In this document: in pieces, positions 1 through 64,000 of the stretch
Numbering within the stretch: the stretch's first letter is position 1
Layout of the letters: each line of letters opens with the position of its first letter
DNA from: a virus
DNA: 64,000 nt
Virus record (IMG/VR): IMGVR_UViG_3300010244_000098
Strand: one strand, 5' to 3'
The notes under the pieces: generated by a model
What the model was told of the DNA's origin: nothing
Databases searched by the model: none
Seen by the model: the letters and a program-made list of their open reading frames with translations, nothing else
Translations under genes and position numbers: made by a program

Positions 1-79
1 ACCAATTATGGAACATGTTAAAGAATGCAGACTTTGATAATCTATAACGGCGGAACTAAACAGGAAAAAGAAAGGATAA

Positions 80-286
80 TTGAACATGAAACTCGCTAGC
101 GCCCTTTTATTACACGTCTACACACGACTTTATGGACCACGGGTTACTTACAATCAAGTTGATGACTTTTACGGCTATTTGGCCTATAACGTAGAGCTTT
201 ACAGTGAATTGCCTAATGCCGGTATTGAAGGCACGGGTGATTTGTATGAATTGCTGTGTGAAGAAAAAGAATTGAAAACAAAGTAA
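80..286 (+). CDS. Hypothetical protein (68 aa)
   Basis: ORF with an AAAGGA RBS just upstream; no recognisable motif. Confidence 0.55.
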   Translation: MNMKLASALLLHVYTRLYGPRVTYNQVDDFYGYLAYNVELYSELPNAGIEGTGDLYELLCEEKELKTK

Positions 287-295
287 AGAAAAGGA

Positions 296-568
296 GTGGT
301 GAATATAAATAACGAAATATTAGAAATTTTAAAATATATGAACGAAACTATTGACAGTTATAGAAAAGATTATTTAAATCCATCTGATTTTGACCTCATG
401 GAAAATGAAATATACGATCGGATAGACGCAACTAAACCATTTTTAGAAGTCGAAAAAAGAGAAATACTCATTGAAACATGGCATGATTACCTTGACGGAA
501 TTCGAGATTTCGATACTAAAAAAGAGTATGAAAAACAAATAGACAGACTCTTAAAAGAAAGAGTTTAG
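296..568 (+). CDS. Hypothetical acidic protein (~90 aa), AT-rich
   Basis: ORF directly after the previous gene, with AAGGAG nearby and a terminator hairpin downstream. Confidence 0.6.
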   Translation: MVNINNEILEILKYMNETIDSYRKDYLNPSDFDLMENEIYDRIDATKPFLEVEKREILIETWHDYLDGIRDFDTKKEYEKQIDRLLKERV

Positions 569-630
569 TCACGAAACCCACACCACTATGAATAAGTCTA
601 TGACCGCCGTTCAAAATAAGTAAACACACA

Positions 631-661
631 AGAAGGCCTTCTTTTATAGAAGGACTTTTTT
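631..661. terminator. Bidirectional intrinsic terminator
   Basis: AAGGCCTTCT-tttat-AGAAGGACTT hairpin with a T-run, between convergent genes ending at 568 and 685. Confidence 0.6.
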
Positions 662-684
662 TATGACAATAAAATATTCGGTTA

Positions 685-1440
685 TTAATGGAAAACGTTT
701 GTTACACCATCACCACTGGCATGGAAACTGTCAGCACCTGTTGTTACGCCGTTGGCCAACACGTCAGATACGGCTTGACGAGTTTGGTTAGAAACGGATG
801 TACTGTCCGCCATTCCCGTCCACGTCACTTGGAATTGACCCGGAGCATTTACAACAGACATGTAGTCATTTCCGCCCCATACGCCAGAATTTACACGGTT
901 GACGATAACAGAGAACACATTGGCTTTCTCTTGATAGCTCGGTCCTGCTTCTGATTCAACAACCTGCATAACGTATTCAGGAACACCTTGTGTAGACGAT
1001 GTTGAAGCCGGCGTTTGTTCTTTTGCGTGAACCCCTTTGACCTGATCCTGTGTTTCTTCTTTTTCTTCTTCTTGAACAACCGACTTTTGAGGCTCAGGTT
1101 GTTCTTCTTGAGCAGACACTTGTTTTGCTGGTTCTGCAGGTTTTACAGATCCCAATTCATTGGTTTCTTCGTTGATATCCAACGTCAATGTTTGGCCTAC
1201 AAGAATCAAGTTTGGATTTTCAATACCGTTTGCGTCCGCAATATTGTGATAATCCCAACCGTTCCCCAAATGCTTCTCTGCAATCTTAAACAATGTATCG
1301 CCTTGTTCGACAGTATAATCCACTTCTGCCGCTTCAACGGTGTTTCCTTGAGCTCCATTGGCAAATGTTGCAAATCCTAGCGCAGCAAGGGTTGCACCGG
1401 CAATAGCAAAACGGCGTTTGATTGATGTTGATAATGTCAT
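685..1440 (-). CDS. Secreted LysM-domain cell wall hydrolase (SleB/Hydrolase_2-like C-terminus)
   Basis: N-terminal signal peptide; LysM motif YTVEQGDTLFKIAEKH...IADANGIENPNLILVGQTL; low-complexity linker; C-terminal VVESEAG...VIVNRV...VVNAPGQF typical of SleB-like lytic transglycosylases. Confidence 0.85.
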   Translation of the reverse strand: MTLSTSIKRRFAIAGATLAALGFATFANGAQGNTVEAAEVDYTVEQGDTLFKIAEKHLGNGWDYHNIADANGIENPNLILVGQTLTLDINEETNELGSVKPAEPAKQVSAQEEQPEPQKSVVQEEEKEETQDQVKGVHAKEQTPASTSSTQGVPEYVMQVVESEAGPSYQEKANVFSVIVNRVNSGVWGGNDYMSVVNAPGQFQVTWTGMADSTSVSNQTRQAVSDVLANGVTTGADSFHASGDGVTNVFH

Positions 1441-1616
1441 ATGTAAAAAAGTCCTTTCTTTTCTTCATTTATGATATATATTTACGTCTTTTTAATTGTA
1501 TATAAAGTCTCGCTTTCAACTACACGATTATTCTAGCAAAGCGCCCACGGGAATACAGTTACACGGGCATTACATATTTGTATCTGAATGTAACAGGAAA
1601 GTAACAAAGGAAAAGC

Positions 1617-1738
1617 GAAAAAAAACCTTCCCCGAAACCAGTTTGGGGAAGGTGAAAACAAGCATGTGGTTCGTAGGTCATTCAGACATAACCTACGGAA
1701 CGTTAACCGTTGAAACACATCTTGTTGTTGACCGAAAT
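1617..1738 (-). ncRNA. Candidate structured small RNA ending in an intrinsic terminator
   Basis: Nested inverted repeats (1657-1668/1716-1726 and 1670-1678/1691-1700), a terminator stem ACCTTCCCC/GGGGAAGGT (1625-1653) with a U-tract on the minus strand, and a possible TGgTATAGA -10 at 1745-1753. No credible ORF. Confidence 0.4.
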
Positions 1739-1870
1739 CACTTCTCTATACCAATACCCCTCAACCCGACGAATCCGGTTCGTCGGGTTTTAAATGAAAG
1801 AGTGCTTTTTGTAAAGGGAAAAAGCACAGACCTTGCACACCACTGCTCATTAAAGAAAGGATTTTTACAC

Positions 1871-3265
1871 ATGGAAAGACATTTAACATTTGAAGAATTA
1901 GACTTAGTTATCCGAGGAGACATTGCGATTAATGACCCTATTGCTTTGTTCTCACGACCAGGAATTGGAAAAACTGAACACTTGAAAGCACTGAGTGAAC
2001 AGTTAGGGGGAAAAGTATTTACGCTTGCTGTCAACCAAATAGGCGACAAAGAAGATTTGACAGGGGTTCGCCCTGTACAAAAGACAAACAGTCAAGGAGA
2101 GACCTATAGTCAACAAGAGGCCTTCCCTCACGCAACATTAATGGAGGCTATACAATACGCCAAAGACAATCCTGATGATCCGGCTATCATATTCTTAGAT
2201 GAATTCAACCGTACAGACCAAGACGTAATATCCGCTGCATTATCCTTTACAACAGAACGAAAAATAGGAACTGTCGAGTTTCCGGATAACGTTCGCTTTG
2301 TTCTAGCTGGAAATAAAAACGGCAACGTGGTTCCTTTCGACGATGCCACGGCAACACGTTTCTCCATCTACAACATCAATCCAGATTTAGTTACGTACTT
2401 GAAACATAATGCAGACATCAATGCCTTCGTCAAAGACTTATTGTTGAGTGACCCGGGACACCTTGTCGGCGAACCAGGCCAAAAAGCTTCTCAAAATACA
2501 AAGAACAACCCTTATCTTCAAGATCAGGACACGGCTATGGACGAAGGAGACGACGCATTCGACCCGTTTGGCGACGAGTCTACTATCACAGAAGAACGAA
2601 CAGTTCCTCGTACATTGACAAAAATAAGCAACTGGTTGAATCATATCGGTGTTGACCAGAGCGGTTCCGAGAAAGAAAAAGATGCCCTGGCGTCTTTCCT
2701 TCAACCTATTGAAGCCGAGCAGCATAATGATGAACCAACAACGCTTCTTCAAACAACCATCGAATCGAAATTGGGCCAGACACCAACGGCTACAGCCTTA
2801 ATCACTGAGTTGATCCAATATCATGAAGACTTGCTTCAACAATCTATGGCAACGGTTCAATCACCCGGAGGATCTATGTCTCAAGAACTCAGTGATATCT
2901 TAGACGTTATTCGACTGGACGACGCACACAAAGACGCTCTAGACGATATTCATTCACGAAGCGACATGGTGGATTACTTTGAGAGCACGGTAGATAACGA
3001 AGAAGCCAATACGATCTTGCTATGGTCTCTGACCAACGAAGCGTATCAAACATTAGACGGAGATATTTCTCCTGTGAACTTAATCGAAAACATTGTTCCT
3101 CAAATGAACGGTATGTCTAAACGTGGTATGCGCTTATTCAATCAATTAATGGGTTATCCAGATATCATTGTTAAACGCTCTATCGAAGTATTGAAAGATG
3201 TTACACCGGACAGCAACAGAGAGTTATCCGCATTAGTTGGATTTGCGCAATCTATGATGAATTAA
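1871..3265 (+). CDS. MoxR-like AAA+ ATPase (AAA_5 type)
   Basis: Walker A SRPGIGKT, Walker B IIFLDEFNR, VLAGN sensor, ATRF arginine finger. Start moved to ATG 1871 because of the AAGAAAGGA RBS; the track start at 1496 is probably spurious. Confidence 0.85.
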   Translation: MERHLTFEELDLVIRGDIAINDPIALFSRPGIGKTEHLKALSEQLGGKVFTLAVNQIGDKEDLTGVRPVQKTNSQGETYSQQEAFPHATLMEAIQYAKDNPDDPAIIFLDEFNRTDQDVISAALSFTTERKIGTVEFPDNVRFVLAGNKNGNVVPFDDATATRFSIYNINPDLVTYLKHNADINAFVKDLLLSDPGHLVGEPGQKASQNTKNNPYLQDQDTAMDEGDDAFDPFGDESTITEERTVPRTLTKISNWLNHIGVDQSGSEKEKDALASFLQPIEAEQHNDEPTTLLQTTIESKLGQTPTATALITELIQYHEDLLQQSMATVQSPGGSMSQELSDILDVIRLDDAHKDALDDIHSRSDMVDYFESTVDNEEANTILLWSLTNEAYQTLDGDISPVNLIENIVPQMNGMSKRGMRLFNQLMGYPDIIVKRSIEVLKDVTPDSNRELSALVGFAQSMMN

Positions 3266-3287
3266 TCAAACGTATTATGAAAGGAGA

Positions 3288-5051
3288 ATGCCCGTGGGGT
3301 TCCAATTACTCAATCAGCAAGCACAGACGTTTTATTCAACGGACCCTAACCTTCCGTTGATTGATCCTTCTGTAGATAATCAAGGATACGACAACCAGCT
3401 TAAAGCCCACGCTTTTGAAACCCTTGTCCGCCCTCTTTATACCCAGAAACGACAAGGAACTGATGTGGTCATTCAGGACGATAATACAAATTCGCCTGTA
3501 GACGCCCAGACATTTACAGAAGCGTTCGTTCATTATTTAAAAACAGACGTTATCGATCAAGAATTAACCCAGGAGTTTCGGTCTATTTACGACGAAGGAA
3601 GTCAGCATGATTTATCCAACACATTATCATTCGACCAATTTTTACTGTCGGAATCGTTATCCGACGAAGGACTTCCCTACCCGGAATCGGGACGGGTTAT
3701 TTATACCCCGGGCGAAGTCAAAGAGTCCGCGAAAGACCTGTATGACGTTATGGATCAAATCAATCAGCAGTCCCTTCCTTCAAAACATCAAGCATGGTTT
3801 AGCCGATTAGGTGCTTATATTTCGCAATACAAGCTGTCTAATTTTCGTCTGGTTACCATGAAAGACGATAAGGCCTTTGATGATTTAAAACGACGCATGA
3901 CGGCTTATATGAAGCACAGCAACCAACTGCCGGCGAACACAGTGAGTCATTTGACCCAATTCAATCAATTATCACTGGAAGACGAGTTGAGTATTGGCAT
4001 GTTTCTCCCTGATGAACTCAATCATGACCCGAACGGGTTTAATCGGTTATTGGAATATGAACTGGCGCAAATGGAGAGGCAAAAGAACCCGTTGGTTTTC
4101 AACGAAATGTACAGTCTAAAAGGTCTTTTCCAGCCGACAAAAATACTGTTATTGAACCTGAGTGAATACACGAACGCTACAGATCTACACGGAGAATGGA
4201 AGTCTATTGTCCAGGCGTTTAACAAAGCACATCGACTGCGACACATCAAAAACAATAAGCTCCAGACTGTACGATCCGTCAGTCGTGAAAACACAGTAAC
4301 ACCTACGTACGACGGTGGTAATCGCATGTTGGACCAAAGCGCCCTGCGTTCTGACAATGTCTCTTATCTGACAAAGAAACCGATAAGCACCAAAGAGCTC
4401 ATCCGACGCGTTCGAACTATTATGAAAAAACAAGTTTTGAATCAACCGACGAGCAATGTCACTAAGCAAAAACGAAAAACGTTCATGCGTGCCAATCGAC
4501 GAAAACCTTTCGATTTAACGGCACGGGGAAAAGGCAAACGTAAACAGTATTATCCTGATTTGCATATTTGGCTGGATACGTCCGGGTCTATTTCTCAGGA
4601 CGATTATCAAAACCAGCTTTATGTCATGATCGGCATTGCGAAGAAACTGAATGTGGATATTTACATGAATAGTTTCTCCCACATTGTTTCAGAGACAACC
4701 CATATTCGAACAAAACACCAATCCGCAAAGAATATATTCAAAGCAATCGAAAACATCGATAAAGTCGCCGGCGGTACCGACTTCATTAACGTATGGAAAG
4801 CGATTGACCAAACCGAAAAAGCCAACGTTAAACGAAACGAAGCCCGTCGCACTCACTTGATCCTCAGCGATATGGATTACCATATCCCCCATTCATATAC
4901 ACTGCAGATGAACCGACCGAGTGTGAAGAATACTTATTATATCCCTATTCGTATTCAGACAACGCGCAGTCGAAGTTACATTGATCATTTTGCAGAATCT
5001 CTGCGTGAACGCGGAGGGCCCGCGACTCCTTTAAAACATATTCTTTACTGA
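3288..5051 (+). CDS. VWA-domain protein (DUF2201/VWA-like), probable partner of the MoxR ATPase
   Basis: MIDAS motif LHIWLDTSGSIS, GGTDF and ILSDMD, preceded by a basic RANRRKP segment; directly downstream of the MoxR gene. Confidence 0.8.
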   Translation: MPVGFQLLNQQAQTFYSTDPNLPLIDPSVDNQGYDNQLKAHAFETLVRPLYTQKRQGTDVVIQDDNTNSPVDAQTFTEAFVHYLKTDVIDQELTQEFRSIYDEGSQHDLSNTLSFDQFLLSESLSDEGLPYPESGRVIYTPGEVKESAKDLYDVMDQINQQSLPSKHQAWFSRLGAYISQYKLSNFRLVTMKDDKAFDDLKRRMTAYMKHSNQLPANTVSHLTQFNQLSLEDELSIGMFLPDELNHDPNGFNRLLEYELAQMERQKNPLVFNEMYSLKGLFQPTKILLLNLSEYTNATDLHGEWKSIVQAFNKAHRLRHIKNNKLQTVRSVSRENTVTPTYDGGNRMLDQSALRSDNVSYLTKKPISTKELIRRVRTIMKKQVLNQPTSNVTKQKRKTFMRANRRKPFDLTARGKGKRKQYYPDLHIWLDTSGSISQDDYQNQLYVMIGIAKKLNVDIYMNSFSHIVSETTHIRTKHQSAKNIFKAIENIDKVAGGTDFINVWKAIDQTEKANVKRNEARRTHLILSDMDYHIPHSYTLQMNRPSVKNTYYIPIRIQTTRSRSYIDHFAESLRERGGPATPLKHILY

Positions 5052-5077
5052 CTGAACGGATTAGAAAGGACGTAATT

Positions 5078-7063
5078 ATGAAAATCGAAAATTTTAAAAA
5101 CGATGACCCAAACGATGATTCAACAAACAATCCCAATGGACCATCAAACAATCAAGGGAACGGCCCACCTCCTATAAATGGCGGGCACGGTGTTTCTGCA
5201 AACATCATACCTCCTCCTGATGACCCACAGGACGACGAACGTCCTGAGGCTCTCATTAACTACAATGAAAAAGCGGATACGTTCGACAAGGCTTTGTTCC
5301 GCGATGAAGAAATCGACCGTATGATCACGATCTTATCTTCGAAAAAGAAAGCGAATGCCCTTCTTGTCGGTGACGCCGGCGTTGGAAAAACTCAAATTGT
5401 TGAGGAATTTGCCCGACGATACGAAATCGACCAGGACCCTGTTCTCATTGAACGTTTCGGAGATGACCTTCAGATTGAAGAACTTCGTATCTCCAGTTTA
5501 ATATCCGGAAAATCCGTCGTTGGTCAATTGGAGCAGGAAGTTGAAAAGGTGCTTAATTATACGAAAGAAACAAACAGTATTGTTTTTATCGACGAACTGC
5601 ACCGATTATTCTCTCCGGGACCGGCGCAAAATATCAGTCAAGACCTGAAACAGGCGCTGGGTCGTGGCGACGTTCAATTTATCGGCGCAACCACAACCCA
5701 GGAAGTTGAGGCCATACGGGAGGAATCGGCCTTTAATCGTCGTTGGAGCGATGTCATCGTTGATGAGTTAACACCGGAGCAGACCGAAACGATTCTTCGT
5801 CACGCTAAAAGCGGTTATGAAAAATACCATAATGTTCGCTATCCGGACCATCTTTTATCAACGATTGTCCGTTACGGTGATCTATACAAACGCTCCGGTT
5901 CACACAGACCGGATTCCGGACTGACACTCATGGACCGTGTTGGTGCTTCTGTAGGACTGGAAGGCATACAGCGCCGTCAATCCGACGACCCTGTTGTTCA
6001 ACAGTTCGTTCAAACGAACCCGGTACCCCGCGTATCTGAACAAGCCGTTAAAAAGATAGCGAAGTCGCTTGTTCAAAAGCCGGGTGCTGTGGAATCAACC
6101 GAATCGATAGAGGACATGTTGCAGAACACCATCATCGGACAAAAGGAAACAAAAACGAAAGTCACCGAAACAATCAAACGTATCAAATTAGGACTGTTAG
6201 ATCCTAAACGCCCTCACAGTTTCTTATTTGCCGGCCCCAGCGGTACAGGAAAAACAGAAACAGCCAAACAATTAGCGAACTATATGTACGGGGATAAGCG
6301 TGCAATGATTCGACTGGATATGAGTGAATTCTCTGAAAAAGCAAGCATTAACCGAATCAAGGGCTCTCCAGACGGCTACGTGGGGTCAACAAGCAAACAA
6401 CCTCTGCCTTTTGACAGTCTTGTCTCCAATCCACATCAGATTATTCTGCTTGATGAGATTGAAAAGGCTCATCCGGACGTTCGATTATTATTTATGCAGA
6501 TTTTAGACGAAGGGTTCTTCACGACAGAGCGACACGTTACTGTTGATTTTACGAAATCTATTATTATTGCAACAACAAACTCCGGCGTTGAAGAATTAAA
6601 CACAACGTCTATCGGTTTCAATCAGCCGGCACGAAAATCCAGTAAAGACATTCTTACAGCCTTAAAACAAGATTTTCCTGTGGAACTGTTGAACCGGTTC
6701 GAACATATCGTAGCCTTCCAAGGACTTAATATTGACGAATACAAACAGATTCTTGCTATCAAATACAATCAATTAATCACTGAAGCCAATAACAATCGTC
6801 CCGATTTAACCTTTAAACCTGCGTTCATTGATCCTTATGACGATGACGCCTTAGCTATGCTCAACCAGATTGCCGAAGACAGTTTCGATCCAAACTTAAA
6901 TGGTCGTCCCGCTGAGAGAACTATTCAGCGTCATATGGAAAACCACGTATTAGAACATATGAACGACACGAAACAAATCTTATTTGAGGATCCAAAACAA
7001 CAATACTCTGTCCAGCAATCTGCTCTACCTTCGCAACAAAACCAGTTAACCGACAATCAGTAA
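5078..7063 (+). CDS. Clp/Hsp100 ATPase no. 1: two AAA+ modules, no Clp-N or M domain, with an IGF loop
   Basis: GDAGVGKT, IVFIDELH, GATT; GPSGTGKT, RLDMSEF, GSPDGYVG, LLDEIEKAHPDV; SIGF after the second sensor-1. Confidence 0.88.
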   Translation: MKIENFKNDDPNDDSTNNPNGPSNNQGNGPPPINGGHGVSANIIPPPDDPQDDERPEALINYNEKADTFDKALFRDEEIDRMITILSSKKKANALLVGDAGVGKTQIVEEFARRYEIDQDPVLIERFGDDLQIEELRISSLISGKSVVGQLEQEVEKVLNYTKETNSIVFIDELHRLFSPGPAQNISQDLKQALGRGDVQFIGATTTQEVEAIREESAFNRRWSDVIVDELTPEQTETILRHAKSGYEKYHNVRYPDHLLSTIVRYGDLYKRSGSHRPDSGLTLMDRVGASVGLEGIQRRQSDDPVVQQFVQTNPVPRVSEQAVKKIAKSLVQKPGAVESTESIEDMLQNTIIGQKETKTKVTETIKRIKLGLLDPKRPHSFLFAGPSGTGKTETAKQLANYMYGDKRAMIRLDMSEFSEKASINRIKGSPDGYVGSTSKQPLPFDSLVSNPHQIILLDEIEKAHPDVRLLFMQILDEGFFTTERHVTVDFTKSIIIATTNSGVEELNTTSIGFNQPARKSSKDILTALKQDFPVELLNRFEHIVAFQGLNIDEYKQILAIKYNQLITEANNNRPDLTFKPAFIDPYDDDALAMLNQIAEDSFDPNLNGRPAERTIQRHMENHVLEHMNDTKQILFEDPKQQYSVQQSALPSQQNQLTDNQ

Positions 7064-7150
7064 ACTCTTTCTTCTCTTGATGTAATGCACGGCCTCTCCG
7101 GCCGTGTCCTTTCCTGGTGAAGAAAAGAGGCAGAAAGGAATGGATTATTT

Positions 7151-10100
7151 ATGCCAATTACAATCAACGCTCAAAACCCATTAAACGATATTGAAAAAGT
7201 AAGTAAAGAATTCACTTCAATCGCGTCTCATTCACCAAAATTCTTTTCGAATAAACTAACAGGGAACGGAAAATCAAGAGGACTTATAAGCAAAGAAGTC
7301 AACCGATTAGGCGATCAACTGCAGAGTCACGGACGCGCTTTGCAAGAGGATTCTTGGCTCACCGCACGTCGTTTGGACGACTTAATTGAAGACACCTTAT
7401 ACCTGAATACGTACAGTGCTTCGTTAAGCAATAACGACGAACCTTATGCGAACGGCTTCACCAAAAACAGCCTAAAAGAGACTATCAACGATTCCACAGA
7501 TGTCTATGAAATCAAAGACGTTATTGATTTAGAAACAATCAATCCGTTGTTATTAAACGACCTTCATTTAGATATGGTCTACCCATTAGATACGGTGCTG
7601 TGGGATTTAAATAACGTTGAAGAATGGACAGAGATTGCCCGGGAAAACAATAAAGTATTACGGGCAAAACTTCTATTCAGTCATATGTCTCTTTTGGAAA
7701 AAGAAACTTCTTTGGCAAAAGGCAGTAAGACAAAGAAAACTCGGTTTGTTCTTACGCCCTTTTTACTAACAAGCGTAGCCAATACAGATACAGTCCAAGA
7801 CCGTCTAACAATCAATGCCGATATAAACGTCGCCGATGCTCACCGGGTTCGAATTACACCGATCCGTATCAATGAACAAACAGATTCAAACGGTCGTCTC
7901 GTTCTTGAATATGACTACGGCGTTCCTCAAAACTCAATGTACTTGGATAATTTTGCAAAGAAAGCCATTGAAGATTTAACAACCGATTCTACGATTCGAT
8001 ATCGTTCCGAGTTGAAAGAGTATGTGCGAAACGTTTCCGTTTATGAAACCTTGTGTGAACAAGCCGAGCGATACCAAGAACACTCTATGGACCAATTTGT
8101 CCGTATCATTGAGGAGTTAAGCGTGCAGGCAACAGCCGGACGCTCTCGTGACAGCCAGCTTGCCAGCTACTACAGTCTGGTGAACAAACTGGAGGATATT
8201 GAAAAACAAGGCGGGAAAATCAAAACAGACGAACTTGACGCCGTCTATAGCGCTATCGTTCACGATCCTGTCTTGAATGAGAAAGATAAGGACAATGTAC
8301 TGAAACAATCCCTGCGATTATTGCTAGCACACCGCTTAAGTACACTGGCAGATGCTAAAGACAACGGAAAACTTTATAACTTCCAGCCTTTAGACGATCA
8401 AATCAAGGATAATGTGAAACAAAGTTCGATGTACTCAAAACAACAAAAAGATATCATTCTGACTGAAGAACCGTTAAGCATTGGTCAGGCAGGAGCCGGT
8501 TCAGGGAAATCTCATACCGTTACCGGACGTATACACTACCTTCAAGCTCAGCAGGAAGATCTGAACCAAGTTCTTGTGTTGAGTTTTACCAACGTTGCTG
8601 CACAAAATATCTCTAACCGCTTCCCCGGCATTAAAAGTAAAACTTTAGCAGACATGTTCCACTCTATATATAAAGATTCATTCCCTCTGCAACACCTTTC
8701 TACACCAGGAACGTTGATTAACAGTCTGCGTTTGTTGAACCCTCATTCGGCGTATTTTACGTCACTAAAAGGACACAATGGAGACGATGTTGAGACAGCG
8801 ATTCGCGAACTGGGTAAAATAATGAAAAACGTAGCCTCTCGTTTCGGGAAAAACAATGATGTTCAAAGCAATATGCGTCGATTGATGAACCTTATCGGCG
8901 AGAAACCAGACATCATCCTGTCTATTCTTGACGCTATAGAGCAGACAACACTGGAAATTGAACCCATCATCATTCACCACTTCTTAAATAATGACCCAAG
9001 TCAATTAGCTATTCCACAAGAGTTTCAAGACTTGAATATGATTATCACGGACGAAAGCCAGGACATATCTACCTTTGAATACATCATGTTGATCGATATG
9101 GCTTTATACTACGGTTGTCAATTATTGATTGTTGGTGACGGAAGTCAAACATTGTATGAATTCCGTAACTCAGATCCTCGTTATCTAAACGCCTTAGAGT
9201 CCTCCGGTGTGTTTGCCACATATAAATTAGAAACCAATTACCGTTCAAGCGGAGAAATTCTAACAATGGCCAACCAATTCCTACAGGTGATCGAGGCCAA
9301 CGATGTAGCGAATATCCAGTTACGTCCGAACAGTTTCAGAACACCGACTCTCGAATCCTTTAAAGATAGTGTCACTGTGTACAGTGCCCTTCCTTCTTCT
9401 CCAGAACGGAAAAATCGTCGCGATATACTGGAAGACCATTTACTAGGGAACGATGAGTTTATGGATTGGTTTTATGACAAAATCGATAATGATGAACAGG
9501 TCGCTTTCTTAGCTCATACAAGAAAAGACGTCGCTGTTGCTGAAGAAGCGTTGAACACTCTGCTTCAAAGACATGGACGCACGGATGAGGTCACAAATAT
9601 CGTATCCAAACGTGTTTACGAAAAACGCTATATTTCCGACGTACTGCTTTCTGTTCGTGCAGACTTTGTTCAAATTAATCCAAAAGCTTCCAATTTCTTC
9701 GATCAAGTGACTCAGTTATTTGACGAAAACAATTCTCAAGTTCGTTCATGCTTCTATGGGAAAATCACGGATAAACAATTAGCATGGAACGTTCAAGATA
9801 TCAGGGACACTTTTGCTATGGTGGCTACACAGCCCCATATTAAGGCTATGCGTAAAGAAGTCGCATTAGGACAGCGTCAAGGTCCTGATGTTATGCACGC
9901 TATATTGCAGGATATGCTTCGAGAAGAAACACGTCAAAACAATATGAAACACGTTTTGGAATCCAAAGAAGAAATCGACTTAACCGGCAAAGCAGTCGTT
10001 GTATCAACAATCCACGCTGCAAAAGGGTTAGAGTTTGACCACACAATTGTTGTACACCACCAAAGAGAACACGTATCCAACGTGGATACCGATAAAGCTC

Positions 10101-10288
10101 AGGAACAATTTCGTATGCAGTTTGTTGCTCTAAGTCGAGCGAAGAAAACGGAATGGATTATCAATACACAGCTTGAACCTTCTGTGTCTGTTTCCGACCA
10201 GCCTTCTGCAATGTACAAAACGCCGATGACAACGGCATTCTTGCGTGCGTCAGAACAAGCCCGTAAAGCCAACGCCGTCGGTGTGTAA
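7151..10288 (+). CDS. UvrD/PcrA-like superfamily 1 helicase with a ~400-aa unassigned N-terminal region
   Basis: QAGAGSGKS, LVLSFTNVAA, ITDESQD, VGDGSQTLYEFR, LETNYRS, STIHAAKGLEFD, VALSRAK. Confidence 0.9.
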   Translation: MPITINAQNPLNDIEKVSKEFTSIASHSPKFFSNKLTGNGKSRGLISKEVNRLGDQLQSHGRALQEDSWLTARRLDDLIEDTLYLNTYSASLSNNDEPYANGFTKNSLKETINDSTDVYEIKDVIDLETINPLLLNDLHLDMVYPLDTVLWDLNNVEEWTEIARENNKVLRAKLLFSHMSLLEKETSLAKGSKTKKTRFVLTPFLLTSVANTDTVQDRLTINADINVADAHRVRITPIRINEQTDSNGRLVLEYDYGVPQNSMYLDNFAKKAIEDLTTDSTIRYRSELKEYVRNVSVYETLCEQAERYQEHSMDQFVRIIEELSVQATAGRSRDSQLASYYSLVNKLEDIEKQGGKIKTDELDAVYSAIVHDPVLNEKDKDNVLKQSLRLLLAHRLSTLADAKDNGKLYNFQPLDDQIKDNVKQSSMYSKQQKDIILTEEPLSIGQAGAGSGKSHTVTGRIHYLQAQQEDLNQVLVLSFTNVAAQNISNRFPGIKSKTLADMFHSIYKDSFPLQHLSTPGTLINSLRLLNPHSAYFTSLKGHNGDDVETAIRELGKIMKNVASRFGKNNDVQSNMRRLMNLIGEKPDIILSILDAIEQTTLEIEPIIIHHFLNNDPSQLAIPQEFQDLNMIITDESQDISTFEYIMLIDMALYYGCQLLIVGDGSQTLYEFRNSDPRYLNALESSGVFATYKLETNYRSSGEILTMANQFLQVIEANDVANIQLRPNSFRTPTLESFKDSVTVYSALPSSPERKNRRDILEDHLLGNDEFMDWFYDKIDNDEQVAFLAHTRKDVAVAEEALNTLLQRHGRTDEVTNIVSKRVYEKRYISDVLLSVRADFVQINPKASNFFDQVTQLFDENNSQVRSCFYGKITDKQLAWNVQDIRDTFAMVATQPHIKAMRKEVALGQRQGPDVMHAILQDMLREETRQNNMKHVLESKEEIDLTGKAVVVSTIHAAKGLEFDHTIVVHHQREHVSNVDTDKAQEQFRMQFVALSRAKKTEWIINTQLEPSVSVSDQPSAMYKTPMTTAFLRASEQARKANAVGV

Positions 10289-10296
10289 TTGATCAC

Positions 10297-10336
10297 ACCC
10301 CCTTTGTATCCATACGGATATGAGGGGGGGGTTTAC
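10297..10336 (+). terminator. Probable intrinsic terminator after the helicase
   Basis: CCCCC...TATCC-atac-GGATA...GGGGG stem followed by TTT. Confidence 0.5.
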
Positions 10337-10410
10337 ATCATCTATCGTTACGAGTAAAGGACGTTTTACGGATACACGACTCGAATAAGACAGAAAAAGG
10401 AGTCAATACT

Positions 10411-10728
10411 ATGCAAACATGTATCAGTCTAAAAGCCTTATGGCAATCGAAAGACAATATAGAAGAACTCAGTGATGAGTCCGCTATGGCGGAACTGGAT
10501 CACGGCGGGTTTTTAGAACTCGGAGACGACAATGGACCCTTTTACCAAATCAGAGGACACTCCGGAAACCTTCTGTGTTTAGACGGCGAGGAAATTGACA
10601 TCGTCCAAGTTGGACGAGATAACTATCGGTGCATCAACCGACTCGGTGAAGTCGACACGAGGTTTCACATCAGTCAGAACGAGTATGACCACGCTATCTT
10701 TGGACAAGGAGCCGTTAACACCATGTAA
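10411..10728 (+). CDS. Hypothetical protein (105 aa)
   Basis: AAAGGAG RBS and ATG; no motif recognised. Confidence 0.65.
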   Translation: MQTCISLKALWQSKDNIEELSDESAMAELDHGGFLELGDDNGPFYQIRGHSGNLLCLDGEEIDIVQVGRDNYRCINRLGEVDTRFHISQNEYDHAIFGQGAVNTM

Positions 10729-10787
10729 CCTGTTTTTTAGCATAAACGGTATTTAAAACAACACAATAAACAAAGGAGTGCTGCACT

Positions 10788-11039
10788 ATGGTATTAGATA
10801 AACAAAAAGTCGTCGATCACCTTATTGATGAACACATTATATCGAAAGATGTTGCTGAGATAATGAAAAACGCTGATAATGGAAGGTTAGGTTCCGGTTA
10901 TGAAAATATTTTGACCGAAGAAGATGGCTCTCCTACTTTATTTGTGATCGAATTGGTAAAGCTGACTGGTTACAACATCAATGAATTTTGCGATGAAGAA
11001 AACAACGGGTCTGTGAAAGACAAAGAACAAGTAAAATAA
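10788..11039 (+). CDS. Hypothetical protein (83 aa)
   Basis: AAAGGAG RBS and ATG; no motif recognised. Confidence 0.65.
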   Translation: MVLDKQKVVDHLIDEHIISKDVAEIMKNADNGRLGSGYENILTEEDGSPTLFVIELVKLTGYNINEFCDEENNGSVKDKEQVK

Positions 11040-11119
11040 GAGAAGATAGCCGTATAGATTCAGAAACTTAAGCAAAATCAATGAACTATCCGCTGATGTT
11101 TAACTATTTCACCCACTTT

Positions 11120-11154
11120 CCCCTGCTTGTCCAACAAGCAGGGGTTTATTTTTT
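11120..11154 (+). terminator. Intrinsic terminator
   Basis: Perfect 10-bp stem CCCTGCTTGT-cca-ACAAGCAGGG followed by a T-rich tail. Confidence 0.8.
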
Positions 11155-11227
11155 TCTGATAAGGATATCATTGAGAAAACAAATACAACCCTGTGTATTG
11201 TTGACACAATCCGATCAGCCATTAGAG

Positions 11228-11243
11228 GGGATTCATGAATCCC
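11228..11243. promoter_or_regulatory. Perfect 16-bp palindrome (candidate operator) upstream of tmk
   Basis: GGGATTCA|TGAATCCC overlaps the expected -35 position of a TAGAAT -10 at 11262-11267. Confidence 0.45.
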
Positions 11244-11296
11244 TCCCCTTCTGATAAACTATAGAATGAATAACTACGATGAAAAGGAAGATTGCT

Positions 11297-12211
11297 ATGC
11301 TGAAAAAGAAAGGCCTATTGATCGAAATTGAAGGAGGCGAAGGAGCAGGGAAAAGCACTATTGTTAATCAGCTCAGACAACATCTGGAAAAAGATACTCA
11401 CGTTATAACGTTTCGCGAACCCGGCGGACGAGAGTTCTCAGAGGATATACGAGAGTTGTTCATGCGCTATGAAAATCTATCCACGGAGACTTATGTTCAT
11501 CTAATCAATGCTCAACGACAAGAGAATATCGAAAAAGTGATATCTCCTGCGATAACAAAAGGACATATTGTTATCGTTGACCGTTTTCTGGCCTCTACCC
11601 TCGTCTATCAAGGCCTTATGGAAGGTGCGTATGAAAAAACAGTCAAATACGCTATCGGTTACCCTTCCGTTACCCTTCTTGTTGACACACCAGCTGATGT
11701 AGGCCTGAAGCGCATCCATGATAATCAAAGAGAGACCAACCGCATTGATTTATGGCCTGTCGAGAAACATAATCATGCAAACAAGTATTATAAGCAACTG
11801 GGTTGTTACTACCCGAGCCGATATTGGGATATCGTTCTCAACGGGCGTCATGATACACAGACTATCGACAAACAACTGCACCGTATCGCCCAAGACATTG
11901 TTCCTTATATCAACGACAACCGTGCACTGCACGAGTTAAAAAGTGATTTACGTCTTACATATAATGCGCCTGCTGAGGAAAAACGCAAAGAAAAACCCCA
12001 ATTGGATATGGACCCATTGGATGTTCCTGTTGATCAGCTGTCCCTGCCCAACCAAGTTACATTTGCCTTAATGCGCTCGCGAATATTTACGATTCGAGAA
12101 CTCATCACGACCGATCACAATTTTATACAAAAGATCCCTCGTATAGGGGCAAAATCATTAGACCAAATCAATGACGCAATCGACCATTGGTTGCATGTAA
12201 ACCAGTTATGA
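11297..12211 (+). CDS. tmk: Thymidylate kinase fused to a C-terminal RNA polymerase alpha-CTD-like domain
   Basis: LIEIEGGEGAGKST P-loop, FREPGG, IVDRFLASTLVYQG; C-terminal LDVPVDQLSLPNQVTFALMRSRIFTIRELI...KIPRIGAKSLDQINDAI aligns by eye with RpoA CTD. Start at ATG 11297 (AAAGGAAG RBS). Confidence 0.85.
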   Translation: MLKKKGLLIEIEGGEGAGKSTIVNQLRQHLEKDTHVITFREPGGREFSEDIRELFMRYENLSTETYVHLINAQRQENIEKVISPAITKGHIVIVDRFLASTLVYQGLMEGAYEKTVKYAIGYPSVTLLVDTPADVGLKRIHDNQRETNRIDLWPVEKHNHANKYYKQLGCYYPSRYWDIVLNGRHDTQTIDKQLHRIAQDIVPYINDNRALHELKSDLRLTYNAPAEEKRKEKPQLDMDPLDVPVDQLSLPNQVTFALMRSRIFTIRELITTDHNFIQKIPRIGAKSLDQINDAIDHWLHVNQL

Positions 12212-12231
12212 TACAGAAAGGATTGACATCG

Positions 12232-12786
12232 ATGATTCAAGCAAACAATAGACCTCTTGCTTTTTTAACTCTTGTTTACGAAAACGTTCAAGGGATTACT
12301 GTGCCTGCTGATCATATTCAGCATATTGCATTGCAACAAAATCACACTCTGTTCTGGGGCGTAGATCAAAGTACAAATGGCAATACGCCTATTGCTATTG
12401 ATGAGTCAAGAATAGTGGATTTTTATTCCATAATGATCCGTCCTTTTTCAACGGTTATCAACGAAGACGATAAAATGTTCTATGTTGATGAAAGGCAAAC
12501 AGAAGAAGCGTTCATCAAAGATTCAATCCTCGGTCGTGCTGATTTATGCGGGATCGATCTTCACTATGAAGACGGAACGTCCACCTTATTTGAAATAGAC
12601 TGGACGATGTCTTGTTATTATTACGAACAAATACTCGTGGAGAAAAATACAGAACAAGAATTATTCGAAGAAATGCACCACTCTTTTCAAGAAACAACGA
12701 TCGATAACGACTGCTGGGTATTGACTATGGACCCAAGAAAACCCAATCAAAAAGCAAAAGACTACGTGGAAAAAGCGACCCAATAG
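12232..12786 (+). CDS. Hypothetical protein
   Basis: ORF in the operon; start moved to ATG 12232 after GAAAGGA. Confidence 0.65.
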   Translation: MIQANNRPLAFLTLVYENVQGITVPADHIQHIALQQNHTLFWGVDQSTNGNTPIAIDESRIVDFYSIMIRPFSTVINEDDKMFYVDERQTEEAFIKDSILGRADLCGIDLHYEDGTSTLFEIDWTMSCYYYEQILVEKNTEQELFEEMHHSFQETTIDNDCWVLTMDPRKPNQKAKDYVEKATQ

Positions 12787-12841
12787 GCGACTTTTTCTGC
12801 AGTTGCTTAAAAAGGATTAACCAACACGGAGGAGAACAATA

Positions 12842-13204
12842 ATGAATAAATATAAGAAACGATTGATGAAAGCATCTAAAAGAATGTCTGCCGATCAACA
12901 CAAAAAAGGGATTCGGATTGCGGACGCTATCGTACAGTATGCGGAAAAGCACGGCTACACCCGTAAAAAAGTGGCAAAATTAATCGAAAAAGGCAAATTG
13001 TTAGTCTTTTACGACAAAGCTGTATTGTTTGACCATTTGTATGCAAAAGATCAGAACGATGAGGATAAAGCGCAAATGCTTCAAGATATTGCTGAAAACC
13101 GCGCCCAGAATGATTTCGATAAAGGCGGGATTCTTATGGATATCCTGATAAAAAATCATGAAAATATCGAACAAATCGACACCATTTACTTCTTAAAAGA
13201 ATAA
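12842..13204 (+). CDS. Hypothetical protein (120 aa)
   Basis: GGAGGAG RBS; translationally close to rarA. Confidence 0.7.
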   Translation: MNKYKKRLMKASKRMSADQHKKGIRIADAIVQYAEKHGYTRKKVAKLIEKGKLLVFYDKAVLFDHLYAKDQNDEDKAQMLQDIAENRAQNDFDKGGILMDILIKNHENIEQIDTIYFLKE

Positions 13205-13216
13205 AAGGAGGTTTCC

Positions 13217-14488
13217 ATGCCCAAAAACTTAGCCTATGATATGCGACCAAAAACAATCGATGACGTTGTAGGACAAGAACACTTGACCAGCGGAAAAGGC
13301 ATTATCCGACGCATGGTTGATGCCAAACGGCTGCAATCTATCATTCTCTACGGCCCTCCGGGAACAGGAAAAACAAGCATCGCCAGCGCGCTGTCAGGGT
13401 CTACCGGTATCCCTTTCCGGCAATTCAACGCCGGAGTGGATACGAAGAAAGAACTGCAGGCGTTTGCTAAAGAACTTAAAGAAGACAACGATCAATTGAT
13501 TATCTTGTTGGATGAAATACACCGATTGGACAAGCCTAAACAAGACTATTTGCTTCCTTTCATGGAAAGCGGTCAGTTTGTCATTATTGGTGCAACGACC
13601 GAAAACCCTTATATATCCATTCAACCAGCTATTCGAAGCCGGACAAGTATATTTGAAGTACACCCGTTAACGAGTGAAAACTTAAAACGTCTTGCCCATT
13701 CTGCTCTAACGGATAAGGAGTACGGATTAGGTGCATTGAACGCCACATTGACCGAAGAAGCGCTTTATACGTTAACACACAGCACTAATGGCGACGTACG
13801 AAGTTTGCTCAATGCTTTAGAGTTAGCGGTTCGTTCTTCTCCCGATAACGCACCGCTTATTGAAAAAGAAGATATCGAAGCCTGCGTACAAAAGAAAAAT
13901 ATATCCGGAGATAAAGACGGAGACAGTCATTACGACCTCATTTCTGCTTTTCAAAAATCCCTCCGGGGAAGTGATACTGACGCAAGTCTTTACTATTTGG
14001 CACGGCTTATTGAGACAGGAGATTTAGAAATCATTTGTCGTCGCCTTCTCGTCACGGCCTATGAAGATGTCGGTATTGCTGAACCATCGGTTTCCATGTT
14101 TGTCAGCCACGCCACTCAAGATGCTCTGCGTGTTGGCCTTCCTGAAGCACGGATTCCTCTGGCCGATGCGGTTGCTCTCGTTACTACCGCTCCAAAAAGC
14201 AATAAAGGATACAGCGCTCTAGACCGGGCCAGTGAAATGCTTGAGATCCCCGTTCAGATCCCTGACCATTTAAAAGACGCTCATTACAAAGGAGCCGGAA
14301 AACTCGGCCACGGAACAGATTACCGTTACGCCCATGACGGCAAATACGGCTGGGTCAAACAGCAATACTTACCCGATGAATTGATCGGCCATCGTTTCTT
14401 GGACACAACAGATAAAGACACAACGGCCCCTACTGAACGCCGATTATTAGACCGTGTTGACCAATTATGGACTCAACAACACAAATAA
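13217..14488 (+). CDS. rarA: Replication-associated recombination protein A (RarA/MgsA AAA+ ATPase)
   Basis: LAYDMRPKTIDDVVGQEHL, YGPPGTGKTS, LLDEIHRLDKPKQDYLLP, IGATTENPY, GDSHYDLISAFQKSLRGSD, HLKDAHYKGAGKLGHG, QQYLPD. Confidence 0.95.
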   Translation: MPKNLAYDMRPKTIDDVVGQEHLTSGKGIIRRMVDAKRLQSIILYGPPGTGKTSIASALSGSTGIPFRQFNAGVDTKKELQAFAKELKEDNDQLIILLDEIHRLDKPKQDYLLPFMESGQFVIIGATTENPYISIQPAIRSRTSIFEVHPLTSENLKRLAHSALTDKEYGLGALNATLTEEALYTLTHSTNGDVRSLLNALELAVRSSPDNAPLIEKEDIEACVQKKNISGDKDGDSHYDLISAFQKSLRGSDTDASLYYLARLIETGDLEIICRRLLVTAYEDVGIAEPSVSMFVSHATQDALRVGLPEARIPLADAVALVTTAPKSNKGYSALDRASEMLEIPVQIPDHLKDAHYKGAGKLGHGTDYRYAHDGKYGWVKQQYLPDELIGHRFLDTTDKDTTAPTERRLLDRVDQLWTQQHK

Positions 14489-14519
14489 GCTGTCGTTCTT
14501 TCGCCGGCTCAACCACACT

Positions 14520-14548
14520 AAACCCCTTGTCCGGCAAGGGGTTTTTAA
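14520..14548 (+). terminator. Intrinsic terminator after rarA
   Basis: Perfect AAACCCCTTG-tccgg-CAAGGGGTTT stem plus T-run. Confidence 0.8.
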
Positions 14549-14608
14549 TTATGTTTCGAATACCTCTTTGAAACACGGAAGGTACACGACTCATTCGAGA
14601 GAAAGGAT

Positions 14609-15568
14609 ATGTATATGGCTCAACAAAAAATTAATACACTAACCGAAAACGATACCTCTTTTAACGGATACTTACTTTTACGAACAGTGTCATTCGGAAC
14701 AACAAAGACCGGACGACCTTTCGTCAGCTTAATCTTTATGGATCCTTCAGGAACGATTCCCGCTAAGATGTGGAACACGAGCGAAGAAGAATTTCCTCAT
14801 CAAGCAGGAGAAGTAGTCCAGATCAATGCAGACGTAGATTTCTTCCAAAATGAACCTCAATTTATTGTTCATGCAATACAAGTGTTGTCTGCTGACGACC
14901 CTAAAAACAATATTGGTTATTATTTACAAACAGCCCCTATGCCCTTAAAGGATATGAGACAAACGATCCATCATGCCCTGGCTGATATTGAACATCCTTT
15001 ATACAAAGATATCGCTGAACAGCTCCTGGCAAAAGAACCCAGAGGAAACACATTTGAAGAACATCCTGCCGCTAAATCGATTCATCATGCTTATTTCCGT
15101 GGTTTGATGTACCACACGACACGCATGGTGCGTCAGGCTCAGTCTTTTTTGGCTATTTACGACGGTCTGAATAAAGATTTATTACTGACCAGCATCCTCA
15201 TTCACGATTTAGGGAAGCTGGTGGAAATTACAAGCGTCCCTAATACAGAGTATACGACTCAGGGCTCTTTAATTGGCCATATAAGCATTTTGGACGGCTG
15301 GTTAATGGAATACGCCATGACAAATGATATCGACTCAGAACAAGAGGATTTCCGCCTTTTACGCCATGCCGTTCTCTCTCATCACGGAGAAATGGAATAC
15401 GGCTCCCCTGTCCGCCCTATGATTCCTGAAGCACAGTTGCTTCATATCATTGATAATACGGACGCGAAGATGACGTTATTTGAGGATACACTGGAAGATA
15501 CGGAACAAGGAGCCCTGTCCAAACGAATTTTCGGACTGGGTAATCGCATGGTTTACAACAATCAATGA
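14609..15568 (+). CDS. yhaM: 3'-5' exoribonuclease YhaM/Cbf1 family (OB fold plus HD domain)
   Basis: N-terminal OB fold (TKTGRPFVSLIFMDPSGTIPAKMW); PAAKSIHHAY..GLMYHT, IHDLGK, GSLIGHI, HAVLSHHGEMEYGSPVRPMIPEA, IIDNTDAKM. Confidence 0.92.
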   Translation: MYMAQQKINTLTENDTSFNGYLLLRTVSFGTTKTGRPFVSLIFMDPSGTIPAKMWNTSEEEFPHQAGEVVQINADVDFFQNEPQFIVHAIQVLSADDPKNNIGYYLQTAPMPLKDMRQTIHHALADIEHPLYKDIAEQLLAKEPRGNTFEEHPAAKSIHHAYFRGLMYHTTRMVRQAQSFLAIYDGLNKDLLLTSILIHDLGKLVEITSVPNTEYTTQGSLIGHISILDGWLMEYAMTNDIDSEQEDFRLLRHAVLSHHGEMEYGSPVRPMIPEAQLLHIIDNTDAKMTLFEDTLEDTEQGALSKRIFGLGNRMVYNNQ

Positions 15569-16773
15569 AAGGAGAACAACAAATGAGTGAAAAACAAACC
15601 CCAGATGTTATTGAACAAAATGAACAATCAATGCAGAATATTCATAAAGAATCCAATAACGATTTGATCCACGTTAGTTTTTCAAAGAACGGCCTGAATT
15701 ATGAGATCCGTCCCAAATTCAAAAATGTTCTTGAACAAAGTAGAGAACTGGCTCGACGTTCAGAAGAACTTCTAGACGGAGCGACAGCTGAAACGATCGA
15801 TGAAGATCAGTTGTCGCAGATTCGTAAAGATATGAAACCTATTAAAGACTACCGTCGGAACGTTGATGAAACAGTCAAAGATGTTCGACGGGTCTTTGAC
15901 GATACCAAGTCTGAGTTTACAGACCACGTCAATCAATTATTGGTCGAAGCCGACTTTGCGATCATCGAAAAGAATGACGAGAGAGCGAAGAAACTCAATA
16001 AAGATGTTCAGGCGCTTCGTCTGAAGCGAAATTGGGAGGCTGTCGAAGAAGAATATCAAAAAGCACTGGAAATATACCCAGAACTGCCTCAACTCTACCC
16101 TATCCGTCTTTCTTTTGAAACATTCAAGGAAAAGAATGACCGTTTAGCCACCGGTGCAAAAAGTTGGAAACTGAACGATCAAGTCGTTAACGATATCAAA
16201 ACATATATCCAAGAAGTCTATAACAACAACGAAGTTATTGACCGTTTGGAAAGCGACTGGCAGGACGAACTGAAGAAACGGTATGACGAAACAGGAGATA
16301 TCAAATCTGCACTGGATTTAGATAAACGATACCAGCGGGAGCAGGAAGAAGCCATCAAGCGCCGTGAACAAGTTATCCAGCGTGAAGCGGAACGCCGGGC
16401 GAAAGAGAAAGAGCGCCAGCGTCAAATGGAAGAAAATGCGAAAAAGAAAGAACGCGAAAGAGAAGAACAGCGAAAAGCGCAGGCCAAAGCCAAAGAAAAG
16501 CCTTCTCAAAGCGTTGCAGACTCTCCGTTTGGGATTCAGGCTCCACCTAAACCCACTATAACTCAATCAGTTGCTCAAAGTGTCGGCTTAAAAGCCGTCG
16601 CAAAACGCATGAAAAACCCAGAGTGGACGCTGTCTGATTTAGAATCTATGAACTTTATTCACCGTTTTGTAACAGGGGTATACAGCCAGGAAGAAGGCAT
16701 TATAGAGCATGCGTCTTCTCCAAAAGATGTTATGACGGTTATTAAAGAAATTGCAGAACATACAGACGTTTAG
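15565..16773 (+). CDS. Coiled-coil protein, DUF1351-like
   Basis: Helical N-terminal region with the charge pattern of phage DUF1351 proteins and an E/K/R-rich coiled coil. ATG 15583 is an alternative start. The family call is tentative. Confidence 0.45.
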   Translation: MKGEQQMSEKQTPDVIEQNEQSMQNIHKESNNDLIHVSFSKNGLNYEIRPKFKNVLEQSRELARRSEELLDGATAETIDEDQLSQIRKDMKPIKDYRRNVDETVKDVRRVFDDTKSEFTDHVNQLLVEADFAIIEKNDERAKKLNKDVQALRLKRNWEAVEEEYQKALEIYPELPQLYPIRLSFETFKEKNDRLATGAKSWKLNDQVVNDIKTYIQEVYNNNEVIDRLESDWQDELKKRYDETGDIKSALDLDKRYQREQEEAIKRREQVIQREAERRAKEKERQRQMEENAKKKEREREEQRKAQAKAKEKPSQSVADSPFGIQAPPKPTITQSVAQSVGLKAVAKRMKNPEWTLSDLESMNFIHRFVTGVYSQEEGIIEHASSPKDVMTVIKEIAEHTDV

Positions 16774-16789
16774 CCCCTGAGCAAATAGA

Positions 16790-16828
16790 AAAACCACGCC
16801 GTCCCTCATGGACAACGTGGTTTTCTTT
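16790..16828. terminator. Bidirectional intrinsic terminator
   Basis: AAAACCACG..GTCC-ctcat-GGAC..CGTGGTTTT with A/T runs on both sides. Confidence 0.75.
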
Positions 16829-16916
16829 TCTCGGCTTTTGATACGAGACACCCTACTTTTAATACCGTCCCCTAAGAAAGAAAAAAGTTTTGATAACGAT
16901 TCAAAAGCTCACCTCT

Positions 16917-16965
16917 AGTATACACGGCACACACCGTAGACGTCAAAGTTAAAAACACGTATACT
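16917..16965. promoter_or_regulatory. Overlapping divergent sigmaA-like promoters
   Basis: Minus strand: TTGACG (16941-16946), 18 bp, TATACT (16917-16922). Plus strand: TATACT at 16960-16965 ahead of the signal peptidase gene. Confidence 0.5.
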
Positions 16966-17003
16966 GAAAGAGTAAAAAGTTATTGTGTGAAAGGGGTGAA
17001 TAA

Positions 17004-17654
17004 ATGAGTCGTAAACAACCAACACAATCGGATAACGAAAGCCGAACTGTCGGGCCTCCGCTTTTCTTTCGAGTAGCCTTATCCTTATTGACGGTAGGGC
17101 TCGTCTGGAACGTTCTGGGATACATGACAGATCAACACGTCATCATGGCCAGTGTCAACGGTTCAAGTATGAATTACAGTTTGTTGACCAACGAACGTGT
17201 CATGATTGATAAGGATAACAAACCAACGATTGAACACGGAAACGTTATTGCCTTTGATGCCAATGCTGAAGACCCGCTCAACCCGAGAATTCAACAAGCG
17301 ACAGACCAGGGTGAATCTGTTCAGTACGTGAAACGAATCATCGGACTCCCCGGCGATGTGGTTGAAGGACGTGACGACGGAATCTACTTGAATGAAAAAC
17401 GATTAGAAGAACCTTACATAGCCAATGAGTTCCAAGAAGTAGCGATTCCGTGGACACTAGAAAGCCTGTCAAACGGATCGTTATGGGCTGATCAAAAGAA
17501 TCCGGTGCATGTTCCTGAAGGTCACGTATTCGTTCTGGGAGATAACCGAAAAGTCAGCGAAGACTCCCGTTATTTCGGCTTTGTTCATATAGATAACATC
17601 ATCGGTAATGTAGAGTCTCTCCCGTGGAATAAACAACCGGTTATCGAACCCTGA
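17004..17654 (+). CDS. lepB: Signal peptidase I
   Basis: N-terminal TM helix; catalytic Ser box VNGSSMNYSL; Lys box YVKRIIGLPGD; FVLGDNRKVSEDSRYFGFV. Confidence 0.93.
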   Translation: MSRKQPTQSDNESRTVGPPLFFRVALSLLTVGLVWNVLGYMTDQHVIMASVNGSSMNYSLLTNERVMIDKDNKPTIEHGNVIAFDANAEDPLNPRIQQATDQGESVQYVKRIIGLPGDVVEGRDDGIYLNEKRLEEPYIANEFQEVAIPWTLESLSNGSLWADQKNPVHVPEGHVFVLGDNRKVSEDSRYFGFVHIDNIIGNVESLPWNKQPVIEP

Positions 17655-17670
17655 CAGAAAGGAGAATATT

Positions 17671-18657
17671 ATGGCTCAAAAACCTCAAACGTATCGGGTT
17701 GGTTCGCTCCATTGGAAACGAGGCTTTCAAGATTTACCTACATTGCTTGATTACAGCAGTGACGGAGACATTTTGTCTTTCCCATCAAGAATCAGCACGG
17801 TTCAGACACATATGCCTCTGCATCAATCGTTGACCCTCAAGGGAAAAAAGAGAAGCGTTATTTTGATGAACTCACCCGGGTCTCATTCACGTTCGTTTCA
17901 ACAGCCCGGTTTTATGATTCCGAGCACTCAACAGGTCAAGTTTGAAAATCTAACCATAACGCTGGAACCAGAAACATACGGGATTGACCTGCCCTCCTCT
18001 TTTGACGGCCGGTTGATTCTTAACCACGTCACCATGAACCATGAACGACGTGTTCTTTACCAGGACAACCGCCCTGGGTTTCCGGCCATAAGATCCAAAG
18101 GGAAAGGAATGTTGTTCATCAACAAGTCGACCGTTGATTATGTCGACATAGACGCCCCAAATATGGCCGTGAAGGTCAACCAGAGTCAAATAGGTACATT
18201 CACCCAGCAGAGTGTTATTCGGGCTAAAACCATTGAAATAAGCCAATCACATATGGATAACACACTCTTGTCTTCAAATAAAATTAAAATTGCAGACAAT
18301 TCAACACACGGCGGGTTGGGATTGAAAGGACGCGCCCAGGTGCTCCGAACATCCTTCCTGCCTCTAAATGCGCCTAAACCGGAGCTGTATCCTCTTGCTC
18401 TAACGTACTTGCTGATACTTAGCGGAAGTCAAATCAACATGATTGACGTTTTATCAGAAATCCCTGATACTCCGCCTTATTACCGGCATTTTGATATCCG
18501 CGACAGTCAGGTAAAGATTGAAGGAACCGGCGGTCTAGCCCCGCAGGCTTTGTCGAGTGTTTCTGCTGACAGCACCGTTCGAAGCCACGGCGACCAATGG
18601 CTCCATGACCCGACAGCGGCACAACTACAAAGTGAAATCGACCAATTATACACATAG
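17671..18657 (+). CDS. Hypothetical protein, possible right-handed beta-helix fold
   Basis: Repeating short beta-strand pattern (LTLKG, VKFENLTI, LILNHVTM, LFINKSTV, VKVNQSQI, IEISQSHM); fold call is by eye only. Confidence 0.5.
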   Translation: MAQKPQTYRVGSLHWKRGFQDLPTLLDYSSDGDILSFPSRISTVQTHMPLHQSLTLKGKKRSVILMNSPGSHSRSFQQPGFMIPSTQQVKFENLTITLEPETYGIDLPSSFDGRLILNHVTMNHERRVLYQDNRPGFPAIRSKGKGMLFINKSTVDYVDIDAPNMAVKVNQSQIGTFTQQSVIRAKTIEISQSHMDNTLLSSNKIKIADNSTHGGLGLKGRAQVLRTSFLPLNAPKPELYPLALTYLLILSGSQINMIDVLSEIPDTPPYYRHFDIRDSQVKIEGTGGLAPQALSSVSADSTVRSHGDQWLHDPTAAQLQSEIDQLYT

Positions 18658-18669
18658 AAGGAGAATTCA

Positions 18670-19233
18670 ATGTCTCAATATTACAACACGTCAAGTGACC
18701 AAAATGAAAACTTAAATAAAGACAATATTCCTAAAGAAGCTTGGGAAGAACACGACAAAATCAACATGGAAACAGGAACAAACCGTTATCTGCAAATGCG
18801 TATGAAAGAAACGCTGGATACTGTAGGTGGTGAGGTCACAGACGCTCACGAAAACGACGAACCTTTCAATACCCTTGTTGTTTTACTGGTACGAAACGGA
18901 AAACAAACGTCGGAAGACTCAGAAGACGACGAAGGAATCGAGCGCTACTCCACACATATCGGAAGTCGAGAATACGCAATTGATCTAGGTGTTCAGTTTG
19001 CTATTGAGTCCTCGAAAGATATCTTAAATGATCTAATCGACAACAACCCGGGTATGTCAAAAGATGAATACCGCCGTTTGGAAAAAGGAATGGGTTTTAA
19101 CATTATTAAACGGATCATTGACGAGTTTAACCTGACCGATGAGGATATTGACCTCAATTCCCTCAAAGGAAGTCTATCGGACGCCGTTAACGTAACTGAT
19201 GAATTTGGTAACAATATCGATTTAGACGAATAA
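18670..19233 (+). CDS. Hypothetical acidic protein
   Basis: AAGGAG RBS; last gene before a bidirectional terminator. Confidence 0.7.
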   Translation: MSQYYNTSSDQNENLNKDNIPKEAWEEHDKINMETGTNRYLQMRMKETLDTVGGEVTDAHENDEPFNTLVVLLVRNGKQTSEDSEDDEGIERYSTHIGSREYAIDLGVQFAIESSKDILNDLIDNNPGMSKDEYRRLEKGMGFNIIKRIIDEFNLTDEDIDLNSLKGSLSDAVNVTDEFGNNIDLDE

Positions 19234-19239
19234 TATACA

Positions 19240-19280
19240 AAAAAGGCAAGCCCATTTACAGGGGTTGCCTTTCTTTTTTG
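19240..19280. terminator. Bidirectional intrinsic terminator
   Basis: AAGGCAAGCCC-atttaca-GGGGTTGCCTT flanked by A and T runs, between convergent genes. Confidence 0.75.
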
Positions 19281-19311
19281 CAGTATTGGTTATGTACCGC
19301 GTACTATCTTT

Positions 19312-20037
19312 TTACCGAACATTACCTTTTACTGAAGCCATTTCTAAAGACCCAGATCCTGGTTGATTAGCCAAGTCGATGTATGGCTCATAAGCGTCCA
19401 TATGTATAAAATCGTCATTGATATAGACAGTAGACGCATTTTCGTAAAACGCCATTGGGGATTCAGACAGTGCCTCAACATTTAAGTTTTTCAATTCGTC
19501 TCTTCGATATTCAACTGCCATGCTGTTTGTTACGTCAGTTTTACCTTCTTCATTCTCCACTGGGACAAGTTGACGGAAAATAATCCCTTCCGAATAGTCC
19601 TCAATGTTCTCCTGTAAGAAAGCGGCAGCCTCTTTCGCAAATAATTCTGGGTTATGAGTTATCTCTTGTTCCGAGTAATTATTCGTTAAAAGATTATCAA
19701 CCCCAGTTATCGGATCCTCAAGAAAATAAGAAGCTTCTCTTTCTCTAGCTCGTTGTTCAATCTTTGCCTCTTTTTTAGCAAAGTAATCATCATTGCTATC
19801 GTCCGCTTCTGCACTACTAAAGAGTGTTGAGCCAAACACGAGAAGTGTTCCTAAACCGAACACGATAGTGCCGAATTTTCCCCATTTTACCCCCTGGTCT
19901 TTCTTGTTTCTGCGGGAGAAAAACCATAGGGTTCCACTGATAATTAATAAAACCGGAAATAAAACCGTTTGAAAAGCCAACAGCAAAGTAACGCCGACCG
20001 CTGCGACAAGTAATCCGATTATGCCACGTAATGCCAT
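19312..20037 (-). CDS. Membrane-anchored hypothetical protein
   Basis: N-terminal hydrophobic segments followed by an acidic soluble domain; GGAGGAGG RBS. Confidence 0.7.
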   Translation of the reverse strand: MALRGIIGLLVAAVGVTLLLAFQTVLFPVLLIISGTLWFFSRRNKKDQGVKWGKFGTIVFGLGTLLVFGSTLFSSAEADDSNDDYFAKKEAKIEQRAREREASYFLEDPITGVDNLLTNNYSEQEITHNPELFAKEAAAFLQENIEDYSEGIIFRQLVPVENEEGKTDVTNSMAVEYRRDELKNLNVEALSESPMAFYENASTVYINDDFIHMDAYEPYIDLANQPGSGSLEMASVKGNVR

Positions 20038-20083
20038 TGTTTCACGCCTCCTCCATCTTCCTTATTATTTTTGATCTTGCTCA

Positions 20084-22042
20084 TTATACATTTAATGTTT
20101 CACGGATGCCATCCTGTAATCGTTTTGTTTGCTGACGAACATCTCCAATAAATTGATTGGCTTGATCCATGGTGTCTATCGAATCCAACTCATGTTGCCA
20201 ATCAGCCGTTTGATCCATGTTGATCCACGATTCATCCAACATGTAATCAACGATGCTTATCAGATCAGGATTGATTCGCAATGCTTTTTTGGATGTAACA
20301 ATGCCTTTTTTGTCCAGCATAACCGAAATTGTTTTATCTCTTGTGGAACTTGTTCCTTCGTTGCGTTGTTTTAATTTACTCAACAAACTAGACTCCGTTA
20401 ATAAACTTGGTTGTTTTGCCGGAACTTCTGTTACGTCATAGCTGACACGTTGTTTTCCGTACTCTGGAACGTCATCGGATTTTTGAATATCGCCGTTAAG
20501 CAGTCGCCACCCCTGCTCTTTCACCTGTGTATACGTCTGCTCGAATAAAAAGGTTTCCTGATACGGAAATGCTCGGGCGTGATGCTTAACCGATTTAGTA
20601 TCTGTTAAAAACAGTGTCATAGTTTGATACAAGTCCACCAGGTATAAAGCCATTTCTGCTTCACTCAACCCGTCTAGGATTTTCTGAGTCACCGATGTCT
20701 CCTCGTTAGGAACCAACGCAAAGTGAGGAACAACTTTCGTATCGTCAACCCATTTTTTATTGGCTTTACGGTCAATATGGAACCCAACTTTGGCTGATCC
20801 ATCTGTGACCTTTTGTGCATTTCGTTGAATCTCAGATTGAATCAATTGAACCACAATATCCTGTTGGACATATTGTTTTAAGTTATTGAACCCTTCGTTT
20901 CCTATGTACTGACTATCTGATCTTGGGTATGAAACGATTTTATGTATTTCGTAGTCATTTTGTAACGCTTGGTTCCAATCTGCCCCGGAGACATTGGTTC
21001 GCTTATCAACAGCGACTAATAATTCTGAACGAGAGAACAATTTCGGAGGGAGCGAGCTATTCTCTTTTGTTTCTCCCTGAACATCAAGAGCGGTCGGAAG
21101 GTCATTGTTTTGAATAAACGCATGGGCTTTTTCCTTCGTGTCGAACAGTAAAGCGTCCGTTCCTTTGAGCTTCACGCCATTTTCGGTGACTAAATCCACA
21201 CGGTATTTAGAACTGGGTACAAATTCATCGTGGGCTCTTTCAGCACGGCGTACATGCCCTAATATTGTATTCTTCAACCGTCCCCAAACACCGTTGACGG
21301 ACGAATTTATATCCCCAATTTGCTGAGAGACTAAACTACCGAGAAGACTGTAGGTCATACCGTACTCATAATCCGCAACAGCACGAGCATAACCTTTAGG
21401 CTGTAACCCCAAATAAAAGTTTCCTAACGAGTCCCCCGGGTCCATCTTGTCATATCTCTGCAGAGTCTTTTGAAACATTGATTGAATCGATTTTTTATCC
21501 ATACTGGCCGGCAATACACGGTAAAGTTGGTCTTTTGTAAGGTCTTTTTCTTTCAACATGACGTGACGGAAGTTTTGGAAAATCATTTCCCCTTCAGCGT
21601 CTCCATCTGTTCCCACAACGACTCTTTTAGCTCGTCGTGCTAATTTCTTAAGGTTGTTTGCTATGAACGTATGATTCTTTGTCCGCGTCTCATATTTAAT
21701 ACCGCGTGGTTGATTTGTATCCAGTTGGACAGGATAAACGTCCAACATGTCTTTATCTGATTTCCATCCGGAACGAACAACCATACCCCAGTCGTCTGTT
21801 TCCTCTCCTCCTTTGCGGTCATAGCGATCGCTTTGTTTATTCGGAGGAGACATTTCAAATAAGTGACCCTGAGCACGAGTAATAAGGACAGTTCCGCCTA
21901 AAATTGAGCTGAGTTGATGTCCGCCGTACCCGCCATTAACCGTGCCTCCTGTTGGTTTTCCTTTATCGAACAATGCCTCGGCATAACTTTGTGCTTGTGT
22001 TTCTTTTTCTGCAATAATTAACCAATCAATATCTTTTGGCAT
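20084..22042 (-). CDS. topB: Type IA DNA topoisomerase (TopB/Topo III-like)
   Basis: TOPRIM motifs WLIIAEK, AQGHL, VVGTDGDAEGE; active-site IVSYPRSDSQY; HFALVP; EGTSSTRDKTI. Start moved to ATG 22042 (AAAGGAAGGA RBS). Confidence 0.88.
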   Translation of the reverse strand: MPKDIDWLIIAEKETQAQSYAEALFDKGKPTGGTVNGGYGGHQLSSILGGTVLITRAQGHLFEMSPPNKQSDRYDRKGGEETDDWGMVVRSGWKSDKDMLDVYPVQLDTNQPRGIKYETRTKNHTFIANNLKKLARRAKRVVVGTDGDAEGEMIFQNFRHVMLKEKDLTKDQLYRVLPASMDKKSIQSMFQKTLQRYDKMDPGDSLGNFYLGLQPKGYARAVADYEYGMTYSLLGSLVSQQIGDINSSVNGVWGRLKNTILGHVRRAERAHDEFVPSSKYRVDLVTENGVKLKGTDALLFDTKEKAHAFIQNNDLPTALDVQGETKENSSLPPKLFSRSELLVAVDKRTNVSGADWNQALQNDYEIHKIVSYPRSDSQYIGNEGFNNLKQYVQQDIVVQLIQSEIQRNAQKVTDGSAKVGFHIDRKANKKWVDDTKVVPHFALVPNEETSVTQKILDGLSEAEMALYLVDLYQTMTLFLTDTKSVKHHARAFPYQETFLFEQTYTQVKEQGWRLLNGDIQKSDDVPEYGKQRVSYDVTEVPAKQPSLLTESSLLSKLKQRNEGTSSTRDKTISVMLDKKGIVTSKKALRINPDLISIVDYMLDESWINMDQTADWQHELDSIDTMDQANQFIGDVRQQTKRLQDGIRETLNV

Positions 22043-22145
22043 AATTGTCCAATCCTTCCTTTCTTTCTTCGATTTTTTCACTCTATGTAAATACGATATG
22101 GAAGCTGAGAACCTAGATGAAAGGTGTACCCTTTCGGGTTGCTTT

Positions 22146-22529
22146 TCACCAGATTGTTTCCTCATTCCATTGAGGATTCTTTATCTGTTCACTTCCATGT
22201 GTCTGCCACCCTAGTTCTTTCAGTTCCTGTTCAGAACAATTTGACTCTATCGCATCAAGGACTTGCTCCACAAAAAAAGCGGACTTGGCTATAACGCCAA
22301 CCCCGCCCTGCTCTGTAATATGAGCTAGATGCTTCTTCTGCAAGAAAGAAATTGTTGAACGGCCCTTGCCGGGTTGTTTGTTTTCAATAAATAATGGAAA
22401 CCCCCGGTAACATGCAATAATATCTGGAACACCACTGGGATTATGTTGGGCAGAATAGTTTTTATACCCCCATGCTCCGCGCTCTTTCAAAAGAGCCAGC
22501 ACGGCATTATCCACTTGTTTCTCTCTCAT
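22146..22529 (-). CDS. VRR-NUC (PD-(D/E)XK) nuclease, Holliday-junction resolvase-like
   Basis: MREKQV...SGVPDIIACYRG..LFIENKQPG...LQKKHL...GG pattern. Confidence 0.85.
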   Translation of the reverse strand: MREKQVDNAVLALLKERGAWGYKNYSAQHNPSGVPDIIACYRGFPLFIENKQPGKGRSTISFLQKKHLAHITEQGGVGVIAKSAFFVEQVLDAIESNCSEQELKELGWQTHGSEQIKNPQWNEETIW

Positions 22530-22537
22530 GCTATCAC

Positions 22538-22999
22538 CTACGCTTTAGATGGCTGTTTGTCAGACTTCTTCCCTTGTTCTTTCTTCCGGCGAATGGTTTC
22601 GTTTTCGCCGTCTAATTTCCCTAAAAACGGCAGTTTTTTTCCGCTTTTTGTCTCAGGAGCTACGTCTGTATAAAAAGACAGGTAAGCATTGTAAGTTCCT
22701 TCTTTTTTAGAATATTTGGAATACTCCAAGCCTTTAGCCAATACTTCTTCACCTTCAAACAATGGTTTGATAACCGTGTCAAAATCTTCGTTCATTCCTC
22801 TGCGCGGATACAATCGAATATCTGTCGGTTTGATATCCAGTTCTGAAACAGGCTGTGTCGTATAATAATACTTCACTGTGGTTTGTCCTTTATACTCTTT
22901 CGTTTCTGTAATATAAGCGATTTGAATATCTTCAATAATCTGGTCTCCATATTTCAAGTCTGCTGACCCTACGACCTCACGTTCACGCTGTGTCGCCAT
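22538..22999 (-). CDS. Hypothetical protein
   Basis: Coupled ORF in the minus-strand operon with a GGAGGA RBS. Confidence 0.7.
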   Translation of the reverse strand: MATQREREVVGSADLKYGDQIIEDIQIAYITETKEYKGQTTVKYYYTTQPVSELDIKPTDIRLYPRRGMNEDFDTVIKPLFEGEEVLAKGLEYSKYSKKEGTYNAYLSFYTDVAPETKSGKKLPFLGKLDGENETIRRKKEQGKKSDKQPSKA

Positions 23000-23275
23000 T
23001 TAAACATCCTCCTGTTCGTTATTCGTTAATTCATCATTGTTTGAAACAGCTTGGTTATCTTCTTGAACATTCTCATCTTCAGAGGTTCCCTCGATATTTC
23101 GTTTTGTTTGTTTTAAATCGTCCGCCACATTAAACTGCGAGGTTTTCAAATCCAATTGATCTGAAATATACGCACCCATAGACGAATAGCCTAGATAGGT
23201 GGACCGCATACGTAACTCTTCTAATTCTTCTTTTGTGTCGAAAGATATATTTGTACGACTTCGTTCACTCATCAT
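23000..23275 (-). CDS. Small RHH/CopG-like DNA-binding protein
   Basis: RTNISFDTKEELEELRMRSTYLGYSSMGAYISDQL: beta strand plus two helices. Confidence 0.55.
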   Translation of the reverse strand: MMSERSRTNISFDTKEELEELRMRSTYLGYSSMGAYISDQLDLKTSQFNVADDLKQTKRNIEGTSEDENVQEDNQAVSNNDELTNNEQEDV

Positions 23276-23296
23276 ATCACCCCGGTTTTTTTCTTA

Positions 23297-23722
23297 TTAT
23301 CCAATCATTTTTACAGCGTTCACAAACAACACAATTGAAGCAATCAACAAGGATCCAAATCCGATGACATACAGTGCTGATTGAATATTGTTTGTCGGCT
23401 GGTGCAGTAACAATCGCGCCCACAGAGGGAGAGGTTTATAAGTACGGACTCTTTCTCTATGGTCTATTTCTTCGACACAATCACGGATACGTTGACGAGT
23501 CAGCCCTTCTAAACGAGAAACATGCAGTAAATCATCGGCCTGTTTATTCTGTTCATCGTCCCAATAAGTAAAATCAGCGTAGGGATTTACCTCCTCTTTT
23601 GCTTCATCTGGAAATTGGATCCAATCCCCAGGCTTATTTGTGTCATGCCCGTGTTGCTTCTTATCTGATTGATAGCCCATATTAAGTATTCCACCTTCTT
23701 CCCTATGTATCGAAATGTACAA
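23297..23722 (-). CDS. Hypothetical protein with a C-terminal TM helix
   Basis: ORF with a hydrophobic C-terminus; the start may be ATG 23680. Confidence 0.6.
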   Translation of the reverse strand: MYISIHREEGGILNMGYQSDKKQHGHDTNKPGDWIQFPDEAKEEVNPYADFTYWDDEQNKQADDLLHVSRLEGLTRQRIRDCVEEIDHRERVRTYKPLPLWARLLLHQPTNNIQSALYVIGFGSLLIASIVLFVNAVKMIG

Positions 23723-23786
23723 CGCACATAAACATCAATATGTTATATATTCATTTTACACGAAATGTTTATGAAACACAATATAA

Positions 23787-23814
23787 CAAAAACCCTTCAT
23801 TTTAAGGGTTTTTG
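23787..23814. terminator. Intrinsic terminator
   Basis: Perfect CAAAAACCCTT-catttt-AAGGGTTTTTG. Confidence 0.75.
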
Positions 23815-23822
23815 CAAAGTAT

Positions 23823-24182
23823 TCAGATAGCGAGCTCGTCCACAATGACATCTAAGGCGTGCATGGCGCACAAAAGCGATATGTAACGTTCTTCCTCACT
23901 CATTTGAATAATCAATTGACTTGTTGTTTGGACACGCTCGCGAATACGTCCATCTGTGTGGTTGTTGCTTGCGACACTGTTTGTTTCGTCTAATAAGTAA
24001 ATAGATTTTCTGGCATTTTTATCATAATCATGTCGAATATGATTTGTTTGAGCGTAAGAAATTAAAAAACGAACCAACGGAACAAAAGCGATATCTACAG
24101 ACTGAGATTCTGTCCATTGGACTAACGACTCTTTGACTTCATCATGAAGTGGTATGTAACAATGTTTTCGGATCTTCTTCAC
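23823..24182 (-). CDS. Hypothetical protein, possibly tandem RHH-like
   Basis: Start moved to GTG 24182 (GGAGG 7 nt upstream); KHCYIPLHDEVKESL...LVRFLI and RKSIYLLDE resemble RHH beta-strand/helix starts. Confidence 0.45.
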   Translation of the reverse strand: MKKIRKHCYIPLHDEVKESLVQWTESQSVDIAFVPLVRFLISYAQTNHIRHDYDKNARKSIYLLDETNSVASNNHTDGRIRERVQTTSQLIIQMSEEERYISLLCAMHALDVIVDELAI

Positions 24183-24313
24183 CAAGATGCCTCCTTTTTT
24201 CTGTGTGATTAGGGGAGGAAGAATTCTAACCCTATTGTACCTTAAAACACACCTTGAAAAAAAGACCGTAAAAAGAGGCGCCATTAAGCACCTCTTTACA
24301 CATATGTTCTTTT

Positions 24314-25939
24314 TTAAACACTCGGTACGGAAGGCCCGTCCATATTCATGATAGGTTCCGGTTGTTTATGATTCATAATTGCTTGTTTCGAATAATTGTT
24401 TTCCAACTCCACCAATTGAATCAAAGCTTCAGTGTCAGCTTCGTATGAACCAAATGCAGAGTTTGCTGATTGCGGTCCATAAGCATAAGCCGCAATAGGC
24501 ACGTCTTGGTCCAAGTCGATATAACCCCCGTGATCCATATCTGCTCCGTTAAATTCCTTATTGATCGAGCTTTCTTGTCTCAGTTCCGATGTTTTTCTAT
24601 GATCCGCCTCTGTTTGGTTTTCATGGCCCGAATCCCCATCCGGTGACGAACTCGTATTATAGTTGTCGGGGTCGACTTCTTTTTCAAATTCGTTCTTTGT
24701 TAATCCGTCCTCGGGTTTAGTCAACGGAGGGTTCTTAGCCAAATACAAACTTAATCGTTTTGACGGAGAGGGTCGGTCGAAAGACTCTCTCATTTTTTCA
24801 TGGAAGACCTCTGTTGTTTCTGATTCACCGCGTTCTTCACTTAGGTATTCATAAAGTTCTTTCGCTCGGTCTTTATAGTCATGGCTATCCATTTGACCAT
24901 TGGATTCAGCCAACGCTGATTCGGCCTTCATATCCATCATATAACGGTAATAAGCTGAGTTCCGAACAAAAGATACCCCGCCATTTTTGGTCGGGATCGT
25001 GAAATCACTTGTCTCCATATAAGCCATGCGGTCGGCGCCTTCCGGGTCAACTTGCTCGTTAACAGATAATGATTCATATCCGATTTTTCTCCCGTGAACA
25101 TCCTGCATTGTTTGGTTAAAGTGGTCTCGTTCTTGATGTTTTTCCTTTAAACGTTGAGCCATGTTTTCAATGATTGAATCCTCCGGGTTTTCTTCGGTGG
25201 GTTGAGGTTCAGAGTCCCGTTCTTCAAAACCCTCCCGAACTCTTTGCCGGAACGATTGAAACGTATCTGCTCCCCGGTCAACAATATCCTGACCCCGCGA
25301 CCGATATGTTTCGTATTCGTCTTTTACTCCTTGACGAACATACTGTACAAATTTCGGCAGGCCGAAACCTTTTTCTTTTGCATCTCGTACATTTTTCCCA
25401 AGATCTTCAAAAGTCTTTTGGACATTCTCTTTAGCTTGACGTACCCGGTCTTTGATTCTGTTGATAAACTCTTGCCGTTGAGCTTCTTTATCTCTTTGTT
25501 GCTCCACCAAGTTTTGTAGTTTTTCTTGGTCATGATTCATGCGGTCCTGGTGGAGATCTATAAAAGAATGCTCCTTTTCCACCTTGCCCTGCAGACGATT
25601 CTTACGTTGAGTATACACAAAGCCTGTCGCCTTTTTGAAAGGTTTCGTTATTTTAGAGGAGGTTCGTGTGAAAAAACCAGGTTGATTACCGGTCTCCTCT
25701 TGCTCCTTTTTTCGTTGAAAACTCGCTTCGGCTTCGCGATCCGGCTCCTGGTGAGGAGCTGTCGACGACTGCCTTCCTTGACCCATGAACGACGTCACAC
25801 GGTCATAATCCGCCTGCGCCTGTTGAACACTTGAGCGGGTATATTGCAATAACGCAGGTTCCTTTCCTGCGAACATACTTTGTGAAAAATCTTCGTCGTA
25901 TGCTTGTTGAATTAGTTGACTGTCAGTTTGATACGCCAT
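24314..25939 (-). CDS. Large charged coiled-coil/low-complexity protein (541 aa)
   Basis: Long ORF rich in E/Q/K/R; ends ...MDGPSVPSV. Confidence 0.75.
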   Translation of the reverse strand: MAYQTDSQLIQQAYDEDFSQSMFAGKEPALLQYTRSSVQQAQADYDRVTSFMGQGRQSSTAPHQEPDREAEASFQRKKEQEETGNQPGFFTRTSSKITKPFKKATGFVYTQRKNRLQGKVEKEHSFIDLHQDRMNHDQEKLQNLVEQQRDKEAQRQEFINRIKDRVRQAKENVQKTFEDLGKNVRDAKEKGFGLPKFVQYVRQGVKDEYETYRSRGQDIVDRGADTFQSFRQRVREGFEERDSEPQPTEENPEDSIIENMAQRLKEKHQERDHFNQTMQDVHGRKIGYESLSVNEQVDPEGADRMAYMETSDFTIPTKNGGVSFVRNSAYYRYMMDMKAESALAESNGQMDSHDYKDRAKELYEYLSEERGESETTEVFHEKMRESFDRPSPSKRLSLYLAKNPPLTKPEDGLTKNEFEKEVDPDNYNTSSSPDGDSGHENQTEADHRKTSELRQESSINKEFNGADMDHGGYIDLDQDVPIAAYAYGPQSANSAFGSYEADTEALIQLVELENNYSKQAIMNHKQPEPIMNMDGPSVPSV

Positions 25940-25963
25940 GTTTTAACACCCCATATAGTCATT

Positions 25964-26539
25964 TTAAATCGGCATAGACGGATAGTCGTCTTCTTGCGAT
26001 TTTGATTGTCCATTGTCTTTATTAAATTGAGACTGAAATGCTCGTTGACGGGCCCTCTCCAATGACTCCGTTCCGTATTTTGTCTCGTTTTCTAAAACAT
26101 CAGCCAGCAGTTTCGCATCTTTTTTGGAATACCCCATATCTTTTTGGAATGTGTGACGGGTTTTCCGATTGGTTCTTTTATGCCGGAGGTTATTTTCTCC
26201 CCGTTCCATCGCATAGGCCATCTGATCGTGCATCATTTTACCCAAACCTTCCATTGGGTCGTCACTAGTTAACGCTGTAAGCACGCCGGATTTTCCGTCG
26301 TCCCCTTTTGGCGCATACTCATCTTTGAATTTAGATAATCCTCCGGGTCGTTCCCACTCTATGCGTTTTTTTCTTTCAGCGTCTTCGAGCTCGTCACGAA
26401 TGTGGTCATTTTCTAATTGACGAACTAAATCTCTTGTGTGACGTAATGTTTTCTGATCTTCACTAAAACCAAGGACAGAATCTTCCTCTTTTAACGTTTC
26501 CTCATCGCTTAATGTATTATAATTATCATGATCAGCCAT
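25964..26539 (-). CDS. Hypothetical charged protein (191 aa)
   Basis: AAAGGAG RBS; ends ...EDDYPSMPI. Confidence 0.75.
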   Translation of the reverse strand: MADHDNYNTLSDEETLKEEDSVLGFSEDQKTLRHTRDLVRQLENDHIRDELEDAERKKRIEWERPGGLSKFKDEYAPKGDDGKSGVLTALTSDDPMEGLGKMMHDQMAYAMERGENNLRHKRTNRKTRHTFQKDMGYSKKDAKLLADVLENETKYGTESLERARQRAFQSQFNKDNGQSKSQEDDYPSMPI

Positions 26540-26577
26540 CCAAACATTCTCCTTTCGGTTCTTTGTTGATTATATTT

Positions 26578-26619
26578 AGTTTAACACAGGGTTTTTTACT
26601 CCTATGGAATTTTTCACAA
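26578..26619 (-). promoter_or_regulatory. Promoter with extended -10 and the conserved 21-bp upstream box
   Basis: Minus strand: TTGTGAAAAATTCCATAGGAG (26599-26619), 11 nt, GTGtTAAACT (-10 at 26578-26583). Confidence 0.6.
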
Positions 26620-26621
26620 CA

Positions 26622-26652
26622 GAAAAGGACAGTGGAAGCCCACTGCCCTTGT
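26622..26652 (-). terminator. Terminator after the RNAP gene
   Basis: AAGG-A-CAGTGG-aagc-CCACTG-C-CCTT hairpin with a T-run on the minus strand. Confidence 0.6.
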
Positions 26653-26661
26653 TCATCCTTA

Positions 26662-29600
26662 TTAGGTATAACTATACGACAAATCTCCAAAATCCATATC
26701 ATTCCCTTGGTCTTGTTGTTTTGTCTTATTGACCGCGTCTTTAGAGTAAGATTCGTTTGCACGAACCGCCTCTTTCAACATTTCGTGGTCGTAGGTCTCC
26801 TCATTGGGGGATTGTTCGTTTGTCGGAACACCCTGACCTTTTTGGAACTGCTTTAAGAAATCACGGTTGCTTTCATTCAAATCGCCTCGGTCGTTGGCTT
26901 TATACACCTGACCTCCTACGACTTTTTCTTCCGGTTGATGTTGACCGGCTAATTCTTTCATTTTCTCTTGTTTCTCCTTGATGAATGTTTTTTGCGCCTC
27001 ATATTGTTCCTTCGCTTGACCAAAATCACGGTCCAAATGTTTATGCACGTTCTTATAATCAACGTGATAAGGTTGAGAGTATTTTGTCTCCGTCACTTGT
27101 TTTGGATAAGCTGGATTCATTTCGTTCCACTCTTTGATTTTTTTCATGCCGTTTGCCCCATGTTTAGCCAAAATATCCAGAGTGTCGGAATTTTCAAAAG
27201 CATTTCGCTGGTGATTTCTCATCAATCCGGCGTTTTCTCTCGGAGAGTCCTCTGGCTCACGAAACGCTAATTGATAATAATCGACTTCTAAATCGGATAC
27301 GCTTAGTCCTGCGTCACTAAAAATAGATTTCATCCCTAAACGATACACACTCTCGCTATCGATAGGGGTATAATCATCTCCTTGTTTCAGATTTGATTTC
27401 CAATCGATTCTTTCCTCGTCGGCATAGAATTGTTTCATTTTTTCTGGATCATCCGAATAGAAATTCGGATAACGATCTGTCACCACGCCGTGATTGATGT
27501 CTGCATAAATAGATCCTTTGGCCGACCCTTTCGCATCCTCATTATACGTATTCGCTAACATATGGTCCATTTTACGAGCTAAAGCAACATCTGTTCCATT
27601 TGCCGCCTCCTCGAATGGACCGGGAGCACGGCCTGTTTGTACGTCGCCCACCCGTTTTGCTGTCTCCTCCGGTGTCTTTCCGAACATTTCTGAAGAAAAC
27701 TCAACCCATACAGGTTTGGACTCATCTGATTGTTGAACATCCTCTTTGTGTCCTTCGAATAATTTAGGCGATTCCTTCAAGAAACGTAACGCTGCCGGCA
27801 CGTCATTGGGGCTGTGTTTGATCTGCAGAATAGACTGAGACGCTGTTTCTGTCACATCCATCCCAACAGCCGCACCGGGAATGCGTCGACGTCCGCGGTA
27901 AAAATCATAATCCGCTAATACGTCCGTTACCTTCAATGTTTGAGCCCCGCTTCGTCCGATTTCGTCAACTTTTGTTTTCTGTGCTGTACGAACGGAGTTG
28001 ATATTATTCGGCGTCACACCATTTTTCAAATAAGGAGCGTTCCGTTCCTGAATGTCCGGTTCTTTTCCTTTCGCTCCGTCTTTAGCCATCGCGTATTGAG
28101 ACTCTAACAACGTATTTTCGTTTTGAATATCTACATACCGACTTGGATAATTATGACTATTTGTAGCCGTTACCTCAGTTAATTCTGATACTTTCGGGAA
28201 CGTATAGTCATCAATAACGTTTCGGTACGCTTCGTCATAAATAGCATTCCCTTGCTCAAGAATATCCCGATCCTCGTCAGACAACAATTCTGGACGAATG
28301 GCTTTATTCTCAACAATATTGTCAAAACGTTCTACATCGAAATCCTCATATTGAGATACAACATCGAATTGTTCATCAACCTGTCGCCATGTTTGTTCTT
28401 CGATATACTGAATGTAATCGTTCATGACGTCCTTGGGTTTGTTATCTTTGAAATAAGACGGGTCTTCCTGCTCTTTTCGTCCAGCCCATGATACTTGTTG
28501 ACGGAAGCCTTGTTCGCTGTCATCGTTAATCCATTCTTTCATGTAATCAACATTATCCATCCCTACATTGAGAATGGCTAATTCATTTCGTTTATCCATC
28601 ATGTTGTAGCGAATGTTTAATTTTTTGTCCCATTCCTGTTGAACTTCTTCGTCATCGATATAGGCAACTCCGAACGTATCGCCGTCAAAGTCAGCCCCCA
28701 TTGTGGCTGTCATCATTGGGTTGATGCTTACTCCAGTTAAACGTTCGTCAACACGATAGTCCATCGCAAAAACCGAACCATCATGGAGTACAGGGTCACG
28801 CCAAACCATGAGTTTGTCGCCTTCCGCCTCTTTTTTCGTCTGCCAATTTCCCCGGGCAGCTTCGTGGATTTTTGAAATGTTTCCAGTCTCCACTGCCTGT
28901 TCCCAGGATTCTTTGTCGATAGGTTCCAATACGCCGGCATTGATACCCATTGCCGGTGAAATACCCACTTTATCAAGTTCAAGAGACGTGTCGTTCGTTA
29001 GGATTGCTGTTGCCGAGTTCCGCATTTCTTTAGATAAAATTTTACGACGTGTGAACGACTGCTTGTTGCTTTTTCCATCAACACCAAACTGGTCTTTTTC
29101 AACACTGTTTTGATATTTGTTGACTTCTGTATCCAGCAATCGGGTTAGACGAGTGTAATCTTTTAAATTTTCTGATAAAGCCGTAGCCATAACTTCTCGA
29201 CTTTCATCACCTTTTACAGCATTGATCTCGTCCTTCATTTTTTCAGAAAATGGATAATTCGCTTTTTCTTTCATAAATTGATCATCGCCGGATTCATACA
29301 ATTGCTTCAAGTCATCTTCTGTGAGTTCAGGGTTCCCCATTCGCTCTTTAAAATCGTCCAGCCCTTGTTCATAAGTTAAAAGGTACTCCATTTGAAGATC
29401 TTCGACCTGTGAACCAAAATCAGCGATTCGATTTAACGACATTGTATAATCGTGTTCAACAAATTCTCCGTCGAATGATTTGGTTTCCCGACGCAAACGC
29501 TCTGCTAGGATGGGCATATAATTTGTTTGAACAGGACGAGGACTGTTGTCGTCTTTATAGGCCTTATGATTGATAGGCAGCTGCATATAAGACGCTTCTT

Positions 29601-32600
29601 CAGGCAGTCCGTATTCGGCAATATCTCTTGAAGATATCACTAGGAAGTCTTTGTCTCCATTTGGTGATTCAAACCGTTCAACCGACCCGTCTTCCTGCTC
29701 TCGTTCTTCGATATTCATGCCGTAACGTCCTTGACGCAACACGTTATCTTCGCCTGTTGTATATCCCAGAACATTTTGATAATGCAATAAATCTGCATGT
29801 TTTTTCTCGCTGTTGCCTAGAATATAACCGATTGTTTTGTCGGCTCCGTGGGACTGCAGAGCTAAACTTTGTTGGTAAGAAAACGTCCGATGACGCCCTA
29901 GATCCTGTAACTCATACAAATTCGTTTTATGTTCCGCGTCCATGTTCGTTACGATGACGGAAATTTCTCCGGCGTAGCCTCTAGTCTGTCCTTTGTTTGG
30001 ACCGTTCTGATAGGTGATAGCACCTTTACGGTCTTCGTTGGAATGGATCAACTCTTGTCCAAGCCCCATGTTCGCACGGCTTGTCATCCCGTAAGGGGAC
30101 TGAATCATATCCAATGGATACCCACTGTCTTCTGCGTCTTTAAATGCTTGTTCTGCGTCCTCATTATACCCGGGGTGGTTCGGATCCAGGCCTGAGATGT
30201 ACCCGATCACTCCTTTGTTGGAATGGTTATCGGCCAGTTTGTCCCCGATACGCAGTCCATGTTCTTCAGCAAACTCATCAGAAACAACAATAGAGTCCTC
30301 AAACGTTAGTCCACCGGCTGTCATCAACCCCACTCGTACACGGTCCCGTTCTTCTTCTTTGTCGAGTGGACCGCCGATGATGTCTTTGGCTACTTCACTC
30401 ATTTTCGATGTCATCAACACCCGATCCGGCGAGTCATATTGAGCATAATTACCGCGCATTCGCCGCACCATTGGACTGGCGTACATATAACGATGATTGC
30501 GTGTGCCTTCGTATAACTCTCGAAATGCTTCGTTTTGAGCATCTCGATTTCCTTGCTCACGGGCTGTCGTCCACCGGTTGAACGTTTCGGCTAAGTCGGG
30601 GCGTTCAAGGTTAGGGATCTCATCCAGAATTTTCTTCAATGGTTTTGATGCCTGTTGGCCTGTTACCCAGCGCTCTAACGGTGTTTCTTCTCCGTTGTCG
30701 CGGTGGAGCATACCCAATTGACCTGTTCGTTCAAAATTGAAACCTTTTTCTCCTTTATTTTCTTCAATGAAGTCCATAAATTCTTCCGTAAAATACCCGC
30801 GAAGTCCTAACGTTGCGCCGTCACTGGACGCTTGTGCGTCATACACGCCTTCAAGCCCTCTCAGTGGCAGACGAATAGATTGAGGTTGTCCGTACTGGTC
30901 TCTATCTTCTTTTGATTGTGGACGGGAATCTTCGCGAAGCTCTCCGTCACGATTCAGGTAGCTTTTATCAATTAAGAACGAATTACGCAAATGTTCAACA
31001 ACACCGGGACGGTCCATTCTTTCTCGGTCGATACGGCCCATGTCTTCATATGCTTTATTCATTCTTGTTACGTCATACATTTGATCACGGTCGGCTGACG
31101 CGTCGTTTCGTCGAGTCAACACCTGCGACTTCACAGAAGCATGGATAGCGGAGTGCATTTTTTGATCCAATCCTGTGATTTTCATGCGTTCCAGTATATG
31201 TGATTTATTCTGTGTTGGTGGGACAAACGCTACGTTGTAGTTATCAACACGCAAGTCTTCACGGCCATTTCCTCGGCGCAGGTCGAGAACGCCTTCCTTA
31301 CGGAGAAGGTTTCCGTCTCCGTCATATTCATTCTCTCTAGCCGGGAAAAAGAATTGACCCATTTTGAATTGAACCGGTTCAGATTCAATCACCTCGTTCG
31401 TCTGAGAATCAAACGCCGTGCCCCGGTCTCCGCCCCAGTGGAGCACGCCATCGTTGTCAAAACGGCCCTGGAAATGGCGAATACCCGCTTCTTCTGCCGC
31501 ACGTTTAGTCGTACGTAACACTTTTTCATAATCTTCCTTGTTCGATGTTTTTTCCAGATCCATCCAGCCGGCTAAAGGCTGGTCGGCATCGTCTGTTAAA
31601 CCTACCATCATGTTGGCGATTCGTTCACGAGAGCCTTGTTGCACCTCTACTTCTTCCTCTGCGGTGTGATCCAGGCTATCTTCGTCGTATCCTTCGTTTT
31701 GTGCCTCTGAGTTATATGATCTGTCTTCATTATGTAAAGGTTCACGTTTTCCATACATCAATTCATTACGGATATCGTCGATCGACTGACCCTGATTCAA
31801 CCGTTCCTCCGTATCATCATGCACCAGCCGCATAATTGTACCCATGTCTGAATGACGCATAACAACATCCATATCGATATCGTCCATGTTGATCGATCCA
31901 TCTTCATGGCGCACATCGTCTAAATCAATCAAACTGTCCACTTCGTTTTCATCACTGGACAATTGAGCTTTTTCGTACGCCTGCTCAACAAGTTCTGTCA
32001 TGGTCTGCGGTTGTAACAACTGGTCAACCTCTTGACGTTTGTAAGATTGAGGGTGACGTGTTCGTGAAGGCGTATTATGACCAATTGTAAACGATACATC
32101 ATAGCGGATAGAATTTCCTGAAGCGGATCTTTTTAGATCGGAATCTTTATTCATTCCTACGCTTGTAGCGTCAGACAAGGTTTTTGCTTTATGTACATCG
32201 AAGTGTTGATATTTCGATAAATCGGTCCCTTCCATGAAATATTCAACAGCAGGAATCAGAGACGCCGTTGACTCCCTTCCATCGCTGGCTCTGGCCAACA
32301 AATGACTGTTACGGAACACTGTGTTTCCATTCACATAAAATTTTCCTAAATCTTTTTCTTTCGGTGTAAATCCTAAAACATCAATCTGATTATTTCCAGA
32401 TTGAACAGTGAAACGTAAATCTTCTTGATTTACCCCGGTTACATGGACGTTCTTCATTGTCCATCCTTTTTCGTCCAGTTTTTGCTTCAAGCTTGTTCCG
32501 AAAGCGATCATACGCGGAGACAAGACGCGTTTATCCGATAAACCCCCTTTTTGCAACTCTCTAATTTGAGCAGGTGTCAGATTTAAATTAGCCTGGCTTA

Positions 32601-32964
32601 ATACGCCGTGAGGGTCTCGATTGATTTTTGGGTTATGACCCATTGAAAAGGCGCTGTTTACATCAATAAGCTCCTTTAATGAATAATAATTCACGTTGTC
32701 TTCAAAACGATTATTAGCCATTTTAGTATAAAATTCTCCATCATACCCTCGACCGTTGTCGTTTCGTAACTCACTCATCGCTTGGTTGGACGCCTGTTTC
32801 TTATCGTCTCCCGATAACCGTTGAGCGAAAGGAACATTTTGATGTGTTACATCGTACTTTAACCCGCTCGGGCGTCTGCGATTCGGCAGACTGTCCAGAT
32901 ATGTATCGTAATCTTGTTGATTTTCAATTTTAGGTTTTCCATTTTTCGTTAATTGTAAATCCAT
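26662..32964 (-). CDS. Single-polypeptide two-barrel (double-psi beta-barrel) DNA-dependent RNA polymerase, beta/beta' fusion
   Basis: Beta-like: SSDGATLGL, DSPDRVLMTSKM, TFEDSIVVS (E889/D890), GDKLADNHSNKG (K909/K917), SPYGMTSRANMG, RTFSYQQSLALQSHGA. Beta'-like: ILSKEMRNSATAIL, VWRDPVLH, INPMMTATMGADFDGD (D1425/D1427/D1429), bridge-helix-like VRTAQKTKVDEIGRSGAQTLKVTDV, trigger-loop-like AVGMDVTETASQSILQIKH (H1717). Confidence 0.93.
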   Translation of the reverse strand: MDLQLTKNGKPKIENQQDYDTYLDSLPNRRRPSGLKYDVTHQNVPFAQRLSGDDKKQASNQAMSELRNDNGRGYDGEFYTKMANNRFEDNVNYYSLKELIDVNSAFSMGHNPKINRDPHGVLSQANLNLTPAQIRELQKGGLSDKRVLSPRMIAFGTSLKQKLDEKGWTMKNVHVTGVNQEDLRFTVQSGNNQIDVLGFTPKEKDLGKFYVNGNTVFRNSHLLARASDGRESTASLIPAVEYFMEGTDLSKYQHFDVHKAKTLSDATSVGMNKDSDLKRSASGNSIRYDVSFTIGHNTPSRTRHPQSYKRQEVDQLLQPQTMTELVEQAYEKAQLSSDENEVDSLIDLDDVRHEDGSINMDDIDMDVVMRHSDMGTIMRLVHDDTEERLNQGQSIDDIRNELMYGKREPLHNEDRSYNSEAQNEGYDEDSLDHTAEEEVEVQQGSRERIANMMVGLTDDADQPLAGWMDLEKTSNKEDYEKVLRTTKRAAEEAGIRHFQGRFDNDGVLHWGGDRGTAFDSQTNEVIESEPVQFKMGQFFFPARENEYDGDGNLLRKEGVLDLRRGNGREDLRVDNYNVAFVPPTQNKSHILERMKITGLDQKMHSAIHASVKSQVLTRRNDASADRDQMYDVTRMNKAYEDMGRIDRERMDRPGVVEHLRNSFLIDKSYLNRDGELREDSRPQSKEDRDQYGQPQSIRLPLRGLEGVYDAQASSDGATLGLRGYFTEEFMDFIEENKGEKGFNFERTGQLGMLHRDNGEETPLERWVTGQQASKPLKKILDEIPNLERPDLAETFNRWTTAREQGNRDAQNEAFRELYEGTRNHRYMYASPMVRRMRGNYAQYDSPDRVLMTSKMSEVAKDIIGGPLDKEEERDRVRVGLMTAGGLTFEDSIVVSDEFAEEHGLRIGDKLADNHSNKGVIGYISGLDPNHPGYNEDAEQAFKDAEDSGYPLDMIQSPYGMTSRANMGLGQELIHSNEDRKGAITYQNGPNKGQTRGYAGEISVIVTNMDAEHKTNLYELQDLGRHRTFSYQQSLALQSHGADKTIGYILGNSEKKHADLLHYQNVLGYTTGEDNVLRQGRYGMNIEEREQEDGSVERFESPNGDKDFLVISSRDIAEYGLPEEASYMQLPINHKAYKDDNSPRPVQTNYMPILAERLRRETKSFDGEFVEHDYTMSLNRIADFGSQVEDLQMEYLLTYEQGLDDFKERMGNPELTEDDLKQLYESGDDQFMKEKANYPFSEKMKDEINAVKGDESREVMATALSENLKDYTRLTRLLDTEVNKYQNSVEKDQFGVDGKSNKQSFTRRKILSKEMRNSATAILTNDTSLELDKVGISPAMGINAGVLEPIDKESWEQAVETGNISKIHEAARGNWQTKKEAEGDKLMVWRDPVLHDGSVFAMDYRVDERLTGVSINPMMTATMGADFDGDTFGVAYIDDEEVQQEWDKKLNIRYNMMDKRNELAILNVGMDNVDYMKEWINDDSEQGFRQQVSWAGRKEQEDPSYFKDNKPKDVMNDYIQYIEEQTWRQVDEQFDVVSQYEDFDVERFDNIVENKAIRPELLSDEDRDILEQGNAIYDEAYRNVIDDYTFPKVSELTEVTATNSHNYPSRYVDIQNENTLLESQYAMAKDGAKGKEPDIQERNAPYLKNGVTPNNINSVRTAQKTKVDEIGRSGAQTLKVTDVLADYDFYRGRRRIPGAAVGMDVTETASQSILQIKHSPNDVPAALRFLKESPKLFEGHKEDVQQSDESKPVWVEFSSEMFGKTPEETAKRVGDVQTGRAPGPFEEAANGTDVALARKMDHMLANTYNEDAKGSAKGSIYADINHGVVTDRYPNFYSDDPEKMKQFYADEERIDWKSNLKQGDDYTPIDSESVYRLGMKSIFSDAGLSVSDLEVDYYQLAFREPEDSPRENAGLMRNHQRNAFENSDTLDILAKHGANGMKKIKEWNEMNPAYPKQVTETKYSQPYHVDYKNVHKHLDRDFGQAKEQYEAQKTFIKEKQEKMKELAGQHQPEEKVVGGQVYKANDRGDLNESNRDFLKQFQKGQGVPTNEQSPNEETYDHEMLKEAVRANESYSKDAVNKTKQQDQGNDMDFGDLSYSYT

Positions 32965-32998
32965 AAACGTCCTTCTTTCCCTTTATGATTGTGATTTC

Positions 32999-33040
32999 AG
33001 TGTAACACGGAGGCCTGTGCTCCTATGGAATTTTTCACAA
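32999..33040 (-). promoter_or_regulatory. RNAP-gene promoter with extended -10 and the conserved 21-bp upstream box
   Basis: Minus strand: TTGTGAAAAATTCCATAGGAG (33020-33040), 11 nt, GTGtTACACT (-10 at 32999-33004); same box and spacing as at 26599-26619. Confidence 0.65.
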
Positions 33041-33067
33041 AAAAACAGAGGGTCGTCCCCTCTGTTT
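33041..33067 (-). terminator. Intrinsic terminator after the VirB4-like gene
   Basis: Perfect AAACAGAGGG-tcgtc-CCCTCTGTTT stem with a T-run on the minus strand. Confidence 0.8.
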
Positions 33068-33086
33068 CATCAAGAAATGACAGTCT

Positions 33087-34979
33087 TTAAATAACTAAGT
33101 CCCATAAAAAGACGACATTTTTTGTGTTCCTTCGTAGATAATAATACTTTGGATTCCCGTCTGTAATCTCTTTGACAAGCTGAGACGGCAATTCTCCCTG
33201 GACAGCACGGCTGTAATTGGAAATGTCCACGCTGGACATGGACCCTGTAATGACAGTATCTGCTGATTCAAAAAACGGGCTGTCAATCATTTTCTTCACG
33301 TTATTGAAGCTGATGACCAATTTGACACTCATGTCCTGCAGGAAGTTTCTTTGATTATTGATGTATTCCCAAACCTCGGGTGTAATCGACTCTGCTCCAT
33401 AAATATGAATCACGTCGTGTTCTTTGATCTCCCCAAGCATATAAGTAAAGATGTTGATAAATTGAGCCATCAAAACGTCAACCCCGTTTTGTCTCAGTTT
33501 CGCAAAGGGAAAAATCTTACGTGGCTTATTGCGAAGTTCCGAATCATCAAACGAGGTATGGGTGTCGAATAAATCGCCATAAGACGTCTGCATGACCGAT
33601 ACCATATTCACGAGTCGTTTGAACCCCGCTGCCAACTCTTTGTTCTGTCCGACAGTCGCTGTTCCTTCTGCATGGATACGGTACTGCGATGATAAATAAG
33701 GAATTAATTTGTTTAGACGAGGCACTTCCGTATAATCATCTAAACCAACCATACGCAGACGGTCCCGGTTCTCTTGCGGGTTTTCCGACCACATGCCTTG
33801 TTGAATATAAAAGCCGTCTAAGGCTTCATCAAAAAGCATTAAATCATCTTTGGTCATATCCTCGTTCAACTGTTGAACCATCAGTTTCAACTTGTTTTTA
33901 AGAATAGCGTACGCCGACAATTCATTCTCTACGTCACCAAACGCTTGAAGGGGGTTGATCATCCCTTTATCCATTTGAACTTTAGCTGTCGAGTTTTTCA
34001 AATCCGCTCCAATCTGAGTCGGATCTTCGTTGTTCAATACAAGTTCATAGACATTTCGTCCTTTGAGCAGTTCGTTTTGAGCGAAGAAAGTCTGCCATGC
34101 TGCTTGAGCACTGAAATCGTATGGTTGTTTCCGACCAGCCATGATTGCTTTTCCGTTCGCCCCAATCAACGTCACGTCTCCGGCTGTATCCGTATCGTAC
34201 ATGACAGGGGTTTGATTCACGTCCCCGACGGTCATTCCAATATAATCCCCGTTGGGGTCACGCCAGCCTTTTCCTACAAATGGATAAAACCCGGCGAACT
34301 CCACGGACGTGTATCCGTCGTGGTGGCCCAACTGCGATGTAGCAGGGCCTAACATGTTTCTAAAGTCATCCTGTTGTTGGCCGATGTTCTGTGTCAATCG
34401 AGCTGAACCAAAACGTGTTTGGTAACGGCGGGATAATTCGGTAATCGTCTCAGTCAATTCCTCTTTCGTTGGGGCAAACAATAAAATTTTCGATGTAACG
34501 TCCAGATAAGACGCGCCTCCGGCAATTTCGCTTGTTGACACCCGATGATCCACGGCTCGTTTCCGGCTACGGTCAGCCTCTAACGCCTGACGCGCCATTT
34601 TCGCTTCCTCATGAGCTGTCTCAGATACTTCTGAAGCTACGGCCGAATGAGACTCCACCCAGCTCTCAGGGCGTGTCTGAAAGGCTACAATGAGCCTTGC
34701 TGTAACAGACCTGTTTTTCGTTACCGGAATCAATCGACTTCCCCACATTGGAGGCAATTGATTCACTGCACCAGCATCTGCTATAAATGTCAGAATAGCC
34801 CCGTAACTCAATCCGGTTTGGAAATAGTCTGAATAAAATTTTAAATTTCCGAAAGGAGCGATTTCTTGAAGAAAGGAATCAGATAACTTCCCTTTCGGTT
34901 TTTTCTTTTGTTTCTCTTTTGATTTTCCCTGCGTTTGATCCTTTCCTTTTCCCAATCGTTGTTTGATGCCTTCTAACAC
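33087..34979 (-). CDS. VirB4/TraE-like conjugation ATPase homolog with degenerate Walker motifs
   Basis: VirB4-like layout (FYPFVGKGWRDPNGDYIG..NQTPVMYD, INPLQ, LFDTHTSFD, IFPFAKL) and location among transfer genes. The Walker A position reads LIGANGKAIMAGRK and the Walker B position VIHIYGAES. Confidence 0.65.
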   Translation of the reverse strand: MLEGIKQRLGKGKDQTQGKSKEKQKKKPKGKLSDSFLQEIAPFGNLKFYSDYFQTGLSYGAILTFIADAGAVNQLPPMWGSRLIPVTKNRSVTARLIVAFQTRPESWVESHSAVASEVSETAHEEAKMARQALEADRSRKRAVDHRVSTSEIAGGASYLDVTSKILLFAPTKEELTETITELSRRYQTRFGSARLTQNIGQQQDDFRNMLGPATSQLGHHDGYTSVEFAGFYPFVGKGWRDPNGDYIGMTVGDVNQTPVMYDTDTAGDVTLIGANGKAIMAGRKQPYDFSAQAAWQTFFAQNELLKGRNVYELVLNNEDPTQIGADLKNSTAKVQMDKGMINPLQAFGDVENELSAYAILKNKLKLMVQQLNEDMTKDDLMLFDEALDGFYIQQGMWSENPQENRDRLRMVGLDDYTEVPRLNKLIPYLSSQYRIHAEGTATVGQNKELAAGFKRLVNMVSVMQTSYGDLFDTHTSFDDSELRNKPRKIFPFAKLRQNGVDVLMAQFINIFTYMLGEIKEHDVIHIYGAESITPEVWEYINNQRNFLQDMSVKLVISFNNVKKMIDSPFFESADTVITGSMSSVDISNYSRAVQGELPSQLVKEITDGNPKYYYLRRNTKNVVFLWDLVI

Positions 34980-34996
34980 GTTATCAAACTCCTTTC

Positions 34997-35305
34997 TCAG
35001 TCCTTTTCCGTCAGCGCCGTCATGATGATATTTCGCAATAATGCAGAGCGTTTAATGCCCCTGTTATCGCAAATCTCATGAATCTTCTCAACAACCTCAA
35101 CAGGCAATTGAACCGTTGCCTGTTGTTTTGGCCGTTCGTTGAATACATTTAAATCATACGGTTTTTTATACCATTCGAGAACCAATTGACGTGTTAAGGC
35201 TGCTTCAGTAAGAAATAACGACTGAGCTTCCTCCTTTAAAAGTTCAAGGCCCGTAGCAGGAATTCTAAAATGAACACGTTTGAACGTTGTGTCTTCTAAG
35301 TTCAT
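34997..35305 (-). CDS. Tandem ribbon-helix-helix protein
   Basis: RVHFRIPATGLELLKEEA...EAALTRQLV and QATVQLPVEVVEKIHEIC..RGIKRSALLRNII. Confidence 0.7.
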   Translation of the reverse strand: MNLEDTTFKRVHFRIPATGLELLKEEAQSLFLTEAALTRQLVLEWYKKPYDLNVFNERPKQQATVQLPVEVVEKIHEICDNRGIKRSALLRNIIMTALTEKD

Positions 35306-35319
35306 TTGTTTACTCCTCC

Positions 35320-35619
35320 TCAGCGGTCCTCTACAAAAAGCACATCGTCCTTGCTCCGGACATAGCCGAAACTTTTCTCTGCGTCTTGTAAAGCAACCGC
35401 GTCTTCTGTTTTATCTGTTACGTAGTAGGATGTCATGCTTTCTGTATTATCACCGGCATACCCGTCTACCCGGTCTCCTTTTTGGAGATCGGCCCATTCG
35501 TCAGCACCTGCCAGCGTAATGGTGTCGGGACCGATACTTGCCGCTTCCAACGCGGAGTGACCCAGACTACGAACGTTATACCATCCTAACGTATCCCAGG
35601 CAAACGCTCCGGATACCAT
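35320..35619 (-). CDS. Hypothetical protein (99 aa)
   Basis: ORF within the operon; no motif recognised. Confidence 0.55.
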   Translation of the reverse strand: MVSGAFAWDTLGWYNVRSLGHSALEAASIGPDTITLAGADEWADLQKGDRVDGYAGDNTESMTSYYVTDKTEDAVALQDAEKSFGYVRSKDDVLFVEDR

Positions 35620-35630
35620 TATTGCGATGA

Positions 35631-37742
35631 TTAACGTTTGCCAAACAATCCCCGCAATCCCTTTTTTCTCGGTTTTTCGTCTTCGACGTCCAGGTCCAGA
35701 TCATCCAGGTCATCAAAGTCATCGTCCCAGTCATCATCTGCTAATTCATCAGGAACGTCTCCTGTTAGATCCTCGTCGTCCCATTCGTTGAGCTCGTCTT
35801 CGTCATCCCACTCATCAGCCGTGTTTGACGTTGCTTCCGGGTAAATATCTGTAGGACGGCTCACGACAGGTTGAGGGGTAGATGATTGGTTTTGTTTCGG
35901 TTGTTGCGGTCGAACAGCTTCAGCAGCTTCCTCCGGTTTAACAGCTGGTTTGTCTGCATTACTGACTGATTCGTTATTGTCTGACACAACGTCGTCCGAT
36001 ACGGTATCATCGGGCACGGAGCGAACAGCCGTGTCCTCAGCAGGCGTTTCAACCTTAGGCTCTGGAGCACTTGGTGATTGAACCTGTGCTATCGGTTGTT
36101 CTTGTTGAACAGTTCCTTCTTGTTGCATAGACGTGCTCGGCTGAACATCTCTTGGTAATGGTTGTTGTTGAGCTTTCGTTTGTTGTTCGATCTGCTCGTA
36201 CATACGACGCATTTCCGTAACCATTCGGCGACTTTCCATTTGATCTCTCGCACTCATTATACGCTCATTAAGAGTTTGAGCTCCTTGACGGGACGCTTCT
36301 TCCCAATCCAGTTTCAAGTAGGATAAATCATGAGTGTGACGTTCTTCAACGAACTGATCAACATATTGGTCGAATTCTTTCTCTCGTTGTTCAAGTGCCC
36401 TGTTATAAATCTCCTGTTGACGGTCTTTTTCTTCTTGAACAGCGTCGTCAACGACTGACTGGCGGTATGTTTCCTCATAAACTGCTCTCGGGTCTTCTTC
36501 GACGCGCTGTAGCCATTGATTGTAGCCGTCTTCTAGTATATTTTCGCGTTCAGTTTCATAGTCATCTATTGCTTTTGGAATGTCATTTCTCAACTGTTCC
36601 AACGGACGAATAAAAATGGAATCGTATTTTTCAGCAATTCCTGCATTCACTGTCTCGTTGTTGCTGATGTCGACCTTTTCTTCAACATCTAACGCTTCTC
36701 GTTTCAGTTGAACGAGGGCTTGGTTGACGAATTTCTCTCGTTCCCGGTTCATCGCGATCATTAAATCTCGTCGCCCTTGTTCATCAAATTGATTAAACTC
36801 CGTATCGACAATTTTCATGCTTTTTGCGTATTGGTTAACGTCTTCCAACTGCGATAAATAACGAGATTGAATCCGAGAGTCAGGATGCACGCCCAATTCT
36901 TGAACAATATCCTCAAAGCGTTTGAACTGAGGGATTGCATTCTTTTGTTTGTTTCTCGCCTGACGAGCTCTCGCTTCTTTTTGGCGTTCTGCCTCACGTC
37001 TGCGTCGTGCTTCCTCCTGTTTACGGCGTTCTTCTTCTTTTTTCAATTGTTCTTTGTAATATTTATCGCCTTGTTCCAATAAGCGGTCTTCTTCACTTTG
37101 TTTTTCTTCAACGTTCATTTTCATATCTTCGCCAGAAAAATTCTGATCATCGATCAACGAACTTAATTCTTCATCTGTAAACTCACGTGAACTTGTTTGC
37201 TTAGGTTTTGTTACCACAGGTAAATCCTCCTCGTGTACGTGTCTGTCCTCCGGGCTTAAGTGCCCTGTCTCAACAATATGTTTAAAATATTCACTAATCT
37301 CTACAAAATCGATTCTATATGTATGTCCTTGACTGTCACGTACAGGTTTTAATGATCCTTTGTACGGAGATTCTGAGGACGGGTGTTGAATTTCATAAAT
37401 ATTCCAAGGGATCGTTGTTAATTTCTTTAAATCCTCAGAACCATTCATGATAACGGTATGTAAATCTTCAGTAATTAAAAAACCAATGTGATCCGGATCA
37501 CTTTCAAACGTGACCAAATCAATACTCCCAGCATCATCCATCGCTCGAAGTTGTGCAAATTGGGACTCGTCTGTCAATCCTAAATCTTCCAGATCATCGA
37601 CATGAAATCCCGTAGTGTAATAATGACGTTGGTCATTTTCATCAACGAGTGTTGCCCCTGTGTAATTCCCGTTCGTCACATCGCGTTGAATTTGCGCTGA
37701 CAGATTCACCGGTGTTTTGGGTACAAAGACTTTCAAATCCAT
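35631..37742 (-). CDS. Large coiled-coil protein with an acidic tail and a C-terminal amphipathic helix
   Basis: Start moved to ATG 37742 (AAGGAAAGG RBS); long E/Q/R coiled coil, P/Q/D-rich linker, ends KPRKKGLRGLFGKR. Confidence 0.75.
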   Translation of the reverse strand: MDLKVFVPKTPVNLSAQIQRDVTNGNYTGATLVDENDQRHYYTTGFHVDDLEDLGLTDESQFAQLRAMDDAGSIDLVTFESDPDHIGFLITEDLHTVIMNGSEDLKKLTTIPWNIYEIQHPSSESPYKGSLKPVRDSQGHTYRIDFVEISEYFKHIVETGHLSPEDRHVHEEDLPVVTKPKQTSSREFTDEELSSLIDDQNFSGEDMKMNVEEKQSEEDRLLEQGDKYYKEQLKKEEERRKQEEARRRREAERQKEARARQARNKQKNAIPQFKRFEDIVQELGVHPDSRIQSRYLSQLEDVNQYAKSMKIVDTEFNQFDEQGRRDLMIAMNREREKFVNQALVQLKREALDVEEKVDISNNETVNAGIAEKYDSIFIRPLEQLRNDIPKAIDDYETERENILEDGYNQWLQRVEEDPRAVYEETYRQSVVDDAVQEEKDRQQEIYNRALEQREKEFDQYVDQFVEERHTHDLSYLKLDWEEASRQGAQTLNERIMSARDQMESRRMVTEMRRMYEQIEQQTKAQQQPLPRDVQPSTSMQQEGTVQQEQPIAQVQSPSAPEPKVETPAEDTAVRSVPDDTVSDDVVSDNNESVSNADKPAVKPEEAAEAVRPQQPKQNQSSTPQPVVSRPTDIYPEATSNTADEWDDEDELNEWDDEDLTGDVPDELADDDWDDDFDDLDDLDLDVEDEKPRKKGLRGLFGKR

Positions 37743-37810
37743 AATGTTCCACCTTTCCTTTCTTATTGGACGATTCAATACGAGGGCGTTCCGTATTTGA
37801 ATGCACCATT

Positions 37811-37840
37811 ACTATACCATAGCTGATTTGTTGTAGTCAA
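37811..37840 (-). promoter_or_regulatory. sigmaA-like promoter
   Basis: TTGACT (37835-37840), 18 bp, TGgTATAGT (-10 at 37811-37816). Confidence 0.65.
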
Positions 37841-37911
37841 TATGACGACACAGCACAGATTACCCCTTTCCATCATCGATAAGAAAGGGGGGTCTGCTGT
37901 TATTATTCTGC

Positions 37912-40900
37912 TTACTCGTTCTCGTATTCGTTGTCGTCACTGCCAAATAATTCATCAAATACATCCGGGGTGTTGCTCTGTTTCTCTCGAGGCGTGTTCA
38001 TTCGAACTCCTGCATCATGTTCTTTGGTATCCTTATGAACTGAGCCAAAGGGTGATGCGTTTGTAAGAGGTTCGGTCGATTGACGTTCCCTTGCGAACAT
38101 AGTTCCTCGTTCATTTGCATATCGAGTAGACGGTCGGTCCACGTTCGGTTGATCAGAATCTGTTTGGATAACGTTGGACCTTCCGGTTGACCCTTGACGT
38201 TCGTTGTTCACATACGTAGAACCTTTCGTCACGTCTTGATGTGTGTCATATGTTCCTGATTGATTTACCGTTGTGCTATCACGATTTTCACCAGAGAATG
38301 TTGACGTCACATCGCTATTTGTTGCATATCCATCAAGCGATTGATGAGTGCCTCGAACGTTTTGTTGTTGGTTCGGAGCATGAGTCTCAATATCGTCTTG
38401 GAATGTATTTGCTTCATTGATGTTTTCATTTACCAGGTCAGATCCTTCACGAACATATTGATTTGTCGATTTGTTTCCTACTGCACCGCTTTGTACAGTG
38501 TGGTCTGACGACATATCAACCTGGTCTGTTGCTTCAGATGTCGTATTGTATTGGTCTCCAAACTGACGTCCTGTTTCGCTAAGAGACCCAGCACCTGTCA
38601 TATGCCCAAGTGACTCGTTGTCTGTTGCTGAAGCACTTTGTTCGTTTGCTTCATTCATATCAACAGATCCTTGACCAATATCGCTCATGCGGTTCATTTC
38701 TCCGTGTGTGTGAATAGTTGAAGAATCACGACTGATACCGTTGGCATCGCTTGTTACGTCATAAGATTGATTATCTCCGTTAAGAGACGTATCGTAACCT
38801 GATGCACTCATATTTGGTGTTGTATCATAAGCAAGACCAGTATCCTGTGCTGATGAGCCTTCGGACTGAACGGATTCGTCCATATCGACAGATCCTTGAT
38901 CAACAACGCTCATACGATCCATGCGACCGTCTGTGTTCATTGTTGTTGAATCCTGCATGACTCCGTCGACATTCGACTCAGCCGTCACTGACTGGCCGTC
39001 TCCGTTAAGAGACGTATCGTAACCCGTCGTATTCATATCCGGTGTTACATTATAAGAAAAACCAGTATCCTGTGCTGATGAGCCTTCGGACTGAACGGAT
39101 TCGTCCATATCGACAGATCCTTGATCAACAACGCTCATACGATCCATGCGACCGTCTGTGTTCATTGTTGCTGAATCCTGCATAACTCCGTCGACATTCG
39201 ATTCAGTCGTTACTGACTGACCGTTTCTGTCGAAGTCCATGTCGGTATCTGTAACATCAAGATCGGACATTGTATCGTAACCAGACATCGTATCCTGTAC
39301 TGGCACGTCATCTAAGTGGCCTGACTGGTCCATTGGCCTGTCTACTTGGTCGTTTTGAATCTGAGACTCTTGAGAAATATCGCTTTGTCCAGTCACAGAC
39401 ACATCGTCTTGAATCTCTCCATTTTCTGAAAAGCTCGTGTCATACGATGACCCTTCTGCTTGATTATCTGATTCCATTTCAGCAAATGGATTGTCACTTG
39501 ACGTATCGTACATTCCTTCACTGTCCGCAACCATGTCTGAATCTGCATATGATACGTCTGCATCGCCACGGTTATCCGAGAAGACCGTTTCCTGATCGAT
39601 TGACTGATCTCCTTCCAATCCTACTTCGTCACGGAGCGTTTCGTCTGAAGATCCATCATTATTCGATAAGTGGCTCGCGGCTAATCCGGCTGCACCGACT
39701 GCTGTTCCTGTCGTCGTTGCTTCGTTTATATCCGGGATAGCACCTGTCTCATCTGTCATAGACTCATTGACGAAAGGATTCTCTTGATTTTCTTCATCAT
39801 GAACACTTATATCGCCGGCGTCCCTGTCGGATTCGCGGAATAGATCTTCATCATCCGCTGTTGAACTGTCTAACTCATTGGCGTATGTGTCATTATACGG
39901 CGCCATCGCTTCATCGTCATCAGCAAGCGTATTGTATCCGTCTTGGTCTGACGTATCCGCAAAAATATCTTGGTCTGCCATCTGTTGGTCATAATGCAAG
40001 CTTCCGCCATCTGCCCGAGCTTCTATAGACTCGTCTGCTCGGTTTTGTCCATCGCCAATATCATAAGCTCCTTGTTCGTCATCAGGGAATTGTTCCTGCA
40101 TATCTCCGGCTTCACGACTCATCGTCGCTGCCGCAAGTCCCGCATCCGCTTCGTTTATAGATTGATCTCCGGCATCTGACTCGATCAATTCATCCGCGCT
40201 GTTCATATCTCCACTGACAAGATATCCGTCATCATTCATACGCATAGCGCCTGCTTCACGTTCAGCGGAAATGTCTCCGTTGCTTGCATCGATTGTGTCA
40301 TCCGCTTCATTTTCCACGGCTTGATCGGCATTGGCTGTTTGATCCATTTGATCGCGATGTCCTTCATCCAAATCCATCTCTTGATCTTGACTTGCATGAA
40401 GGGTCTCTGTCTCTGTGATTTCTTCTTCGCTGTCCATATCGCTATAGTCGCCACCGAGAGCTTCTTCGCCCATAGTTTGACCATCTTCGTCCAGTTCTTG
40501 CTCTGCAGAAATATGTTCAAGGTTTCGACGTTCCCGTTCGCTTTCTTCTTCATCGTCACCAACACTGCCCATGGCTTCATCGGCATCTTGGAAATCTTGA
40601 GCATTTGAAATGTCACCCAATTCATTCGCGTTCGAATCATCGTCTGTTGTCGATGTTGACGAACCGCTCGTTGACGATTCTGTTGTCTCTGTTTCTTCTT
40701 CAGCGTCGTCACCGACACCGCCAAGTGCTTCTTCGCTATCTGTATGTCCTTGAGTCTGCCCTGATGAACCGCCTAACGCTGATTCATGAGCCAGTGATTC
40801 ATCAAAATCCTCTGTATCTCCGGTAGCCTGGCCACCGAGACTATCCCCAACAGCTCCCGCTGTGGATCCGGCCCCGACGGCCCCCATAACAGAACCGGCG

Positions 40901-43014
40901 AGCCCCATTTGGGACGCGTCACTGTCTGAGAAACTTCCGTACGAGGAATCTTCTGCGGACCCTTCGGACTCATCCGCTGTCACGTCCCCGTCGGCAATCG
41001 TGTCACCGCCACCGCCGTCTTTTCCTTTCAGATCGTTGGGACGAATTCCAGATATACGACTCGCCATATCAATAAAGAACTGATTTGATGATGACCCGAT
41101 TCGATTGTTCATAGAAAGAAACCCTTTGTACATCATAATGCCTAAAGCACCTGTGAGCACAGTCCCTAAAGCAATCTCACCAAGGGATTCTGTTCCTGCA
41201 CCGAACGGAAAAATCGTTCCAAAGGCCAACGGTCCTGTATCAATCATATGTAAAGGTGTCATAGTTCCACTACCTCCTGTCATTTCCATCAATGAAGGGA
41301 ATATTTCATGGATACCGGTTAACGCATCTCTAAATAACGCGATCATGGAGCGAGCAATAAATATTTGAATAAACATTGTAATCACGGCTCCAAACAGCAT
41401 AGACAATCCTCCGATAGAACCTAATCCGGCTCCGGAAGGGAACCAAAGGATTACGTTTTTAACCATATTATAAATAGCTCCTGCCATGAAAAAGTACATA
41501 TGGAACGCAAAAAATGTGACTAATCCAATGGTCAATAGCGTTTCGGTATATCTAAAGAACCCGCCGACGCCTCCGGGGATCGTATAATCTTTGTATTTGT
41601 ATTGAGCAGATAAGATCCCATCGTCTTCAATTTTCATCACACCGTCTTTGTTTGTATGTACACGGTAAAGAGCAAACAGCATTGAATTGTCTCCATATAT
41701 ATTTGACATATCCGAAGACGCTGTTGATGTTCCTCTCATCCAGCCATTAATCAGTTGTGTGGAATCAAAGTTCCAAAAATTACGAATATAGTCGATAGAT
41801 CCGTCCACTTCATCCATATTGATGCCACCGTCTTCGGTCACACCGGCAATGTCGTTCATTGCTTTTATATCGGACGATCGGATTGTAGACATACTCCCCG
41901 TACCTCCACCAGATCCGTTATAAATGTCTTCGACAGCTTTTAATGACTCTACATCATCGCTTTGTACGTTCCAAGACTGATTATCAATATCTACGCCATT
42001 TTCATCATAAGCATAGCCTGCTGTAACAAAACCTTTATAATCAAGAATGAGTTCAGAAACTTCTCCGTCTACACCGACATTGTCATCTATTCCCTGCATT
42101 CGGTCAGCGAACATGGTAATCATTCCTGACAACATAAATATCGCACCTGTCAGTGAGAATACAGAAACAAGCAATCGTTTCGTTGTCTCTCCCATGCTCC
42201 CCGCCATGCCTCGTCCTTTGCCGACGCGGAATCCAAGAACCGAAAGGCCCATTCCTGCGACAAATAAGAACAAGGCAACGATGTATCCAAACCAGCGACC
42301 AAAATTCAACCATTCTGAAAAATAGGCCATGACCGGGTTGGACGATTCACTGTACTGCCACTCGCTAAGTAATGTTTCTCCAGATGTGCTCTCTGGTAAT
42401 ATGTATTGAAAAACGTTAAAGGTGTCGAGCAGTTCATAAAGCAATTCTCCGAGCAATTGAGCAAAATGTCCAAGAACGGACGCGGCCATCAAAAGCGTAC
42501 CGCCTAAGTAACGACCTGCACTGTTTAGAATATTGCCCACAACATTGGTGTTCCAGTTATACGCAGAGTACACGCCGTACTGTGATCCCCAATACTGAAA
42601 AGCCATAAACATCTTGGCCGCATCTTCTCCTTTTTCTTCATTTCCTGACATTTCTCCAAACGGCGGGTCTCCTTCGGAACTCATAATGCCCATTCCGTTC
42701 GTTTCGTAGTTTCCATTTGCGTTTTCTGATGACGGAGTAATGTACCATTCCGTCCCTGTATATTCATCACTCGTTAAAACACTGGCTACTTCTTCAGATC
42801 CTGTAATATCTCGAAACAAGTTTCCGAGCGATTCCAGGGGGTGTTGCCACCAGCTTGCTTCAACGGTTGTTTCGTCCTGACCGGTATAGCTATGTACGAC
42901 GGACGATGTTGCTTGACCGATTGTTGCAAATAACGTGATGAACAATAACAAAATAATTATCGGCTTCATCCATGAAACCGTCAACCTCTCACGAGGCCGT
43001 GCTTGAACTTCCAA
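37912..43014 (-). CDS. Giant polytopic membrane protein, VirB6/TrbL-like, with a ~1000-aa acidic repeat tail
   Basis: Signal-like N-terminus; multiple TM helices in roughly aa 170-640; then a D/E/S/T-rich low-complexity tail. Located among transfer genes. Confidence 0.65.
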   Translation of the reverse strand: MEVQARPRERLTVSWMKPIIILLLFITLFATIGQATSSVVHSYTGQDETTVEASWWQHPLESLGNLFRDITGSEEVASVLTSDEYTGTEWYITPSSENANGNYETNGMGIMSSEGDPPFGEMSGNEEKGEDAAKMFMAFQYWGSQYGVYSAYNWNTNVVGNILNSAGRYLGGTLLMAASVLGHFAQLLGELLYELLDTFNVFQYILPESTSGETLLSEWQYSESSNPVMAYFSEWLNFGRWFGYIVALFLFVAGMGLSVLGFRVGKGRGMAGSMGETTKRLLVSVFSLTGAIFMLSGMITMFADRMQGIDDNVGVDGEVSELILDYKGFVTAGYAYDENGVDIDNQSWNVQSDDVESLKAVEDIYNGSGGGTGSMSTIRSSDIKAMNDIAGVTEDGGINMDEVDGSIDYIRNFWNFDSTQLINGWMRGTSTASSDMSNIYGDNSMLFALYRVHTNKDGVMKIEDDGILSAQYKYKDYTIPGGVGGFFRYTETLLTIGLVTFFAFHMYFFMAGAIYNMVKNVILWFPSGAGLGSIGGLSMLFGAVITMFIQIFIARSMIALFRDALTGIHEIFPSLMEMTGGSGTMTPLHMIDTGPLAFGTIFPFGAGTESLGEIALGTVLTGALGIMMYKGFLSMNNRIGSSSNQFFIDMASRISGIRPNDLKGKDGGGGDTIADGDVTADESEGSAEDSSYGSFSDSDASQMGLAGSVMGAVGAGSTAGAVGDSLGGQATGDTEDFDESLAHESALGGSSGQTQGHTDSEEALGGVGDDAEEETETTESSTSGSSTSTTDDDSNANELGDISNAQDFQDADEAMGSVGDDEEESERERRNLEHISAEQELDEDGQTMGEEALGGDYSDMDSEEEITETETLHASQDQEMDLDEGHRDQMDQTANADQAVENEADDTIDASNGDISAEREAGAMRMNDDGYLVSGDMNSADELIESDAGDQSINEADAGLAAATMSREAGDMQEQFPDDEQGAYDIGDGQNRADESIEARADGGSLHYDQQMADQDIFADTSDQDGYNTLADDDEAMAPYNDTYANELDSSTADDEDLFRESDRDAGDISVHDEENQENPFVNESMTDETGAIPDINEATTTGTAVGAAGLAASHLSNNDGSSDETLRDEVGLEGDQSIDQETVFSDNRGDADVSYADSDMVADSEGMYDTSSDNPFAEMESDNQAEGSSYDTSFSENGEIQDDVSVTGQSDISQESQIQNDQVDRPMDQSGHLDDVPVQDTMSGYDTMSDLDVTDTDMDFDRNGQSVTTESNVDGVMQDSATMNTDGRMDRMSVVDQGSVDMDESVQSEGSSAQDTGFSYNVTPDMNTTGYDTSLNGDGQSVTAESNVDGVMQDSTTMNTDGRMDRMSVVDQGSVDMDESVQSEGSSAQDTGLAYDTTPNMSASGYDTSLNGDNQSYDVTSDANGISRDSSTIHTHGEMNRMSDIGQGSVDMNEANEQSASATDNESLGHMTGAGSLSETGRQFGDQYNTTSEATDQVDMSSDHTVQSGAVGNKSTNQYVREGSDLVNENINEANTFQDDIETHAPNQQQNVRGTHQSLDGYATNSDVTSTFSGENRDSTTVNQSGTYDTHQDVTKGSTYVNNERQGSTGRSNVIQTDSDQPNVDRPSTRYANERGTMFARERQSTEPLTNASPFGSVHKDTKEHDAGVRMNTPREKQSNTPDVFDELFGSDDNEYENE
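38611..39240. repeat. In-frame 225-bp (75-aa) tandem repeat, about 3 copies
   Basis: ACAGATCCTTGA begins at 38663, 38888 and 39113; ACCAGTATCCTGTGCTGATGAG at 38836 and 39061; TCTCCGTTAAGAGACGTATCGTAACC at 38774 and 38999. Confidence 0.9.
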
Positions 43015-43086
43015 TAAGCCAATCTCCTTTCTTTCGTATGTTCATTCTTAGTATATCAGTCCGTCTTCTAAAACTGAATACCGTCC

Positions 43087-44979
43087 CTATGCCCGGAGTT
43101 TATGCTGATTTTCCAGCGTTAATTTTGTTAAACTGGCTCGCTTCATTGTTGTCGTCAGTTCACCAATGTATCCGTCACGGGTTACAAAAAGAGCCATTAA
43201 ATGAGAGTCCGTTGTGACTCTTGTCTTATTGTCGATAGCCATTTCACCGTCTACAACGATTCGAACCCACGCCAAAGCCCTGTTGTTATCCCGAGCTCCT
43301 TCTATCACGCGGGCAACCAACGGGGTTACTTCCCGTTCAATTCGTCGATTCATAGCACGGCCACCACCCGCACTTGTGTTGTTCAATGCACGGAAACGTT
43401 CTTTTACGAGATAGTCGGCCACCCGTTTTTCAAACGATAAATCGAATTGGAAATACGATTGGACCCGATCAACGACTGTATTTAATTCAATACGAGCAAT
43501 GTTTTCATATGTATCTTCTTCAAGAGGAGCAAAAGGAATCACTTCATCAAAACGACCTAAGAACTCCGGAGAAAATGTCTGTCCAAGTTGATCCCGGAGT
43601 AACATATCCATTTCTTCCACTTTTAAATTCTGACTGCGAAGGTCCTTAAATACGTCCGCCGCTCCGTTTGTGGTAATGGTCATGATAGCGTTGGTAAAAG
43701 TCACCTGTCGTCCATATTGGTCCGTTAACCGACCATCGTCCAGTATGGCTAATAACATGTGCATAATACTACGGTGTGCTTTTTCAATCTCATCTAATAA
43801 CACAACACTATAAGGGTATTTGCTGATATCTCTTGCAATTCGTTTCTGGAATACCCCCACATCATCGGCCATGGAGTATTCAGACATGTCGTAACGGATC
43901 AAGAATTTCTCATCTCCGAACATGCTCTCAGCCATAGCCTTCGCTAATTGGGTTTTTCCGACCCCGGTTGACCCAGCGAATAAGAAGTTCGCCAACGGCC
44001 GTGTATGGTCTTGAAGCCCGGTATTCGCAACAAACAGCCGGTCTTCGATCATTTGCAGGGCTGTTTCCTGTCCCATGACTTTTTTCTTAATGTGAGTCAT
44101 GACACTATCGATGTCGGTTTTCCAGTCTACATCAACCCCTGCTTTATCTTTCATGATACGAGCGATCAATTCGTGATCGACATACCCTTTTAAATGTTCT
44201 TTTGCAAAATCTCCCCGGTCGACACCAATGCGGGCACTACGGTAAAACCCAATCGCCGCATCGAGAATGTCGATTGATTTAGCCGGTTGAGCAAAAGCCG
44301 GAAGAAAACGATTTGTATAATCAACAATCTCGTCATAAATATTCGGTTGAACAATGTAAGGAACATTGCTCTTGCCCAGATACGTATGCGCCATGTTTTC
44401 CAGAATCGTTACAACCACGTCCGGAGAAGGCTCCGGCATATTAATAATCTGAGAACGACGAGTTAACGCCTGGTCCGATTTGATATATTTTTCGTATTCT
44501 TCGTCGGTTGTTGCACCGATGATTTTAATCATGCCTCGTTGCATTAGGGGTTTTAAAGCGTCCCCTGCGGCTGAACCGCTTGAACGGCTACTAGAGGTAA
44601 TCAAGTGCATTTCGTCAAGAAACACAATAGTGTCTCCTGTTTCCCCTTTCTTTCGCCGGGCATTATCGAAAGCTAATACGTCATTTGCCAGTCCTTTGAT
44701 CCGTTCGGCAAATTTGTTGTCGCCTTCTCCGCTCATTGTCGGCAGATCTACGTCGAAAATAAGCAACCCCTCCTCTTGATGAAGGGTTGCGTAACCTTCT
44801 ACGAAGCTCGTTTTCCCTACACCGGCAGGACCGAGAAGCACGACGTTGTTCATCTCTGGACGACGCAGGCTGGACTCTAGTGTTTCGTATTGACGTTCTC
44901 GTCCGACAGGCAGTCGGTCAACGGCTTCCATTTTTTCACCATATGTAGCTAAATAAGGAAATGATTCGTATGAAATCAT
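43087..44979 (-). CDS. Clp/Hsp100 ATPase no. 2: two AAA+ modules, pore loops altered or deleted
   Basis: GPAGVGKT, VFLDEMH, IGATTDEEY, ALTRR; GSTGVGKT, RYDMSEY, LLDEIEKAH, FSPEFLGRFD. No Clp-N domain, M domain or GYVG loop. Confidence 0.88.
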   Translation of the reverse strand: MISYESFPYLATYGEKMEAVDRLPVGRERQYETLESSLRRPEMNNVVLLGPAGVGKTSFVEGYATLHQEEGLLIFDVDLPTMSGEGDNKFAERIKGLANDVLAFDNARRKKGETGDTIVFLDEMHLITSSSRSSGSAAGDALKPLMQRGMIKIIGATTDEEYEKYIKSDQALTRRSQIINMPEPSPDVVVTILENMAHTYLGKSNVPYIVQPNIYDEIVDYTNRFLPAFAQPAKSIDILDAAIGFYRSARIGVDRGDFAKEHLKGYVDHELIARIMKDKAGVDVDWKTDIDSVMTHIKKKVMGQETALQMIEDRLFVANTGLQDHTRPLANFLFAGSTGVGKTQLAKAMAESMFGDEKFLIRYDMSEYSMADDVGVFQKRIARDISKYPYSVVLLDEIEKAHRSIMHMLLAILDDGRLTDQYGRQVTFTNAIMTITTNGAADVFKDLRSQNLKVEEMDMLLRDQLGQTFSPEFLGRFDEVIPFAPLEEDTYENIARIELNTVVDRVQSYFQFDLSFEKRVADYLVKERFRALNNTSAGGGRAMNRRIEREVTPLVARVIEGARDNNRALAWVRIVVDGEMAIDNKTRVTTDSHLMALFVTRDGYIGELTTTMKRASLTKLTLENQHKLRA

Positions 44980-45003
44980 ATGTTTTTCTCCTTTCTGCCC
45001 TTT

Positions 45004-45873
45004 TTACGGGGCGTAAATGCCTCGCAATAATTCCAGTGTCCGTTTGAAATCAGCACGGCGAACGGATTTAGCCATCCCGTTGATGACCTGCTGTTCAAAC
45101 CACTGGCATTGTTCACTCAGTGCCGTGCGGTCAGTCGTTGTGATTACAACGTATTGGGAAACCGTACGGAACCGTTCGTTGTCCGCCACTTGTTCACGGA
45201 TCACTCTTTCTTTCCTTGAAGCCAACGCGCGAAGATCTGTTAATGATTGTCCTGAAGTCCGTTCCCAGGCTCCCTGGACCTGCTCACCCAAATCTAAGGA
45301 CGTATGCTGTGTTGGAATACTCACAGACACGTTCGGTGGAAGTAATGACAACCAGCGCTCAAACGCGTCGATGACATAGTTTTTTTCATCTTCGAACAAC
45401 ATGTTGGAGGCGTGACCGTCTACTTCATAAGCACGGCCAACCCAACCGTTGACAAAGGTAATGATTCCTTGATTATCAATTTTTCGAATTTGAAGTACAT
45501 CACTGACTTCTGCCACATCGGCATCTCCTCTCGTACTGACTATCCGACCATGAGTATCTAACCAATACCCGATCGTCGGCCAGAGCATTTTATACCCTTC
45601 ATCCCCGTTCTCTTGAGGAATGATCAACAAAGCAACAAACAGTTCCCAACCGATTAGCATAATAGCTAATCCTAGCCAACTGCCTTCTGAAATCCCAGTG
45701 TTCATATACATGAACATCGGAACAACAAGCCCCAGAAGTGCCAGCATAATCACAGTGGAAATCTTAATCGGCCGTTTGAAAGGCCCCTGTCCCTTCTTGC
45801 CGGTTAAAATAACGGGCGCTTGTAAGCGAGAGACGTTTAAAGAATGCGGGATACGATATGATTTTTTAGCCAC
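45004..45873 (-). CDS. PrgI/VirB3-like conjugation membrane protein
   Basis: Two TM helices near the N-terminus followed by a soluble domain; first gene of the Clp2/VirB6-like block. Family call is tentative. Confidence 0.5.
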   Translation of the reverse strand: MAKKSYRIPHSLNVSRLQAPVILTGKKGQGPFKRPIKISTVIMLALLGLVVPMFMYMNTGISEGSWLGLAIMLIGWELFVALLIIPQENGDEGYKMLWPTIGYWLDTHGRIVSTRGDADVAEVSDVLQIRKIDNQGIITFVNGWVGRAYEVDGHASNMLFEDEKNYVIDAFERWLSLLPPNVSVSIPTQHTSLDLGEQVQGAWERTSGQSLTDLRALASRKERVIREQVADNERFRTVSQYVVITTTDRTALSEQCQWFEQQVINGMAKSVRRADFKRTLELLRGIYAP

Positions 45874-45904
45874 AGAACCTCATCCTTTCTTTTGACCTCT
45901 GCGT

Positions 45905-46762
45905 TTATTTAGGATCGAACAAAGATGTTTTTACACGAGACGCACGGCTGCTATTATTCAATACCGATCTTATTGGTTTTGAATCAGATGACAGATCTAA
46001 CGGTTGTCCGTCGACCAGGTTCCCTGTCCATTTTTTCTTTGCTTCTTCTTTTTCCTGATAATCTTCTGTAGACTCTTCGGGCTCTGTGTCTGCATGCGTT
46101 TCTTCTTTTTCCTCGTTCTCTTGTAACTCGTGTTCTTTTTCTTTCGTTCCTTGTGGTTCGTCCTCTTTTTCTTCGTTTGCTTGCGGTTTGTCTTCTTTAT
46201 TCTGAGAATCGTCCTCCTCGTTGGTCTGAGGTTCTTTGGATTCTTCGTTGTCTGAATTAAAAATAATACGAACCGTATCGGTTTCACTTTCGTTCTCTTT
46301 CTCAACGATATTATCGACCGTTTCTTTGTCTTGTTCGTCCGGGTTACTCTCCTCACGGTTTTCATCCGTGTCATTATCCGTTTCCAGTGTTTCTTTTTGA
46401 TTTTCAAGCACGTTTTCCTGACTTAAAGCTCCCTGGCCAATGTCGTTTGATTCGTCCTCTTTTGACTCTTTAGGATCTTCAACAGGGTTCATCCCATCAA
46501 AAACAATATCCCGTTCCACCTTCGGTTCTTGTTGCTCAAGAGGCTCAGATTCCTCTTTTTCGATAGTGATAGACGCCGAATCTTGCGGTGTTGATGACTC
46601 CTGGACTGATTCCGTTCTCGATTCAGCGGGGTCAGACGCTTTACCAATCAACGACCAAAAACTCTGGGCCTCTTTGGGTTTTGATTTTTCTCTATGGATC
46701 ACTTCTCCTGTTTCGTTCTCAACAACTTCTAACACATTATATGTACGATATAACCAACTCAT
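45905..46762 (-). CDS. Acidic low-complexity protein
   Basis: E/K/D-rich ORF with an AAGAAGGGA RBS region. Confidence 0.65.
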   Translation of the reverse strand: MSWLYRTYNVLEVVENETGEVIHREKSKPKEAQSFWSLIGKASDPAESRTESVQESSTPQDSASITIEKEESEPLEQQEPKVERDIVFDGMNPVEDPKESKEDESNDIGQGALSQENVLENQKETLETDNDTDENREESNPDEQDKETVDNIVEKENESETDTVRIIFNSDNEESKEPQTNEEDDSQNKEDKPQANEEKEDEPQGTKEKEHELQENEEKEETHADTEPEESTEDYQEKEEAKKKWTGNLVDGQPLDLSSDSKPIRSVLNNSSRASRVKTSLFDPK

Positions 46763-46805
46763 TATTATCCATTTCCCTTCTTTTGTATCGTTTCTATTTA
46801 CACGA

Positions 46806-47870
46806 CTAACTATTGTTGACAGCTGTTACCTCCGACACTACAAACTGAACGCCTTGTTGACTCAATATCGACGCCGTTTCCTGTGAGGCATGTTCGTAAA
46901 CCTTGAATTCTTTTGTTTCTCCCGGTTCTATGTCTACCATAAAAAGATAATCCGGATGGCCAACACCATGGCCGTTCATGTTTTCTGCTTGAAATGTTGC
47001 GTTGATCACATAAGGCCTATCGGACGTGTTCTCTACTGTCACGGGAAGAGACGTATCGACCCAGCCTTCTTCCGTCTTTTCTGCCAAAAAATCGCCTGTT
47101 TCAATATGTATGTCTTTTTGGACAGACGGCTCTGACGCCATGACCGTTTCTTCGCTTTCCCCGACTTCTTTTTCTTCCTCGTCAGCCAAGTTCGTGGACT
47201 GTTCGTCCGTTTGTTGCTGACTTTGAGCAACACGTGGCGGTGAAATAACCGTAGAGAAAATCAGTAACACCAAGGTTAGAAAGGACGCTCCAGTTAAAAT
47301 AATATGTATACGTTTGGATGATTTCTCTGTTCCTCTTCCGGCATAACGGAAAAACTGAATAGTTCCTATAGCCGTTAATAAAAACCCAACGAATCCCAGC
47401 AAGAGAGTGAATACCCCCGTCAGACCAAGAGGCGAGATAAAGGTTGAAATCAATAACCCTGCAATGGATACCGCTACACCCAAGTAAGCTGTCACCGGCT
47501 GTTTGTCAGGTAAGGACGAAGTACCCCTTTCTTTATGTAATGAGGAAAAAGCCTCCATATGTTCTTTCGTGTTGTCTTCTTTTGTCACTCGAGGGTGTTG
47601 GCCGGTGGGTTTTTGAACAATCGGACGATCATGCACGGAAACGATCTGCTGAACACGTTTGGACTGCATTATATAAATGCCTGACTTCGTCCGTCGCAAT
47701 AGATCAGCAGAGCGCCCTTCTTTGACCAAGGTTTTTCCGTTGCTCATTCCTTCAAACACCGACGATTTCACAGCCAGCATTCGTCCGTCTTTAATCATGG
47801 TTCCTTTGTCTAACACGAGATAGGCCAATTCAATCTGTTGTTGATTCAATTGATAAAGATTTACCGGCAA
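46806..47870 (-). CDS. Membrane protein with 3 TM helices and a C-terminal FxLYD/Ig-like extracellular domain
   Basis: Central hydrophobic helices; C-terminal PVTVENTSDRPY..NATFQA..G......DIEPGETKEF pattern. Confidence 0.6.
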   Translation of the reverse strand: MPVNLYQLNQQQIELAYLVLDKGTMIKDGRMLAVKSSVFEGMSNGKTLVKEGRSADLLRRTKSGIYIMQSKRVQQIVSVHDRPIVQKPTGQHPRVTKEDNTKEHMEAFSSLHKERGTSSLPDKQPVTAYLGVAVSIAGLLISTFISPLGLTGVFTLLLGFVGFLLTAIGTIQFFRYAGRGTEKSSKRIHIILTGASFLTLVLLIFSTVISPPRVAQSQQQTDEQSTNLADEEEKEVGESEETVMASEPSVQKDIHIETGDFLAEKTEEGWVDTSLPVTVENTSDRPYVINATFQAENMNGHGVGHPDYLFMVDIEPGETKEFKVYEHASQETASILSQQGVQFVVSEVTAVNNS

Positions 47871-48067
47871 TGGTTCACCTTCTCCCCTTTATCTTCTTGA
47901 GGATGCTCGAGCAACGCCTCAATGACCTGTTGGTCTGTGACGGTTTCCATCAGCACTGTAACCAACTGTGTCCGTGATAAGCGAAATTGACTTGAAAGCT
48001 CGTTCAACCGGTCCAACGCTGTCCCTTCCACTCGGATTCGAACCGATGAGTGGCGTGATTTACCCAT
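47861..48067 (-). CDS. Ribbon-helix-helix protein
   Basis: Start moved to ATG 48067; SVRIRVEGTALDRLNELSSQFRLSRTQLVTVLME. Confidence 0.7.
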   Translation of the reverse strand: MGKSRHSSVRIRVEGTALDRLNELSSQFRLSRTQLVTVLMETVTDQQVIEALLEHPQEDKGEKVNHCR

Positions 48068-48248
48068 AACCCCACTCCTTTCTTTACTAATATATGTATG
48101 AAGCATGGAGCAATGTCCACAAAAGGGCCCGGCAGGTGCCCTTTGAGGTCATTTGTAGTATAGCAAAGCGGACAAAATAAAAACAAGCCCACCCCATGGC
48201 AGGCTTGTCCTTATGCTATTTATGTGAGAAAAGAGAGGCGTAAGTCGT

Positions 48249-48608
48249 CTAACTGTTTGTCTGACCTGTACCCCAGTTTTCAATTGTCTGCCCGGCACCT
48301 TGAGAGATACCAACGATACGATTGTAAGCATTGAAACCGAAGAACCCTCCGATAACTAACGCCGCAATGGCTACACCGATGTTTCCACCGCGTCCTTGCT
48401 GGCTTGTGATTGCCTGGAAGATTTTCCACGCTGCAAAGCCGAATAAAACAACGGCCAGGAAACCGGCAAAATATCCAACTAATGCTTCACCATCCATACG
48501 CATACTGTCAAACATATCGAAAATGTTCCATGAGCTGTTTGATGACTCTCGAGTTCCACCGTTTGCAAATACGAATAGGTTCATCGCTCCATTATGTAGT
48601 GCGTTCAT
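48249..48608 (-). CDS. Pilin-like (VirB2/TrbC-like) small membrane protein
   Basis: Two hydrophobic helices joined by a short basic/Gly loop (WKIFQAITSQQGRGGNIG), small size, own promoter, in the transfer region. Start ATG 48608 (or GTG 48617). Confidence 0.5.
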   Translation of the reverse strand: MNALHNGAMNLFVFANGGTRESSNSSWNIFDMFDSMRMDGEALVGYFAGFLAVVLFGFAAWKIFQAITSQQGRGGNIGVAIAALVIGGFFGFNAYNRIVGISQGAGQTIENWGTGQTNS

Positions 48609-48707
48609 TATGTACACCCTTCTTTCTATGTTTAAATTTTTCGACTTGGTGTGGTTTAAAGACCACTATGTAAGTCACTGCGCGCAGCTTTCCTTCGCTA
48701 CAAATTC

Positions 48708-48748
48708 ACTATATCACATCGTTTTTTATAAATCATCTTTTTTCACAA
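48708..48748 (-). promoter_or_regulatory. Promoter with extended -10 and TTGTGAAAAA box
   Basis: Minus strand: TTGTGAAAAAA...GTGaTATAGT (-10 at 48708-48713); box 1 nt closer than in the RNAP promoter. Confidence 0.5.
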
Positions 48749-48753
48749 AACCC

Positions 48754-49302
48754 TTACATGACGCCTTTTTCAGTCACTAAACAGATATATTCATCATCGA
48801 TTCGCTGGTTTCTGTTGTCGTACAAAGGATACCTCATGATTGTCACGAAATCATACTGCCGATAAACCCCCAGCGGTGCCTTCACGGCCACGTCTCCATC
48901 CGGAATGGCTTCTGTCACTTCGTCCATTACCCAGACGTCAACCGGAGGAAACCATCCTTCTTCTGTTCGAATGTCGAATAGGGCTTTGACCCGGTCTACG
49001 GCTTTCGCCGGAGCATTGTTTTCAGAGAATAACGACTCTTTCTTCTCATCAAATGCCCAACGGTACGCCCGGTCGCCCACGGCATCGTTATCCATGATCG
49101 CGTCGATATTGACCCCTACTGTTTTAAGTTGAAAAACACCGGGTTTGGCCTCAATTAAACAGCCTGCACCCAGATATCCCGGGTCAGAATACAGTGTTCC
49201 TGTCTCCCGGATGGTTTGTACAGTTCCCGGAGAGACGTATCCTACTTTCACTAAAGGTTCTTGGACAACAGCTGAACGAGTTTCACTTAATGCCACAATC
49301 AT
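48754..49302 (-). CDS. Hypothetical protein
   Basis: AAGGAAAG RBS region; no motif recognised. Confidence 0.65.
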   Translation of the reverse strand: MIVALSETRSAVVQEPLVKVGYVSPGTVQTIRETGTLYSDPGYLGAGCLIEAKPGVFQLKTVGVNIDAIMDNDAVGDRAYRWAFDEKKESLFSENNAPAKAVDRVKALFDIRTEEGWFPPVDVWVMDEVTEAIPDGDVAVKAPLGVYRQYDFVTIMRYPLYDNRNQRIDDEYICLVTEKGVM

Positions 49303-49320
49303 TCCATCACTTTCTTTCCT

Positions 49321-50292
49321 TTAATTATCGCCGGCAATCAATAACACGGCCCCAAGAAGAAGGAACGGAAGAAACCCGGCAATCAAATTCCCGAATCCGG
49401 ACATCAATCCGCTTCCTTCAACTTCACCATTGACCTGTTCACTGGCTACATTTAACGCATCAATGCCGTCTTCCTGACTCTGTTCCACGAAACGAGGACT
49501 GGAGCCTGGCGGTAAATCGTCAGGATCCATTTCCTGCGCTTGTTGTTCATTATTCACTACGGAGCCTTCTTCTCCGAAATACACCGTTGGATCAAAGCCT
49601 TGTTCAAACCCGCCGTGTTCTTCACTGTCGCTGGGTTCTCCCGTGCTGTAATCCAATTCGGTATTCACAGAACCATTCTTAATTGCTATGTATTGATATT
49701 CAGACCCGCCGGTAAATGTACTGCCCACCAGAGGATTCTCGCTTTCCCACGTCCCCATGGACACGGGTGTTCCGTCTGACTCAAGGGCACGGTACCCGAC
49801 AAACAAGTAAGTTGGAATGACATCTTCCTGTGCGTGATACATGGGAACGACCTGCATATCAAGCCACACGTCGTCACGGTTGCTTATATCATTGGTGATA
49901 TGCTCGTTGAGATGATCCAACTGCTCTTTTGTTTCCTTTGTCAGAGCAATATGGTTTTTACTCCCCGTTGCTCCTCCGAGTTCCGGAGGAATTGTCCAAT
50001 ACGGCATTAAAAACTCTTGAGCGTTATCAGAGAATTCGTCCATCTCTCCTTGAGAAGGAGTTCCCGATTCCAAAGGAACGTCGTCCCCTTTTGCTAAGCT
50101 CCGACTGATGACCCGCTGACCGAAATCATTCGTCATCGTTGTATACACGCCGTCTTTTTCTTTGGCATACTCCAAACCAAACGATTCATGGTTCACGGAT
50201 GATTGTGCTTCAGCCTGTACAGAAAACCCGGTTGAGAAAACACTGAGACCGACGGTTAACAAACTCAAGATTGTTTTACTGAATCGAAACAT
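49321..50292 (-). CDS. Secreted protein with a degenerate DNA/RNA non-specific endonuclease (EndA/streptodornase-like) fold
   Basis: Start moved to ATG 50292; signal peptide; PYWTIPPELGG..SKNHIALT...VWLDMQVVPMYHAQEDVIP resembles the R-G-H-L-I..LGG..NL...Y.VTP.Y..ELVP pattern without the His; C-terminal TM anchor. Confidence 0.45.
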   Translation of the reverse strand: MFRFSKTILSLLTVGLSVFSTGFSVQAEAQSSVNHESFGLEYAKEKDGVYTTMTNDFGQRVISRSLAKGDDVPLESGTPSQGEMDEFSDNAQEFLMPYWTIPPELGGATGSKNHIALTKETKEQLDHLNEHITNDISNRDDVWLDMQVVPMYHAQEDVIPTYLFVGYRALESDGTPVSMGTWESENPLVGSTFTGGSEYQYIAIKNGSVNTELDYSTGEPSDSEEHGGFEQGFDPTVYFGEEGSVVNNEQQAQEMDPDDLPPGSSPRFVEQSQEDGIDALNVASEQVNGEVEGSGLMSGFGNLIAGFLPFLLLGAVLLIAGDN

Positions 50293-50308
50293 TAATCCAT
50301 CCTCCTTT

Positions 50309-53062
50309 CTAATCCCCGAGTTCTTGTTCTGCACCCGGGTCATTGTAGCTCATTTCATAATACGTTGAACTATATCTCGGAAGCAAGTCCCTCTCGCGCT
50401 CTTTAAAGAGTTGACGAACATACGCTCTGTCCCGTTCTCCTTCGGTTATCTTCACTTCCGGTTCAGGCACGGCACGGATCAGACGGGCTTCCCGGGCGCG
50501 CTGGAGTTCTTCGTTTTCTTCTTCCTCCTCCAACTCTTGTTGTCGAAGGATTTCGTATTGACGATTTAATCGGATCAATTCGTCTGTTAAATTAAATGGT
50601 TCGTCTAAGTCGTGCTCTCTCGTCCATTCTACTGTTTCCTCTTTTTCACGTTCCACAATCGGAGGGGATATCTCCAAAAACTCCCGGTTCATGTCGACAG
50701 CGTCGTCGTGAGCAAGCGTATATGAAGCGTGTTCTTTTATGTAATCATCCTCGTGACGACGCAGGGGTCTGGGCAGTTCTCCGCCTTCTTCAGCAACAGC
50801 GATAAAATCCAAAGCTTCACTGACCCCGTTGGCTTCATTTTGAAAATAAGTGTACTCCGGATAGTCTTCGGTATTCTGCCCGGACCGGTCCAGATAAGAT
50901 AAGGCATTTCGAAAAGCTTTCTGCCTCGATTCGTGCATGGATCGATTCGCCTCTAAAACTCGAGGCGATACCCGTCTTGACTGATCCCGGTCTAAATCAT
51001 AAATTGTCCGGGCAATATCGTACCCTTTCACTTCGTTGAAGCGTTCTTTATCAACAGCAGGAGTTTCTTTCTGCTCCCGAATCTGCATTTGGGATTCCAA
51101 TCCGTCGTAAACACGACTCATCGCCCGAACTTTTCCGTCGTACTTCACTAGTTGATCTAACGACTTGTCTCCAACGCCTTCACTCTCCAATCGTTCTATA
51201 ACCGGAGCGGACAGCCGTTCAGAGACCGACAGATCTCGATTGGTTGCATAGGTCTTAGGCTCCCGCGGAATGGCTCTGACACTGTGTTTCACACGGTTAT
51301 GCACCCGGTCTACCCATTCTTCTTTGTCTAATCCGTCCCCCGTAGGATATTTCTCACGGCGGTAATGAAGATACGGTTTCGGTTGTTGATCCATTAAGTA
51401 TTGATATTTATCCCGGACTCCGCCGTGATAGGTTGATTCCGTATCGTATAAATCCCGCATAGCTCCGGATTCTTTAACAACCTCGCCTTTATCAGCCAAC
51501 ATGTCATAATCATCACGGAGGGACGTATAGTAATCCGTTTTCTCTTTTGCTTCTTTCCACCGTTTGGGATAATCCCGAATACGTTTTTCCATTTGAAGCA
51601 AACCGTTGGACTCTGACTTTTCCTGACCTAAATCGTCGGCGATGTGTTCTTTTAGAGATTCATCATCCAAAAGGGCCAGCTGTAAGCCTTTTGGCGTCAA
51701 CGATCCTTGTACAACCCGTCGCTCCCGGTTGTCCATAGATGATTCCTGCTCTTTTTCAAAAGCCTTTTTATCCCCTACAACACGTAAGGGTTTCATCGAT
51801 GTATACAGTCCGTTGACCAATTCTTCTTTCAAACGATCGTTAACAACGTCTCGAAGACGGTCTCGTTCTTTTTCGTAGCTTTCTGACTCCGTGTCCGGAG
51901 CTTTTGTTTCAACATAGGTATCCACGGCTTCTTCAAACGAATCATACCCCACGACATTTCGGTGCGTATCGAGCATGTGGTCAACGTATTGACCGGATAA
52001 GCGGTTCGCTTCTTTCATATCTTGACGGTTGCTTTTAAACCGCCAGTTCTTTTGCTGACTCCGCAGATCTTTGTCATACGCCGCTCCGTCGTATTCGGGA
52101 TTTTTCTCTCCTTTAGGCAGAGCATCATAGATCCGGACCAACTGCTGGCTGAGAGCCGTATGTTCAAGAAACAACTGCGTACTGTTCTGTTTCACCAGCT
52201 GATGGTGGGCGGATAAATTATTCGTGAACGGTTTAGCCCCTTTTGTTCGTGTCAATTCCTGGTCCACCCCGTCTTTGAACGACCGCATAACGCGCTGATG
52301 TAGTTTCCCGCGCTCTCCCTGGTGTTCGTGGTTGGAAGGAGTATCTTCAACAAGGAATAAATCATTATATGTATGTGCCGGGTTCTTTTTTGACTTGTAC
52401 GGTTGTTTCTTAGACCCACGCACCATGCGTTCCTCAGGGACATTGTTCATGTCCGTGGTTTCAATCAGCGTTAAATGGACGTGAACGTTAGCCGTATCCA
52501 CCTGGATTGCTGCCGTCCATTCCGGTTCTACGAAATGAGCCTTTTCGGTCATTCGTTCCATGCCTTTTGTAACTGCACGGCGCAGTTTCAATTGGTCCAC
52601 TTGGCCATGATACTTTCCTTCGTCCTGGTTATTTTCTACGTCGTCCATATCTTCAGGAACAACCTTTTTGCGTTTTAAATAATCATGCGAAAAACTGACC
52701 ACCGGCGTTATCAATGTATGCCCGTCTTCCAGAGCCCGTTCTGTTTTTTGTACAGAATCCGTAAACTGGTCCCGAGTGTACACCAATCCTTGACTGCCAA
52801 ACAGCCGTGCCGATTGATCGGTTACTTTCTGGTCTTCATGGTATAAGGTTTGTTCGTCGCCCAATTCCTCAATCACTTGTTCCGATTGGGCATTCCGTTG
52901 GTCATATGCTTCTTCATACGCCCGTAACGTCTGTTGGGGCGTGTAAGGCGCTAATTCTTCCGTGGCGTCCAACCTGGATGTGTATCGGCGTATGTAGTTT
53001 CCCGGTGTTCCTCCGGCTTTCGCTCCGAACTGACTGACCATCACGATATCGCTGCTCGCCAT
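50309..53062 (-). CDS. Conjugative relaxase, MobL/MobP2-like
   Basis: N-terminal TPGNYIRRYTSRLDATE (candidate catalytic Tyr), TPVVSFSHDYL, and HUH motif WTAAIQVDTANVHVHLTL; long helical C-terminal region. Confidence 0.8.
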   Translation of the reverse strand: MASSDIVMVSQFGAKAGGTPGNYIRRYTSRLDATEELAPYTPQQTLRAYEEAYDQRNAQSEQVIEELGDEQTLYHEDQKVTDQSARLFGSQGLVYTRDQFTDSVQKTERALEDGHTLITPVVSFSHDYLKRKKVVPEDMDDVENNQDEGKYHGQVDQLKLRRAVTKGMERMTEKAHFVEPEWTAAIQVDTANVHVHLTLIETTDMNNVPEERMVRGSKKQPYKSKKNPAHTYNDLFLVEDTPSNHEHQGERGKLHQRVMRSFKDGVDQELTRTKGAKPFTNNLSAHHQLVKQNSTQLFLEHTALSQQLVRIYDALPKGEKNPEYDGAAYDKDLRSQQKNWRFKSNRQDMKEANRLSGQYVDHMLDTHRNVVGYDSFEEAVDTYVETKAPDTESESYEKERDRLRDVVNDRLKEELVNGLYTSMKPLRVVGDKKAFEKEQESSMDNRERRVVQGSLTPKGLQLALLDDESLKEHIADDLGQEKSESNGLLQMEKRIRDYPKRWKEAKEKTDYYTSLRDDYDMLADKGEVVKESGAMRDLYDTESTYHGGVRDKYQYLMDQQPKPYLHYRREKYPTGDGLDKEEWVDRVHNRVKHSVRAIPREPKTYATNRDLSVSERLSAPVIERLESEGVGDKSLDQLVKYDGKVRAMSRVYDGLESQMQIREQKETPAVDKERFNEVKGYDIARTIYDLDRDQSRRVSPRVLEANRSMHESRQKAFRNALSYLDRSGQNTEDYPEYTYFQNEANGVSEALDFIAVAEEGGELPRPLRRHEDDYIKEHASYTLAHDDAVDMNREFLEISPPIVEREKEETVEWTREHDLDEPFNLTDELIRLNRQYEILRQQELEEEEENEELQRAREARLIRAVPEPEVKITEGERDRAYVRQLFKERERDLLPRYSSTYYEMSYNDPGAEQELGD

Positions 53063-53084
53063 AAGCCACCTCCTTTATTGTTGT

Positions 53085-53687
53085 TTATGCCGGATCCGAC
53101 TCCTGTTTCCGTTGTTTTGAACGCACGTCCCGGGCATGTTGATCGCCGTAAGGTTGTATAGCTTTTTTAACAGCCTGCGCAATTGTATCGTCATAGATCG
53201 CTGTATTCGTCACGTTGGCTTGGCTGGTAGCTCCAATCCAATACGCTAGAAGTTGAAGCATTGATCCGTTATCTTTTAATGACTGCGTTCCAGCCTGTTC
53301 TTGAGCGGAATACAGGTTTTCCATTCCGTTTGCCAAAGCCTGAAACCACTCGTCCTGATTTTTCTGCAGATCCGCGATATCGTTGACAGAGACATTTACC
53401 GTGTTATTCGGAATCATCCGTTTTTTCGCCTCGTTTACGTAGGTCATATTCACACCCGGTGTCAACTGAGTTAATAAAGCAATACGACTCTGTGCCTTAA
53501 CTCCTGAAAGTAAAGCTAACAACGATGTGTTTACGATCGCTGCATTGCTGTCTGTCAATCCAAAACTTTCATTCACACGTCGTGTCGTACCGTTGGCCTC
53601 TGAGACGGGAATTTCGTTGATTGTTTGATTTAATTCATCAAATAACGCTTTTGGGATCCGTACAACAACCATGTCTGATTTAGCCAT
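53085..53687 (-). CDS. Relaxosome accessory-like protein with an N-terminal RHH-like segment
   Basis: MVVVRIPKALFDELNQTI; directly upstream of the relaxase. Confidence 0.5.
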   Translation of the reverse strand: MAKSDMVVVRIPKALFDELNQTINEIPVSEANGTTRRVNESFGLTDSNAAIVNTSLLALLSGVKAQSRIALLTQLTPGVNMTYVNEAKKRMIPNNTVNVSVNDIADLQKNQDEWFQALANGMENLYSAQEQAGTQSLKDNGSMLQLLAYWIGATSQANVTNTAIYDDTIAQAVKKAIQPYGDQHARDVRSKQRKQESDPA

Positions 53688-53992
53688 TACATATCTCCTT
53701 CCTCATTATAATAATTTTCGCCGTTCATATAACGAAACAGCAATGTTTCTACTCGGCTCATTGTTTCTACTGTTTTTTGCTGTTCCTCACGCAGACCGAC
53801 AAAAGCGTCGGTCATTTGGTTGAGCCGTGTAAGGGCCGGTTCGTTGTAATCATACAAGCCCTGCTCAATCTGCAGATACATATCCAGCGCCTCACCAATA
53901 ATATCGCTCTGACTCTTGCTTATTGTTTTTGAATAATGTTCCAACCGACTCTTTAACGCCGGCTCTATCGATATTGTCATTCTTTTTGCCAA
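53687..53992 (-). CDS. MobC/CopG-like ribbon-helix-helix protein
   Basis: KRMTISIEPALKSRLEHYSKTISKSQSDIIGEALDMYL; start probably TTG 53992 (GGAGG RBS); coupled to the next gene. Confidence 0.7.
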   Translation of the reverse strand: MAKRMTISIEPALKSRLEHYSKTISKSQSDIIGEALDMYLQIEQGLYDYNEPALTRLNQMTDAFVGLREEQQKTVETMSRVETLLFRYMNGENYYNEEGDM

Positions 53993-54119
53993 ATCATTGA
54001 CCCTCCTTTTTCTCACTCACCCAAGTGGTGTTTTGGTGTATCATAAGTTTAGTATAGCACGTCACTGAGGCACAAAAAAGGGTGCCCCAAAGACACCCTT
54101 TAATCGCATTGTCGACCGT

Positions 54120-54704
54120 TCATCCAGGGAAGAACGTCACGTTTTCATCCCAATATTCACGGTCTTCCTCGTCACTGGCTTCTACATGCTCTGTATTTAA
54201 TGTTAATCCGTAATCATCTCTGAAATGATTCACAATAGTCTTAGCCAATCCCCGATCAATAACCGTTAAAATATAATATTCCAGCATTCCGTCATCATAG
54301 GTGATGTGAATATAATGACCTCTCTCCAATGGATCTTTGACATAAGACATTTCATGATATAGTGATTTTTTATGAATCTTCTGATACATCGTATACTCTT
54401 CAAGCTCTACGTACTCGTACTGTTCATGAACCTGAGTTTCGTCTAGTGTATAGAATAAATAAAGCAGAGACGAAAAAATCTCACGTTCTTTAGGTAAAGC
54501 TTCATCGACCGAAACAGATACGCCGTTTCGGAGAAAACCATAGGGCTCTTGGGAACGCTCATAATCGCCTACGACAAGACCTTTGTGATTCAATATAAAA
54601 TGAATCTCTTCCCATTTAGTCAATTTTCTACAACTCCTTCGCTCTGTATCCGCTCTCGATTGGAACGAATATAGAGTATCTCTTTTCTTTCTTCTGTTCT
54701 TCAC
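54120..54704 (-). CDS. Hypothetical protein
   Basis: 194-aa ORF, AT-rich, weak RBS; start uncertain. Confidence 0.55.
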   Translation of the reverse strand: MKNRRKKRDTLYSFQSRADTERRSCRKLTKWEEIHFILNHKGLVVGDYERSQEPYGFLRNGVSVSVDEALPKEREIFSSLLYLFYTLDETQVHEQYEYVELEEYTMYQKIHKKSLYHEMSYVKDPLERGHYIHITYDDGMLEYYILTVIDRGLAKTIVNHFRDDYGLTLNTEHVEASDEEDREYWDENVTFFPG

Positions 54705-55035
54705 TCTTAGGGGTTCTTAGTATGTTTTTTACAAAGTTAAAAGGAACAAACGTATGAATCTCTTATTGGCCTTTATTATAGCACGTGAGCGCGAAAAGAC
54801 AAAGATGCGAACGGGGTTCAGTGTTTCTCGATTAAAACCATTAAGTCCCGAATTCACACCTCAAAAAGAATCTCCTTTTTTATCCGCTTTAAGAATTCTT
54901 TACTATTTCTTTACATGAACAGCGCACTCCTCCGACCGTTTTTGGAGGCTATTGCTCTTTTTGTACTACAACAAGTATACTGAAAGAGGAAACATTCATC
55001 ATTCAATATGAACTAGCAAAGGAGAGGATTATTCG

Positions 55036-56139
55036 ATGAAGAAATTCTTCGTCGCCCTGGGCTTGATTCTTCTTATTTTCGGCGGGACGACGTGGGCTTG
55101 GTCTTTATTCGCTAATGCTGTATCTACGGACAGTTACACGAATCGACAAACTACCGCCCGCTCTGAGGCACTATCCAGAGACGTGTCGCTAAGCAATCAA
55201 GAGCCTATCAGCGTATTATTTGTCGGAGCAGACTACGCTGAAGACGACCTTCAACGAAGCGACACACTGATCGTTGCCACTTTAAATCCAGAAAAAGAAA
55301 CAACAACCCTGACCAGTGTTCCCCGGGATACATGGGTGCCTACGACACAACCCAGCGGAGGCCGTGAGGAAGAAACAGTTGGATCTTTTGATAAAATTAA
55401 CCACAGTTACCACGAAGGGTTAAGGAACACACAAACAGCCATGGAAAACTTTCTGGGTATCCCCATTCATTATGCTGTAAGTATTGACATGGAAGGTGTT
55501 GAGAAAATCATCGATGCTTTAGGCGGGCTGGAACTTACGCCGGACCAATCCTTTACTCAATACGGCACGTCTTTTACCCAAGGGGAGAGCGAACGCTTTT
55601 CCGGAGGAGAAGTCATGAATTACGTCCGTATGCGGAAGCAGGACCCTAAAGGCGATATGGGACGTCAGGACCGACAACGCCAAGTCCTCCGGGCGCTTGC
55701 CAAGCAGTTCGGATTCAGCGACGCGCTCCGGGGCAGTATGGACCTTATGGCTATTTCTCAGGATCATATTCAAACCAATGTTGATATTCCAGCGTTGTTT
55801 CAACTCTACCGGCATTATCAACCAAGTTTACATACCGTGGAATCTATTCCGTTTACCCAGTATCAATCACTGACTGTAGACAGCGTATCCTACGTCCATA
55901 TACCGGATTCACACCGCTATACTATACATAAAACATTAAACCGGCAGTTGGGTACAGATCATTCATTCCACCCTATTGTTTATCCGACCGATATCATTTC
56001 GAACCAGCGTTTTAATCAGGATTTATTACGAAGTGTCGTTCCTGGATATCTGACCAAGTCTGACCAATCTCTCGATTCGCCTGCAGACACATCACAAACC
56101 TATACAGAAAGGACTTCTACTTATGACAATGATTTATAA
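55036..56139 (+). CDS. LCP (LytR-CpsA-Psr) family glycopolymer-peptidoglycan transferase
   Basis: N-terminal TM; VLFVGAD, RSDTLIVATLNP, SVPRDTWV, KINHSY, YVRMRK..KGDMGRQDRQRQVL. Confidence 0.92.
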   Translation: MKKFFVALGLILLIFGGTTWAWSLFANAVSTDSYTNRQTTARSEALSRDVSLSNQEPISVLFVGADYAEDDLQRSDTLIVATLNPEKETTTLTSVPRDTWVPTTQPSGGREEETVGSFDKINHSYHEGLRNTQTAMENFLGIPIHYAVSIDMEGVEKIIDALGGLELTPDQSFTQYGTSFTQGESERFSGGEVMNYVRMRKQDPKGDMGRQDRQRQVLRALAKQFGFSDALRGSMDLMAISQDHIQTNVDIPALFQLYRHYQPSLHTVESIPFTQYQSLTVDSVSYVHIPDSHRYTIHKTLNRQLGTDHSFHPIVYPTDIISNQRFNQDLLRSVVPGYLTKSDQSLDSPADTSQTYTERTSTYDNDL

Positions 56140-56770
56140 TTTCATTGCCCGTATTGCACCGGGTGTACCCGACTGGGTGTTATCCATGTTCAACGAAACG
56201 CCTGAAAACCAAGTGATTTTTTGGTTTCATGCTCTCTTATTCGCTCTTATATTGCTCGGTTCTTATTTACTGACGGCTATGGAGCGACGGTACGGCAAGA
56301 CGTTACTGCTCGCTTTTCTTACAGGGTGGATCAACTGGGTTCCGTTCCAGAACAGTATGTACACGTTCAGCTCTGACACCAACCCTATGCTTGCAGACGT
56401 GCCGTTTTTCCAAACAGGAGACGGTATTGCCCTTTTCCTCCAGTGGCTGGCCGGAATCGTATTCCTCGCCGGGTTCCTTCGTTTCTTATTCGCTGTGTTT
56501 TTCATTGCTCCGCTCAAACGCCGTCAATACCGGCACGAGGGAAGCTATTACCGGAAACAAGCAGAGAAAGAACGAGCGAAAGCCCGAAAGAAACAAGCCA
56601 AAGAACAGCGTAAACGACAACAGGAAAAAGAAAAACAAAACAAAGAAGCACCCAAACCAAAGAAACAGACGAAACAACAGGCGCCAGTTCAACCGCAACC
56701 TGATCATCAGCCTTCTCCTTTTACCGATGATAAAAAAGGAAGCAAAGATGATTTGGACTTTTACCTGTAA
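56123..56770 (+). CDS. Membrane protein with a charged C-terminal tail
   Basis: Three hydrophobic segments, then a K/Q/E-rich tail; overlaps the LCP stop. Confidence 0.7.
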   Translation: MTMIYNFIARIAPGVPDWVLSMFNETPENQVIFWFHALLFALILLGSYLLTAMERRYGKTLLLAFLTGWINWVPFQNSMYTFSSDTNPMLADVPFFQTGDGIALFLQWLAGIVFLAGFLRFLFAVFFIAPLKRRQYRHEGSYYRKQAEKERAKARKKQAKEQRKRQQEKEKQNKEAPKPKKQTKQQAPVQPQPDHQPSPFTDDKKGSKDDLDFYL

Positions 56771-56780
56771 GACGAGACAC

Positions 56781-56812
56781 AAAAAGACAAGCCGCAAAGG
56801 GCTTGTCTTTTT
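56781..56812. terminator. Bidirectional intrinsic terminator
   Basis: Perfect 13-bp AAAAAGACAAGCC-gcaaag-GGCTTGTCTTTTT between convergent genes. Confidence 0.88.
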
Positions 56813-59451
56813 TATTTGGCCTCAGCCGTTTTCGCTTGGAATCGAACCCGGCCGTCCGAACCGATATCCATCACGACAGGGTGTCCTTGAACGACGTCGC
56901 CTGACAGAACCGCCTTGGAGAACGGAACCTCAATTTGTTGTTGGATAAACCGGTTGAATGGCCGTGCCCCGTAACGGGGGTCATAGGCTTGTTGGGCAAT
57001 CCATTGAACAAGTTGTTTCGTATACTGAATGCGGTACCTTTGTTGAGCCATTCGTTCAACAAAGCGGTGCAATTGTTTATTAACGATCATACCCGATACG
57101 TTAGCGCCCAGTGGATTAAAGAGCAACTGCTCATCGATCCGGTTAAGAAACTCCGGTCGGAAATGACCTTCCACAATAGTTCGGACGTGGTTCCGTGTTG
57201 AATCGGCATATCCTCGGCCGTTCAACGCCTGTTGATCCTGCATCATCTGCGGAGAACCCAAGTTGCTGGTCAAAATAACCAATGTCTGCGTAAAATCAAC
57301 AATGTTACCCTTTCCGTCCGTCACTCGACCATCGTCAAGGAGTTGGAGCAAGGAGTCAAAAATGGCCGTGTGCGCTTTTTCAACCTCGTCGAACAAAATG
57401 ACGCTGTAAGGTTGTTGACGCACGGCTTCAGTCAATTGCCCGCCCTGATCGTAACCGACATAGCCGGGTGGTGCTCCGATCAACCGGTTCACACTGTGTT
57501 TTTCCATATATTCTGACATGTCAATTCGAATCATTGCGTCTTCTGTATCAAACAACTGACTGGCCAAAGCCTTTGCCAATTCTGTTTTTCCTGTCCCTGA
57601 AGGGCCGAGGAATAAAAAAGAACCAAGAGGCCGGTCATCGCTTTGGACGCCCACACGGCTTCGAATCACAGTGTTGGACACCGCTTCAACGGCTTCTTCC
57701 TGACCAATCACCCGTTGTTTGAGCACTTTATCCATATCCAACAATTTTGATTTGTCGTCGGCCATCAGTTTATTCAGCGGAATGCCGGTTTTTGAAGCAA
57801 TCACGCTGGCCACTTCTTCTTCACCCACGCTTTCAGACATTAACGCCTTTCCGCCGGTCTGCTGATCAAACGACGTTGTCATCTGGTCTAACCGACGTTC
57901 TAATTCAGGAATAATCTCCGACTGCAGATTAGCCACTTTATCTTTATCATAGGCTTCTTTCGCCGACGTCAATCGTTTCCGGGCAACAAGCAGTTTATCC
58001 CTGACGTCACTGATTGATTTGAGAGCCTGCTTTTCTTTCTTCCAGCGCTCATTTAATTGTCGTCCTTCGGCTTTAGCCTTGTCGAGTTTTTGAGCGACTT
58101 CCTGTGCCTGCTCCCGGCTCACCGGGTCTGTTTCGTTTTTCAAGGCGTCCAGACGCACACCGAGTTGGAGCACCGTGTTCTTTAACTCATTCAACGGTTC
58201 GGGAACCGAATCCTTTTGGACATTCACTTCCGAACAGGCTTGGTCGATCATGTCGATCGCCTTATCCGGCAAATACCGGTCTCCGATGTATCGGTCGGAC
58301 AGTTCAACCGCTGACACTAACGCTCTATCATGAATACGTACGTGGTGAAACTCCTCAAATCCATCTTTTAAACCACGCAGTATGTGTGTTGCGTCTTCTA
58401 AACTCGGTTCAGCCACACGAACAGGTTGAAACCGTCGGGCCAACGCCGTGTCCGGTTCGATGTATTTTTTGTATTCGTCGTTTGTTGTGGCCCCGATAAT
58501 GGCGACCTCACCCCGTGCCAGTTCCGGTTTTAACGCATTACTGACATCACCCGAGCCGCTCGCTCCGGCTCCGACAATAGTGTGGACTTCATCAATCAAT
58601 AGAACAATTTGTCCATTGCCTGATTTCACTTCTTTAACGATGTTCTGCAGGCGCTTTTGAAGGTCCCCCTGATACTTCGCCCCGGACAGCAAACTTTGCA
58701 TATCTAAAGAAATAATCTGCTTGCCTAACAATTTATCGGGCACCTGTCCTTTGACGATTCGTTGAGCCAGTCCTTCAGCAAGCGCCGTTTTTCCGACCCC
58801 GGCCTCTCCAACAAGAACAGGATTGTTCTTCGTTCGCTGGCTCAAGGTGTTCACCATGAGGCCGATTTCTCTATCCCGGCCGATAATTGGGTCCATTCGT
58901 CCCCGTTTCGCCTCCGCCGTCAAGTTCTTCCCGAATTGTTTCAAATAAGGAAATACCCGCTCGGCTTCACTTTGTATCGTCCCCCCGCTTGCACGGATTT
59001 GACGCAATTTCTGCTCCGCCTGCTGATAATCGGCGTACTGTCTCAGCCACTGGGCCGACGCATTGTTCTTCGCACCAAACAATGTAACCAACACCACTTC
59101 ACTGGACAAATAAGAATCTCCGTAGTGACCTGCTAAACGGGCTGATTCCTCCAGTAAAGCAGACATCTCTTTGCTTACTTTGCTTTTCGATGTTCCTTTT
59201 TTCTTTTTGAGTTTTTGAAGAAACGACGGTTCTTTCTTGTCCCCATTATCGGTCCCTTCTGCCTTCACATAGGCTTTGAGTTCATTCAAAGGAACATTCA
59301 AACTCGCCAGGAATTGAGCTCCTAACGACCCCTGTTGAAGCATACCCCACAGGAGATGATGCACGTCGACGGGGAGGTCGCCTCGTTGAACAGCCCATTT
59401 GTGACCGCTCTTAATGGCCCCTTTCAAAGCGCTTGTTGTTTGGATCCCCAT
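56812..59451 (-). CDS. clpB: ClpB-type disaggregase (Clp/Hsp100 ATPase no. 3)
   Basis: Clp-N repeats; MDPIIGRD, KNNPVLVGEAGVGKT, GAKYQG, IDEVH, ALARRFQ, YLPDKAID; M-domain coiled coil; LGPSGTGKT, IGAPPGYVGY, LFDEVEKAH, FRPEFLNRID, YGARP. Confidence 0.93.
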   Translation of the reverse strand: MGIQTTSALKGAIKSGHKWAVQRGDLPVDVHHLLWGMLQQGSLGAQFLASLNVPLNELKAYVKAEGTDNGDKKEPSFLQKLKKKKGTSKSKVSKEMSALLEESARLAGHYGDSYLSSEVVLVTLFGAKNNASAQWLRQYADYQQAEQKLRQIRASGGTIQSEAERVFPYLKQFGKNLTAEAKRGRMDPIIGRDREIGLMVNTLSQRTKNNPVLVGEAGVGKTALAEGLAQRIVKGQVPDKLLGKQIISLDMQSLLSGAKYQGDLQKRLQNIVKEVKSGNGQIVLLIDEVHTIVGAGASGSGDVSNALKPELARGEVAIIGATTNDEYKKYIEPDTALARRFQPVRVAEPSLEDATHILRGLKDGFEEFHHVRIHDRALVSAVELSDRYIGDRYLPDKAIDMIDQACSEVNVQKDSVPEPLNELKNTVLQLGVRLDALKNETDPVSREQAQEVAQKLDKAKAEGRQLNERWKKEKQALKSISDVRDKLLVARKRLTSAKEAYDKDKVANLQSEIIPELERRLDQMTTSFDQQTGGKALMSESVGEEEVASVIASKTGIPLNKLMADDKSKLLDMDKVLKQRVIGQEEAVEAVSNTVIRSRVGVQSDDRPLGSFLFLGPSGTGKTELAKALASQLFDTEDAMIRIDMSEYMEKHSVNRLIGAPPGYVGYDQGGQLTEAVRQQPYSVILFDEVEKAHTAIFDSLLQLLDDGRVTDGKGNIVDFTQTLVILTSNLGSPQMMQDQQALNGRGYADSTRNHVRTIVEGHFRPEFLNRIDEQLLFNPLGANVSGMIVNKQLHRFVERMAQQRYRIQYTKQLVQWIAQQAYDPRYGARPFNRFIQQQIEVPFSKAVLSGDVVQGHPVVMDIGSDGRVRFQAKTAEAK

Positions 59452-59454
59452 GCG

Positions 59455-59724
59455 TTACTCCTCCTCTTTAGAGCCACTCAATTTCTTTCGTATCACCTTT
59501 AATCGTTCCGTATGATACTCCACGTCGTCAATGGTTGCTTGATGTTGATTGCGTAAATCATCCGCTGCTTCTTTCAGACGCTGTACCGCTTCGTTGTTCA
59601 AAGACAATTCTCCGGCTGTGATTTGTTTTTTGTATGTCGTCATTTCTTCGCCCAACGCTTGCAGGGCTGCCTTCATTTCTTCAGGACGTGTCGATACGTC
59701 TCCGGTTGGTTGTTGGTTTGTCAA
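59455..59724 (-). CDS. Small coiled-coil protein upstream of clpB
   Basis: 89-aa helical ORF coupled to clpB. Confidence 0.65.
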   Translation of the reverse strand: MTNQQPTGDVSTRPEEMKAALQALGEEMTTYKKQITAGELSLNNEAVQRLKEAADDLRNQHQATIDDVEYHTERLKVIRKKLSGSKEEE

Positions 59725-59759
59725 AAAACCCCTTCTTTCTTAGGAAATAATCTACTTTC

Positions 59760-59830
59760 AGTATACCAAAACCCTATTCATAGAGGCAATACGCACGGGG
59801 TTGCCTTAAAAACAGCCCTTTTCGTATAAT
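59760..59830. promoter_or_regulatory. Symmetric divergent sigmaA-like promoter pair
   Basis: Minus strand: TTGCCT (59784-59789), 18 bp, TATACT (59760-59765). Plus strand: TTGCCT (59801-59806), 18 bp, TATAAT (59825-59830). Confidence 0.65.
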
Positions 59831-59877
59831 GAAGCCATGACGCTTTCCCCTACTAACAAAAGAAAGGGTGTTGTTTT

Positions 59878-60285
59878 TTGACGATTGATCAATTCAAACG
59901 AGCTTTAAACCAAACCGACCATATCTACTTTCTGGAAGACCCCGTTCATAACCAACTCTCCTTGCATACGCTCGGAGAAGGAGTTTTGATAACAGGCGAC
60001 CTCACTCGAGAAACCCCGTTTGCCCACGTGGCCGTGGCCACACTACATATACCCGATTCTGAGAAAACTCTTTTGAACGAAGCGATACGAACGCTCCACC
60101 AAACCCCTGTTGCCCGCAGGAACATTGATTCCTGGCGAAAAGAATCTGCCAAAGACATTTACTCCGCGAACGAACAAACACTGAAGCATGAACCGCTCAG
60201 TGCTTTACAAAAGCACTGGCTAAATGAAGATCAGAGGAAACTCAAGTCTATCATTACCAAGAAAGGAACGAAAAGATATGCCTAA
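59878..60285 (+). CDS. Hypothetical protein
   Basis: TTG start after AAAGGG; overlaps the next gene. Confidence 0.6.
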   Translation: MTIDQFKRALNQTDHIYFLEDPVHNQLSLHTLGEGVLITGDLTRETPFAHVAVATLHIPDSEKTLLNEAIRTLHQTPVARRNIDSWRKESAKDIYSANEQTLKHEPLSALQKHWLNEDQRKLKSIITKKGTKRYA

Positions 60286-60640
60286 AGTTGATATTGTAGT
60301 GGAAAAAGAAACATTCAACGATGACATATTCGTTGAAAGAGATGAACAGGGTCATGCCTTTTGGTTAGGAAACGTTCAGGACGTCCACGGTTATTGGTGC
60401 AGTGGTTATATCAAACACAGCTCCAACCCTTACAACAATACGCTTATGATCGAAGACTCCTTCGGAGAAATTCATGTGTTGTTCAAAAAGGCTCTGGGAT
60501 TAACCTTAGGATTCCCGACCAAAACACGGGACCGAAACGGAAAACACCGTCGACCTGAAGGGTTCGTTCAGCCGGACTTCCCTGTTAAGAAACGAGCCGA
60601 TCAACCGATTAAACGTCGCCATCAAGGTATTACAACATAA
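60278..60640 (+). CDS. Hypothetical protein
   Basis: Start moved to ATG 60278 (GAAAGGA RBS). Confidence 0.6.
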   Translation: MPKVDIVVEKETFNDDIFVERDEQGHAFWLGNVQDVHGYWCSGYIKHSSNPYNNTLMIEDSFGEIHVLFKKALGLTLGFPTKTRDRNGKHRRPEGFVQPDFPVKKRADQPIKRRHQGITT

Positions 60641-60646
60641 TCATAC

Positions 60647-60688
60647 AAAAAACCCCTCCGGGCTATTCCGGAAGGGTTTCTTTTTTTA
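60647..60688. terminator. Bidirectional intrinsic terminator
   Basis: AAACCCTCCGG-gctatt-CCGGAAGGGTTT flanked by A/T runs. Confidence 0.75.
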
Positions 60689-62512
60689 TTGGAAAGGATC
60701 AGACTCATACACGCCATTGCTCGGAGCTTGACGTTCTTTTACAGCAGTCTGGCCTGCTTGATTCTGTGCTTGGCTAACCTGTCGGTCGTTAGCCTGCAAG
60801 GCCCGTTTCAATGCTTCTCGTTCATGGTCTTTCTCTGAACCATCCGGAACAAACGGATCCGCTTCCGGAGACACTTGTGTTTTATCGCTCACATGAAGCA
60901 GGTAATGATTAATGCCGTATGCGTCCGGCTCTTTCGGGTCAACGTCCAGTGCCCGCACGTCGCGGTTTTTACTGTCTTTGGTCATAGCGACCATTTCGTC
61001 TTTGAATGCCGGGGTCAACCGACGGTCATGCTGAACCAGTAACGACCGGTCAGGCATGTTATGTAGGTCCAGTTCTTTCATGCTCAATTGATCTCGATGT
61101 TGGTACACGGCCTTTTTCAATCCGGCAGGCGCATTTTTGGCCACATGAATTACAGCCTCCCGTCCGTCGTCTTTCGCTTCGTCGGCAAATCGCCGTGCGG
61201 CCTCTGAAGCTCTTTGTTGTCCGCGGGGTGTTAGATTCTCGCCTGCATGAAAGCTCACTTCCAAGGGTTCTTTGATGTTGGTACTCGGTTCATCTTCTTC
61301 AACGTCAACCACCGGGTCGTCAACAGAGGAGAAATCCATACTTCGCACGTCTTCAATGTTCTGAGTCTGCCCCGAAGAAAAAGGGTTCTCATTAAACACA
61401 GCCGGATCGTCTATGGGCTCTTTCGCTCCCTTGTTTTGCGGAGAGGTTTGTTCCGCATCCTTCTGCAGAGCCTGTTCTTTCTCGATTTCATTGCGCCGGA
61501 CATTCTCAACAGCATTTCCTAAGCGGTTGTTGGTGTCGGGGTTGGTTTCTTGAATATGAAACGGCTCGTTGTTCCACGCCGCATCCCGACCAGCTTTTGT
61601 TACGTCACGAAGGGAGACTCCGATACCTAACTCAGCGTTTTCGTCCGCATAAGCCAACCGATAACCTTTTGTTTGTTTCAACGCGTCTTTAAGGCCCCGG
61701 TTGTTGTCCATTTTCGCCTGGACGATTGACTGAATGGCACTGTCTTTCCGCTCGTTCCACTGTTCTTGATTGTCATGATCTTTGTAGGGATCTTTTAACA
61801 ATCCTTTTCGTGCTAATTCATCCCGGTTCATCGGTTCACGGGTTAGAGACAATGCCCGGTTGACGTCATTAAAGTACAGGGCTTTGGCGTACTGAAGGGC
61901 TTGTGTTCCACTGCCCATTTCCTGCTCGTCATATGTAAATTCGTGCGGTGAATCGAAATGAAGCGCATCATTTTCTCCTCCGACGTATAGTGTTTTTGAA
62001 CTCTCATCACTAAAAGAATACAAGGGTTGGTCAGACGCTGTATCAAGATATACGGCCCTGTCTTCCAATCGTTGTTGAATAATGCTCTCCCGCTCTGCTT
62101 CCGGGTTCTTACTCGCGTTATTTTCCCGGAGGGGCTCAATGGATTCATTGAACACACTCGGGTGCGTCACGTCCAGTGGAATATCCTGCAGATCCTCAGG
62201 CGTTGCTATTCCTCGGCGCTTAGCATCATGGATAGCGTCGTTGCGGATCATGGATAAATATTTCGTTTGTTCAAATGAACGGAGCACTCCCGTGCCCAAA
62301 TGGTCTTCCAATTGCTGTTGTTTGGTGTCGTCCTGCAAATCAGCAAAAACCGTTCCTTCAAATGCTCCACCCTTGCTGAATTCATTTTTCTGCTGTTCAC
62401 TCAACCCGGGCATATCCTTCATGGCCGTTTGAAACAAATAATGCTCAAGAGCCAGTTCTTTTTCCGTCGTTTGTTCTCTATCTTCAAGTCGTTCGCGACT
62501 GGGTATTCCCAT
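60686..62512 (-). CDS. Multidomain protein with a central NADAR (YbiA-like) domain, apparently degenerate
   Basis: FTYDEQEMGSGTQALQYAKALYFND...QWNERK..AIQSIVQAKMDNNRGLKDALKQT....LAYADENAELGIG...NRLGNAVENVR follows the NADAR pattern. Confidence 0.65.
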   Translation of the reverse strand: MGIPSRERLEDREQTTEKELALEHYLFQTAMKDMPGLSEQQKNEFSKGGAFEGTVFADLQDDTKQQQLEDHLGTGVLRSFEQTKYLSMIRNDAIHDAKRRGIATPEDLQDIPLDVTHPSVFNESIEPLRENNASKNPEAERESIIQQRLEDRAVYLDTASDQPLYSFSDESSKTLYVGGENDALHFDSPHEFTYDEQEMGSGTQALQYAKALYFNDVNRALSLTREPMNRDELARKGLLKDPYKDHDNQEQWNERKDSAIQSIVQAKMDNNRGLKDALKQTKGYRLAYADENAELGIGVSLRDVTKAGRDAAWNNEPFHIQETNPDTNNRLGNAVENVRRNEIEKEQALQKDAEQTSPQNKGAKEPIDDPAVFNENPFSSGQTQNIEDVRSMDFSSVDDPVVDVEEDEPSTNIKEPLEVSFHAGENLTPRGQQRASEAARRFADEAKDDGREAVIHVAKNAPAGLKKAVYQHRDQLSMKELDLHNMPDRSLLVQHDRRLTPAFKDEMVAMTKDSKNRDVRALDVDPKEPDAYGINHYLLHVSDKTQVSPEADPFVPDGSEKDHEREALKRALQANDRQVSQAQNQAGQTAVKERQAPSNGVYESDPFQ

Positions 62513-62527
62513 TCAACATCATCCTTT

Positions 62528-62944
62528 CTATAACCCTGCGTCCGGTCCGTCCGGATTCTTCCCTTTTGATTGAGACGGATTATTCTTCCCTTTTGGGGGT
62601 TGCTCTTTACGAAGCAAAGACCCCAACAGTTCCCGCTCGTTTTGACTTAACGAGTCTATCGAACGTGTTTTGGTCTCCTTCTCTTTTGTTTTGTCAGGAA
62701 ACTGCTCCAATGTTTCTTGAATATCGGATAGTTCAACGTCCCATGACAAAGAATCTTCACTATGTATGTCGCTTTCGATCCCGTATTCCGCCAACGATTG
62801 GATATACTCCTCCTTATTTTTCGGTTCATAAGCAGGTTTGGTCCGCACGTATGCGAGAGGCGTTAATCCTTTCTTATTGGCTTGTTGCTGTACTTGTTTC
62901 ATGGACGACTGAATCCGTTCAATCGTCGGGTGTGTTCGATCCAT
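62528..62944 (-). CDS. Hypothetical protein (138 aa)
   Basis: AAGGAGGG RBS; ends ...PDGPDAGL. Confidence 0.7.
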   Translation of the reverse strand: MDRTHPTIERIQSSMKQVQQQANKKGLTPLAYVRTKPAYEPKNKEEYIQSLAEYGIESDIHSEDSLSWDVELSDIQETLEQFPDKTKEKETKTRSIDSLSQNERELLGSLLRKEQPPKGKNNPSQSKGKNPDGPDAGL

Positions 62945-62983
62945 GTGTCACCCTCCTTATTCTTCTGGTTACTTTCTGATTCC

Positions 62984-63024
62984 AGTGTAGCATACGCCCA
63001 CGGTTGTATTTGATTTTTTTCACA
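62984..63024 (-). promoter_or_regulatory. Promoter with extended -10 and TGTGAAAAA box
   Basis: Minus strand: TGTGAAAAAAA...aTGcTACACT (-10 at 62984-62989); box at the same offset as in the RNAP promoter. Confidence 0.5.
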
Positions 63025-63028
63025 CACA

Positions 63029-63053
63029 AAAACGACAGGATACATCCTGTCGT
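63029..63053 (-). terminator. Intrinsic terminator
   Basis: Perfect ACGACAGGA-taca-TCCTGTCGT with a T-run on the minus strand. Confidence 0.8.
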
Positions 63054-63070
63054 CACTTGTTTGTATTCTT

Positions 63071-63616
63071 TTATTGTCCAATCAACAAACCGAGGATACC
63101 GAGGACGAATCCAGCTGCACCCACAACGAGAGCCATACCGCTGTACAGCGAACTGACGATTATTAAACTTCGTTCCTTTTCTTGATAAGCGTCCTCATCT
63201 CCTTCAGTCATGGCACGTCGAAGGGTCCGCTTCATATAAGGAGGGTGAAGAATAAACGTAACCACCCCAAGAACCAGCCAGTACAAAGATACCGGCCATC
63301 CTTCCGGAAACACCCCCGACAAAACGAGCGTGCCCAGAATAAGCAGACCCAGTTCTAAACGAAGACCCCAGAACCGAGCATACCCGCCGGTGCTGGAAAA
63401 CCCTTCGGGAAGGTCTGATTCCCGGTTTTTCACTAACCACCGAACCGCCAAATAAAAAGCTCCCCACACCAGGAGAGGAAGCCCGACTGTTACCATTAAA
63501 CCAACGAAAAAATTTAATATGTAAAAAATAAGCATTGTGCCAAATAAATAAAAGTACCCCACTAAGCAGAGGCTGAAAAAAACCCAAAGCCAGCGATTTA
63601 ACCCTTTCATGGTCAT
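63071..63616 (-). CDS. Polytopic membrane protein
   Basis: About 5 hydrophobic helices; AAAGGA RBS; upstream TTGTTC, 17 bp, TGaTACACT promoter (63692-63720). Confidence 0.7.
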   Translation of the reverse strand: MTMKGLNRWLWVFFSLCLVGYFYLFGTMLIFYILNFFVGLMVTVGLPLLVWGAFYLAVRWLVKNRESDLPEGFSSTGGYARFWGLRLELGLLILGTLVLSGVFPEGWPVSLYWLVLGVVTFILHPPYMKRTLRRAMTEGDEDAYQEKERSLIIVSSLYSGMALVVGAAGFVLGILGLLIGQ

Positions 63617-63799
63617 AGAAACGTTCCTTTCTGTTTCTTGTGTTCTGTGTGTATTCGTGTTCTAAACATCCCATACACCCGTAACAACCTTAGTGTATCA
63701 CACGGCGAAAAGCGGAACAAGAGGCCGGGCGCGAGCACAGCTCGCGTGAGATTAAAGAAAGAGTTGAAATCATTACTTCAACCAAGAAAGGACCCCCCT

Positions 63800-64000
63800 A
63801 TGTATACAATAACAACAATCAACCCCGACAACCAAAAACAAATCAAATCAAGCAAACGTATTTATTTAGACCATAAAACACAGAGTTCTGTCATCCTGCC
63901 TACCAACCATCCGGATACACGCGGAACGACCGTTCAACCGGCACAAAGTGCTATTTATTTCACCAGTGTCCCGTTGAGCGGACAGAGCAATGCCCATGCT
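63800..64000 (+). CDS. 5' part of a gene running off the window edge
   Basis: GAAAGGA RBS, ATG at 63800, open frame to the window end (MYTITTINPDNQKQ...). Confidence 0.55.
   Translation, partial: MYTITTINPDNQKQIKSSKRIYLDHKTQSSVILPTNHPDTRGTTVQPAQSAIYFTSVPLSGQSNAHA

What the first reader, a model, noticed from the sequence alone, without database searches (positions are those of the whole stretch)
30211..30300. The element RNAP appears to lack the beta flap
Seen: only 18 residues separate D890 from K909 (SIVVSDEFAEEHGLRIGD). Established: in bacterial beta the equivalent residues (E. coli D814 and K1065) are ~250 aa apart and enclose the flap, whose tip positions sigma region 4 on the -35 element. 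I also saw no CxxC zinc motifs in the beta'-like part, and the first ~600 aa are unassigned. Inference: the enzyme cannot use sigma70-type -35 recognition; promoter or ssDNA-hairpin recognition may lie in the N-terminal region or a partner.
Basis: partly seen in the sequence, partly recalled or inferred. Interest (0 to 1): 0.65.

Follow-up and report, generated by a model that had tools for sequence, protein, structure and literature searches.

The report
Flap-less single-chain plasmid RNA polymerase
The 2,100-residue RNA polymerase of this conjugative element really lacks the 'flap' domain that bacterial polymerases use to place sigma on the -35 promoter box, but this is the normal, already published state of its whole family of mobile-element polymerases.

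Summary
Observation confirmed. In the 2,100-aa ORF (window 26662-32964, minus strand), D890 (FEDSIVVS, = E. coli beta D814) and K909 (GDKLADNHSNKG, = K1065) are 18 residues apart. The gap is 250 in E. coli and 151 in Thermus beta. A confident AlphaFold2 model shows only strand-helix-strand there. The protein has no cysteine, so it has no beta' zinc sites.

The trait is not special to this gene. About 148 of roughly 160 family representatives have 18-37 residues at this point. Iyer et al. [quoted passage not shown] This scan has reported the same family on at least four other genomes.

No flap means no flap-tip/sigma-4 contact, but sigma independence is not shown. The lid and clamp helices (the sigma region 2 site in bacteria) are kept. 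The element's promoters look like extended -10 promoters without a -35 box.

'First ~600 aa unassigned' shrinks to about 480: residues 480-647 resemble the beta1 domain. Residues 1-479 are specific to this clade and match no solved fold. Residues 1481-2100 were not modelled.

Verdict: new member of a known kind, modest interest.

The parts
26662..32964 (-). Gene for the 2,100-aa single-chain beta::beta'-like RNA polymerase (P0002)
   Evidence: ORF and translation. Pfam Rpb2_6 at aa 898-975 and Rpb1_2 at aa 1371-1443. Family profile vs PDB beta' chains, E 2.6e-14.
30238..30297 (-). D890 to K909: the 18-residue link at the point where cellular beta subunits carry the flap (SBHM) insert
   Evidence: The model shows strand-helix-strand at pLDDT 86-95.
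29845..30384 (-). Beta-like double-psi beta-barrel (about aa 861-1040) with K909, K917 and SRANMG
   Evidence: Model residues 382-560. AR9 and PhiKZ beta C-terminal chains match with Z 13.3 and 13.2. phmmer to Taq and E. coli beta.
31024..31527 (-). Beta1 (protrusion)-like domain, aa 480-647, with no room for a lobe-sized insert
   Evidence: VIA-align: 3mlq_A beta1 domain Z 6.1 (122 aligned), 4kbj_A Z 5.4. Whole beta and A135 chains align from model residue 1.
31528..32964 (-). Clade-specific N-terminal region, aa 1-479. It is folded (aa 1-300 at pLDDT about 80-94) and matches no solved structure
   Evidence: Model mbbaf4ca9e612. Foldseek best E 0.065, VIA best Z 5.2. HMMs of this region hit only the 12 clade members. 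Conserved at 35-52% identity within the clade.
29065..29526 (-). Beta'-like lid motif (LAERLRR...DGE...HDYT) and an extended clamp-helix region, aa 1147-1300
   Evidence: hhalign to E. coli beta' 239-340, within the hit 1147-1473 = 239-508, Prob 97.5%. Long helices in the model. Archaeal clamp 3qqc_A Z 9.0.
28546..29064 (-). Beta'-like double-psi beta-barrel, aa 1301-1473, with the catalytic DFDGD at aa 1425-1429 (nt 28678-28692)
   Evidence: Rpb1 and beta' chains match with Z 13-14.6.
32999..33039 (-). Promoter-like site upstream of the RNAP gene: TGTGAAAAATTCCATAGGAG, 12 nt, then TGTTACACT (extended -10-like, no -35 consensus)
33047..33061 (-). Terminator-like hairpin with T-run, ending the upstream VirB4-like unit
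26578..26650 (-). Terminator-like hairpin (26625-26650) right after the RNAP stop codon. It is followed by a second exact copy of the 20-mer and by TGTTAAACT
33087..34979 (-). VirB4-like gene directly upstream; the adjacency is conserved
   Evidence: 31% identity (E 3e-96) to the gene directly upstream of the RNAP homologue on S. aureus plasmid NZ_CP150776.1.
20084..22165 (-). Topoisomerase gene downstream in the same transfer-region strand block
   Evidence: Pfam Topoisom_bac and Toprim. A topoisomerase gene also lies downstream of the RNAP homologue on the S. aureus plasmid.

Best explanation
The ORF encodes a single-chain, two-barrel, DNA-dependent RNA polymerase of the mobile-element family that the literature calls NCgl1702-like. 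It is a pruned beta fused to a fuller beta'.

Its beta-like double-psi barrel has the plain barrel connection (strand, 7-residue helix, strand; 18 aa). At this point every cellular beta/Rpb2 carries the 130-250-aa sandwich-barrel-hybrid 'flap/wall' domain. This is the usual state of the whole family, not a loss in this element.

What follows:
- Shown from sequence and model: there is no flap-tip helix and no cysteine-based zinc site.
- Shown from sequence and model: a beta1-like domain, both barrels, the lid motif and a clamp with elongated helices are kept.
- Read from motifs in the unmodelled C-terminal part: the bridge-helix and trigger-loop motifs are also kept.
- Inferred: the flap wall of the RNA exit channel is missing, so sigma region 4 cannot be positioned on a -35 box in the bacterial way. 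Flap-dependent responses to RNA hairpins are unlikely.
- Inferred: initiation must use another route. The candidates are the enzyme itself, its clade-specific 480-aa N-terminus, or an unidentified partner.

The gene lies inside the transfer (T4SS-like) gene block, next to a VirB4-like gene, as on staphylococcal plasmids. This suggests a role tied to transfer or establishment of the element (inferred).
For: - Residues and spacing.
- Two-part alignment to Taq beta that skips about 126 residues.
- K909 = E. coli K1065. FEDSI motif and 250 vs 18 residues.
- Model pLDDT 86.4 with strand-helix-strand at the link.
- Beta chains Z 12.3-12.9, beta'/Rpb1 chains Z 13-14.6, QDE-1 Z 13.0 over both barrels.
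- Beta' 239-508 homology, Prob 97.5%. Wider beta' homology over aa 1300-1623.
- Family size: 346 clusters at E <= 1e-3. About 148 of 160 representatives have 18-37 residues at the site.
- Published statement that the SBHM flap is absent in RdRPs, YonO and NCgl1702-like RNAPs (PMC7824862).
- YonO is an active, processive RNAP without these domains (PMC5467207).
- Plasmid relatives and conserved neighbours.
Against: - No activity data exist for this protein or its clade.
- Residues 1481-2100 were not modelled, so a flap-like domain there is excluded only by a weak profile test.
- The spatial position of the N-terminal 479 aa relative to the RNA exit channel is unknown. The two models were made separately and no coordinates were available.
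- Direct comparison with NCgl1702 itself was not possible.
- Intrinsic terminators and extended -10-like promoters flank the gene and its neighbours. They fit transcription by the host enzyme and leave the element polymerase's own targets unknown.
Confidence: 0.82

Rival explanations
1. The enzyme is not mainly a promoter-driven transcriptase. It is a conjugation-linked polymerase that works on the transferred single strand in the recipient, either making primers or transcribing early genes. It may even be shipped with the DNA. On such templates sigma, a flap and -35 reading are not needed.
For: - The gene sits inside the transfer block, directly after a VirB4-like gene. That adjacency and the downstream topoisomerase are conserved on an S. 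aureus plasmid.
- The last ~150 aa are poorly conserved.
- Earlier scan notes on other genomes raise the same idea. These are unchecked leads.
Against: - There is no evidence of export.
- An earlier, unchecked note says the element has its own primase-helicase elsewhere.
- The full set of lid, bridge-helix and trigger-loop motifs suggests processive transcription.
Confidence: 0.2
2. The polymerase borrows the host's sigma A through its retained clamp helices. It then reads the element's extended -10 promoters (TGnTAnACT), which have no -35 box and so need no flap-sigma-4 contact.
For: - The clamp-helix region is homologous to E. coli beta' 239-340 and is predicted as long helices.
- TGnTAnACT occurs 12 times against 5.6 expected. 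Eight of the sites lie just upstream of genes in intergenic DNA.
- No sigma-like Pfam domain was found in the 29 neighbouring ORFs scanned.
Against: - These promoters are explained more simply by the host holoenzyme.
- The clamp-helix region carries about 70 extra residues, and conservation of sigma-contact residues was not examined.
- For YonO, the one studied relative, it is still open whether it recognises promoters alone or needs a host or phage factor (PMC5467207).
Confidence: 0.1
3. A flap-equivalent exists elsewhere. It could be in the unmodelled C-terminal 620 aa, in the N-terminal 479 aa folded against the exit channel, or in a separate neighbouring protein.
For: - Residues 1481-2100 were not modelled.
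- The N-terminal region holds a well-predicted alpha/beta domain (aa ~130-300) of unknown role.
- Several neighbouring ORFs have no Pfam match.
Against: - The E. coli flap segment finds no match in the family profile (Prob 0.2%).
- No RNAP flap or wall chain appears among the fold matches of the N-terminal model.
- Part of the C-terminal region aligns to conserved beta' regions, which leaves little room.
- The N-terminal region is absent from most of the family.
Confidence: 0.07
4. The short spacing is an alignment or frame artefact, or the gene is a decaying pseudo-enzyme.
For: None found.
Against: - The frame is uninterrupted over 2,100 codons.
- Relatives of the same length share 49-77% identity.
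- Catalytic residues are invariant.
- The model is confident.
Confidence: 0.01

Closest known systems
NCgl1702-like RNA polymerases of mobile elements (Iyer, Koonin and Aravind 2003; Iyer and Aravind 2012; as summarised in PMC7824862)
   Same: One polypeptide with a beta-like barrel followed by a beta'-like barrel. No SBHM/flap insert in the beta barrel. Carried on mobile elements. Several hundred, mostly actinobacterial, relatives of 1,700-2,500 aa.
   Different: This protein belongs to a small low-GC clade known only from unnamed assemblies. The clade has the shortest link (18 aa against the usual 28) and its own 479-aa N-terminus. NCgl1702 itself could not be compared, and the two original papers are not held.
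YonO of Bacillus subtilis prophage SPbeta (PMC5467207)
   Same: A single-chain two-barrel enzyme that lacks the flap and most accessory domains. It is experimentally a processive DNA-dependent RNAP. How it finds promoters is still open.
   Different: YonO is about 100 kDa and has no detectable trigger-loop homology. P0002 is 2,100 aa and keeps lid, clamp, bridge-helix and trigger-loop motifs and a beta1-like domain. tblastn against the phage collection found no YonO-type match.
Bacterial RNAP beta and beta' subunits (E. coli, Thermus)
   Same: FED, GDKxxxxHxNKG and SRxNxG motifs in beta. Lid, NADFDGD-type loop and the MADSGARG-like motif in beta'. Fold matches of Z 12-13.
   Different: The two subunits are fused in one chain. 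There is no flap (18 vs 151-250 residues), no zinc-binding cysteines, and probably no beta2 lobe. About 570 residues stand in for a beta subunit of about 1,300.
Eukaryotic RNA-dependent RNA polymerases QDE-1 and RDR2
   Same: Single chain and compact barrels without the SBHM insert. Structural match across both barrels: QDE-1 Z 13.0 with 395 aligned; RDR2 Z 11.6.
   Different: These are eukaryotic silencing enzymes. What the QDE-1 paper calls a 'flap' is an unrelated helical subdomain after the second barrel (PMC1750930). P0002 has far more beta' sequence homology.
Phage single-chain two-barrel RNAPs (P23-45 gp96, P74-26 gp62, crAss-like phi14:2 gp66)
   Same: Single-chain relatives of cellular RNAP encoded by mobile genetic entities. 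Z 10.8-11.1 for the Thermus phage enzymes and 7.3 for gp66.
   Different: These are phage enzymes: gp96 and gp66 are carried in the virion, gp62 is the non-virion polymerase. There is no sequence match in the phage collection. The genomic setting here is a conjugation module.

Membership tests
Single-chain two-barrel RNAPs of mobile elements (NCgl1702-like) | Beta-like and beta'-like double-psi barrels in one polypeptide, in that order | tested here: met
   Pfam Rpb2_6 at 898-975 and Rpb1_2 at 1371-1443. Model and fold matches.
Single-chain two-barrel RNAPs of mobile elements (NCgl1702-like) | Catalytic DxDGD triad in the beta' barrel and two lysines in the beta barrel | tested here: met
   DFDGD at 1425-1429, K909 and K917. 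All are invariant in 15 and in 36 sequences.
Single-chain two-barrel RNAPs of mobile elements (NCgl1702-like) | No SBHM (flap) insert in the beta barrel | tested here: met
   18 residues, modelled as strand-helix-strand. About 148 of 160 relatives have 18-37 residues here.
Single-chain two-barrel RNAPs of mobile elements (NCgl1702-like) | Encoded on a mobile element | tested here: met
   Clp-type ATPase and topoisomerase genes in the same block. VirB4-like neighbour conserved on an S. aureus plasmid. Plasmid relatives.
Single-chain two-barrel RNAPs of mobile elements (NCgl1702-like) | Sequence relatedness to the name-giving protein NCgl1702 of Corynebacterium glutamicum | not tested
   No reference sequence was available through the tools. 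Relatedness to a large actinobacterial family is shown (E 1e-30 to 1e-48).
Single-chain two-barrel RNAPs of mobile elements (NCgl1702-like) | DNA-dependent RNA polymerase activity | not testable with these tools
   This needs purified protein.
YonO-like RNAPs | Detectable sequence homology to YonO-type phage proteins | tested here: inconclusive
   tblastn of the whole protein and of aa 840-1480 against 50,697 phage records found no YonO-type hit. tblastn is insensitive at this distance.
Bacterial multisubunit RNAP (beta subunit) | Flap (SBHM) domain between the equivalents of E. coli D814 and K1065 | tested here: not met
Bacterial multisubunit RNAP (beta subunit) | Beta2 lobe inserted in the beta1 domain | tested here: inconclusive
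   The beta1-like domain is only about 168 residues. It matches the beta1-only construct 3mlq_A (Z 6.1) and about 120 residues of the beta1-beta2 chain 4kbj_A. No residue-level superposition was available.
Bacterial multisubunit RNAP (beta' subunit) | Cysteine zinc sites (E. coli C70/72/85/88 and C814/888/895/898) | tested here: not met
   0 Cys in 2,100 aa. E. coli beta' has Cys at those positions.
Sigma-70-dependent holoenzyme | Beta' clamp helices (docking site for sigma region 2) | tested here: inconclusive
   A homologous, elongated helical region is present. Sigma binding was not tested.
Sigma-70-dependent holoenzyme | Flap-tip helix for sigma region 4 | tested here: not met
   No flap is present.

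The most novel reading that the evidence does not exclude
In this low-GC plasmid clade the clade-specific 479-aa N-terminus replaces sigma as a built-in specificity module. The polymerase, encoded inside the transfer operon, then transcribes (or primes on) the element's own DNA. It would start from the conserved 20-nt block TGTGAAAAATTCCATAGGAG that flanks its own gene, possibly on the incoming strand in a new host. That would be a conjugation-coupled, sigma-free transcription system.
Probability: 0.1. Interest if true: 0.75.

Novelty: new member of a known kind. Interest (0 to 1): 0.3.

Why it matters
The absence of the flap is not a discovery. It is a stated family trait of RdRP, YonO and NCgl1702-like two-barrel polymerases.

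The value lies elsewhere. This clade is a naturally pruned enzyme: it has no flap, no zinc sites and probably no lobe. Unlike YonO, it still shows the lid, the clamp helices, the bridge helix and a recognisable trigger loop.

Relatives sit in the transfer modules of plasmids of staphylococci, lactococci and many actinobacteria. How any bacterial flap-less two-barrel polymerase finds its start sites was left open in the 2017 YonO paper (PMC5467207), and my searches found nothing later. A soluble member of this family, paired with candidate promoters right beside its gene, would make that question testable.

Tried and rejected
- The first structure job (aa 600-1750) failed and was not counted. 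I replaced it with aa 480-1480 and aa 1-500, so aa 1481-2100 stayed unmodelled.
- PHROGs gave no family.
- The phage collection gave no match to the whole protein and only weak cellular-type RNAP hits to the core.
- The protein Atlas gave nothing usable for aa 1-480 and only scores below 0.8 for aa 1740-2100.
- The search for shorter homologues returned only fragments.
- N-terminal model: Foldseek best E 0.065, VIA best Z 5.2. The best rows were a mix of small alpha/beta domains, including the T4 MotA C-terminal domain. I treat all of them as noise.
- The E. coli flap segment against the family profile gave Prob 0.2%.
- The 60-125-aa inserts that about 12 relatives carry at the flap position look helical by composition. 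I did not take them for flaps, and they were not modelled.
- The 191-aa ORF downstream of the RNAP gene shows no similarity to the ORF in the same position on the S. aureus plasmid. The 1,700-aa ORF is not similar to the C-terminal part of that plasmid's coupling protein.
- A metagenome scan for the 20-mer returned 5 unrelated contigs.
- No whole genome is held for the window, so sigma genes elsewhere on the 222-kb contig could not be sought.
- The Iyer 2003 and 2012 papers are not held.
- Literature searches for later work on YonO promoters, or on two-barrel RNAPs in conjugation, found nothing.
- I considered zero cysteines as a sign of an exported protein and dropped it, because the whole element is cysteine-poor.
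Full report
**What is at the site.** Coordinates 30211-30300 lie inside one long minus-strand ORF, 26662-32964, which encodes a 2,100-aa protein, P0002. In that frame E889-D890 end the motif LTFEDSIVVS. K909 and K917 lie in GDKLADNHSNKG. The catalytic DFDGD is at residues 1425-1429. Pfam recognises only the two barrels: RNA_pol_Rpb2_6 at 898-975 and RNA_pol_Rpb1_2 at 1371-1443.

**Equivalence to the beta subunit.**
- phmmer against PDB sequences splits the match to Thermus aquaticus beta in two. P0002 875-899 pairs with Taq 671-695 ([25 protein letters not shown]). P0002 893-968 pairs with Taq 822-884 (..LQVGDKLANRHGNKGV..).
- The two query stretches overlap, while about 126 Taq residues between them have no partner.
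- hhalign of the family profile against E. coli rpoB places P0002 904-971 on beta 1058-1114, so K909 = K1065 and K917 = K1073.
- E. coli beta reads [21 protein letters not shown] against P0002 VRVGLMTAGGLTFEDSIVVSD, so D890 = D814.
- The gap is 250 residues in E. coli, 151 in Taq and 18 here.

**Structure.** An AlphaFold2 model of residues 480-1480, built with 27 relatives, has mean pLDDT 86.4 and pTM 0.74. Between D890 and K909 it shows a strand (891-894), a seven-residue helix (896-902) and the next strand (909-912), at pLDDT 86-95. This is the plain connection of a double-psi barrel, with no inserted domain.

VIA-align against 48,161 PDB representatives gave these matches:

| Part of the model | Matched structure | Z | Aligned |
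|---|---|---|---|
| 1-570 (aa 480-1049) | Xanthomonas beta 41-1333 | 12.3 | 438 |
| 1-570 | yeast A135 | 12.9 | 435 |
| 1-168 | isolated beta1 domain, 3mlq_A | 6.1 | 122 |
| 1-168 | beta1-beta2 chain, 4kbj_A | 5.4 | 120 |
| 346-549 | AR9 beta C-terminal chain | 13.3 | 174 |
| 351-531 | PhiKZ beta C-terminal chain | 13.2 | 159 |
| 593-986 | first third of Rpb1/beta' | 13-14.6 | 245-302 |
| 571-827 | archaeal clamp bound to Spt4/5 (3qqc_A) | 9.0 | 154 |
| both barrels | QDE-1 | 13.0 | 395 |
| both barrels | P74-26 gp62 | 11.1 | 230 |
| both barrels | P23-45 gp96 | 10.8-10.9 | 207-208 |
| both barrels | crAss gp66 | 7.3 | 447 |

About 570 residues therefore stand in for a beta subunit of about 1,300. 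The beta1-like domain has no room for a lobe.

hhalign puts P0002 1147-1473 on E. coli beta' 239-508 (Prob 97.5%). That span includes the lid motif and the clamp helices, which carry about 70 extra residues here. The profile search also matches the beta' MADSGARG region. The bridge-helix and trigger-loop motifs are visible in the alignment consensus.

**Zinc sites.** P0002 has no cysteine at all. E. coli beta' has its eight zinc ligands at the expected positions. Most of the clade has 0-1 Cys. In the wider family the median is 6, and only 9 of 143 proteins contain any CxxC. Zero cysteines is not a mark of this protein, because the other ORFs of the window hold 0.07% Cys, which gives P(0 Cys) of about 0.23.

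**Is the flap elsewhere?**
- The E. coli segment 815-1064 finds nothing in the family profile (Prob 0.2%). This is a weak test with a single-sequence template.
- A model of residues 1-500 has pLDDT 74.6 overall and about 80-94 for residues 1-300. It has no significant Foldseek match (best E 0.065) and a best VIA Z of 5.2, with no RNAP flap or wall chain among the rows.
- Residues 1481-2100 were not modelled. Part of that stretch aligns weakly to a conserved C-terminal beta' region.
- A flap elsewhere is therefore unlikely but not excluded.

**The N-terminus.** The unassigned part is about 479 aa, not 600. It is conserved at 35-52% identity within the clade. HMMs built from it hit only the 12 clade members and none of about 145 other family representatives.

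**How general is this?**
- An exhaustive HMMER search finds 346 clusters at E <= 1e-3, mostly 1,700-2,500 aa long.
- In an HMM alignment of the best 150 plus the near relatives, about 148 have 18-37 residues at this site. The spacing is 28 in 97 of them and 18 in 13, which include this protein's clade.
- About 12 carry a 60-125-aa insert whose composition looks helical. These were not modelled.
- Named relatives are nearly all Actinobacteria, plus plasmids of Staphylococcus, Lactococcus, Gordonia, Rhodococcus and Streptomyces.

**What the literature says.** Iyer et al. 2021 (PMC7824862, section 3.4.3) state that the SBHM domain inserted in the beta barrel, 'the so-called flap', binds sigma or TFIIB. 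[quoted passage not shown] Forrest et al. 2017 (PMC5467207) showed that YonO, which lacks these domains, is a processive DNA-dependent RNAP. They left open whether it finds promoters alone or with a factor. The QDE-1 'flap' is an unrelated helical subdomain. This scan has also reported the same family on at least four other genomes.

**Context.**
- The gene lies in a minus-strand block with a VirB4-like gene directly upstream, a Clp-type ATPase, and a topoisomerase downstream.
- On S. aureus plasmid NZ_CP150776.1 a 1,787-aa homologue lies after a TraM-recognition (coupling) protein. It lies directly after a gene 31% identical (E 3e-96) to the window's VirB4-like gene, and a topoisomerase lies downstream.
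- No sigma-type Pfam domain was found in the 29 ORFs scanned.
- The RNAP gene is bracketed by terminator-like hairpins (33047-33061 and 26625-26650). Each is followed by the same exact 20-mer, TGTGAAAAATTCCATAGGAG, and an extended -10-like TGTTA[CA]ACT, with no -35 consensus.
- TGnTAnACT occurs 12 times against 5.6 expected, mostly upstream of genes.
- By established knowledge of extended -10 promoters, the host holoenzyme could use such sites without a -35 box. They do not reveal the targets of the element's polymerase.

**Verdict.** The lack of the flap removes the sigma-4 docking point, but sigma independence, promoter reading by the N-terminus and ssDNA-hairpin use are untested. The clamp helices that dock sigma region 2 in bacteria are retained. 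This is a new member (a distinct low-GC clade) of a known kind.

Noticed in passing
window 33020-33039(-) and 26599-26618(-); looser copy at 62984-63024(-): An exact 20-mer, TGTGAAAAATTCCATAGGAG, sits after a terminator hairpin both just upstream and just downstream of the RNAP gene. Each copy is followed by an extended -10-like TGTTA[CA]ACT with no -35 consensus. It could be a shared operator or an element-specific promoter. A metagenome scan for it found only unrelated contigs.
   Followed up: partly
window intergenic sites 43050, 48157, 54051, 59760, 62984 (minus strand) and 11252 (plus strand): TGnTAnACT occurs 12 times against 5.6 expected, mostly just upstream of genes. One classical TTGACT-18-TATAGT promoter lies at 37811-37840. 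The transfer region seems to run mainly on extended -10 promoters without a -35 box.
   Followed up: partly
whole window: The element is extremely cysteine-poor: 10 Cys in about 14,000 residues of 27 large ORFs. The 2,100-aa RNAP and the 1,700-aa ORF (37912-43014) have none.
   Followed up: partly
family members P0033, P0055, P0058, P0072, P0074, P0078, P0079, P0084, P0091, P0097, P0098, P0138: About 12 distant relatives carry a 60-125-aa insert at exactly the site where cellular beta has the flap. The insert is rich in E, K and L and looks helical. It may be an independent acquisition at the same point of the barrel. It was not modelled.
   Followed up: partly
window 31024-31527(-) (aa 480-647): The beta1-like domain is only about 168 residues, so the beta2 lobe seems to be missing as well as the flap.
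   Followed up: partly
window 31528-32964(-) (aa 1-479): The N-terminal region is confidently folded over aa 1-300 and is conserved only within the 12-member clade. It has no solved-structure match. The weak rows around Z 5 include the DNA-binding C-terminal domain of T4 MotA, which is within the noise.
   Followed up: partly
window 33087-34979(-) and L078 2083-4209: The adjacency of the VirB4-like gene and the RNAP gene is conserved with S. aureus plasmid NZ_CP150776.1 (31% identity, E 3e-96). A topoisomerase lies downstream in both.
   Followed up: yes
window 34997-35305(-): A 102-aa ribbon-helix-helix (CopG-type) protein is encoded just upstream of the VirB4-like gene. It is a possible regulator of the block that contains the RNAP gene.
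   Followed up: no
window 11279-12211(+): Pfam confirms a thymidylate kinase fused to an RNA polymerase alpha C-terminal domain (PF03118, E 1.5e-7). This is curious in an element that has its own alpha-less polymerase.
   Followed up: no
window 26665-27100(-) (about the last 150 aa of P0002): The C-terminal tail is the least conserved part of the protein (22-33% identity in the clade) and is rich in Q, N, E and K. Its role is unknown.
   Followed up: no

What the first reader, a model, noticed from the sequence alone, without database searches (positions are those of the whole stretch)
33087..34979. VirB4-like protein with degenerate Walker A and Walker B
Seen: the expected GxxGxGK[ST] reads IGANGKAIMAGRK (~34140-34170) and the expected hhhhDE reads VIHIYGAES (~33390-33415), while the surrounding layout is VirB4/TraE-like. 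Established: VirB4 ATPase activity is normally essential for T4SS function. Inference: this is a pseudo-ATPase scaffold, so the energy must come from elsewhere (a coupling protein outside the window, or Clp 2), or the apparatus is not a standard conjugation machine. The ORF is intact, which argues against simple decay.
Basis: partly seen in the sequence, partly recalled or inferred. Interest (0 to 1): 0.6.

Follow-up and report, generated by a model that had tools for sequence, protein, structure and literature searches.

The report
VirB4 relative without ATP-binding motifs
This gene encodes a true structural relative of VirB4, the motor ATPase of bacterial DNA-transfer machines, but it belongs to a large, conserved Gram-positive plasmid family that has lost both ATP-handling motifs; that family includes the vancomycin-resistance plasmid pELF2, so it probably acts as a membrane-docked scaffold rather than a motor.

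Summary
ORF 33087-34979(-) encodes 630 aa containing IGANGKAIMAGRK and VIHIYGAES. The model matches VirB4 over both domains (Z 30.3 to 4AG5; TrwK over residues 36-627). The family aligns to Walker-intact pLS20-type VirB4 proteins at E=3e-38. In that alignment the Walker A G-K-S falls on Q-A-A after a 12-residue insertion, and the Walker B D-E falls on G528-A529.

This is not decay. The family has 470 clusters at 50% identity, and none of 144 full-length members has a P-loop at that site. All carry a conserved G-D-h-h-h-I-[HY]-G-x-[DE] signature instead. dN is 0.14 with dS saturated.

The family lies in a recurrent plasmid cluster: a Clp-like double AAA+ ATPase, giant proteins, and a ~290-aa membrane protein with a VirB4-N-domain-like fold. 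In the window that cluster also holds a MobL relaxase. A complex model supports binding of the membrane protein to the VirB4-like N-domain (score 0.78; best control 0.00). No VirD4/FtsK was found in the window or its 20 kb of flanks.

pELF2 of Enterococcus faecium carries the same cluster, which its 2026 transfer study does not mention. Best reading: an inert VirB4-derived scaffold. Loss of ATPase activity and a role in transfer are inferred, not shown. This is a new variant of a known kind.

The parts
33087..34979 (-). VirB4-derived protein of 630 aa. The N-terminal VirB4-like domain is about residues 30-260 and the C-terminal RecA-type domain about residues 258-630. It lacks Walker A and Walker B.
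   Evidence: Pfam, NCBIfam and PHROGs give no hit.
34128..34166 (-). Former Walker A site (IGANGKAIMAGRK). A long variable loop replaces the P-loop and the catalytic Lys is absent.
   Evidence: hhalign column mapping. This stretch is not conserved across the 144 members.
33387..33413 (-). Former Walker B site (VIHIYGAES). G528 sits at the Asp position and A529 at the Glu position. The family signature here is G-D-h-h-h-I-[HY]-G-x-[DE].
   Evidence: G in 140 of 144 members, H or Y in 138 of 144, D or E in 127 of 144.
45004..45873 (-). 289-aa membrane protein with an N-terminal TM hairpin and a VirB4-N-domain-like soluble domain. It is the predicted docking partner of the VirB4-like protein. In the relatives examined outside this window's own lineage, a ~290-320-aa ORF directly precedes the VirB4-like gene; homology of that ORF to the 289-aa protein was shown for the Staphylococcus, E. 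faecium and Macrococcus copies.
   Evidence: Adjacency is seen.
43087..44979 (-). Clp-like double AAA+ ATPase of 630 aa. Both Walker A/B pairs are intact and there is no GYVG pore loop. It is the only protein with intact Walker motifs in the transfer operon.
37912..43014 (-). 1700-aa protein with about 5 predicted TM segments and no family hit. It is weakly similar to the 1353-aa protein of Staphylococcus plasmid SAP020A. There is only a weak lead to TrbL/VirB6-like clusters.
35631..37778 (-). 715-aa protein with a conserved ~170-aa N-terminal domain, a long charged coiled coil and an acidic tail. It is not an ATPase.
34997..35305 (-). 102-aa ribbon-helix-helix protein immediately upstream of the VirB4-like gene.
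26662..32964 (-). 2100-aa fused two-barrel RNA-polymerase-like protein immediately downstream. It is homologous to the 1807-aa protein in the same position in Staphylococcus plasmid SAP020A.
50309..53062 (-). MobL/MobP2-type relaxase at the upstream end of the operon.
20084..22165 (-). Topoisomerase III-like gene at the downstream end of the operon. Its SAP020A counterpart is 37% identical.

Best explanation
The protein is a VirB4-derived pseudo-ATPase. It keeps both VirB4 domains and, I infer, VirB4's architectural job in a Gram-positive conjugation-type (T4SS-like) apparatus. That job would be to dock, through its N-terminal domain, onto a membrane-anchored ~290-aa VirB4-N-domain-like partner and to form the cytoplasmic base of the channel. 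It can no longer bind or hydrolyse ATP in the canonical way, because the P-loop lysine and the Walker B Asp-Glu are gone. The loss is ancient and family-wide, and the former Walker B site has been remodelled into a new conserved motif (IHGx[DE]). Energy for assembly or transfer would then come from other ATPases: the Clp-like double AAA+ ATPase present in seven of the nine family clusters examined, and, where present, a VirD4-type coupling protein (Staphylococcus SAP020A), an FtsK-type one (pELF-type plasmids) or a VirB11/CpaF-type ATPase (Lactococcus). Shown here: the fold, the homology, the motif state, the conservation, the purifying selection and the gene neighbourhood. Supported by a model only: binding to the 289-aa partner. 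Inferred: lack of ATPase activity, the scaffold role, a role in DNA transfer, and the identity of the motor.
For: Fold: Foldseek's top hits are VirB4 of T. pseudethanolicus (E=1.3e-13, TM 0.74 on the target) and full-length TrwK. VIA-align gives Z 30.3, rmsd 2.8 over 327 residues, to 4ag5_A, and Z 18.6 to TrwK over model residues 36-627. Homology: the family profile's only PDB sequence hit is that same VirB4 (E=0.07). hhalign against Walker-intact Lactobacillales VirB4 proteins gives probability 100% and E=3.2e-38 over 557 columns. Motifs: those relatives have GNAGMGKS or GRPGSGKS plus NIDE, whereas this family has a variable loop and G-A at the same columns. Conservation: 470 clusters at 50% identity reach E<=1e-3. 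None of 144 full-length members has a P-loop at the site. The four GxxxxGK[ST] matches lie elsewhere, which is about what I estimate chance would give. G528 is conserved in 140 of 144 members. dN is 0.137 against saturated dS versus an 80%-identical homologue. Context in the window: MobL relaxase, topoisomerase III and a Clp-like AAA+. The same gene order is seen in L003, SAP020A, E. faecium plasmids, pELF2, and Macrococcus and Lactococcus plasmids. Partner: the complex model scores 0.78 against a best control of 0.00. That mark was reached by 58 of 80 solved complexes and 2 of 110 mismatched pairs. The runs agree in at least 91% of contacts and the partner pLDDT is at least 79. My own alignments were used, so the calibration counts hold only roughly. 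The partner's soluble domain best matches the TrwK N-domain (Z 8.5, the only hit at Z>=8).
Against: No biochemical data exist, and a non-canonical nucleotide site cannot be excluded. D522, H/Y527, [DE]530, Q506 and R617 are conserved around the old site. No family member, pELF2's included, has been shown to be needed for transfer. The pELF2 study found three essential genes in a different operon and did not test this cluster. The Clp-like ATPase lacks a GYVG pore loop and also occurs beside a Walker-intact VirB4 in pHN3, so it is not a specific substitute motor. The element extends beyond the window (contigs of 148 kb and 222 kb), so a canonical VirD4 or VirB4 elsewhere on it is not excluded. 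Complexes of VirB4 with its partners have been solved (R388), so the complex pass may partly reflect likeness to known structures.
Confidence: 0.6

Rival explanations
1. The protein is still an NTPase or nucleotide-binding switch that uses a non-canonical site. The conserved D522, H/Y527, [DE]530, Q506 and R617 would form a remodelled catalytic or ligand pocket, so the family would be an unusual motor rather than a scaffold.
For: The former Walker B region is more sharply conserved than a merely structural strand would need to be: G in 140 of 144 members, H or Y in 138, D or E in 127, and D522 in 138. The Gln of the 'aQfiN' helix is invariant in the 21-sequence alignment and aligns with the corresponding Gln of the solved VirB4. 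A conserved Gln in VirB4 is predicted to take part in NTP binding (PMC2653234).
Against: The loop that should hold the phosphates is variable in both length and sequence across the family, and no conserved Lys, Ser or Thr is found there. Both acidic Walker B residues are replaced. I know of no RecA-fold ATPase that works without a P-loop; this rests on my own knowledge.
Confidence: 0.15
2. The cluster is not a DNA-transfer machine. A VirB4-derived scaffold, a Clp-like ATPase, giant proteins and a fused RNA polymerase would form a different plasmid-borne apparatus, for example for protein export, surface or adhesion assembly, or establishment in a new host. Real DNA transfer would be carried out by a separate minimal FtsK-type system, as reported for pELF2.
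For: In pELF2 the experimentally essential transfer genes (traC, traD, traG) lie about 30 kb away in another operon. MOB-suite types 110 of the 196 carrier plasmids as non-mobilizable. LPXTG and pilin or sortase genes lie in or near the E. faecium clusters.
Against: In the window, and in L019, the cluster is headed by a MobL relaxase. In SAP020A a VirD4-type protein sits inside the cluster. Relatives carry T4SS-type cell-wall hydrolases. The nearest Walker-intact relatives lie in recognised pLS20-type conjugation operons. The pELF2 study did not test this cluster and itself notes that other uncharacterised genes may be involved.
Confidence: 0.2
3. This copy is a decaying VirB4 pseudogene that happens still to be open.
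For: None beyond the missing motifs.
Against: The frame is intact and has a good ribosome-binding site. There are hundreds of diverged homologues with the same motif state. dN/dS is far below 1. Synteny is conserved across Bacillota and Actinomycetota.
Confidence: 0.01

Closest known systems
VirB4 of pLS20-type Gram-positive conjugation systems (for example the 642-aa 'conjugal transfer protein' WP_011476603.1 of Ligilactobacillus salivarius pHN3, and the L. plantarum and L. brevis homologues)
   Same: They are homologous over nearly the full length (hhalign E=3e-38 over 557 columns). They have the same two-domain layout and a similar operon position, downstream of small membrane proteins. pHN3 also has a Clp-like ATPase at the head of its cluster.
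   Different: Those proteins keep GxxxxGKS and [NC]IDE, and they are accompanied by a CD1115-type VirD4, a pLS20_p028 membrane protein and DUF5592. This family has lost both motifs. It scores 297-582 bits on its own HMM, against 158-174 bits for the intact group. Its clusters examined here lack a recognisable VirD4, except in SAP020A.
VirB4 of Thermoanaerobacter pseudethanolicus (PDB 4AG5/4AG6) and TrwK/VirB4 of plasmid R388 (PDB 7O42, 8RTD)
   Same: They are the best structural matches for both domains. The family profile's only PDB sequence hit is 4AG5.
   Different: Sequence identity is about 8-14%.
Rickettsia VirB4b (RvhB4-II), Gillespie et al. 2009 (PMC2653234)
   Same: It is a VirB4 paralogue in which substitutions spoil critical residues of the NTP-binding cleft, 'casting doubt' on ATPase function while the gene is retained. 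It is the clearest published precedent for an inactive VirB4.
   Different: VirB4b coexists with a canonical VirB4a in the same genome and is confined to one genus. Here no canonical VirB4 was found in the window or on the two closed carrier plasmids searched (SAP020A and an E. faecium plasmid). The P-loop is replaced outright rather than point-mutated, and the clade spans many genera of Bacillota and Actinomycetota.
pELF2 tra system of Enterococcus faecium (TraC 'VirB4 analog', TraD FtsK/VirD4-type, TraG), Kurushima et al. 2026 (PMC13492992)
   Same: pELF2 carries a strong member of this family (656 aa at 41029-42999; 565 bits; IVMIHGFD; no Walker A), together with the 288-aa partner and the AAA ATPase.
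   Different: The published tra operon lies at 71.5-80 kb. Its TraC is a 420-aa protein that the authors call a VirB4 analogue by architecture and function, with no detectable sequence homology to VirB4. The VirB4-fold protein described here is a different gene in a cluster the paper does not mention.

Membership tests
VirB4/TraC/TrbE family of T4SS ATPases | C-terminal RecA-type ATPase domain with the VirB4-type fold | tested here: met
   VIA-align gives Z 30.3, rmsd 2.8 over 327 residues, to 4ag5_A, well above DndH-C (22.0) and HerA (19.5). Foldseek gives E=1.3e-13.
VirB4/TraC/TrbE family of T4SS ATPases | VirB4-type N-terminal domain preceding the ATPase domain | tested here: met
   Full-length TrwK (7o42_A) aligns over model residues 36-627 (Z 18.6, 448 residues aligned). 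The N-domain pLDDT is only moderate, about 50-80.
VirB4/TraC/TrbE family of T4SS ATPases | Detectable sequence homology to bona fide VirB4 proteins | tested here: met
   hhalign to Walker-intact pLS20-type VirB4 gives probability 100% and E=3.2e-38. tblastn gives E about 1e-12 to 1e-16. However, Pfam, NCBIfam and PHROGs models give no hit.
VirB4/TraC/TrbE family of T4SS ATPases | Walker A P-loop, GxxGxGK[ST] | tested here: not met
   The P-loop is replaced by a variable loop with a 12-residue insertion, and G-K-S aligns to Q-A-A (family consensus S-S-x). It is absent at this site in all 144 full-length members.
VirB4/TraC/TrbE family of T4SS ATPases | Walker B, hhhhDE | tested here: not met
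   D-E aligns to G528-A529. The family motif is I-[HY]-G-x-[DE].
VirB4/TraC/TrbE family of T4SS ATPases | ATP hydrolysis required for secretion or transfer | not testable with these tools
   This needs purified protein and mating assays.
VirB4/TraC/TrbE family of T4SS ATPases | Encoded within a conjugation or T4SS gene cluster (relaxase, coupling protein, VirB6-like channel, cell-wall hydrolase) | tested here: inconclusive
   A relaxase is present. A VirD4-type protein is seen only in the SAP020A relative. Hydrolases are seen in relatives. For a VirB6-like channel there is only a weak lead, on the 1700-aa protein. No VirD4 or FtsK was found in the window plus 20 kb of flanks.
Catalytically inactive VirB4 paralogues (Rickettsia VirB4b type) | Retained VirB4 fold with a disrupted NTP-binding cleft, under selection | tested here: met
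   The precedent is described in PMC2653234.
Catalytically inactive VirB4 paralogues (Rickettsia VirB4b type) | Coexistence with a canonical VirB4 in the same system | tested here: inconclusive
   No second VirB4-like gene was found in the window. The AAA_10 (VirB4-type) Pfam search found nothing on closed plasmid SAP020A, and on the closed E. faecium plasmid it gave only two sub-threshold hits, falling in the FtsK/SpoIIIE gene and the Clp-like AAA gene. Caveat: the same search also gave no match on the positive control pHN3, which does carry a Walker-intact VirB4, so this model is not sensitive to this lineage and its negatives carry little weight. The rest of the 148-222 kb element could not be searched.

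The most novel reading that the evidence does not exclude
This family marks a distinct, so far unrecognised class of Gram-positive conjugation apparatus. In it, VirB4 has become a pure scaffold that is tethered by a membrane-anchored VirB4-N-domain paralogue, and a pore-loop-less Clp-like double AAA+ ATPase, with or without a variant coupling protein, supplies the energy. The class would be widespread on Bacillota and Actinomycetota plasmids, invisible to current MPF typing, and would form the missing mating-channel module of pELF-type vancomycin- and linezolid-resistance plasmids of E. faecium.
Probability: 0.3. Interest if true: 0.8.

Novelty: new variant of a known kind. Interest (0 to 1): 0.62.

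Why it matters
VirB4 is treated as the one universal, indispensable ATPase of type IV secretion, and it is the marker used to detect and classify conjugation systems. A 2025 review states that Gram-positive VirB4 homologues retain all signature motifs, including Walker A and B (PMC12857230). A large, selected clade without either motif contradicts that generalisation. It also offers an explanation, still untested, for why MOB-suite types 110 of the 196 matching plasmids as non-mobilizable. And it raises the question of what powers these machines.

The family includes pELF-type linear plasmids, which spread vancomycin resistance in hospital E. faecium. Their transfer machinery was described in 2026 as 'highly minimized', with a VirB4 'analog' that shows no sequence homology to VirB4. 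pELF2 in fact encodes a genuine VirB4-fold protein in a second, unstudied cluster. The genetic tools already published for that plasmid make its role directly testable.

Tried and rejected
1. Pfam, NCBIfam and PHROGs scans, and a PDB sequence search with the single protein, gave no hit. Homology only emerged from the fold search, the family profile and plasmid tblastn.
2. Whole-genome search of the window's own genome and of the metagenomic record is not possible: neither is held. I walked 10 kb out from each window edge instead and found no VirD4, FtsK or VirB4.
3. I first suspected the E. faecium carriers were pMG1/pHTbeta-type plasmids. Those records are not in the collection and the primary papers are not held, so no such link was shown. 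The carriers I inspected proved to be of the pELF type: they share the TraC/TraD-sized gene pair and the same cluster, and one is pELF2 itself.
4. P0160's GGEGTGKS looked like a retained Walker A, but it lies in an insertion upstream of strand beta-1. Four such matches in 169 proteins is about what I estimate chance would give.
5. The 715-aa protein was considered as a hidden divergent coupling ATPase and rejected. It has no Walker motifs and is a coiled-coil, acidic protein, and the Atlas search gave no usable hit.
6. The SAP020A VirD4-like protein at first looked Walker-less, but alignment shows variants (TRGNKGQT, ILEE) with the lysine kept, so I do not call it degenerate.
7. Equivalence of the 289-aa partner to DUF5592 plus the ~220-aa ORF of pLS20-type clusters: only weak, colinear matches (HMM E about 1e-3 to 2e-2; hhalign probability below 3%), so this is inconclusive.
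8. The literature on NCgl1702-like RNAP neighbourhoods could not be retrieved.
9. A phrase search for papers combining VirB4 with 'lacks the Walker', 'pseudo-ATPase' or 'inactive ATPase' found none. That is not proof that none exists.
10. A family tree to root the loss was not built. Only closely related Walker-intact sequences were in hand, so it could not have been informative.
Full report
**The observation.** The minus-strand ORF 33087-34979 is intact and encodes 630 aa. It starts at a GTG that lies 9 nt downstream of an AAGGAG ribosome-binding site. IGANGKAIMAGRK is residues 272-284 (window 34128-34166), and VIHIYGAES is residues 523-531 (window 33387-33413). A regex for [AG]xxxxGK[ST] finds no Walker A anywhere in the protein. 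The only hhhhD[DE] match, LMLFDE at residue 380, lies in a helical region and not at the Walker B strand.

**Is it VirB4-like?** Curated sequence libraries see nothing. Pfam, NCBIfam, PHROGs and a single-sequence PDB search all return zero hits. An AlphaFold2 model built on 21 homologues has mean pLDDT 73, with 85-95 over most of residues 260-590. Its matches are unambiguous. Foldseek's top rows are VirB4 of Thermoanaerobacter pseudethanolicus (4AG6_A, E=1.3e-13, TM 0.74 on the target) and full-length TrwK/VirB4 of R388, followed by DndH-C, HerA and TrwB. VIA-align gives Z 30.3 (rmsd 2.8 Å over 327 residues) to 4AG5_A, well clear of the next fold at 22.0. TrwK aligns across model residues 36-627 (Z 18.6), so both the N-terminal and C-terminal VirB4 domains are present. 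A profile of the family reaches a single PDB sequence, that same VirB4, but only weakly (E=0.07).

**A sequence bridge to real VirB4 proteins.** tblastn against plasmids found 196 records. The weaker hits are Lactobacillales genes annotated as 'ATPase', 'conjugal transfer protein' or 'type IV secretory system conjugative DNA transfer family protein'. They lie in recognisable pLS20-type conjugation operons, with a CD1115-type VirD4, a pLS20_p028 membrane protein, DUF5592 and a lysozyme-type hydrolase. These proteins have intact Walker A motifs (GNAGMGKS, GRPGSGKS, GRPRMGKS) and Walker B motifs ([NC]IDE). hhalign between a 144-member alignment of the target's family and these proteins gives probability 100% and E=3.2e-38 over 557 columns. 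The alignment places their G-K-S on Q292-A293-A294 of the target (family consensus S-S-x), after a 12-residue insertion, and places their D-E on G528-A529.

**Decay or design?** The family is large. A profile search of 1.84 billion representative proteins found 470 clusters (at 50% identity) with E<=1e-3, and 160 with E<=1e-30. Among 144 full-length members, none has a P-loop at the structural Walker A site. That stretch varies in both length and sequence across the family. The four GxxxxGK[ST] matches found in 169 proteins lie elsewhere, which is about what I estimate chance would give; one of them, in P0160, sits in an insertion upstream of strand beta-1. The Walker B site, in contrast, has become a sharply conserved new signature, G-D-h-h-h-I-[HY]-G-x-[DE]: D522 in 138 of 144 members, H or Y in 138, G528 in 140, and D or E in 127. 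Against the 80%-identical homologue on contig L003, dN is 0.137 while synonymous sites are saturated (pS about 0.75), so dN/dS is far below 1. The family HMM separates the two groups cleanly: P-loop-less members score 297-582 bits and Walker-intact pLS20-type VirB4 proteins 158-174 bits. This is an old, selected state and not a decaying copy.

**Gene context.** In the window the gene sits in a long minus-strand operon, in this order:
- MobL/MobP2 relaxase (50309-53062)
- several small or membrane ORFs, including a 289-aa two-TM protein (45004-45873)
- a Clp-like double AAA+ ATPase (43087-44979)
- a 1700-aa membrane protein
- a 715-aa protein
- a 99-aa ORF
- a ribbon-helix-helix protein
- the VirB4-like gene
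- a 2100-aa fused RNA-polymerase-like gene
- further ORFs, ending with topoisomerase III (20084-22165)

. The nearest relative, L003, has the same order. More distant members share a recurring set of neighbours. These are Staphylococcus SAP020A, E. faecium plasmids, Macrococcus and Lactococcus plasmids, a Nocardiopsis contig and two metagenomic contigs. The shared set is:
- a ~290-320-aa ORF directly upstream
- a Clp-like AAA+ ATPase (in 7 of 9 contexts)
- giant proteins
- lysozyme, M23 or CHAP hydrolases
- sometimes a MobL relaxase

. BLAST confirms that the 289-aa protein, the Clp-like ATPase, the RNAP-like protein and the topoisomerase are homologous between the window and SAP020A.

**Where could the energy come from?** In the window's operon only the Clp-like protein has intact Walker A/B pairs. 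The 715-aa protein is a coiled-coil, acidic protein and not a hidden ATPase. Six-frame searches of the window and 10 kb beyond each end with VirD4-like, FtsK-like and pELF TraC/TraD queries found nothing below E=0.06. The element is larger than the window, with contigs of 148 kb and 222 kb, and the rest could not be searched.

In relatives the picture varies. SAP020A has a VirD4-type protein inside the cluster; it scores above the Pfam cut-off and has variant motifs, TRGNKGQT and ILEE. pELF-type plasmids have an FtsK-type TraD elsewhere on the plasmid. A Lactococcus cluster has a CpaF/VirB11-type ATPase.

The Clp-like ATPases in all four clusters I compared lack a GYVG pore loop, in line with an earlier first-reader note (e1-5358185). 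One also stands at the head of the pHN3 cluster, whose VirB4 is Walker-intact. The Clp-like protein is therefore a lineage-typical accessory and not a specific replacement for the lost VirB4 activity.

**The partner.** The 289-aa protein has a TM hairpin followed by a soluble domain. Three weak lines of evidence agree on what it is. NCBIfam's mycoplasma ICE VirB4 model matches it to that model's N-terminal part, positions 19-275 of 894 (E=3.8e-6, below the cut-off). In VIA-align its only hit at Z>=8 is the TrwK N-domain (Z 8.5, rmsd 5.1 over 152 residues). The top 14 Foldseek rows are all TrwK chains (E=3.5e-3 to 3e-2).

A complex prediction of this protein with the VirB4-like protein supports binding. 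The score is 0.78 against a best control of 0.00. That mark was reached by 58 of 80 solved complexes and by 2 of 110 mismatched pairs. The runs agree in at least 91% of contacts and the partner pLDDT is at least 79. My own alignments were used, so those calibration counts hold only roughly. The interface joins the VirB4-like N-domain (about residues 30-260) to partner residues about 107-245, with strand pairing of 96-101 with 183-188. VirB4 complexes have been solved, so the pass may partly reflect likeness to them. It is a model's confidence and not a measurement.

**The pELF2 link.** pELF2 (NZ_AP022343.1) carries the same cluster at 29,975-42,999: an AAA ATPase, then proteins of 1213, 718, 77 (LPXTG) and 288 aa with small ORFs between them, then a 656-aa ORF. 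The 656-aa ORF is a strong family member: it scores 565 bits on the family HMM, has IVMIHGFD and has no Walker A. The 2026 PLoS Pathogens study of pELF2 transfer defined a tra operon at 71.5-80 kb and showed that traC, traD and traG are essential. It called TraC a VirB4 'analog' without sequence homology to VirB4, and concluded that the machinery is 'highly minimized'. It does not mention the cluster described here. A 2022 preprint reports that a pELF2 derivative lacking a 31.6-kb core region lost self-transmissibility, but the text does not give the coordinates.

**Precedent and novelty.** Rickettsia VirB4b is a published VirB4 paralogue with a spoiled NTP cleft, but it coexists with a canonical VirB4a. 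A 2025 review states that Gram-positive VirB4 homologues keep Walker A and B. A phrase search of the held library for a Walker-less or pseudo-ATPase VirB4 found nothing. I therefore rate this a new variant of a known kind. It is homologous to VirB4 and probably works in a VirB4-like place, but it fails two defining features of the ATPase family.

**Verdict.** The most likely mechanism (confidence 0.6) is an inert, membrane-tethered VirB4-derived scaffold in a divergent conjugation-type apparatus that is powered by other ATPases. The rivals are a non-canonical nucleotide site (0.15), an apparatus not used for DNA transfer (0.2) and decay (0.01).

Noticed in passing
L021 (pELF2, NZ_AP022343.1) 29975-42999: The clinically important linear vanA plasmid pELF2 carries a second, unstudied T4SS-like cluster: a Clp-like AAA ATPase, proteins of 1213 and 718 aa, an LPXTG protein, the 288-aa partner and the 656-aa VirB4-like protein. 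It lies about 30 kb from the published tra operon.
   Followed up: partly
L001 (SAP020A) 9979-13848: This 1289-aa VirD4-type protein inside the Staphylococcus cluster has variant motifs. Its Walker A reads TRGNKGQT (Gly to Asn before the Lys) and its Walker B reads ILEE instead of ILDE.
   Followed up: partly
window 43087-44979, and the homologues L001:1029-2885, L002:4897-6846 and L004:77-1906: The Clp-like double AAA+ ATPases at the head of these clusters have no GYVG pore loop, whereas the window's ClpB at 56812-59451 does. Three of the four keep both Walker A/B pairs; in the SAP020A copy the regex finds only one Walker A and one Walker B. One of them also accompanies a Walker-intact VirB4 in pHN3.
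   Followed up: partly
L023 (Lactococcus pUCCL629A) 549-17227: This cluster with a P-loop-less VirB4-like protein (574 aa, IIELYGAD) also encodes a CpaF/VirB11-family ATPase, a BspA surface protein and a CHAP hydrolase. It suggests that lineages pair the scaffold with different motors.
   Followed up: no
window 35631-37778: This 715-aa protein has a highly conserved ~170-aa N-terminal domain, a long Glu/Arg/Lys-rich coiled coil, a long acidic Asp/Trp-rich tail and a basic C-terminal KKGLRGLFGKR. It has only 5 homologues and no family hit. Proteins of ~720-800 aa occupy the same position in the related clusters.
   Followed up: partly
window 34997-35305: A ribbon-helix-helix (CopG/Arc-like) protein sits immediately upstream of the VirB4-like gene in this lineage. 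In most other lineages that position holds the ~290-aa membrane partner, which here lies 10 kb upstream.
   Followed up: no
plasmid hits: MOB-suite types 110 of the 196 matching plasmids as non-mobilizable and 75 as merely mobilizable. pELF2 is among the non-mobilizable ones although it is experimentally self-transmissible, so current mating-pair-formation typing appears to miss this system.
   Followed up: no
L013 1-3957 and L015 17160-20405 (flanks of the window on the 148.5-kb contig): The element also encodes a pXO2_28-C/DUF8345 surface protein, TraX, RecJ, a non-specific endonuclease and a Cas9. That fits a large conjugative plasmid from a metagenome.
   Followed up: no

What the first reader, a model, noticed from the sequence alone, without database searches (positions are those of the whole stretch)
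43087..44979. Clp ATPase 2 sits inside the transfer region and has lost its translocation pore loops
Seen: both Walker A/B pairs are intact, but D2 reads RYDMSEYSMADDVGVFQKRIARD, so the LIGAPPGYVG loop present in the ClpB at 56812 is deleted. D1 has SGEGDNKF instead of G.KYRG. The gene lies between the PrgI/VirB3-like and VirB6-like genes. Inference: it is probably not a threading unfoldase. It may be repurposed as a motor or assembly ATPase of the secretion apparatus (compare ClpV in T6SS), perhaps compensating for the Walker-less VirB4.
Basis: partly seen in the sequence, partly recalled or inferred. Interest (0 to 1): 0.62.

Follow-up and report, generated by a model that had tools for sequence, protein, structure and literature searches.

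The report
Pore-loop-less Clp ATPase of plasmid-transfer machinery
This gene makes a two-ring Clp-type ATPase with intact ATP-burning sites but none of the loops Clp proteins use to pull proteins through their pore. Its relatives always sit in an unusual plasmid-transfer machine whose normal motor protein (VirB4) has lost its ATP site, including in vancomycin-resistance plasmids of Enterococcus.

Summary
The gene is on the minus strand (43087-44979, 630 aa). It has two complete AAA+ modules. The D2 GYVG pore loop is removed by a clean 12-residue deletion, and D1 has no pore-loop tyrosine. It also lacks the N-domain, the M-domain and the ClpP-docking loop.

This is a family trait, not decay. 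All 85 relatives show the same 23-residue spacing, against 35 residues in 33 canonical Clp proteins. Walker A/B, arginine fingers and sensor-2 of both rings are invariant across 46 aligned members.

Homologues lie in transfer gene clusters in every context examined: Staphylococcus, Lactococcus, Enterococcus, Gordonia and Streptomyces. In all 8 elements carrying this family, the VirB4 homologue has no P-loop. The linear plasmid pELF2 keeps the ATPase, the giant membrane protein and the dead VirB4. No MobL relaxase or fused RNA polymerase was found in it. That ties the ATPase to the membrane apparatus.

The function itself is untested. I found no paper describing the family. The scan had already noted a similar pore-loop-less, T4SS-linked Clp family on other DNA (e1-4833479; whether it is the same family was not tested).

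The parts
43087..44979 (-). Clp-short gene: 630-aa two-ring Clp/Hsp100-type AAA+ ATPase without N-domain, M-domain, ClpP loop or pore-loop tyrosines
44988..44993 (-). Shine-Dalgarno AAGGAG, 8 nt before the ATG at 44979; the upstream gene's stop is at 45004-45006
44809..44832 (-). D1 Walker A GPAGVGKT (residues 50-57); G53, G55 and K56 invariant in the family
44707..44736 (-). D1 position of pore loop 1 (residues 82-91, MSGEGDNKFA): no aromatic residue; length and sequence hypervariable across the family
44608..44625 (-). D1 Walker B (residues 119-124; D122 and E123 invariant)
43951..43974 (-). D2 Walker A GSTGVGKT (residues 336-343; G339, G341 and K342 invariant)
43810..43890 (-). D2 segment DMSEY...PY (residues 364-390) holding the 12-residue deletion of the GYVG pore loop (junction F377|Q378 at 43846-43851); modelled as one continuous helix 373-387
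43786..43806 (-). D2 Walker B VVLLDEI (residues 392-398; D396 and E397 invariant)
43090..43287 (-). C-terminal beta-rich stretch (residues 565-630) following the region matched by the ClpB_D2-small model; its last ~35 residues extend past the ClpB C-terminus; partly conserved (G578 invariant, K585 near-invariant); candidate docking element (inference)
45004..45873 (-). 289-aa protein with two TM helices, weak match to the N-terminal part of a VirB4 model; homologue (28% identity) sits directly upstream of the VirB4-like gene in pAYP1020
37912..43014 (-). 1700-aa polytopic membrane protein directly downstream. Its N-terminal membrane part is homologous to the protein that follows Clp-short in pAYP1020 (E 1e-9) and weakly to the one in pELF2 (E 9e-4). 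Its C-terminal ~1000 residues look acidic and low-complexity (by eye).
33087..34979 (-). VirB4-like protein without a P-loop; co-occurs with Clp-short in 8 of 8 elements
50309..53062 (-). MobL-family relaxase heading the same minus-strand operon
26662..32964 (-). 2100-aa fused beta/beta'-type RNA polymerase; present in 6 of 6 MobL-bearing elements with Clp-short, not found in pELF-type plasmids
56812..59451 (-). ClpB-like comparator (879 aa) with N-domain, AAA_lid_9, KYQG and GYVG loops intact

Best explanation
The gene encodes a catalytically competent, ring-forming two-tier Clp/Hsp100-type AAA+ ATPase that has lost every known substrate-handling element: N-domain, M-domain, ClpP loop and the pore-loop tyrosines of both rings. 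It is a dedicated, vertically conserved component of a distinct T4SS-like transfer apparatus of Gram-positive and actinobacterial plasmids. It travels with a giant polytopic membrane protein and a VirB4 homologue that has no P-loop. Shown here: the anatomy, the family-wide conservation and the gene linkage. Inferred: it does not thread polypeptides. Instead it uses ATP-driven ring movements to energise, assemble or gate the apparatus at its cytoplasmic face. That would be the job VirB4 (and, in Gram-negatives, VirB11) normally does, probably by docking on the dead VirB4 or on the membrane protein.
For: Anatomy. The protein matches AAA_2 plus ClpB_D2-small, and D1 is a generic AAA module. It scores about 300 bits to the ClpV, ClpB and ClpA models, far below their cut-offs. 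The AF2 model has pLDDT 89.6, and Foldseek's top hits are ClpC/ClpB hexamer subunits.

Catalysis is kept. Walker A/B of both rings, arginine fingers R175 and R476, and sensor-2 R541 are invariant in 46 members. Trans-acting arginine fingers imply that a ring assembly is retained.

Pore loops are lost. A fixed 12-residue deletion occurs in 85 of 85 members against 0 of 33 canonical proteins. The D1 loop is hypervariable. In the model, D2 has one continuous helix where the hairpin should be.

Linkage. All 11 contexts lie in transfer clusters. MobL is present in 9 of the 11 elements checked and was not found in the two pELF-type plasmids (annotations). The VirB4 homologue lacks a P-loop in 8 of 8 elements with the core family. 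The giant membrane protein lies directly downstream in the window, Staphylococcus and pELF2.

pELF2 keeps the ATPase, the membrane protein and the dead VirB4, and no MobL or RNA polymerase was found in it. In the window's operon 19312-54704, Clp-short is the only protein with a Walker A motif. PLSDB distributions of the two genes match: Enterococcus about 106 versus 97 records, plus Staphylococcus, Lactococcus, Streptomyces, Rhodococcus and Gordonia.
Against: No functional data exist for any member. The only genetic study of pELF2 transfer found essential genes in a different operon and did not test this cluster (PMC13492992). In Lactococcus pJM1A a CpaF/VirB11-family ATPase lies two genes downstream, so another ATPase is available there. 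T4CPs with an intact RSGKG-type Walker A exist in most of these elements. A sister Clp lineage without GYVG coexists with a P-loop-positive VirB4. Hexamer formation, pore width and physical contact with VirB4-like proteins were not modelled, because no multimer tool was available.
Confidence: 0.55

Rival explanations
1. It is still an unfoldase for T4SS protein substrates (relaxase, giant RNA polymerase). It would grip them through non-canonical contacts such as the retained D1 secondary loop (residues 124-136) or a partner-supplied adaptor.
For: T4SS protein substrates must be unfolded for transfer (established knowledge; the paper was not read here). The gene sits in operons with large candidate substrates: a 917-aa relaxase and a 2100-aa polymerase. 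The D1 loop-2 region is kept in this protein, modelled with low confidence. Catalytic sites are intact.
Against: D2, the main threading motor of ClpB (title of PDB 6qs4), has no pore-loop hairpin at all. The D1 loop is hypervariable and has no pore-loop tyrosine. pELF-type plasmids keep the gene although no relaxase or polymerase was found in them.
Confidence: 0.2
2. It belongs to the DNA-processing or establishment side (relaxosome remodelling, chaperoning the element's RNA polymerase, topoisomerase or primase), not to the channel.
For: A mobL - small gene - Clp-short order occurs in Staphylococcus and Streptomyces. A Topo - hypothetical - Clp order occurs in Lactobacillaceae plasmids. The fused polymerase is present in 6 of 6 MobL-bearing elements with the core family.
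Against: No MobL or polymerase was found in pELF2 and pVB6171_p2, yet they conserve Clp-short next to the membrane protein and the VirB4-like gene. In the window the gene is flanked by membrane proteins, not by DNA enzymes.
Confidence: 0.12
3. It is cargo that acts on host proteostasis. It would be either a stress-tolerance Clp like plasmid ClpL/ClpK, or a 'poison' subunit that mixes into host ClpC/ClpB rings.
For: Plasmids often carry Clp-type stress genes; many ClpB/ClpK-type hits in Klebsiella, Listeria and other plasmids appeared. This window carries two further Clp-type genes.
Against: It is embedded with a strong RBS in the transfer operon. Synteny with apparatus genes is conserved across two phyla. 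It lacks the N- and M-domains that stress Clp proteins need. It forms its own deep clade. None was found among 401 Bacilli species genomes, though only 3 candidates per genome were scored.
Confidence: 0.05
4. It is a decayed pseudo-enzyme kept only as a structural scaffold.
For: It has lost four functional elements of canonical Clp proteins.
Against: All catalytic residues of both rings are invariant across members down to about 32% identity with the window protein. Inteins sit in or near the P-loops of many members; inteins typically home to essential conserved sites (general knowledge).
Confidence: 0.05

Closest known systems
ClpB/Hsp104 and ClpC disaggregases/unfoldases (e.g. E. coli ClpB PDB 4d2q, 6qs4; S. 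aureus ClpC 9gi1)
   Same: Two tandem AAA+ modules, an AAA_2-type D2 with a D2-small domain, the same Walker, arginine-finger and sensor-2 residues, and the same subunit fold (Foldseek E 1e-43, TM about 0.7; phmmer 2e-68).
   Different: No N-domain and no M-domain coiled coil. No ClpP IGF loop was seen on reading the sequence and the family consensus. D1 has no pore-loop tyrosine, and 12 residues including GYVG are deleted in D2. There is a beta-rich C-terminal stretch whose last ~35 residues extend past the ClpB end. It scores 298 bits against a ClpB cut-off of 1232. It is encoded in transfer operons, not stress regulons.
ClpV / TssH of type VI secretion
   Different: ClpV keeps its N-domain (which binds the sheath) and functional pore loops, and it threads VipB (established knowledge). 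Here both are absent, the score is 306 bits against a cut-off of 885, and no T6SS genes are nearby.
VirB4 and VirB11 ATPases of type IV secretion
   Same: The proposed role: a hexameric cytoplasmic ATPase at the base of the channel that powers assembly or transfer. It co-occurs strictly with a VirB4 homologue that cannot bind ATP.
   Different: There is no sequence or fold relationship: these are RecA/FtsK-like or traffic-ATPase folds against classical AAA+. In Lactococcus pJM1A a CpaF/VirB11-family gene is present as well.
Pore-loop-less Clp-type ATPases linked to T4SS noted earlier in this scan (e1-4833479; e1-2299377, a D2-only form in Verrucomicrobia) and the Lactobacillaceae plasmid lineage (pMP118, pLB925A04)
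   Same: Clp-derived, catalytic sites kept, GYVG loop removed, encoded next to T4SS or T4CP genes.
   Different: The Lactobacillaceae lineage forms a separate clade. It has a 6- or 12-residue deletion, follows a topoisomerase gene and accompanies a P-loop-positive VirB4. The Verrucomicrobia form has one ring only (not re-tested).

Membership tests
Clp/Hsp100 class-I (two-ring) AAA+ ATPases | Two tandem AAA+ modules; D2 of AAA_2 type followed by the D2-small domain | tested here: met
   PF07724 5e-41 (residues 327-480), PF10431 4e-5 (486-559), D1 generic AAA hits; Foldseek top hits ClpC/ClpB subunits over about 620 columns
Clp/Hsp100 class-I (two-ring) AAA+ ATPases | Aromatic pore-loop-1 in each ring (KYR in D1, GYVG in D2) used for polypeptide threading | tested here: not met
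   D1 SGEGDNKF; D2 12-residue deletion; 85 of 85 family members against 0 of 33 canonical proteins
ClpB (TIGR03346) | Score above the curated cut-off; N-domain (Clp_N); M-domain coiled coil | tested here: not met
   298.5 bits against cut-off 1232; no Clp_N and no AAA_lid_9 hit, no M-domain insertion in the model; the protein starts at the D1 linker
ClpV / TssH (TIGR03345) | Score above the cut-off; sheath-binding N-domain; T6SS gene context | tested here: not met
   306 bits against cut-off 885; no N-domain; neighbours are MobL, VirB4-like and membrane proteins
ClpA/ClpC/ClpE (ClpP partners) | IGF/IGL ClpP-docking loop in D2; N-domain | tested here: not met
   No [IVL]G[FL] tripeptide seen between sensor-1 and the Arg finger on reading the sequence or in the family consensus; not scanned by script; ClpA model 288 bits against cut-off 993
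Active ring AAA+ ATPase (general) | Walker A Lys, Walker B Asp-Glu, sensor-1, trans arginine finger and sensor-2 Arg in both modules | tested here: met
   K56, D122/E123, T157/T158, R175; K342, D396/E397, N438, R476, R541 are invariant in 46 members. Actual hydrolysis and oligomeric state are not testable here.
T4SS-associated pore-loop-less Clp family (this report; scan note e1-4833479 describes a similar family, sameness not tested) | Exactly 23 residues between DMSEY and D2 Walker B; about 580-660 aa without inteins; encoded in a transfer cluster with a P-loop-less VirB4 homologue | tested here: met
VirB4 / VirB11 / VirD4 T4SS ATPases | Homology to the respective Pfam/NCBIfam models | tested here: not met
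   No such hits for this protein. The resemblance is functional and inferred only.

The most novel reading that the evidence does not exclude
A whole class of Gram-positive and actinobacterial T4SS-like transfer machines, including the pELF-type vancomycin-resistance plasmids of E. faecium, has handed the energising role of VirB4 to a recruited Clp-type double-ring ATPase. VirB4 is otherwise regarded as the one universal T4SS ATPase. The recruited ATPase would work without threading anything, with a widened, loop-free channel docked under a catalytically dead VirB4 scaffold.
Probability: 0.35. Interest if true: 0.85.

Novelty: new variant of a known kind. Interest (0 to 1): 0.7.

Why it matters
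VirB4 is regarded as the only ubiquitous component of type IV secretion, and as an obligatory ATPase. A large, conserved lineage in which VirB4 has no P-loop and a pore-loop-less Clp ATPase is always present would be a new way to power a conjugation machine.

It would also be a natural example of a Clp/Hsp100 ring that works without substrate threading.

The family is present at 90% identity or more in about 106 Enterococcus plasmids in PLSDB, including the linear vancomycin-resistance plasmid pELF2. There it lies in a gene cluster that the only published genetic study of pELF2 transfer did not examine (PMC13492992).

MOB-suite types most of these plasmids as non-mobilizable. Their transfer potential may therefore be underestimated.

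Tried and rejected

2. The search for related loci with the family alignment returned only canonical ClpC/ClpB or phage ClpA-like genes, both in genome contigs and in viral contigs. The tool chose generic Walker-B/P-loop patterns. Every locus where the motif was found had canonical loop spacing. These results served only as controls.

3. The genome search over 401 Bacilli species genomes found no family member at E<=1e-135, but only 3 candidates per genome were scored. This shows rarity at best.

4. No whole genome is held for the window, and megablast of the operon against plasmids found nothing.

5. Phage ClpA-like proteins of jumbo phages looked similar in length, but the one checked (phage A4) keeps both pore loops, so they were not counted as family members.

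6. I briefly thought the coupling proteins of these systems also lacked Walker A. That was an artefact of a GK[ST] regex. They carry the VirD4-type [ST]R[SA]GKG motif, with RGNKG in pAYP1020.

7. A profile of six T4CPs found no coupling protein anywhere in the 64-kb window.

8. BLASTP did not support homology of the 1700-aa neighbour to the pLS20_p028-type membrane protein of pMP118.

9. Literature searches for a described family (MobL+Clp, pLS20, pELF2, Clp ATPase+relaxase, pore loop+conjugation, NCgl1702) found nothing relevant.

10. The IQ-TREE run timed out. The tree used is FastTree with SH-like support and midpoint rooting only. The separate origin of the Lactobacillaceae lineage is therefore provisional.
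Full report
**What is there**

The ORF at 43087-44979 is read on the minus strand. It gives a 630-aa protein, P0001. An AAGGAG Shine-Dalgarno lies 8 nt before the ATG, and the upstream gene stops 24 nt before it. The gene is part of a long minus-strand operon (about 19312-54704) that opens with an RHH gene and a MobL relaxase.

Pfam finds an AAA_2 module (residues 327-480, 5e-41) followed by ClpB_D2-small. D1 gives only generic AAA matches. There is no Clp_N and no AAA_lid_9 hit. NCBIfam ClpV, ClpB and ClpA models score about 290-306 bits, against cut-offs of 885-1232.

The protein starts exactly at the linker that precedes D1 in ClpB, so the N-domain is absent, not diverged. No M-domain insertion is seen, and I saw no IGF-type ClpP loop on reading the sequence.

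**The pore loops**

I aligned the protein to the window's own ClpB-like protein (56812-59451), which has KYQG and LIGAPPGYVG.
- D1 reads MSGEGDNKFAERIK in place of SGAKYQGDLQKRL.
- D2 lacks exactly 12 residues spanning the GYVG loop.

The AlphaFold2 model built on 46 family members is confident (mean pLDDT 89.6, pTM 0.79). It shows strand 360-364, a short turn, then one continuous helix 373-387 leading into the Walker B strand 391-396. The pre-loop helix and helix alpha-2 of ClpB have fused, and the hairpin is cleanly excised. F377, nearly invariant in the family, aligns with the buried Leu of RLIG in ClpB. It does not align with the pore tyrosine.

Foldseek's best matches are ClpC and ClpB hexamer subunits (E about 1e-43, TM about 0.7). 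phmmer against PDB gives ClpB at 2e-68.

**It is a family trait under selection**

A search of 5.8 billion proteins returned about 85 clusters scoring above the canonical Clp proteins. The motif count was clear-cut.

| Group | Residues between DMSEY and D2 Walker B | KYRG-like motif | GYVG-like motif |
|---|---|---|---|
| Family (85) | exactly 23 in all 85 | 0 of 85 | regex match in 2 of 85 |
| Canonical Clp (33) | 35 in all 33 | 33 of 33 | 33 of 33 |

Every genome-contig and viral-contig locus where the motif was found also had canonical spacing.

In the 46-member alignment (down to about 32% identity with the window protein) these residues are invariant:
- D1: K56, D122/E123, T157/T158, R175.
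- D2: K342, D396/E397, N438, R476, R541.

By contrast the D1 loop varies in both length and sequence. Invariant trans-acting arginine fingers argue that a ring assembly and ATP hydrolysis are retained while polypeptide gripping is not.

About 30 members are 850-1020 aa long. Many carry intein (LAGLIDADG) hits and miss one contiguous P-loop. The Streptomyces copy (1431 aa) has both P-loops interrupted.

**Where homologues live**

The closest annotated relatives (27-35% identity) are on plasmids. I inspected eleven contexts, counting the window itself, and all lie inside transfer clusters.
- Staphylococcus capitis pAYP1020 and an S. aureus plasmid: mobL, a small gene, the ATPase, then a 1342-aa membrane protein. 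These are followed by a T4CP, a 290-aa protein, a VirB4-like gene and a fused RNA polymerase.
- Gordonia pGKT2 and a Streptomyces plasmid: mobL, the ATPase, a T4CP, then the polymerase.
- Lactococcus cremoris pJM1A: T4CP, a MobL-type relaxase, the ATPase, a CpaF/VirB11-family gene, then a VirB4-like gene.
- E. faecium pELF2 and pVB6171_p2.
- Three Lactobacillaceae plasmids: pMP118, an L. argentoratensis plasmid and pLB925A04. Their order is topoisomerase, a hypothetical gene, the Clp gene, then further on a T4CP and VirB4.

MobL is present in 9 of the 11 elements (annotations). It rings in only 1 of 14 control genomes. It was not found in the two pELF-type plasmids.

A FastTree places the window protein with the Staphylococcus, actinobacterial and Lactococcus copies on one side of a fully supported branch. 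The three Lactobacillaceae proteins form a separate clade on the canonical side. They too lack GYVG: pMP118 by a 12-residue deletion, L. brevis and L. argentoratensis by a 6-residue deletion that keeps RLIG. The rooting is midpoint only and I ran no topology test, so independent loss is provisional.

**The link to a dead VirB4**

The window's VirB4-like protein (33087-34979) has homologues in 173 PLSDB records:
- Enterococcus 97
- Lactiplantibacillus 45 and Ligilactobacillus 13 (partial matches, about 50-56% of the query in the rows listed)
- Staphylococcus 7
- Lactococcus 5
- Streptomyces, Rhodococcus and Gordonia 1 each
- Macrococcus

The distribution of full-length hits matches that of the core ATPase family.

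I extracted this protein from the window and from six other elements: S. capitis, S. aureus, Gordonia, Streptomyces, Lactococcus and pELF2. pVB6171_p2 carries a close homologue at the same 22% identity to the window protein. None has a Walker A; there is no [AG]x4GK anywhere in them. pMP118 VirB4, which accompanies the other Clp lineage, has GNAGMGKS. In the window's whole operon, the Clp-type protein is the only one with a Walker A motif.

**The pELF natural experiment**

pELF2 is a linear plasmid. Its published essential transfer genes are an FtsK-like TraD, TraC and TraG at 71-80 kb (PMC13492992). No MobL and no fused polymerase were found in it.

Yet it conserves, at 31-43 kb, the same order as the window:
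1. the ATPase (649 aa, same 12-residue deletion);
2. a 1213-aa membrane protein;
3. two small genes;
4. a 718-aa protein;
5. a 288-aa protein;
6. the VirB4-like gene.

The N-terminal membrane part of the window's 1700-aa protein is homologous to the protein following the ATPase in pAYP1020 (E 1e-9). It matches the one in pELF2 weakly (E 9e-4, same position).

So the constant partners of this ATPase are the membrane/VirB4-like module, not the relaxase, polymerase or topoisomerase. The pELF2 paper does not mention Clp or AAA proteins and did not test this cluster.

**How it most likely works**

Shown here:
- a two-ring AAA+ with intact catalytic and inter-subunit residues;
- no known substrate-recognition or threading element;
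- strict linkage to a T4SS-like apparatus with a P-loop-less VirB4.

Established knowledge: Hsp100 proteins translocate polypeptides with a staircase of pore-loop tyrosines, and D2 is the main motor in ClpB (PDB 6qs4 title).

Inference: this protein cannot thread in that way. It more probably acts as an ATP-driven ring that docks on the cytoplasmic face of the apparatus and powers assembly, gating or substrate hand-over. That is the work usually assigned to VirB4, and to VirB11 in Gram-negatives. The beta-rich C-terminal stretch (565-630), whose last ~35 residues extend past the ClpB end, is the only family-specific element and is a candidate docking surface.

A coherent evolutionary order would have a Clp ATPase recruited first, the state still seen in Lactobacillaceae plasmids with an active VirB4. 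VirB4 would then have lost its ATP site in the lineage that includes the window. This is speculative.

**Caveats**

- No member has been tested experimentally.
- Coupling proteins with VirD4-type Walker A motifs exist in most of these elements (RGNKG in pAYP1020).
- Lactococcus pJM1A also has a VirB11-family ATPase. The Clp protein is therefore not the only possible energy source everywhere.
- I found no coupling protein in the 64-kb window; the element extends beyond it.

**Novelty**

I found no paper that describes this family. Records annotate it as 'AAA family ATPase' or 'ATP-dependent Clp protease ATP-binding subunit'.

Earlier notes of this scan had independently flagged related pieces:
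- a similar kind of family on other DNA (e1-4833479);
- a one-ring analogue in Verrucomicrobia (e1-2299377);
- the Walker-less VirB4 of this window (e1-5358186).

Noticed in passing
L172:9960-21884 (pELF2, NZ_AP022343.1 31075-42999): The vancomycin-resistance linear plasmid pELF2 has a conserved cluster: Clp-short, a 1213-aa membrane protein, a 718-aa protein, a 288-aa protein and a P-loop-less VirB4-like gene. It lies far from the published tra operon (71-80 kb), and the paper on pELF2 transfer genes (PMC13492992) does not mention it. About 106 Enterococcus plasmids carry a copy of the ATPase at 90% identity or more.
   Followed up: partly
L083:19902-21731, L002:3260-5092, L168:3003-4796: Lactobacillaceae conjugative plasmids (pMP118, an L. 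argentoratensis plasmid, pLB925A04) carry a second, separately branching Clp lineage that also lacks GYVG. L. brevis and L. argentoratensis have a 6-residue deletion that keeps RLIG; pMP118 has a 12-residue deletion. The gene always follows topoisomerase plus a ~240-aa gene, and VirB4 there has an intact Walker A. This may be convergent loss.
   Followed up: partly
P0007, P0017, P0026, P0044, P0045 and others; L170:16435-20730: About 30 family members are 850-1020 aa long. Many have LAGLIDADG-intein Pfam hits and one missing contiguous P-loop. The Streptomyces copy (1431 aa) has neither P-loop contiguous, which suggests inteins inserted in both Walker A sites.
   Followed up: partly
window 19312-54704 (minus strand): Across the whole transfer operon, the only protein with a Walker A motif is the Clp-type ATPase. 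A profile of six T4CPs finds no coupling protein anywhere in the 64-kb window.
   Followed up: partly
L087:1168-5028 (pAYP1020 T4CP): The staphylococcal coupling protein has RGNKG where relatives have R[SA]GKG, a Gly-to-Asn change just before the Walker A lysine. Its ATP binding may be impaired too.
   Followed up: no
window 37912-43014: The 1700-aa protein has about 6 TM segments in its first 600 residues. The following ~1000 residues looked strongly acidic and Asp/Glu/Ser/Thr/Gln-rich by eye. This part does not align with relatives except at chance level.
   Followed up: no
PLSDB typing of NZ_CP007602.1, NZ_CP150776.1, NZ_CP016746.2, NZ_CP109461.1, NZ_AP022343.1: MOB-suite calls these plasmids 'non-mobilizable', although all but pELF2 encode a MobL relaxase and each carries transfer genes (a T4CP in pAYP1020, pJM1A and the Streptomyces plasmid) and a VirB4-like gene. 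This looks like a blind spot of current typing for this transfer system.
   Followed up: no
window 5078-7063: The other N-domain-less Clp gene in the window (Clp 1) keeps a D2 GYVG loop (SPDGYVG) but has GKSVVG with no aromatic residue in D1. It branches with canonical Clp proteins on a very long branch.
   Followed up: partly
L169:20707-22440 (Lactococcus pJM1A): A CpaF/VirB11-family ATPase lies two genes downstream of the Clp-short gene in a Gram-positive transfer cluster, where (to my knowledge) VirB11 homologues are usually absent.
   Followed up: no
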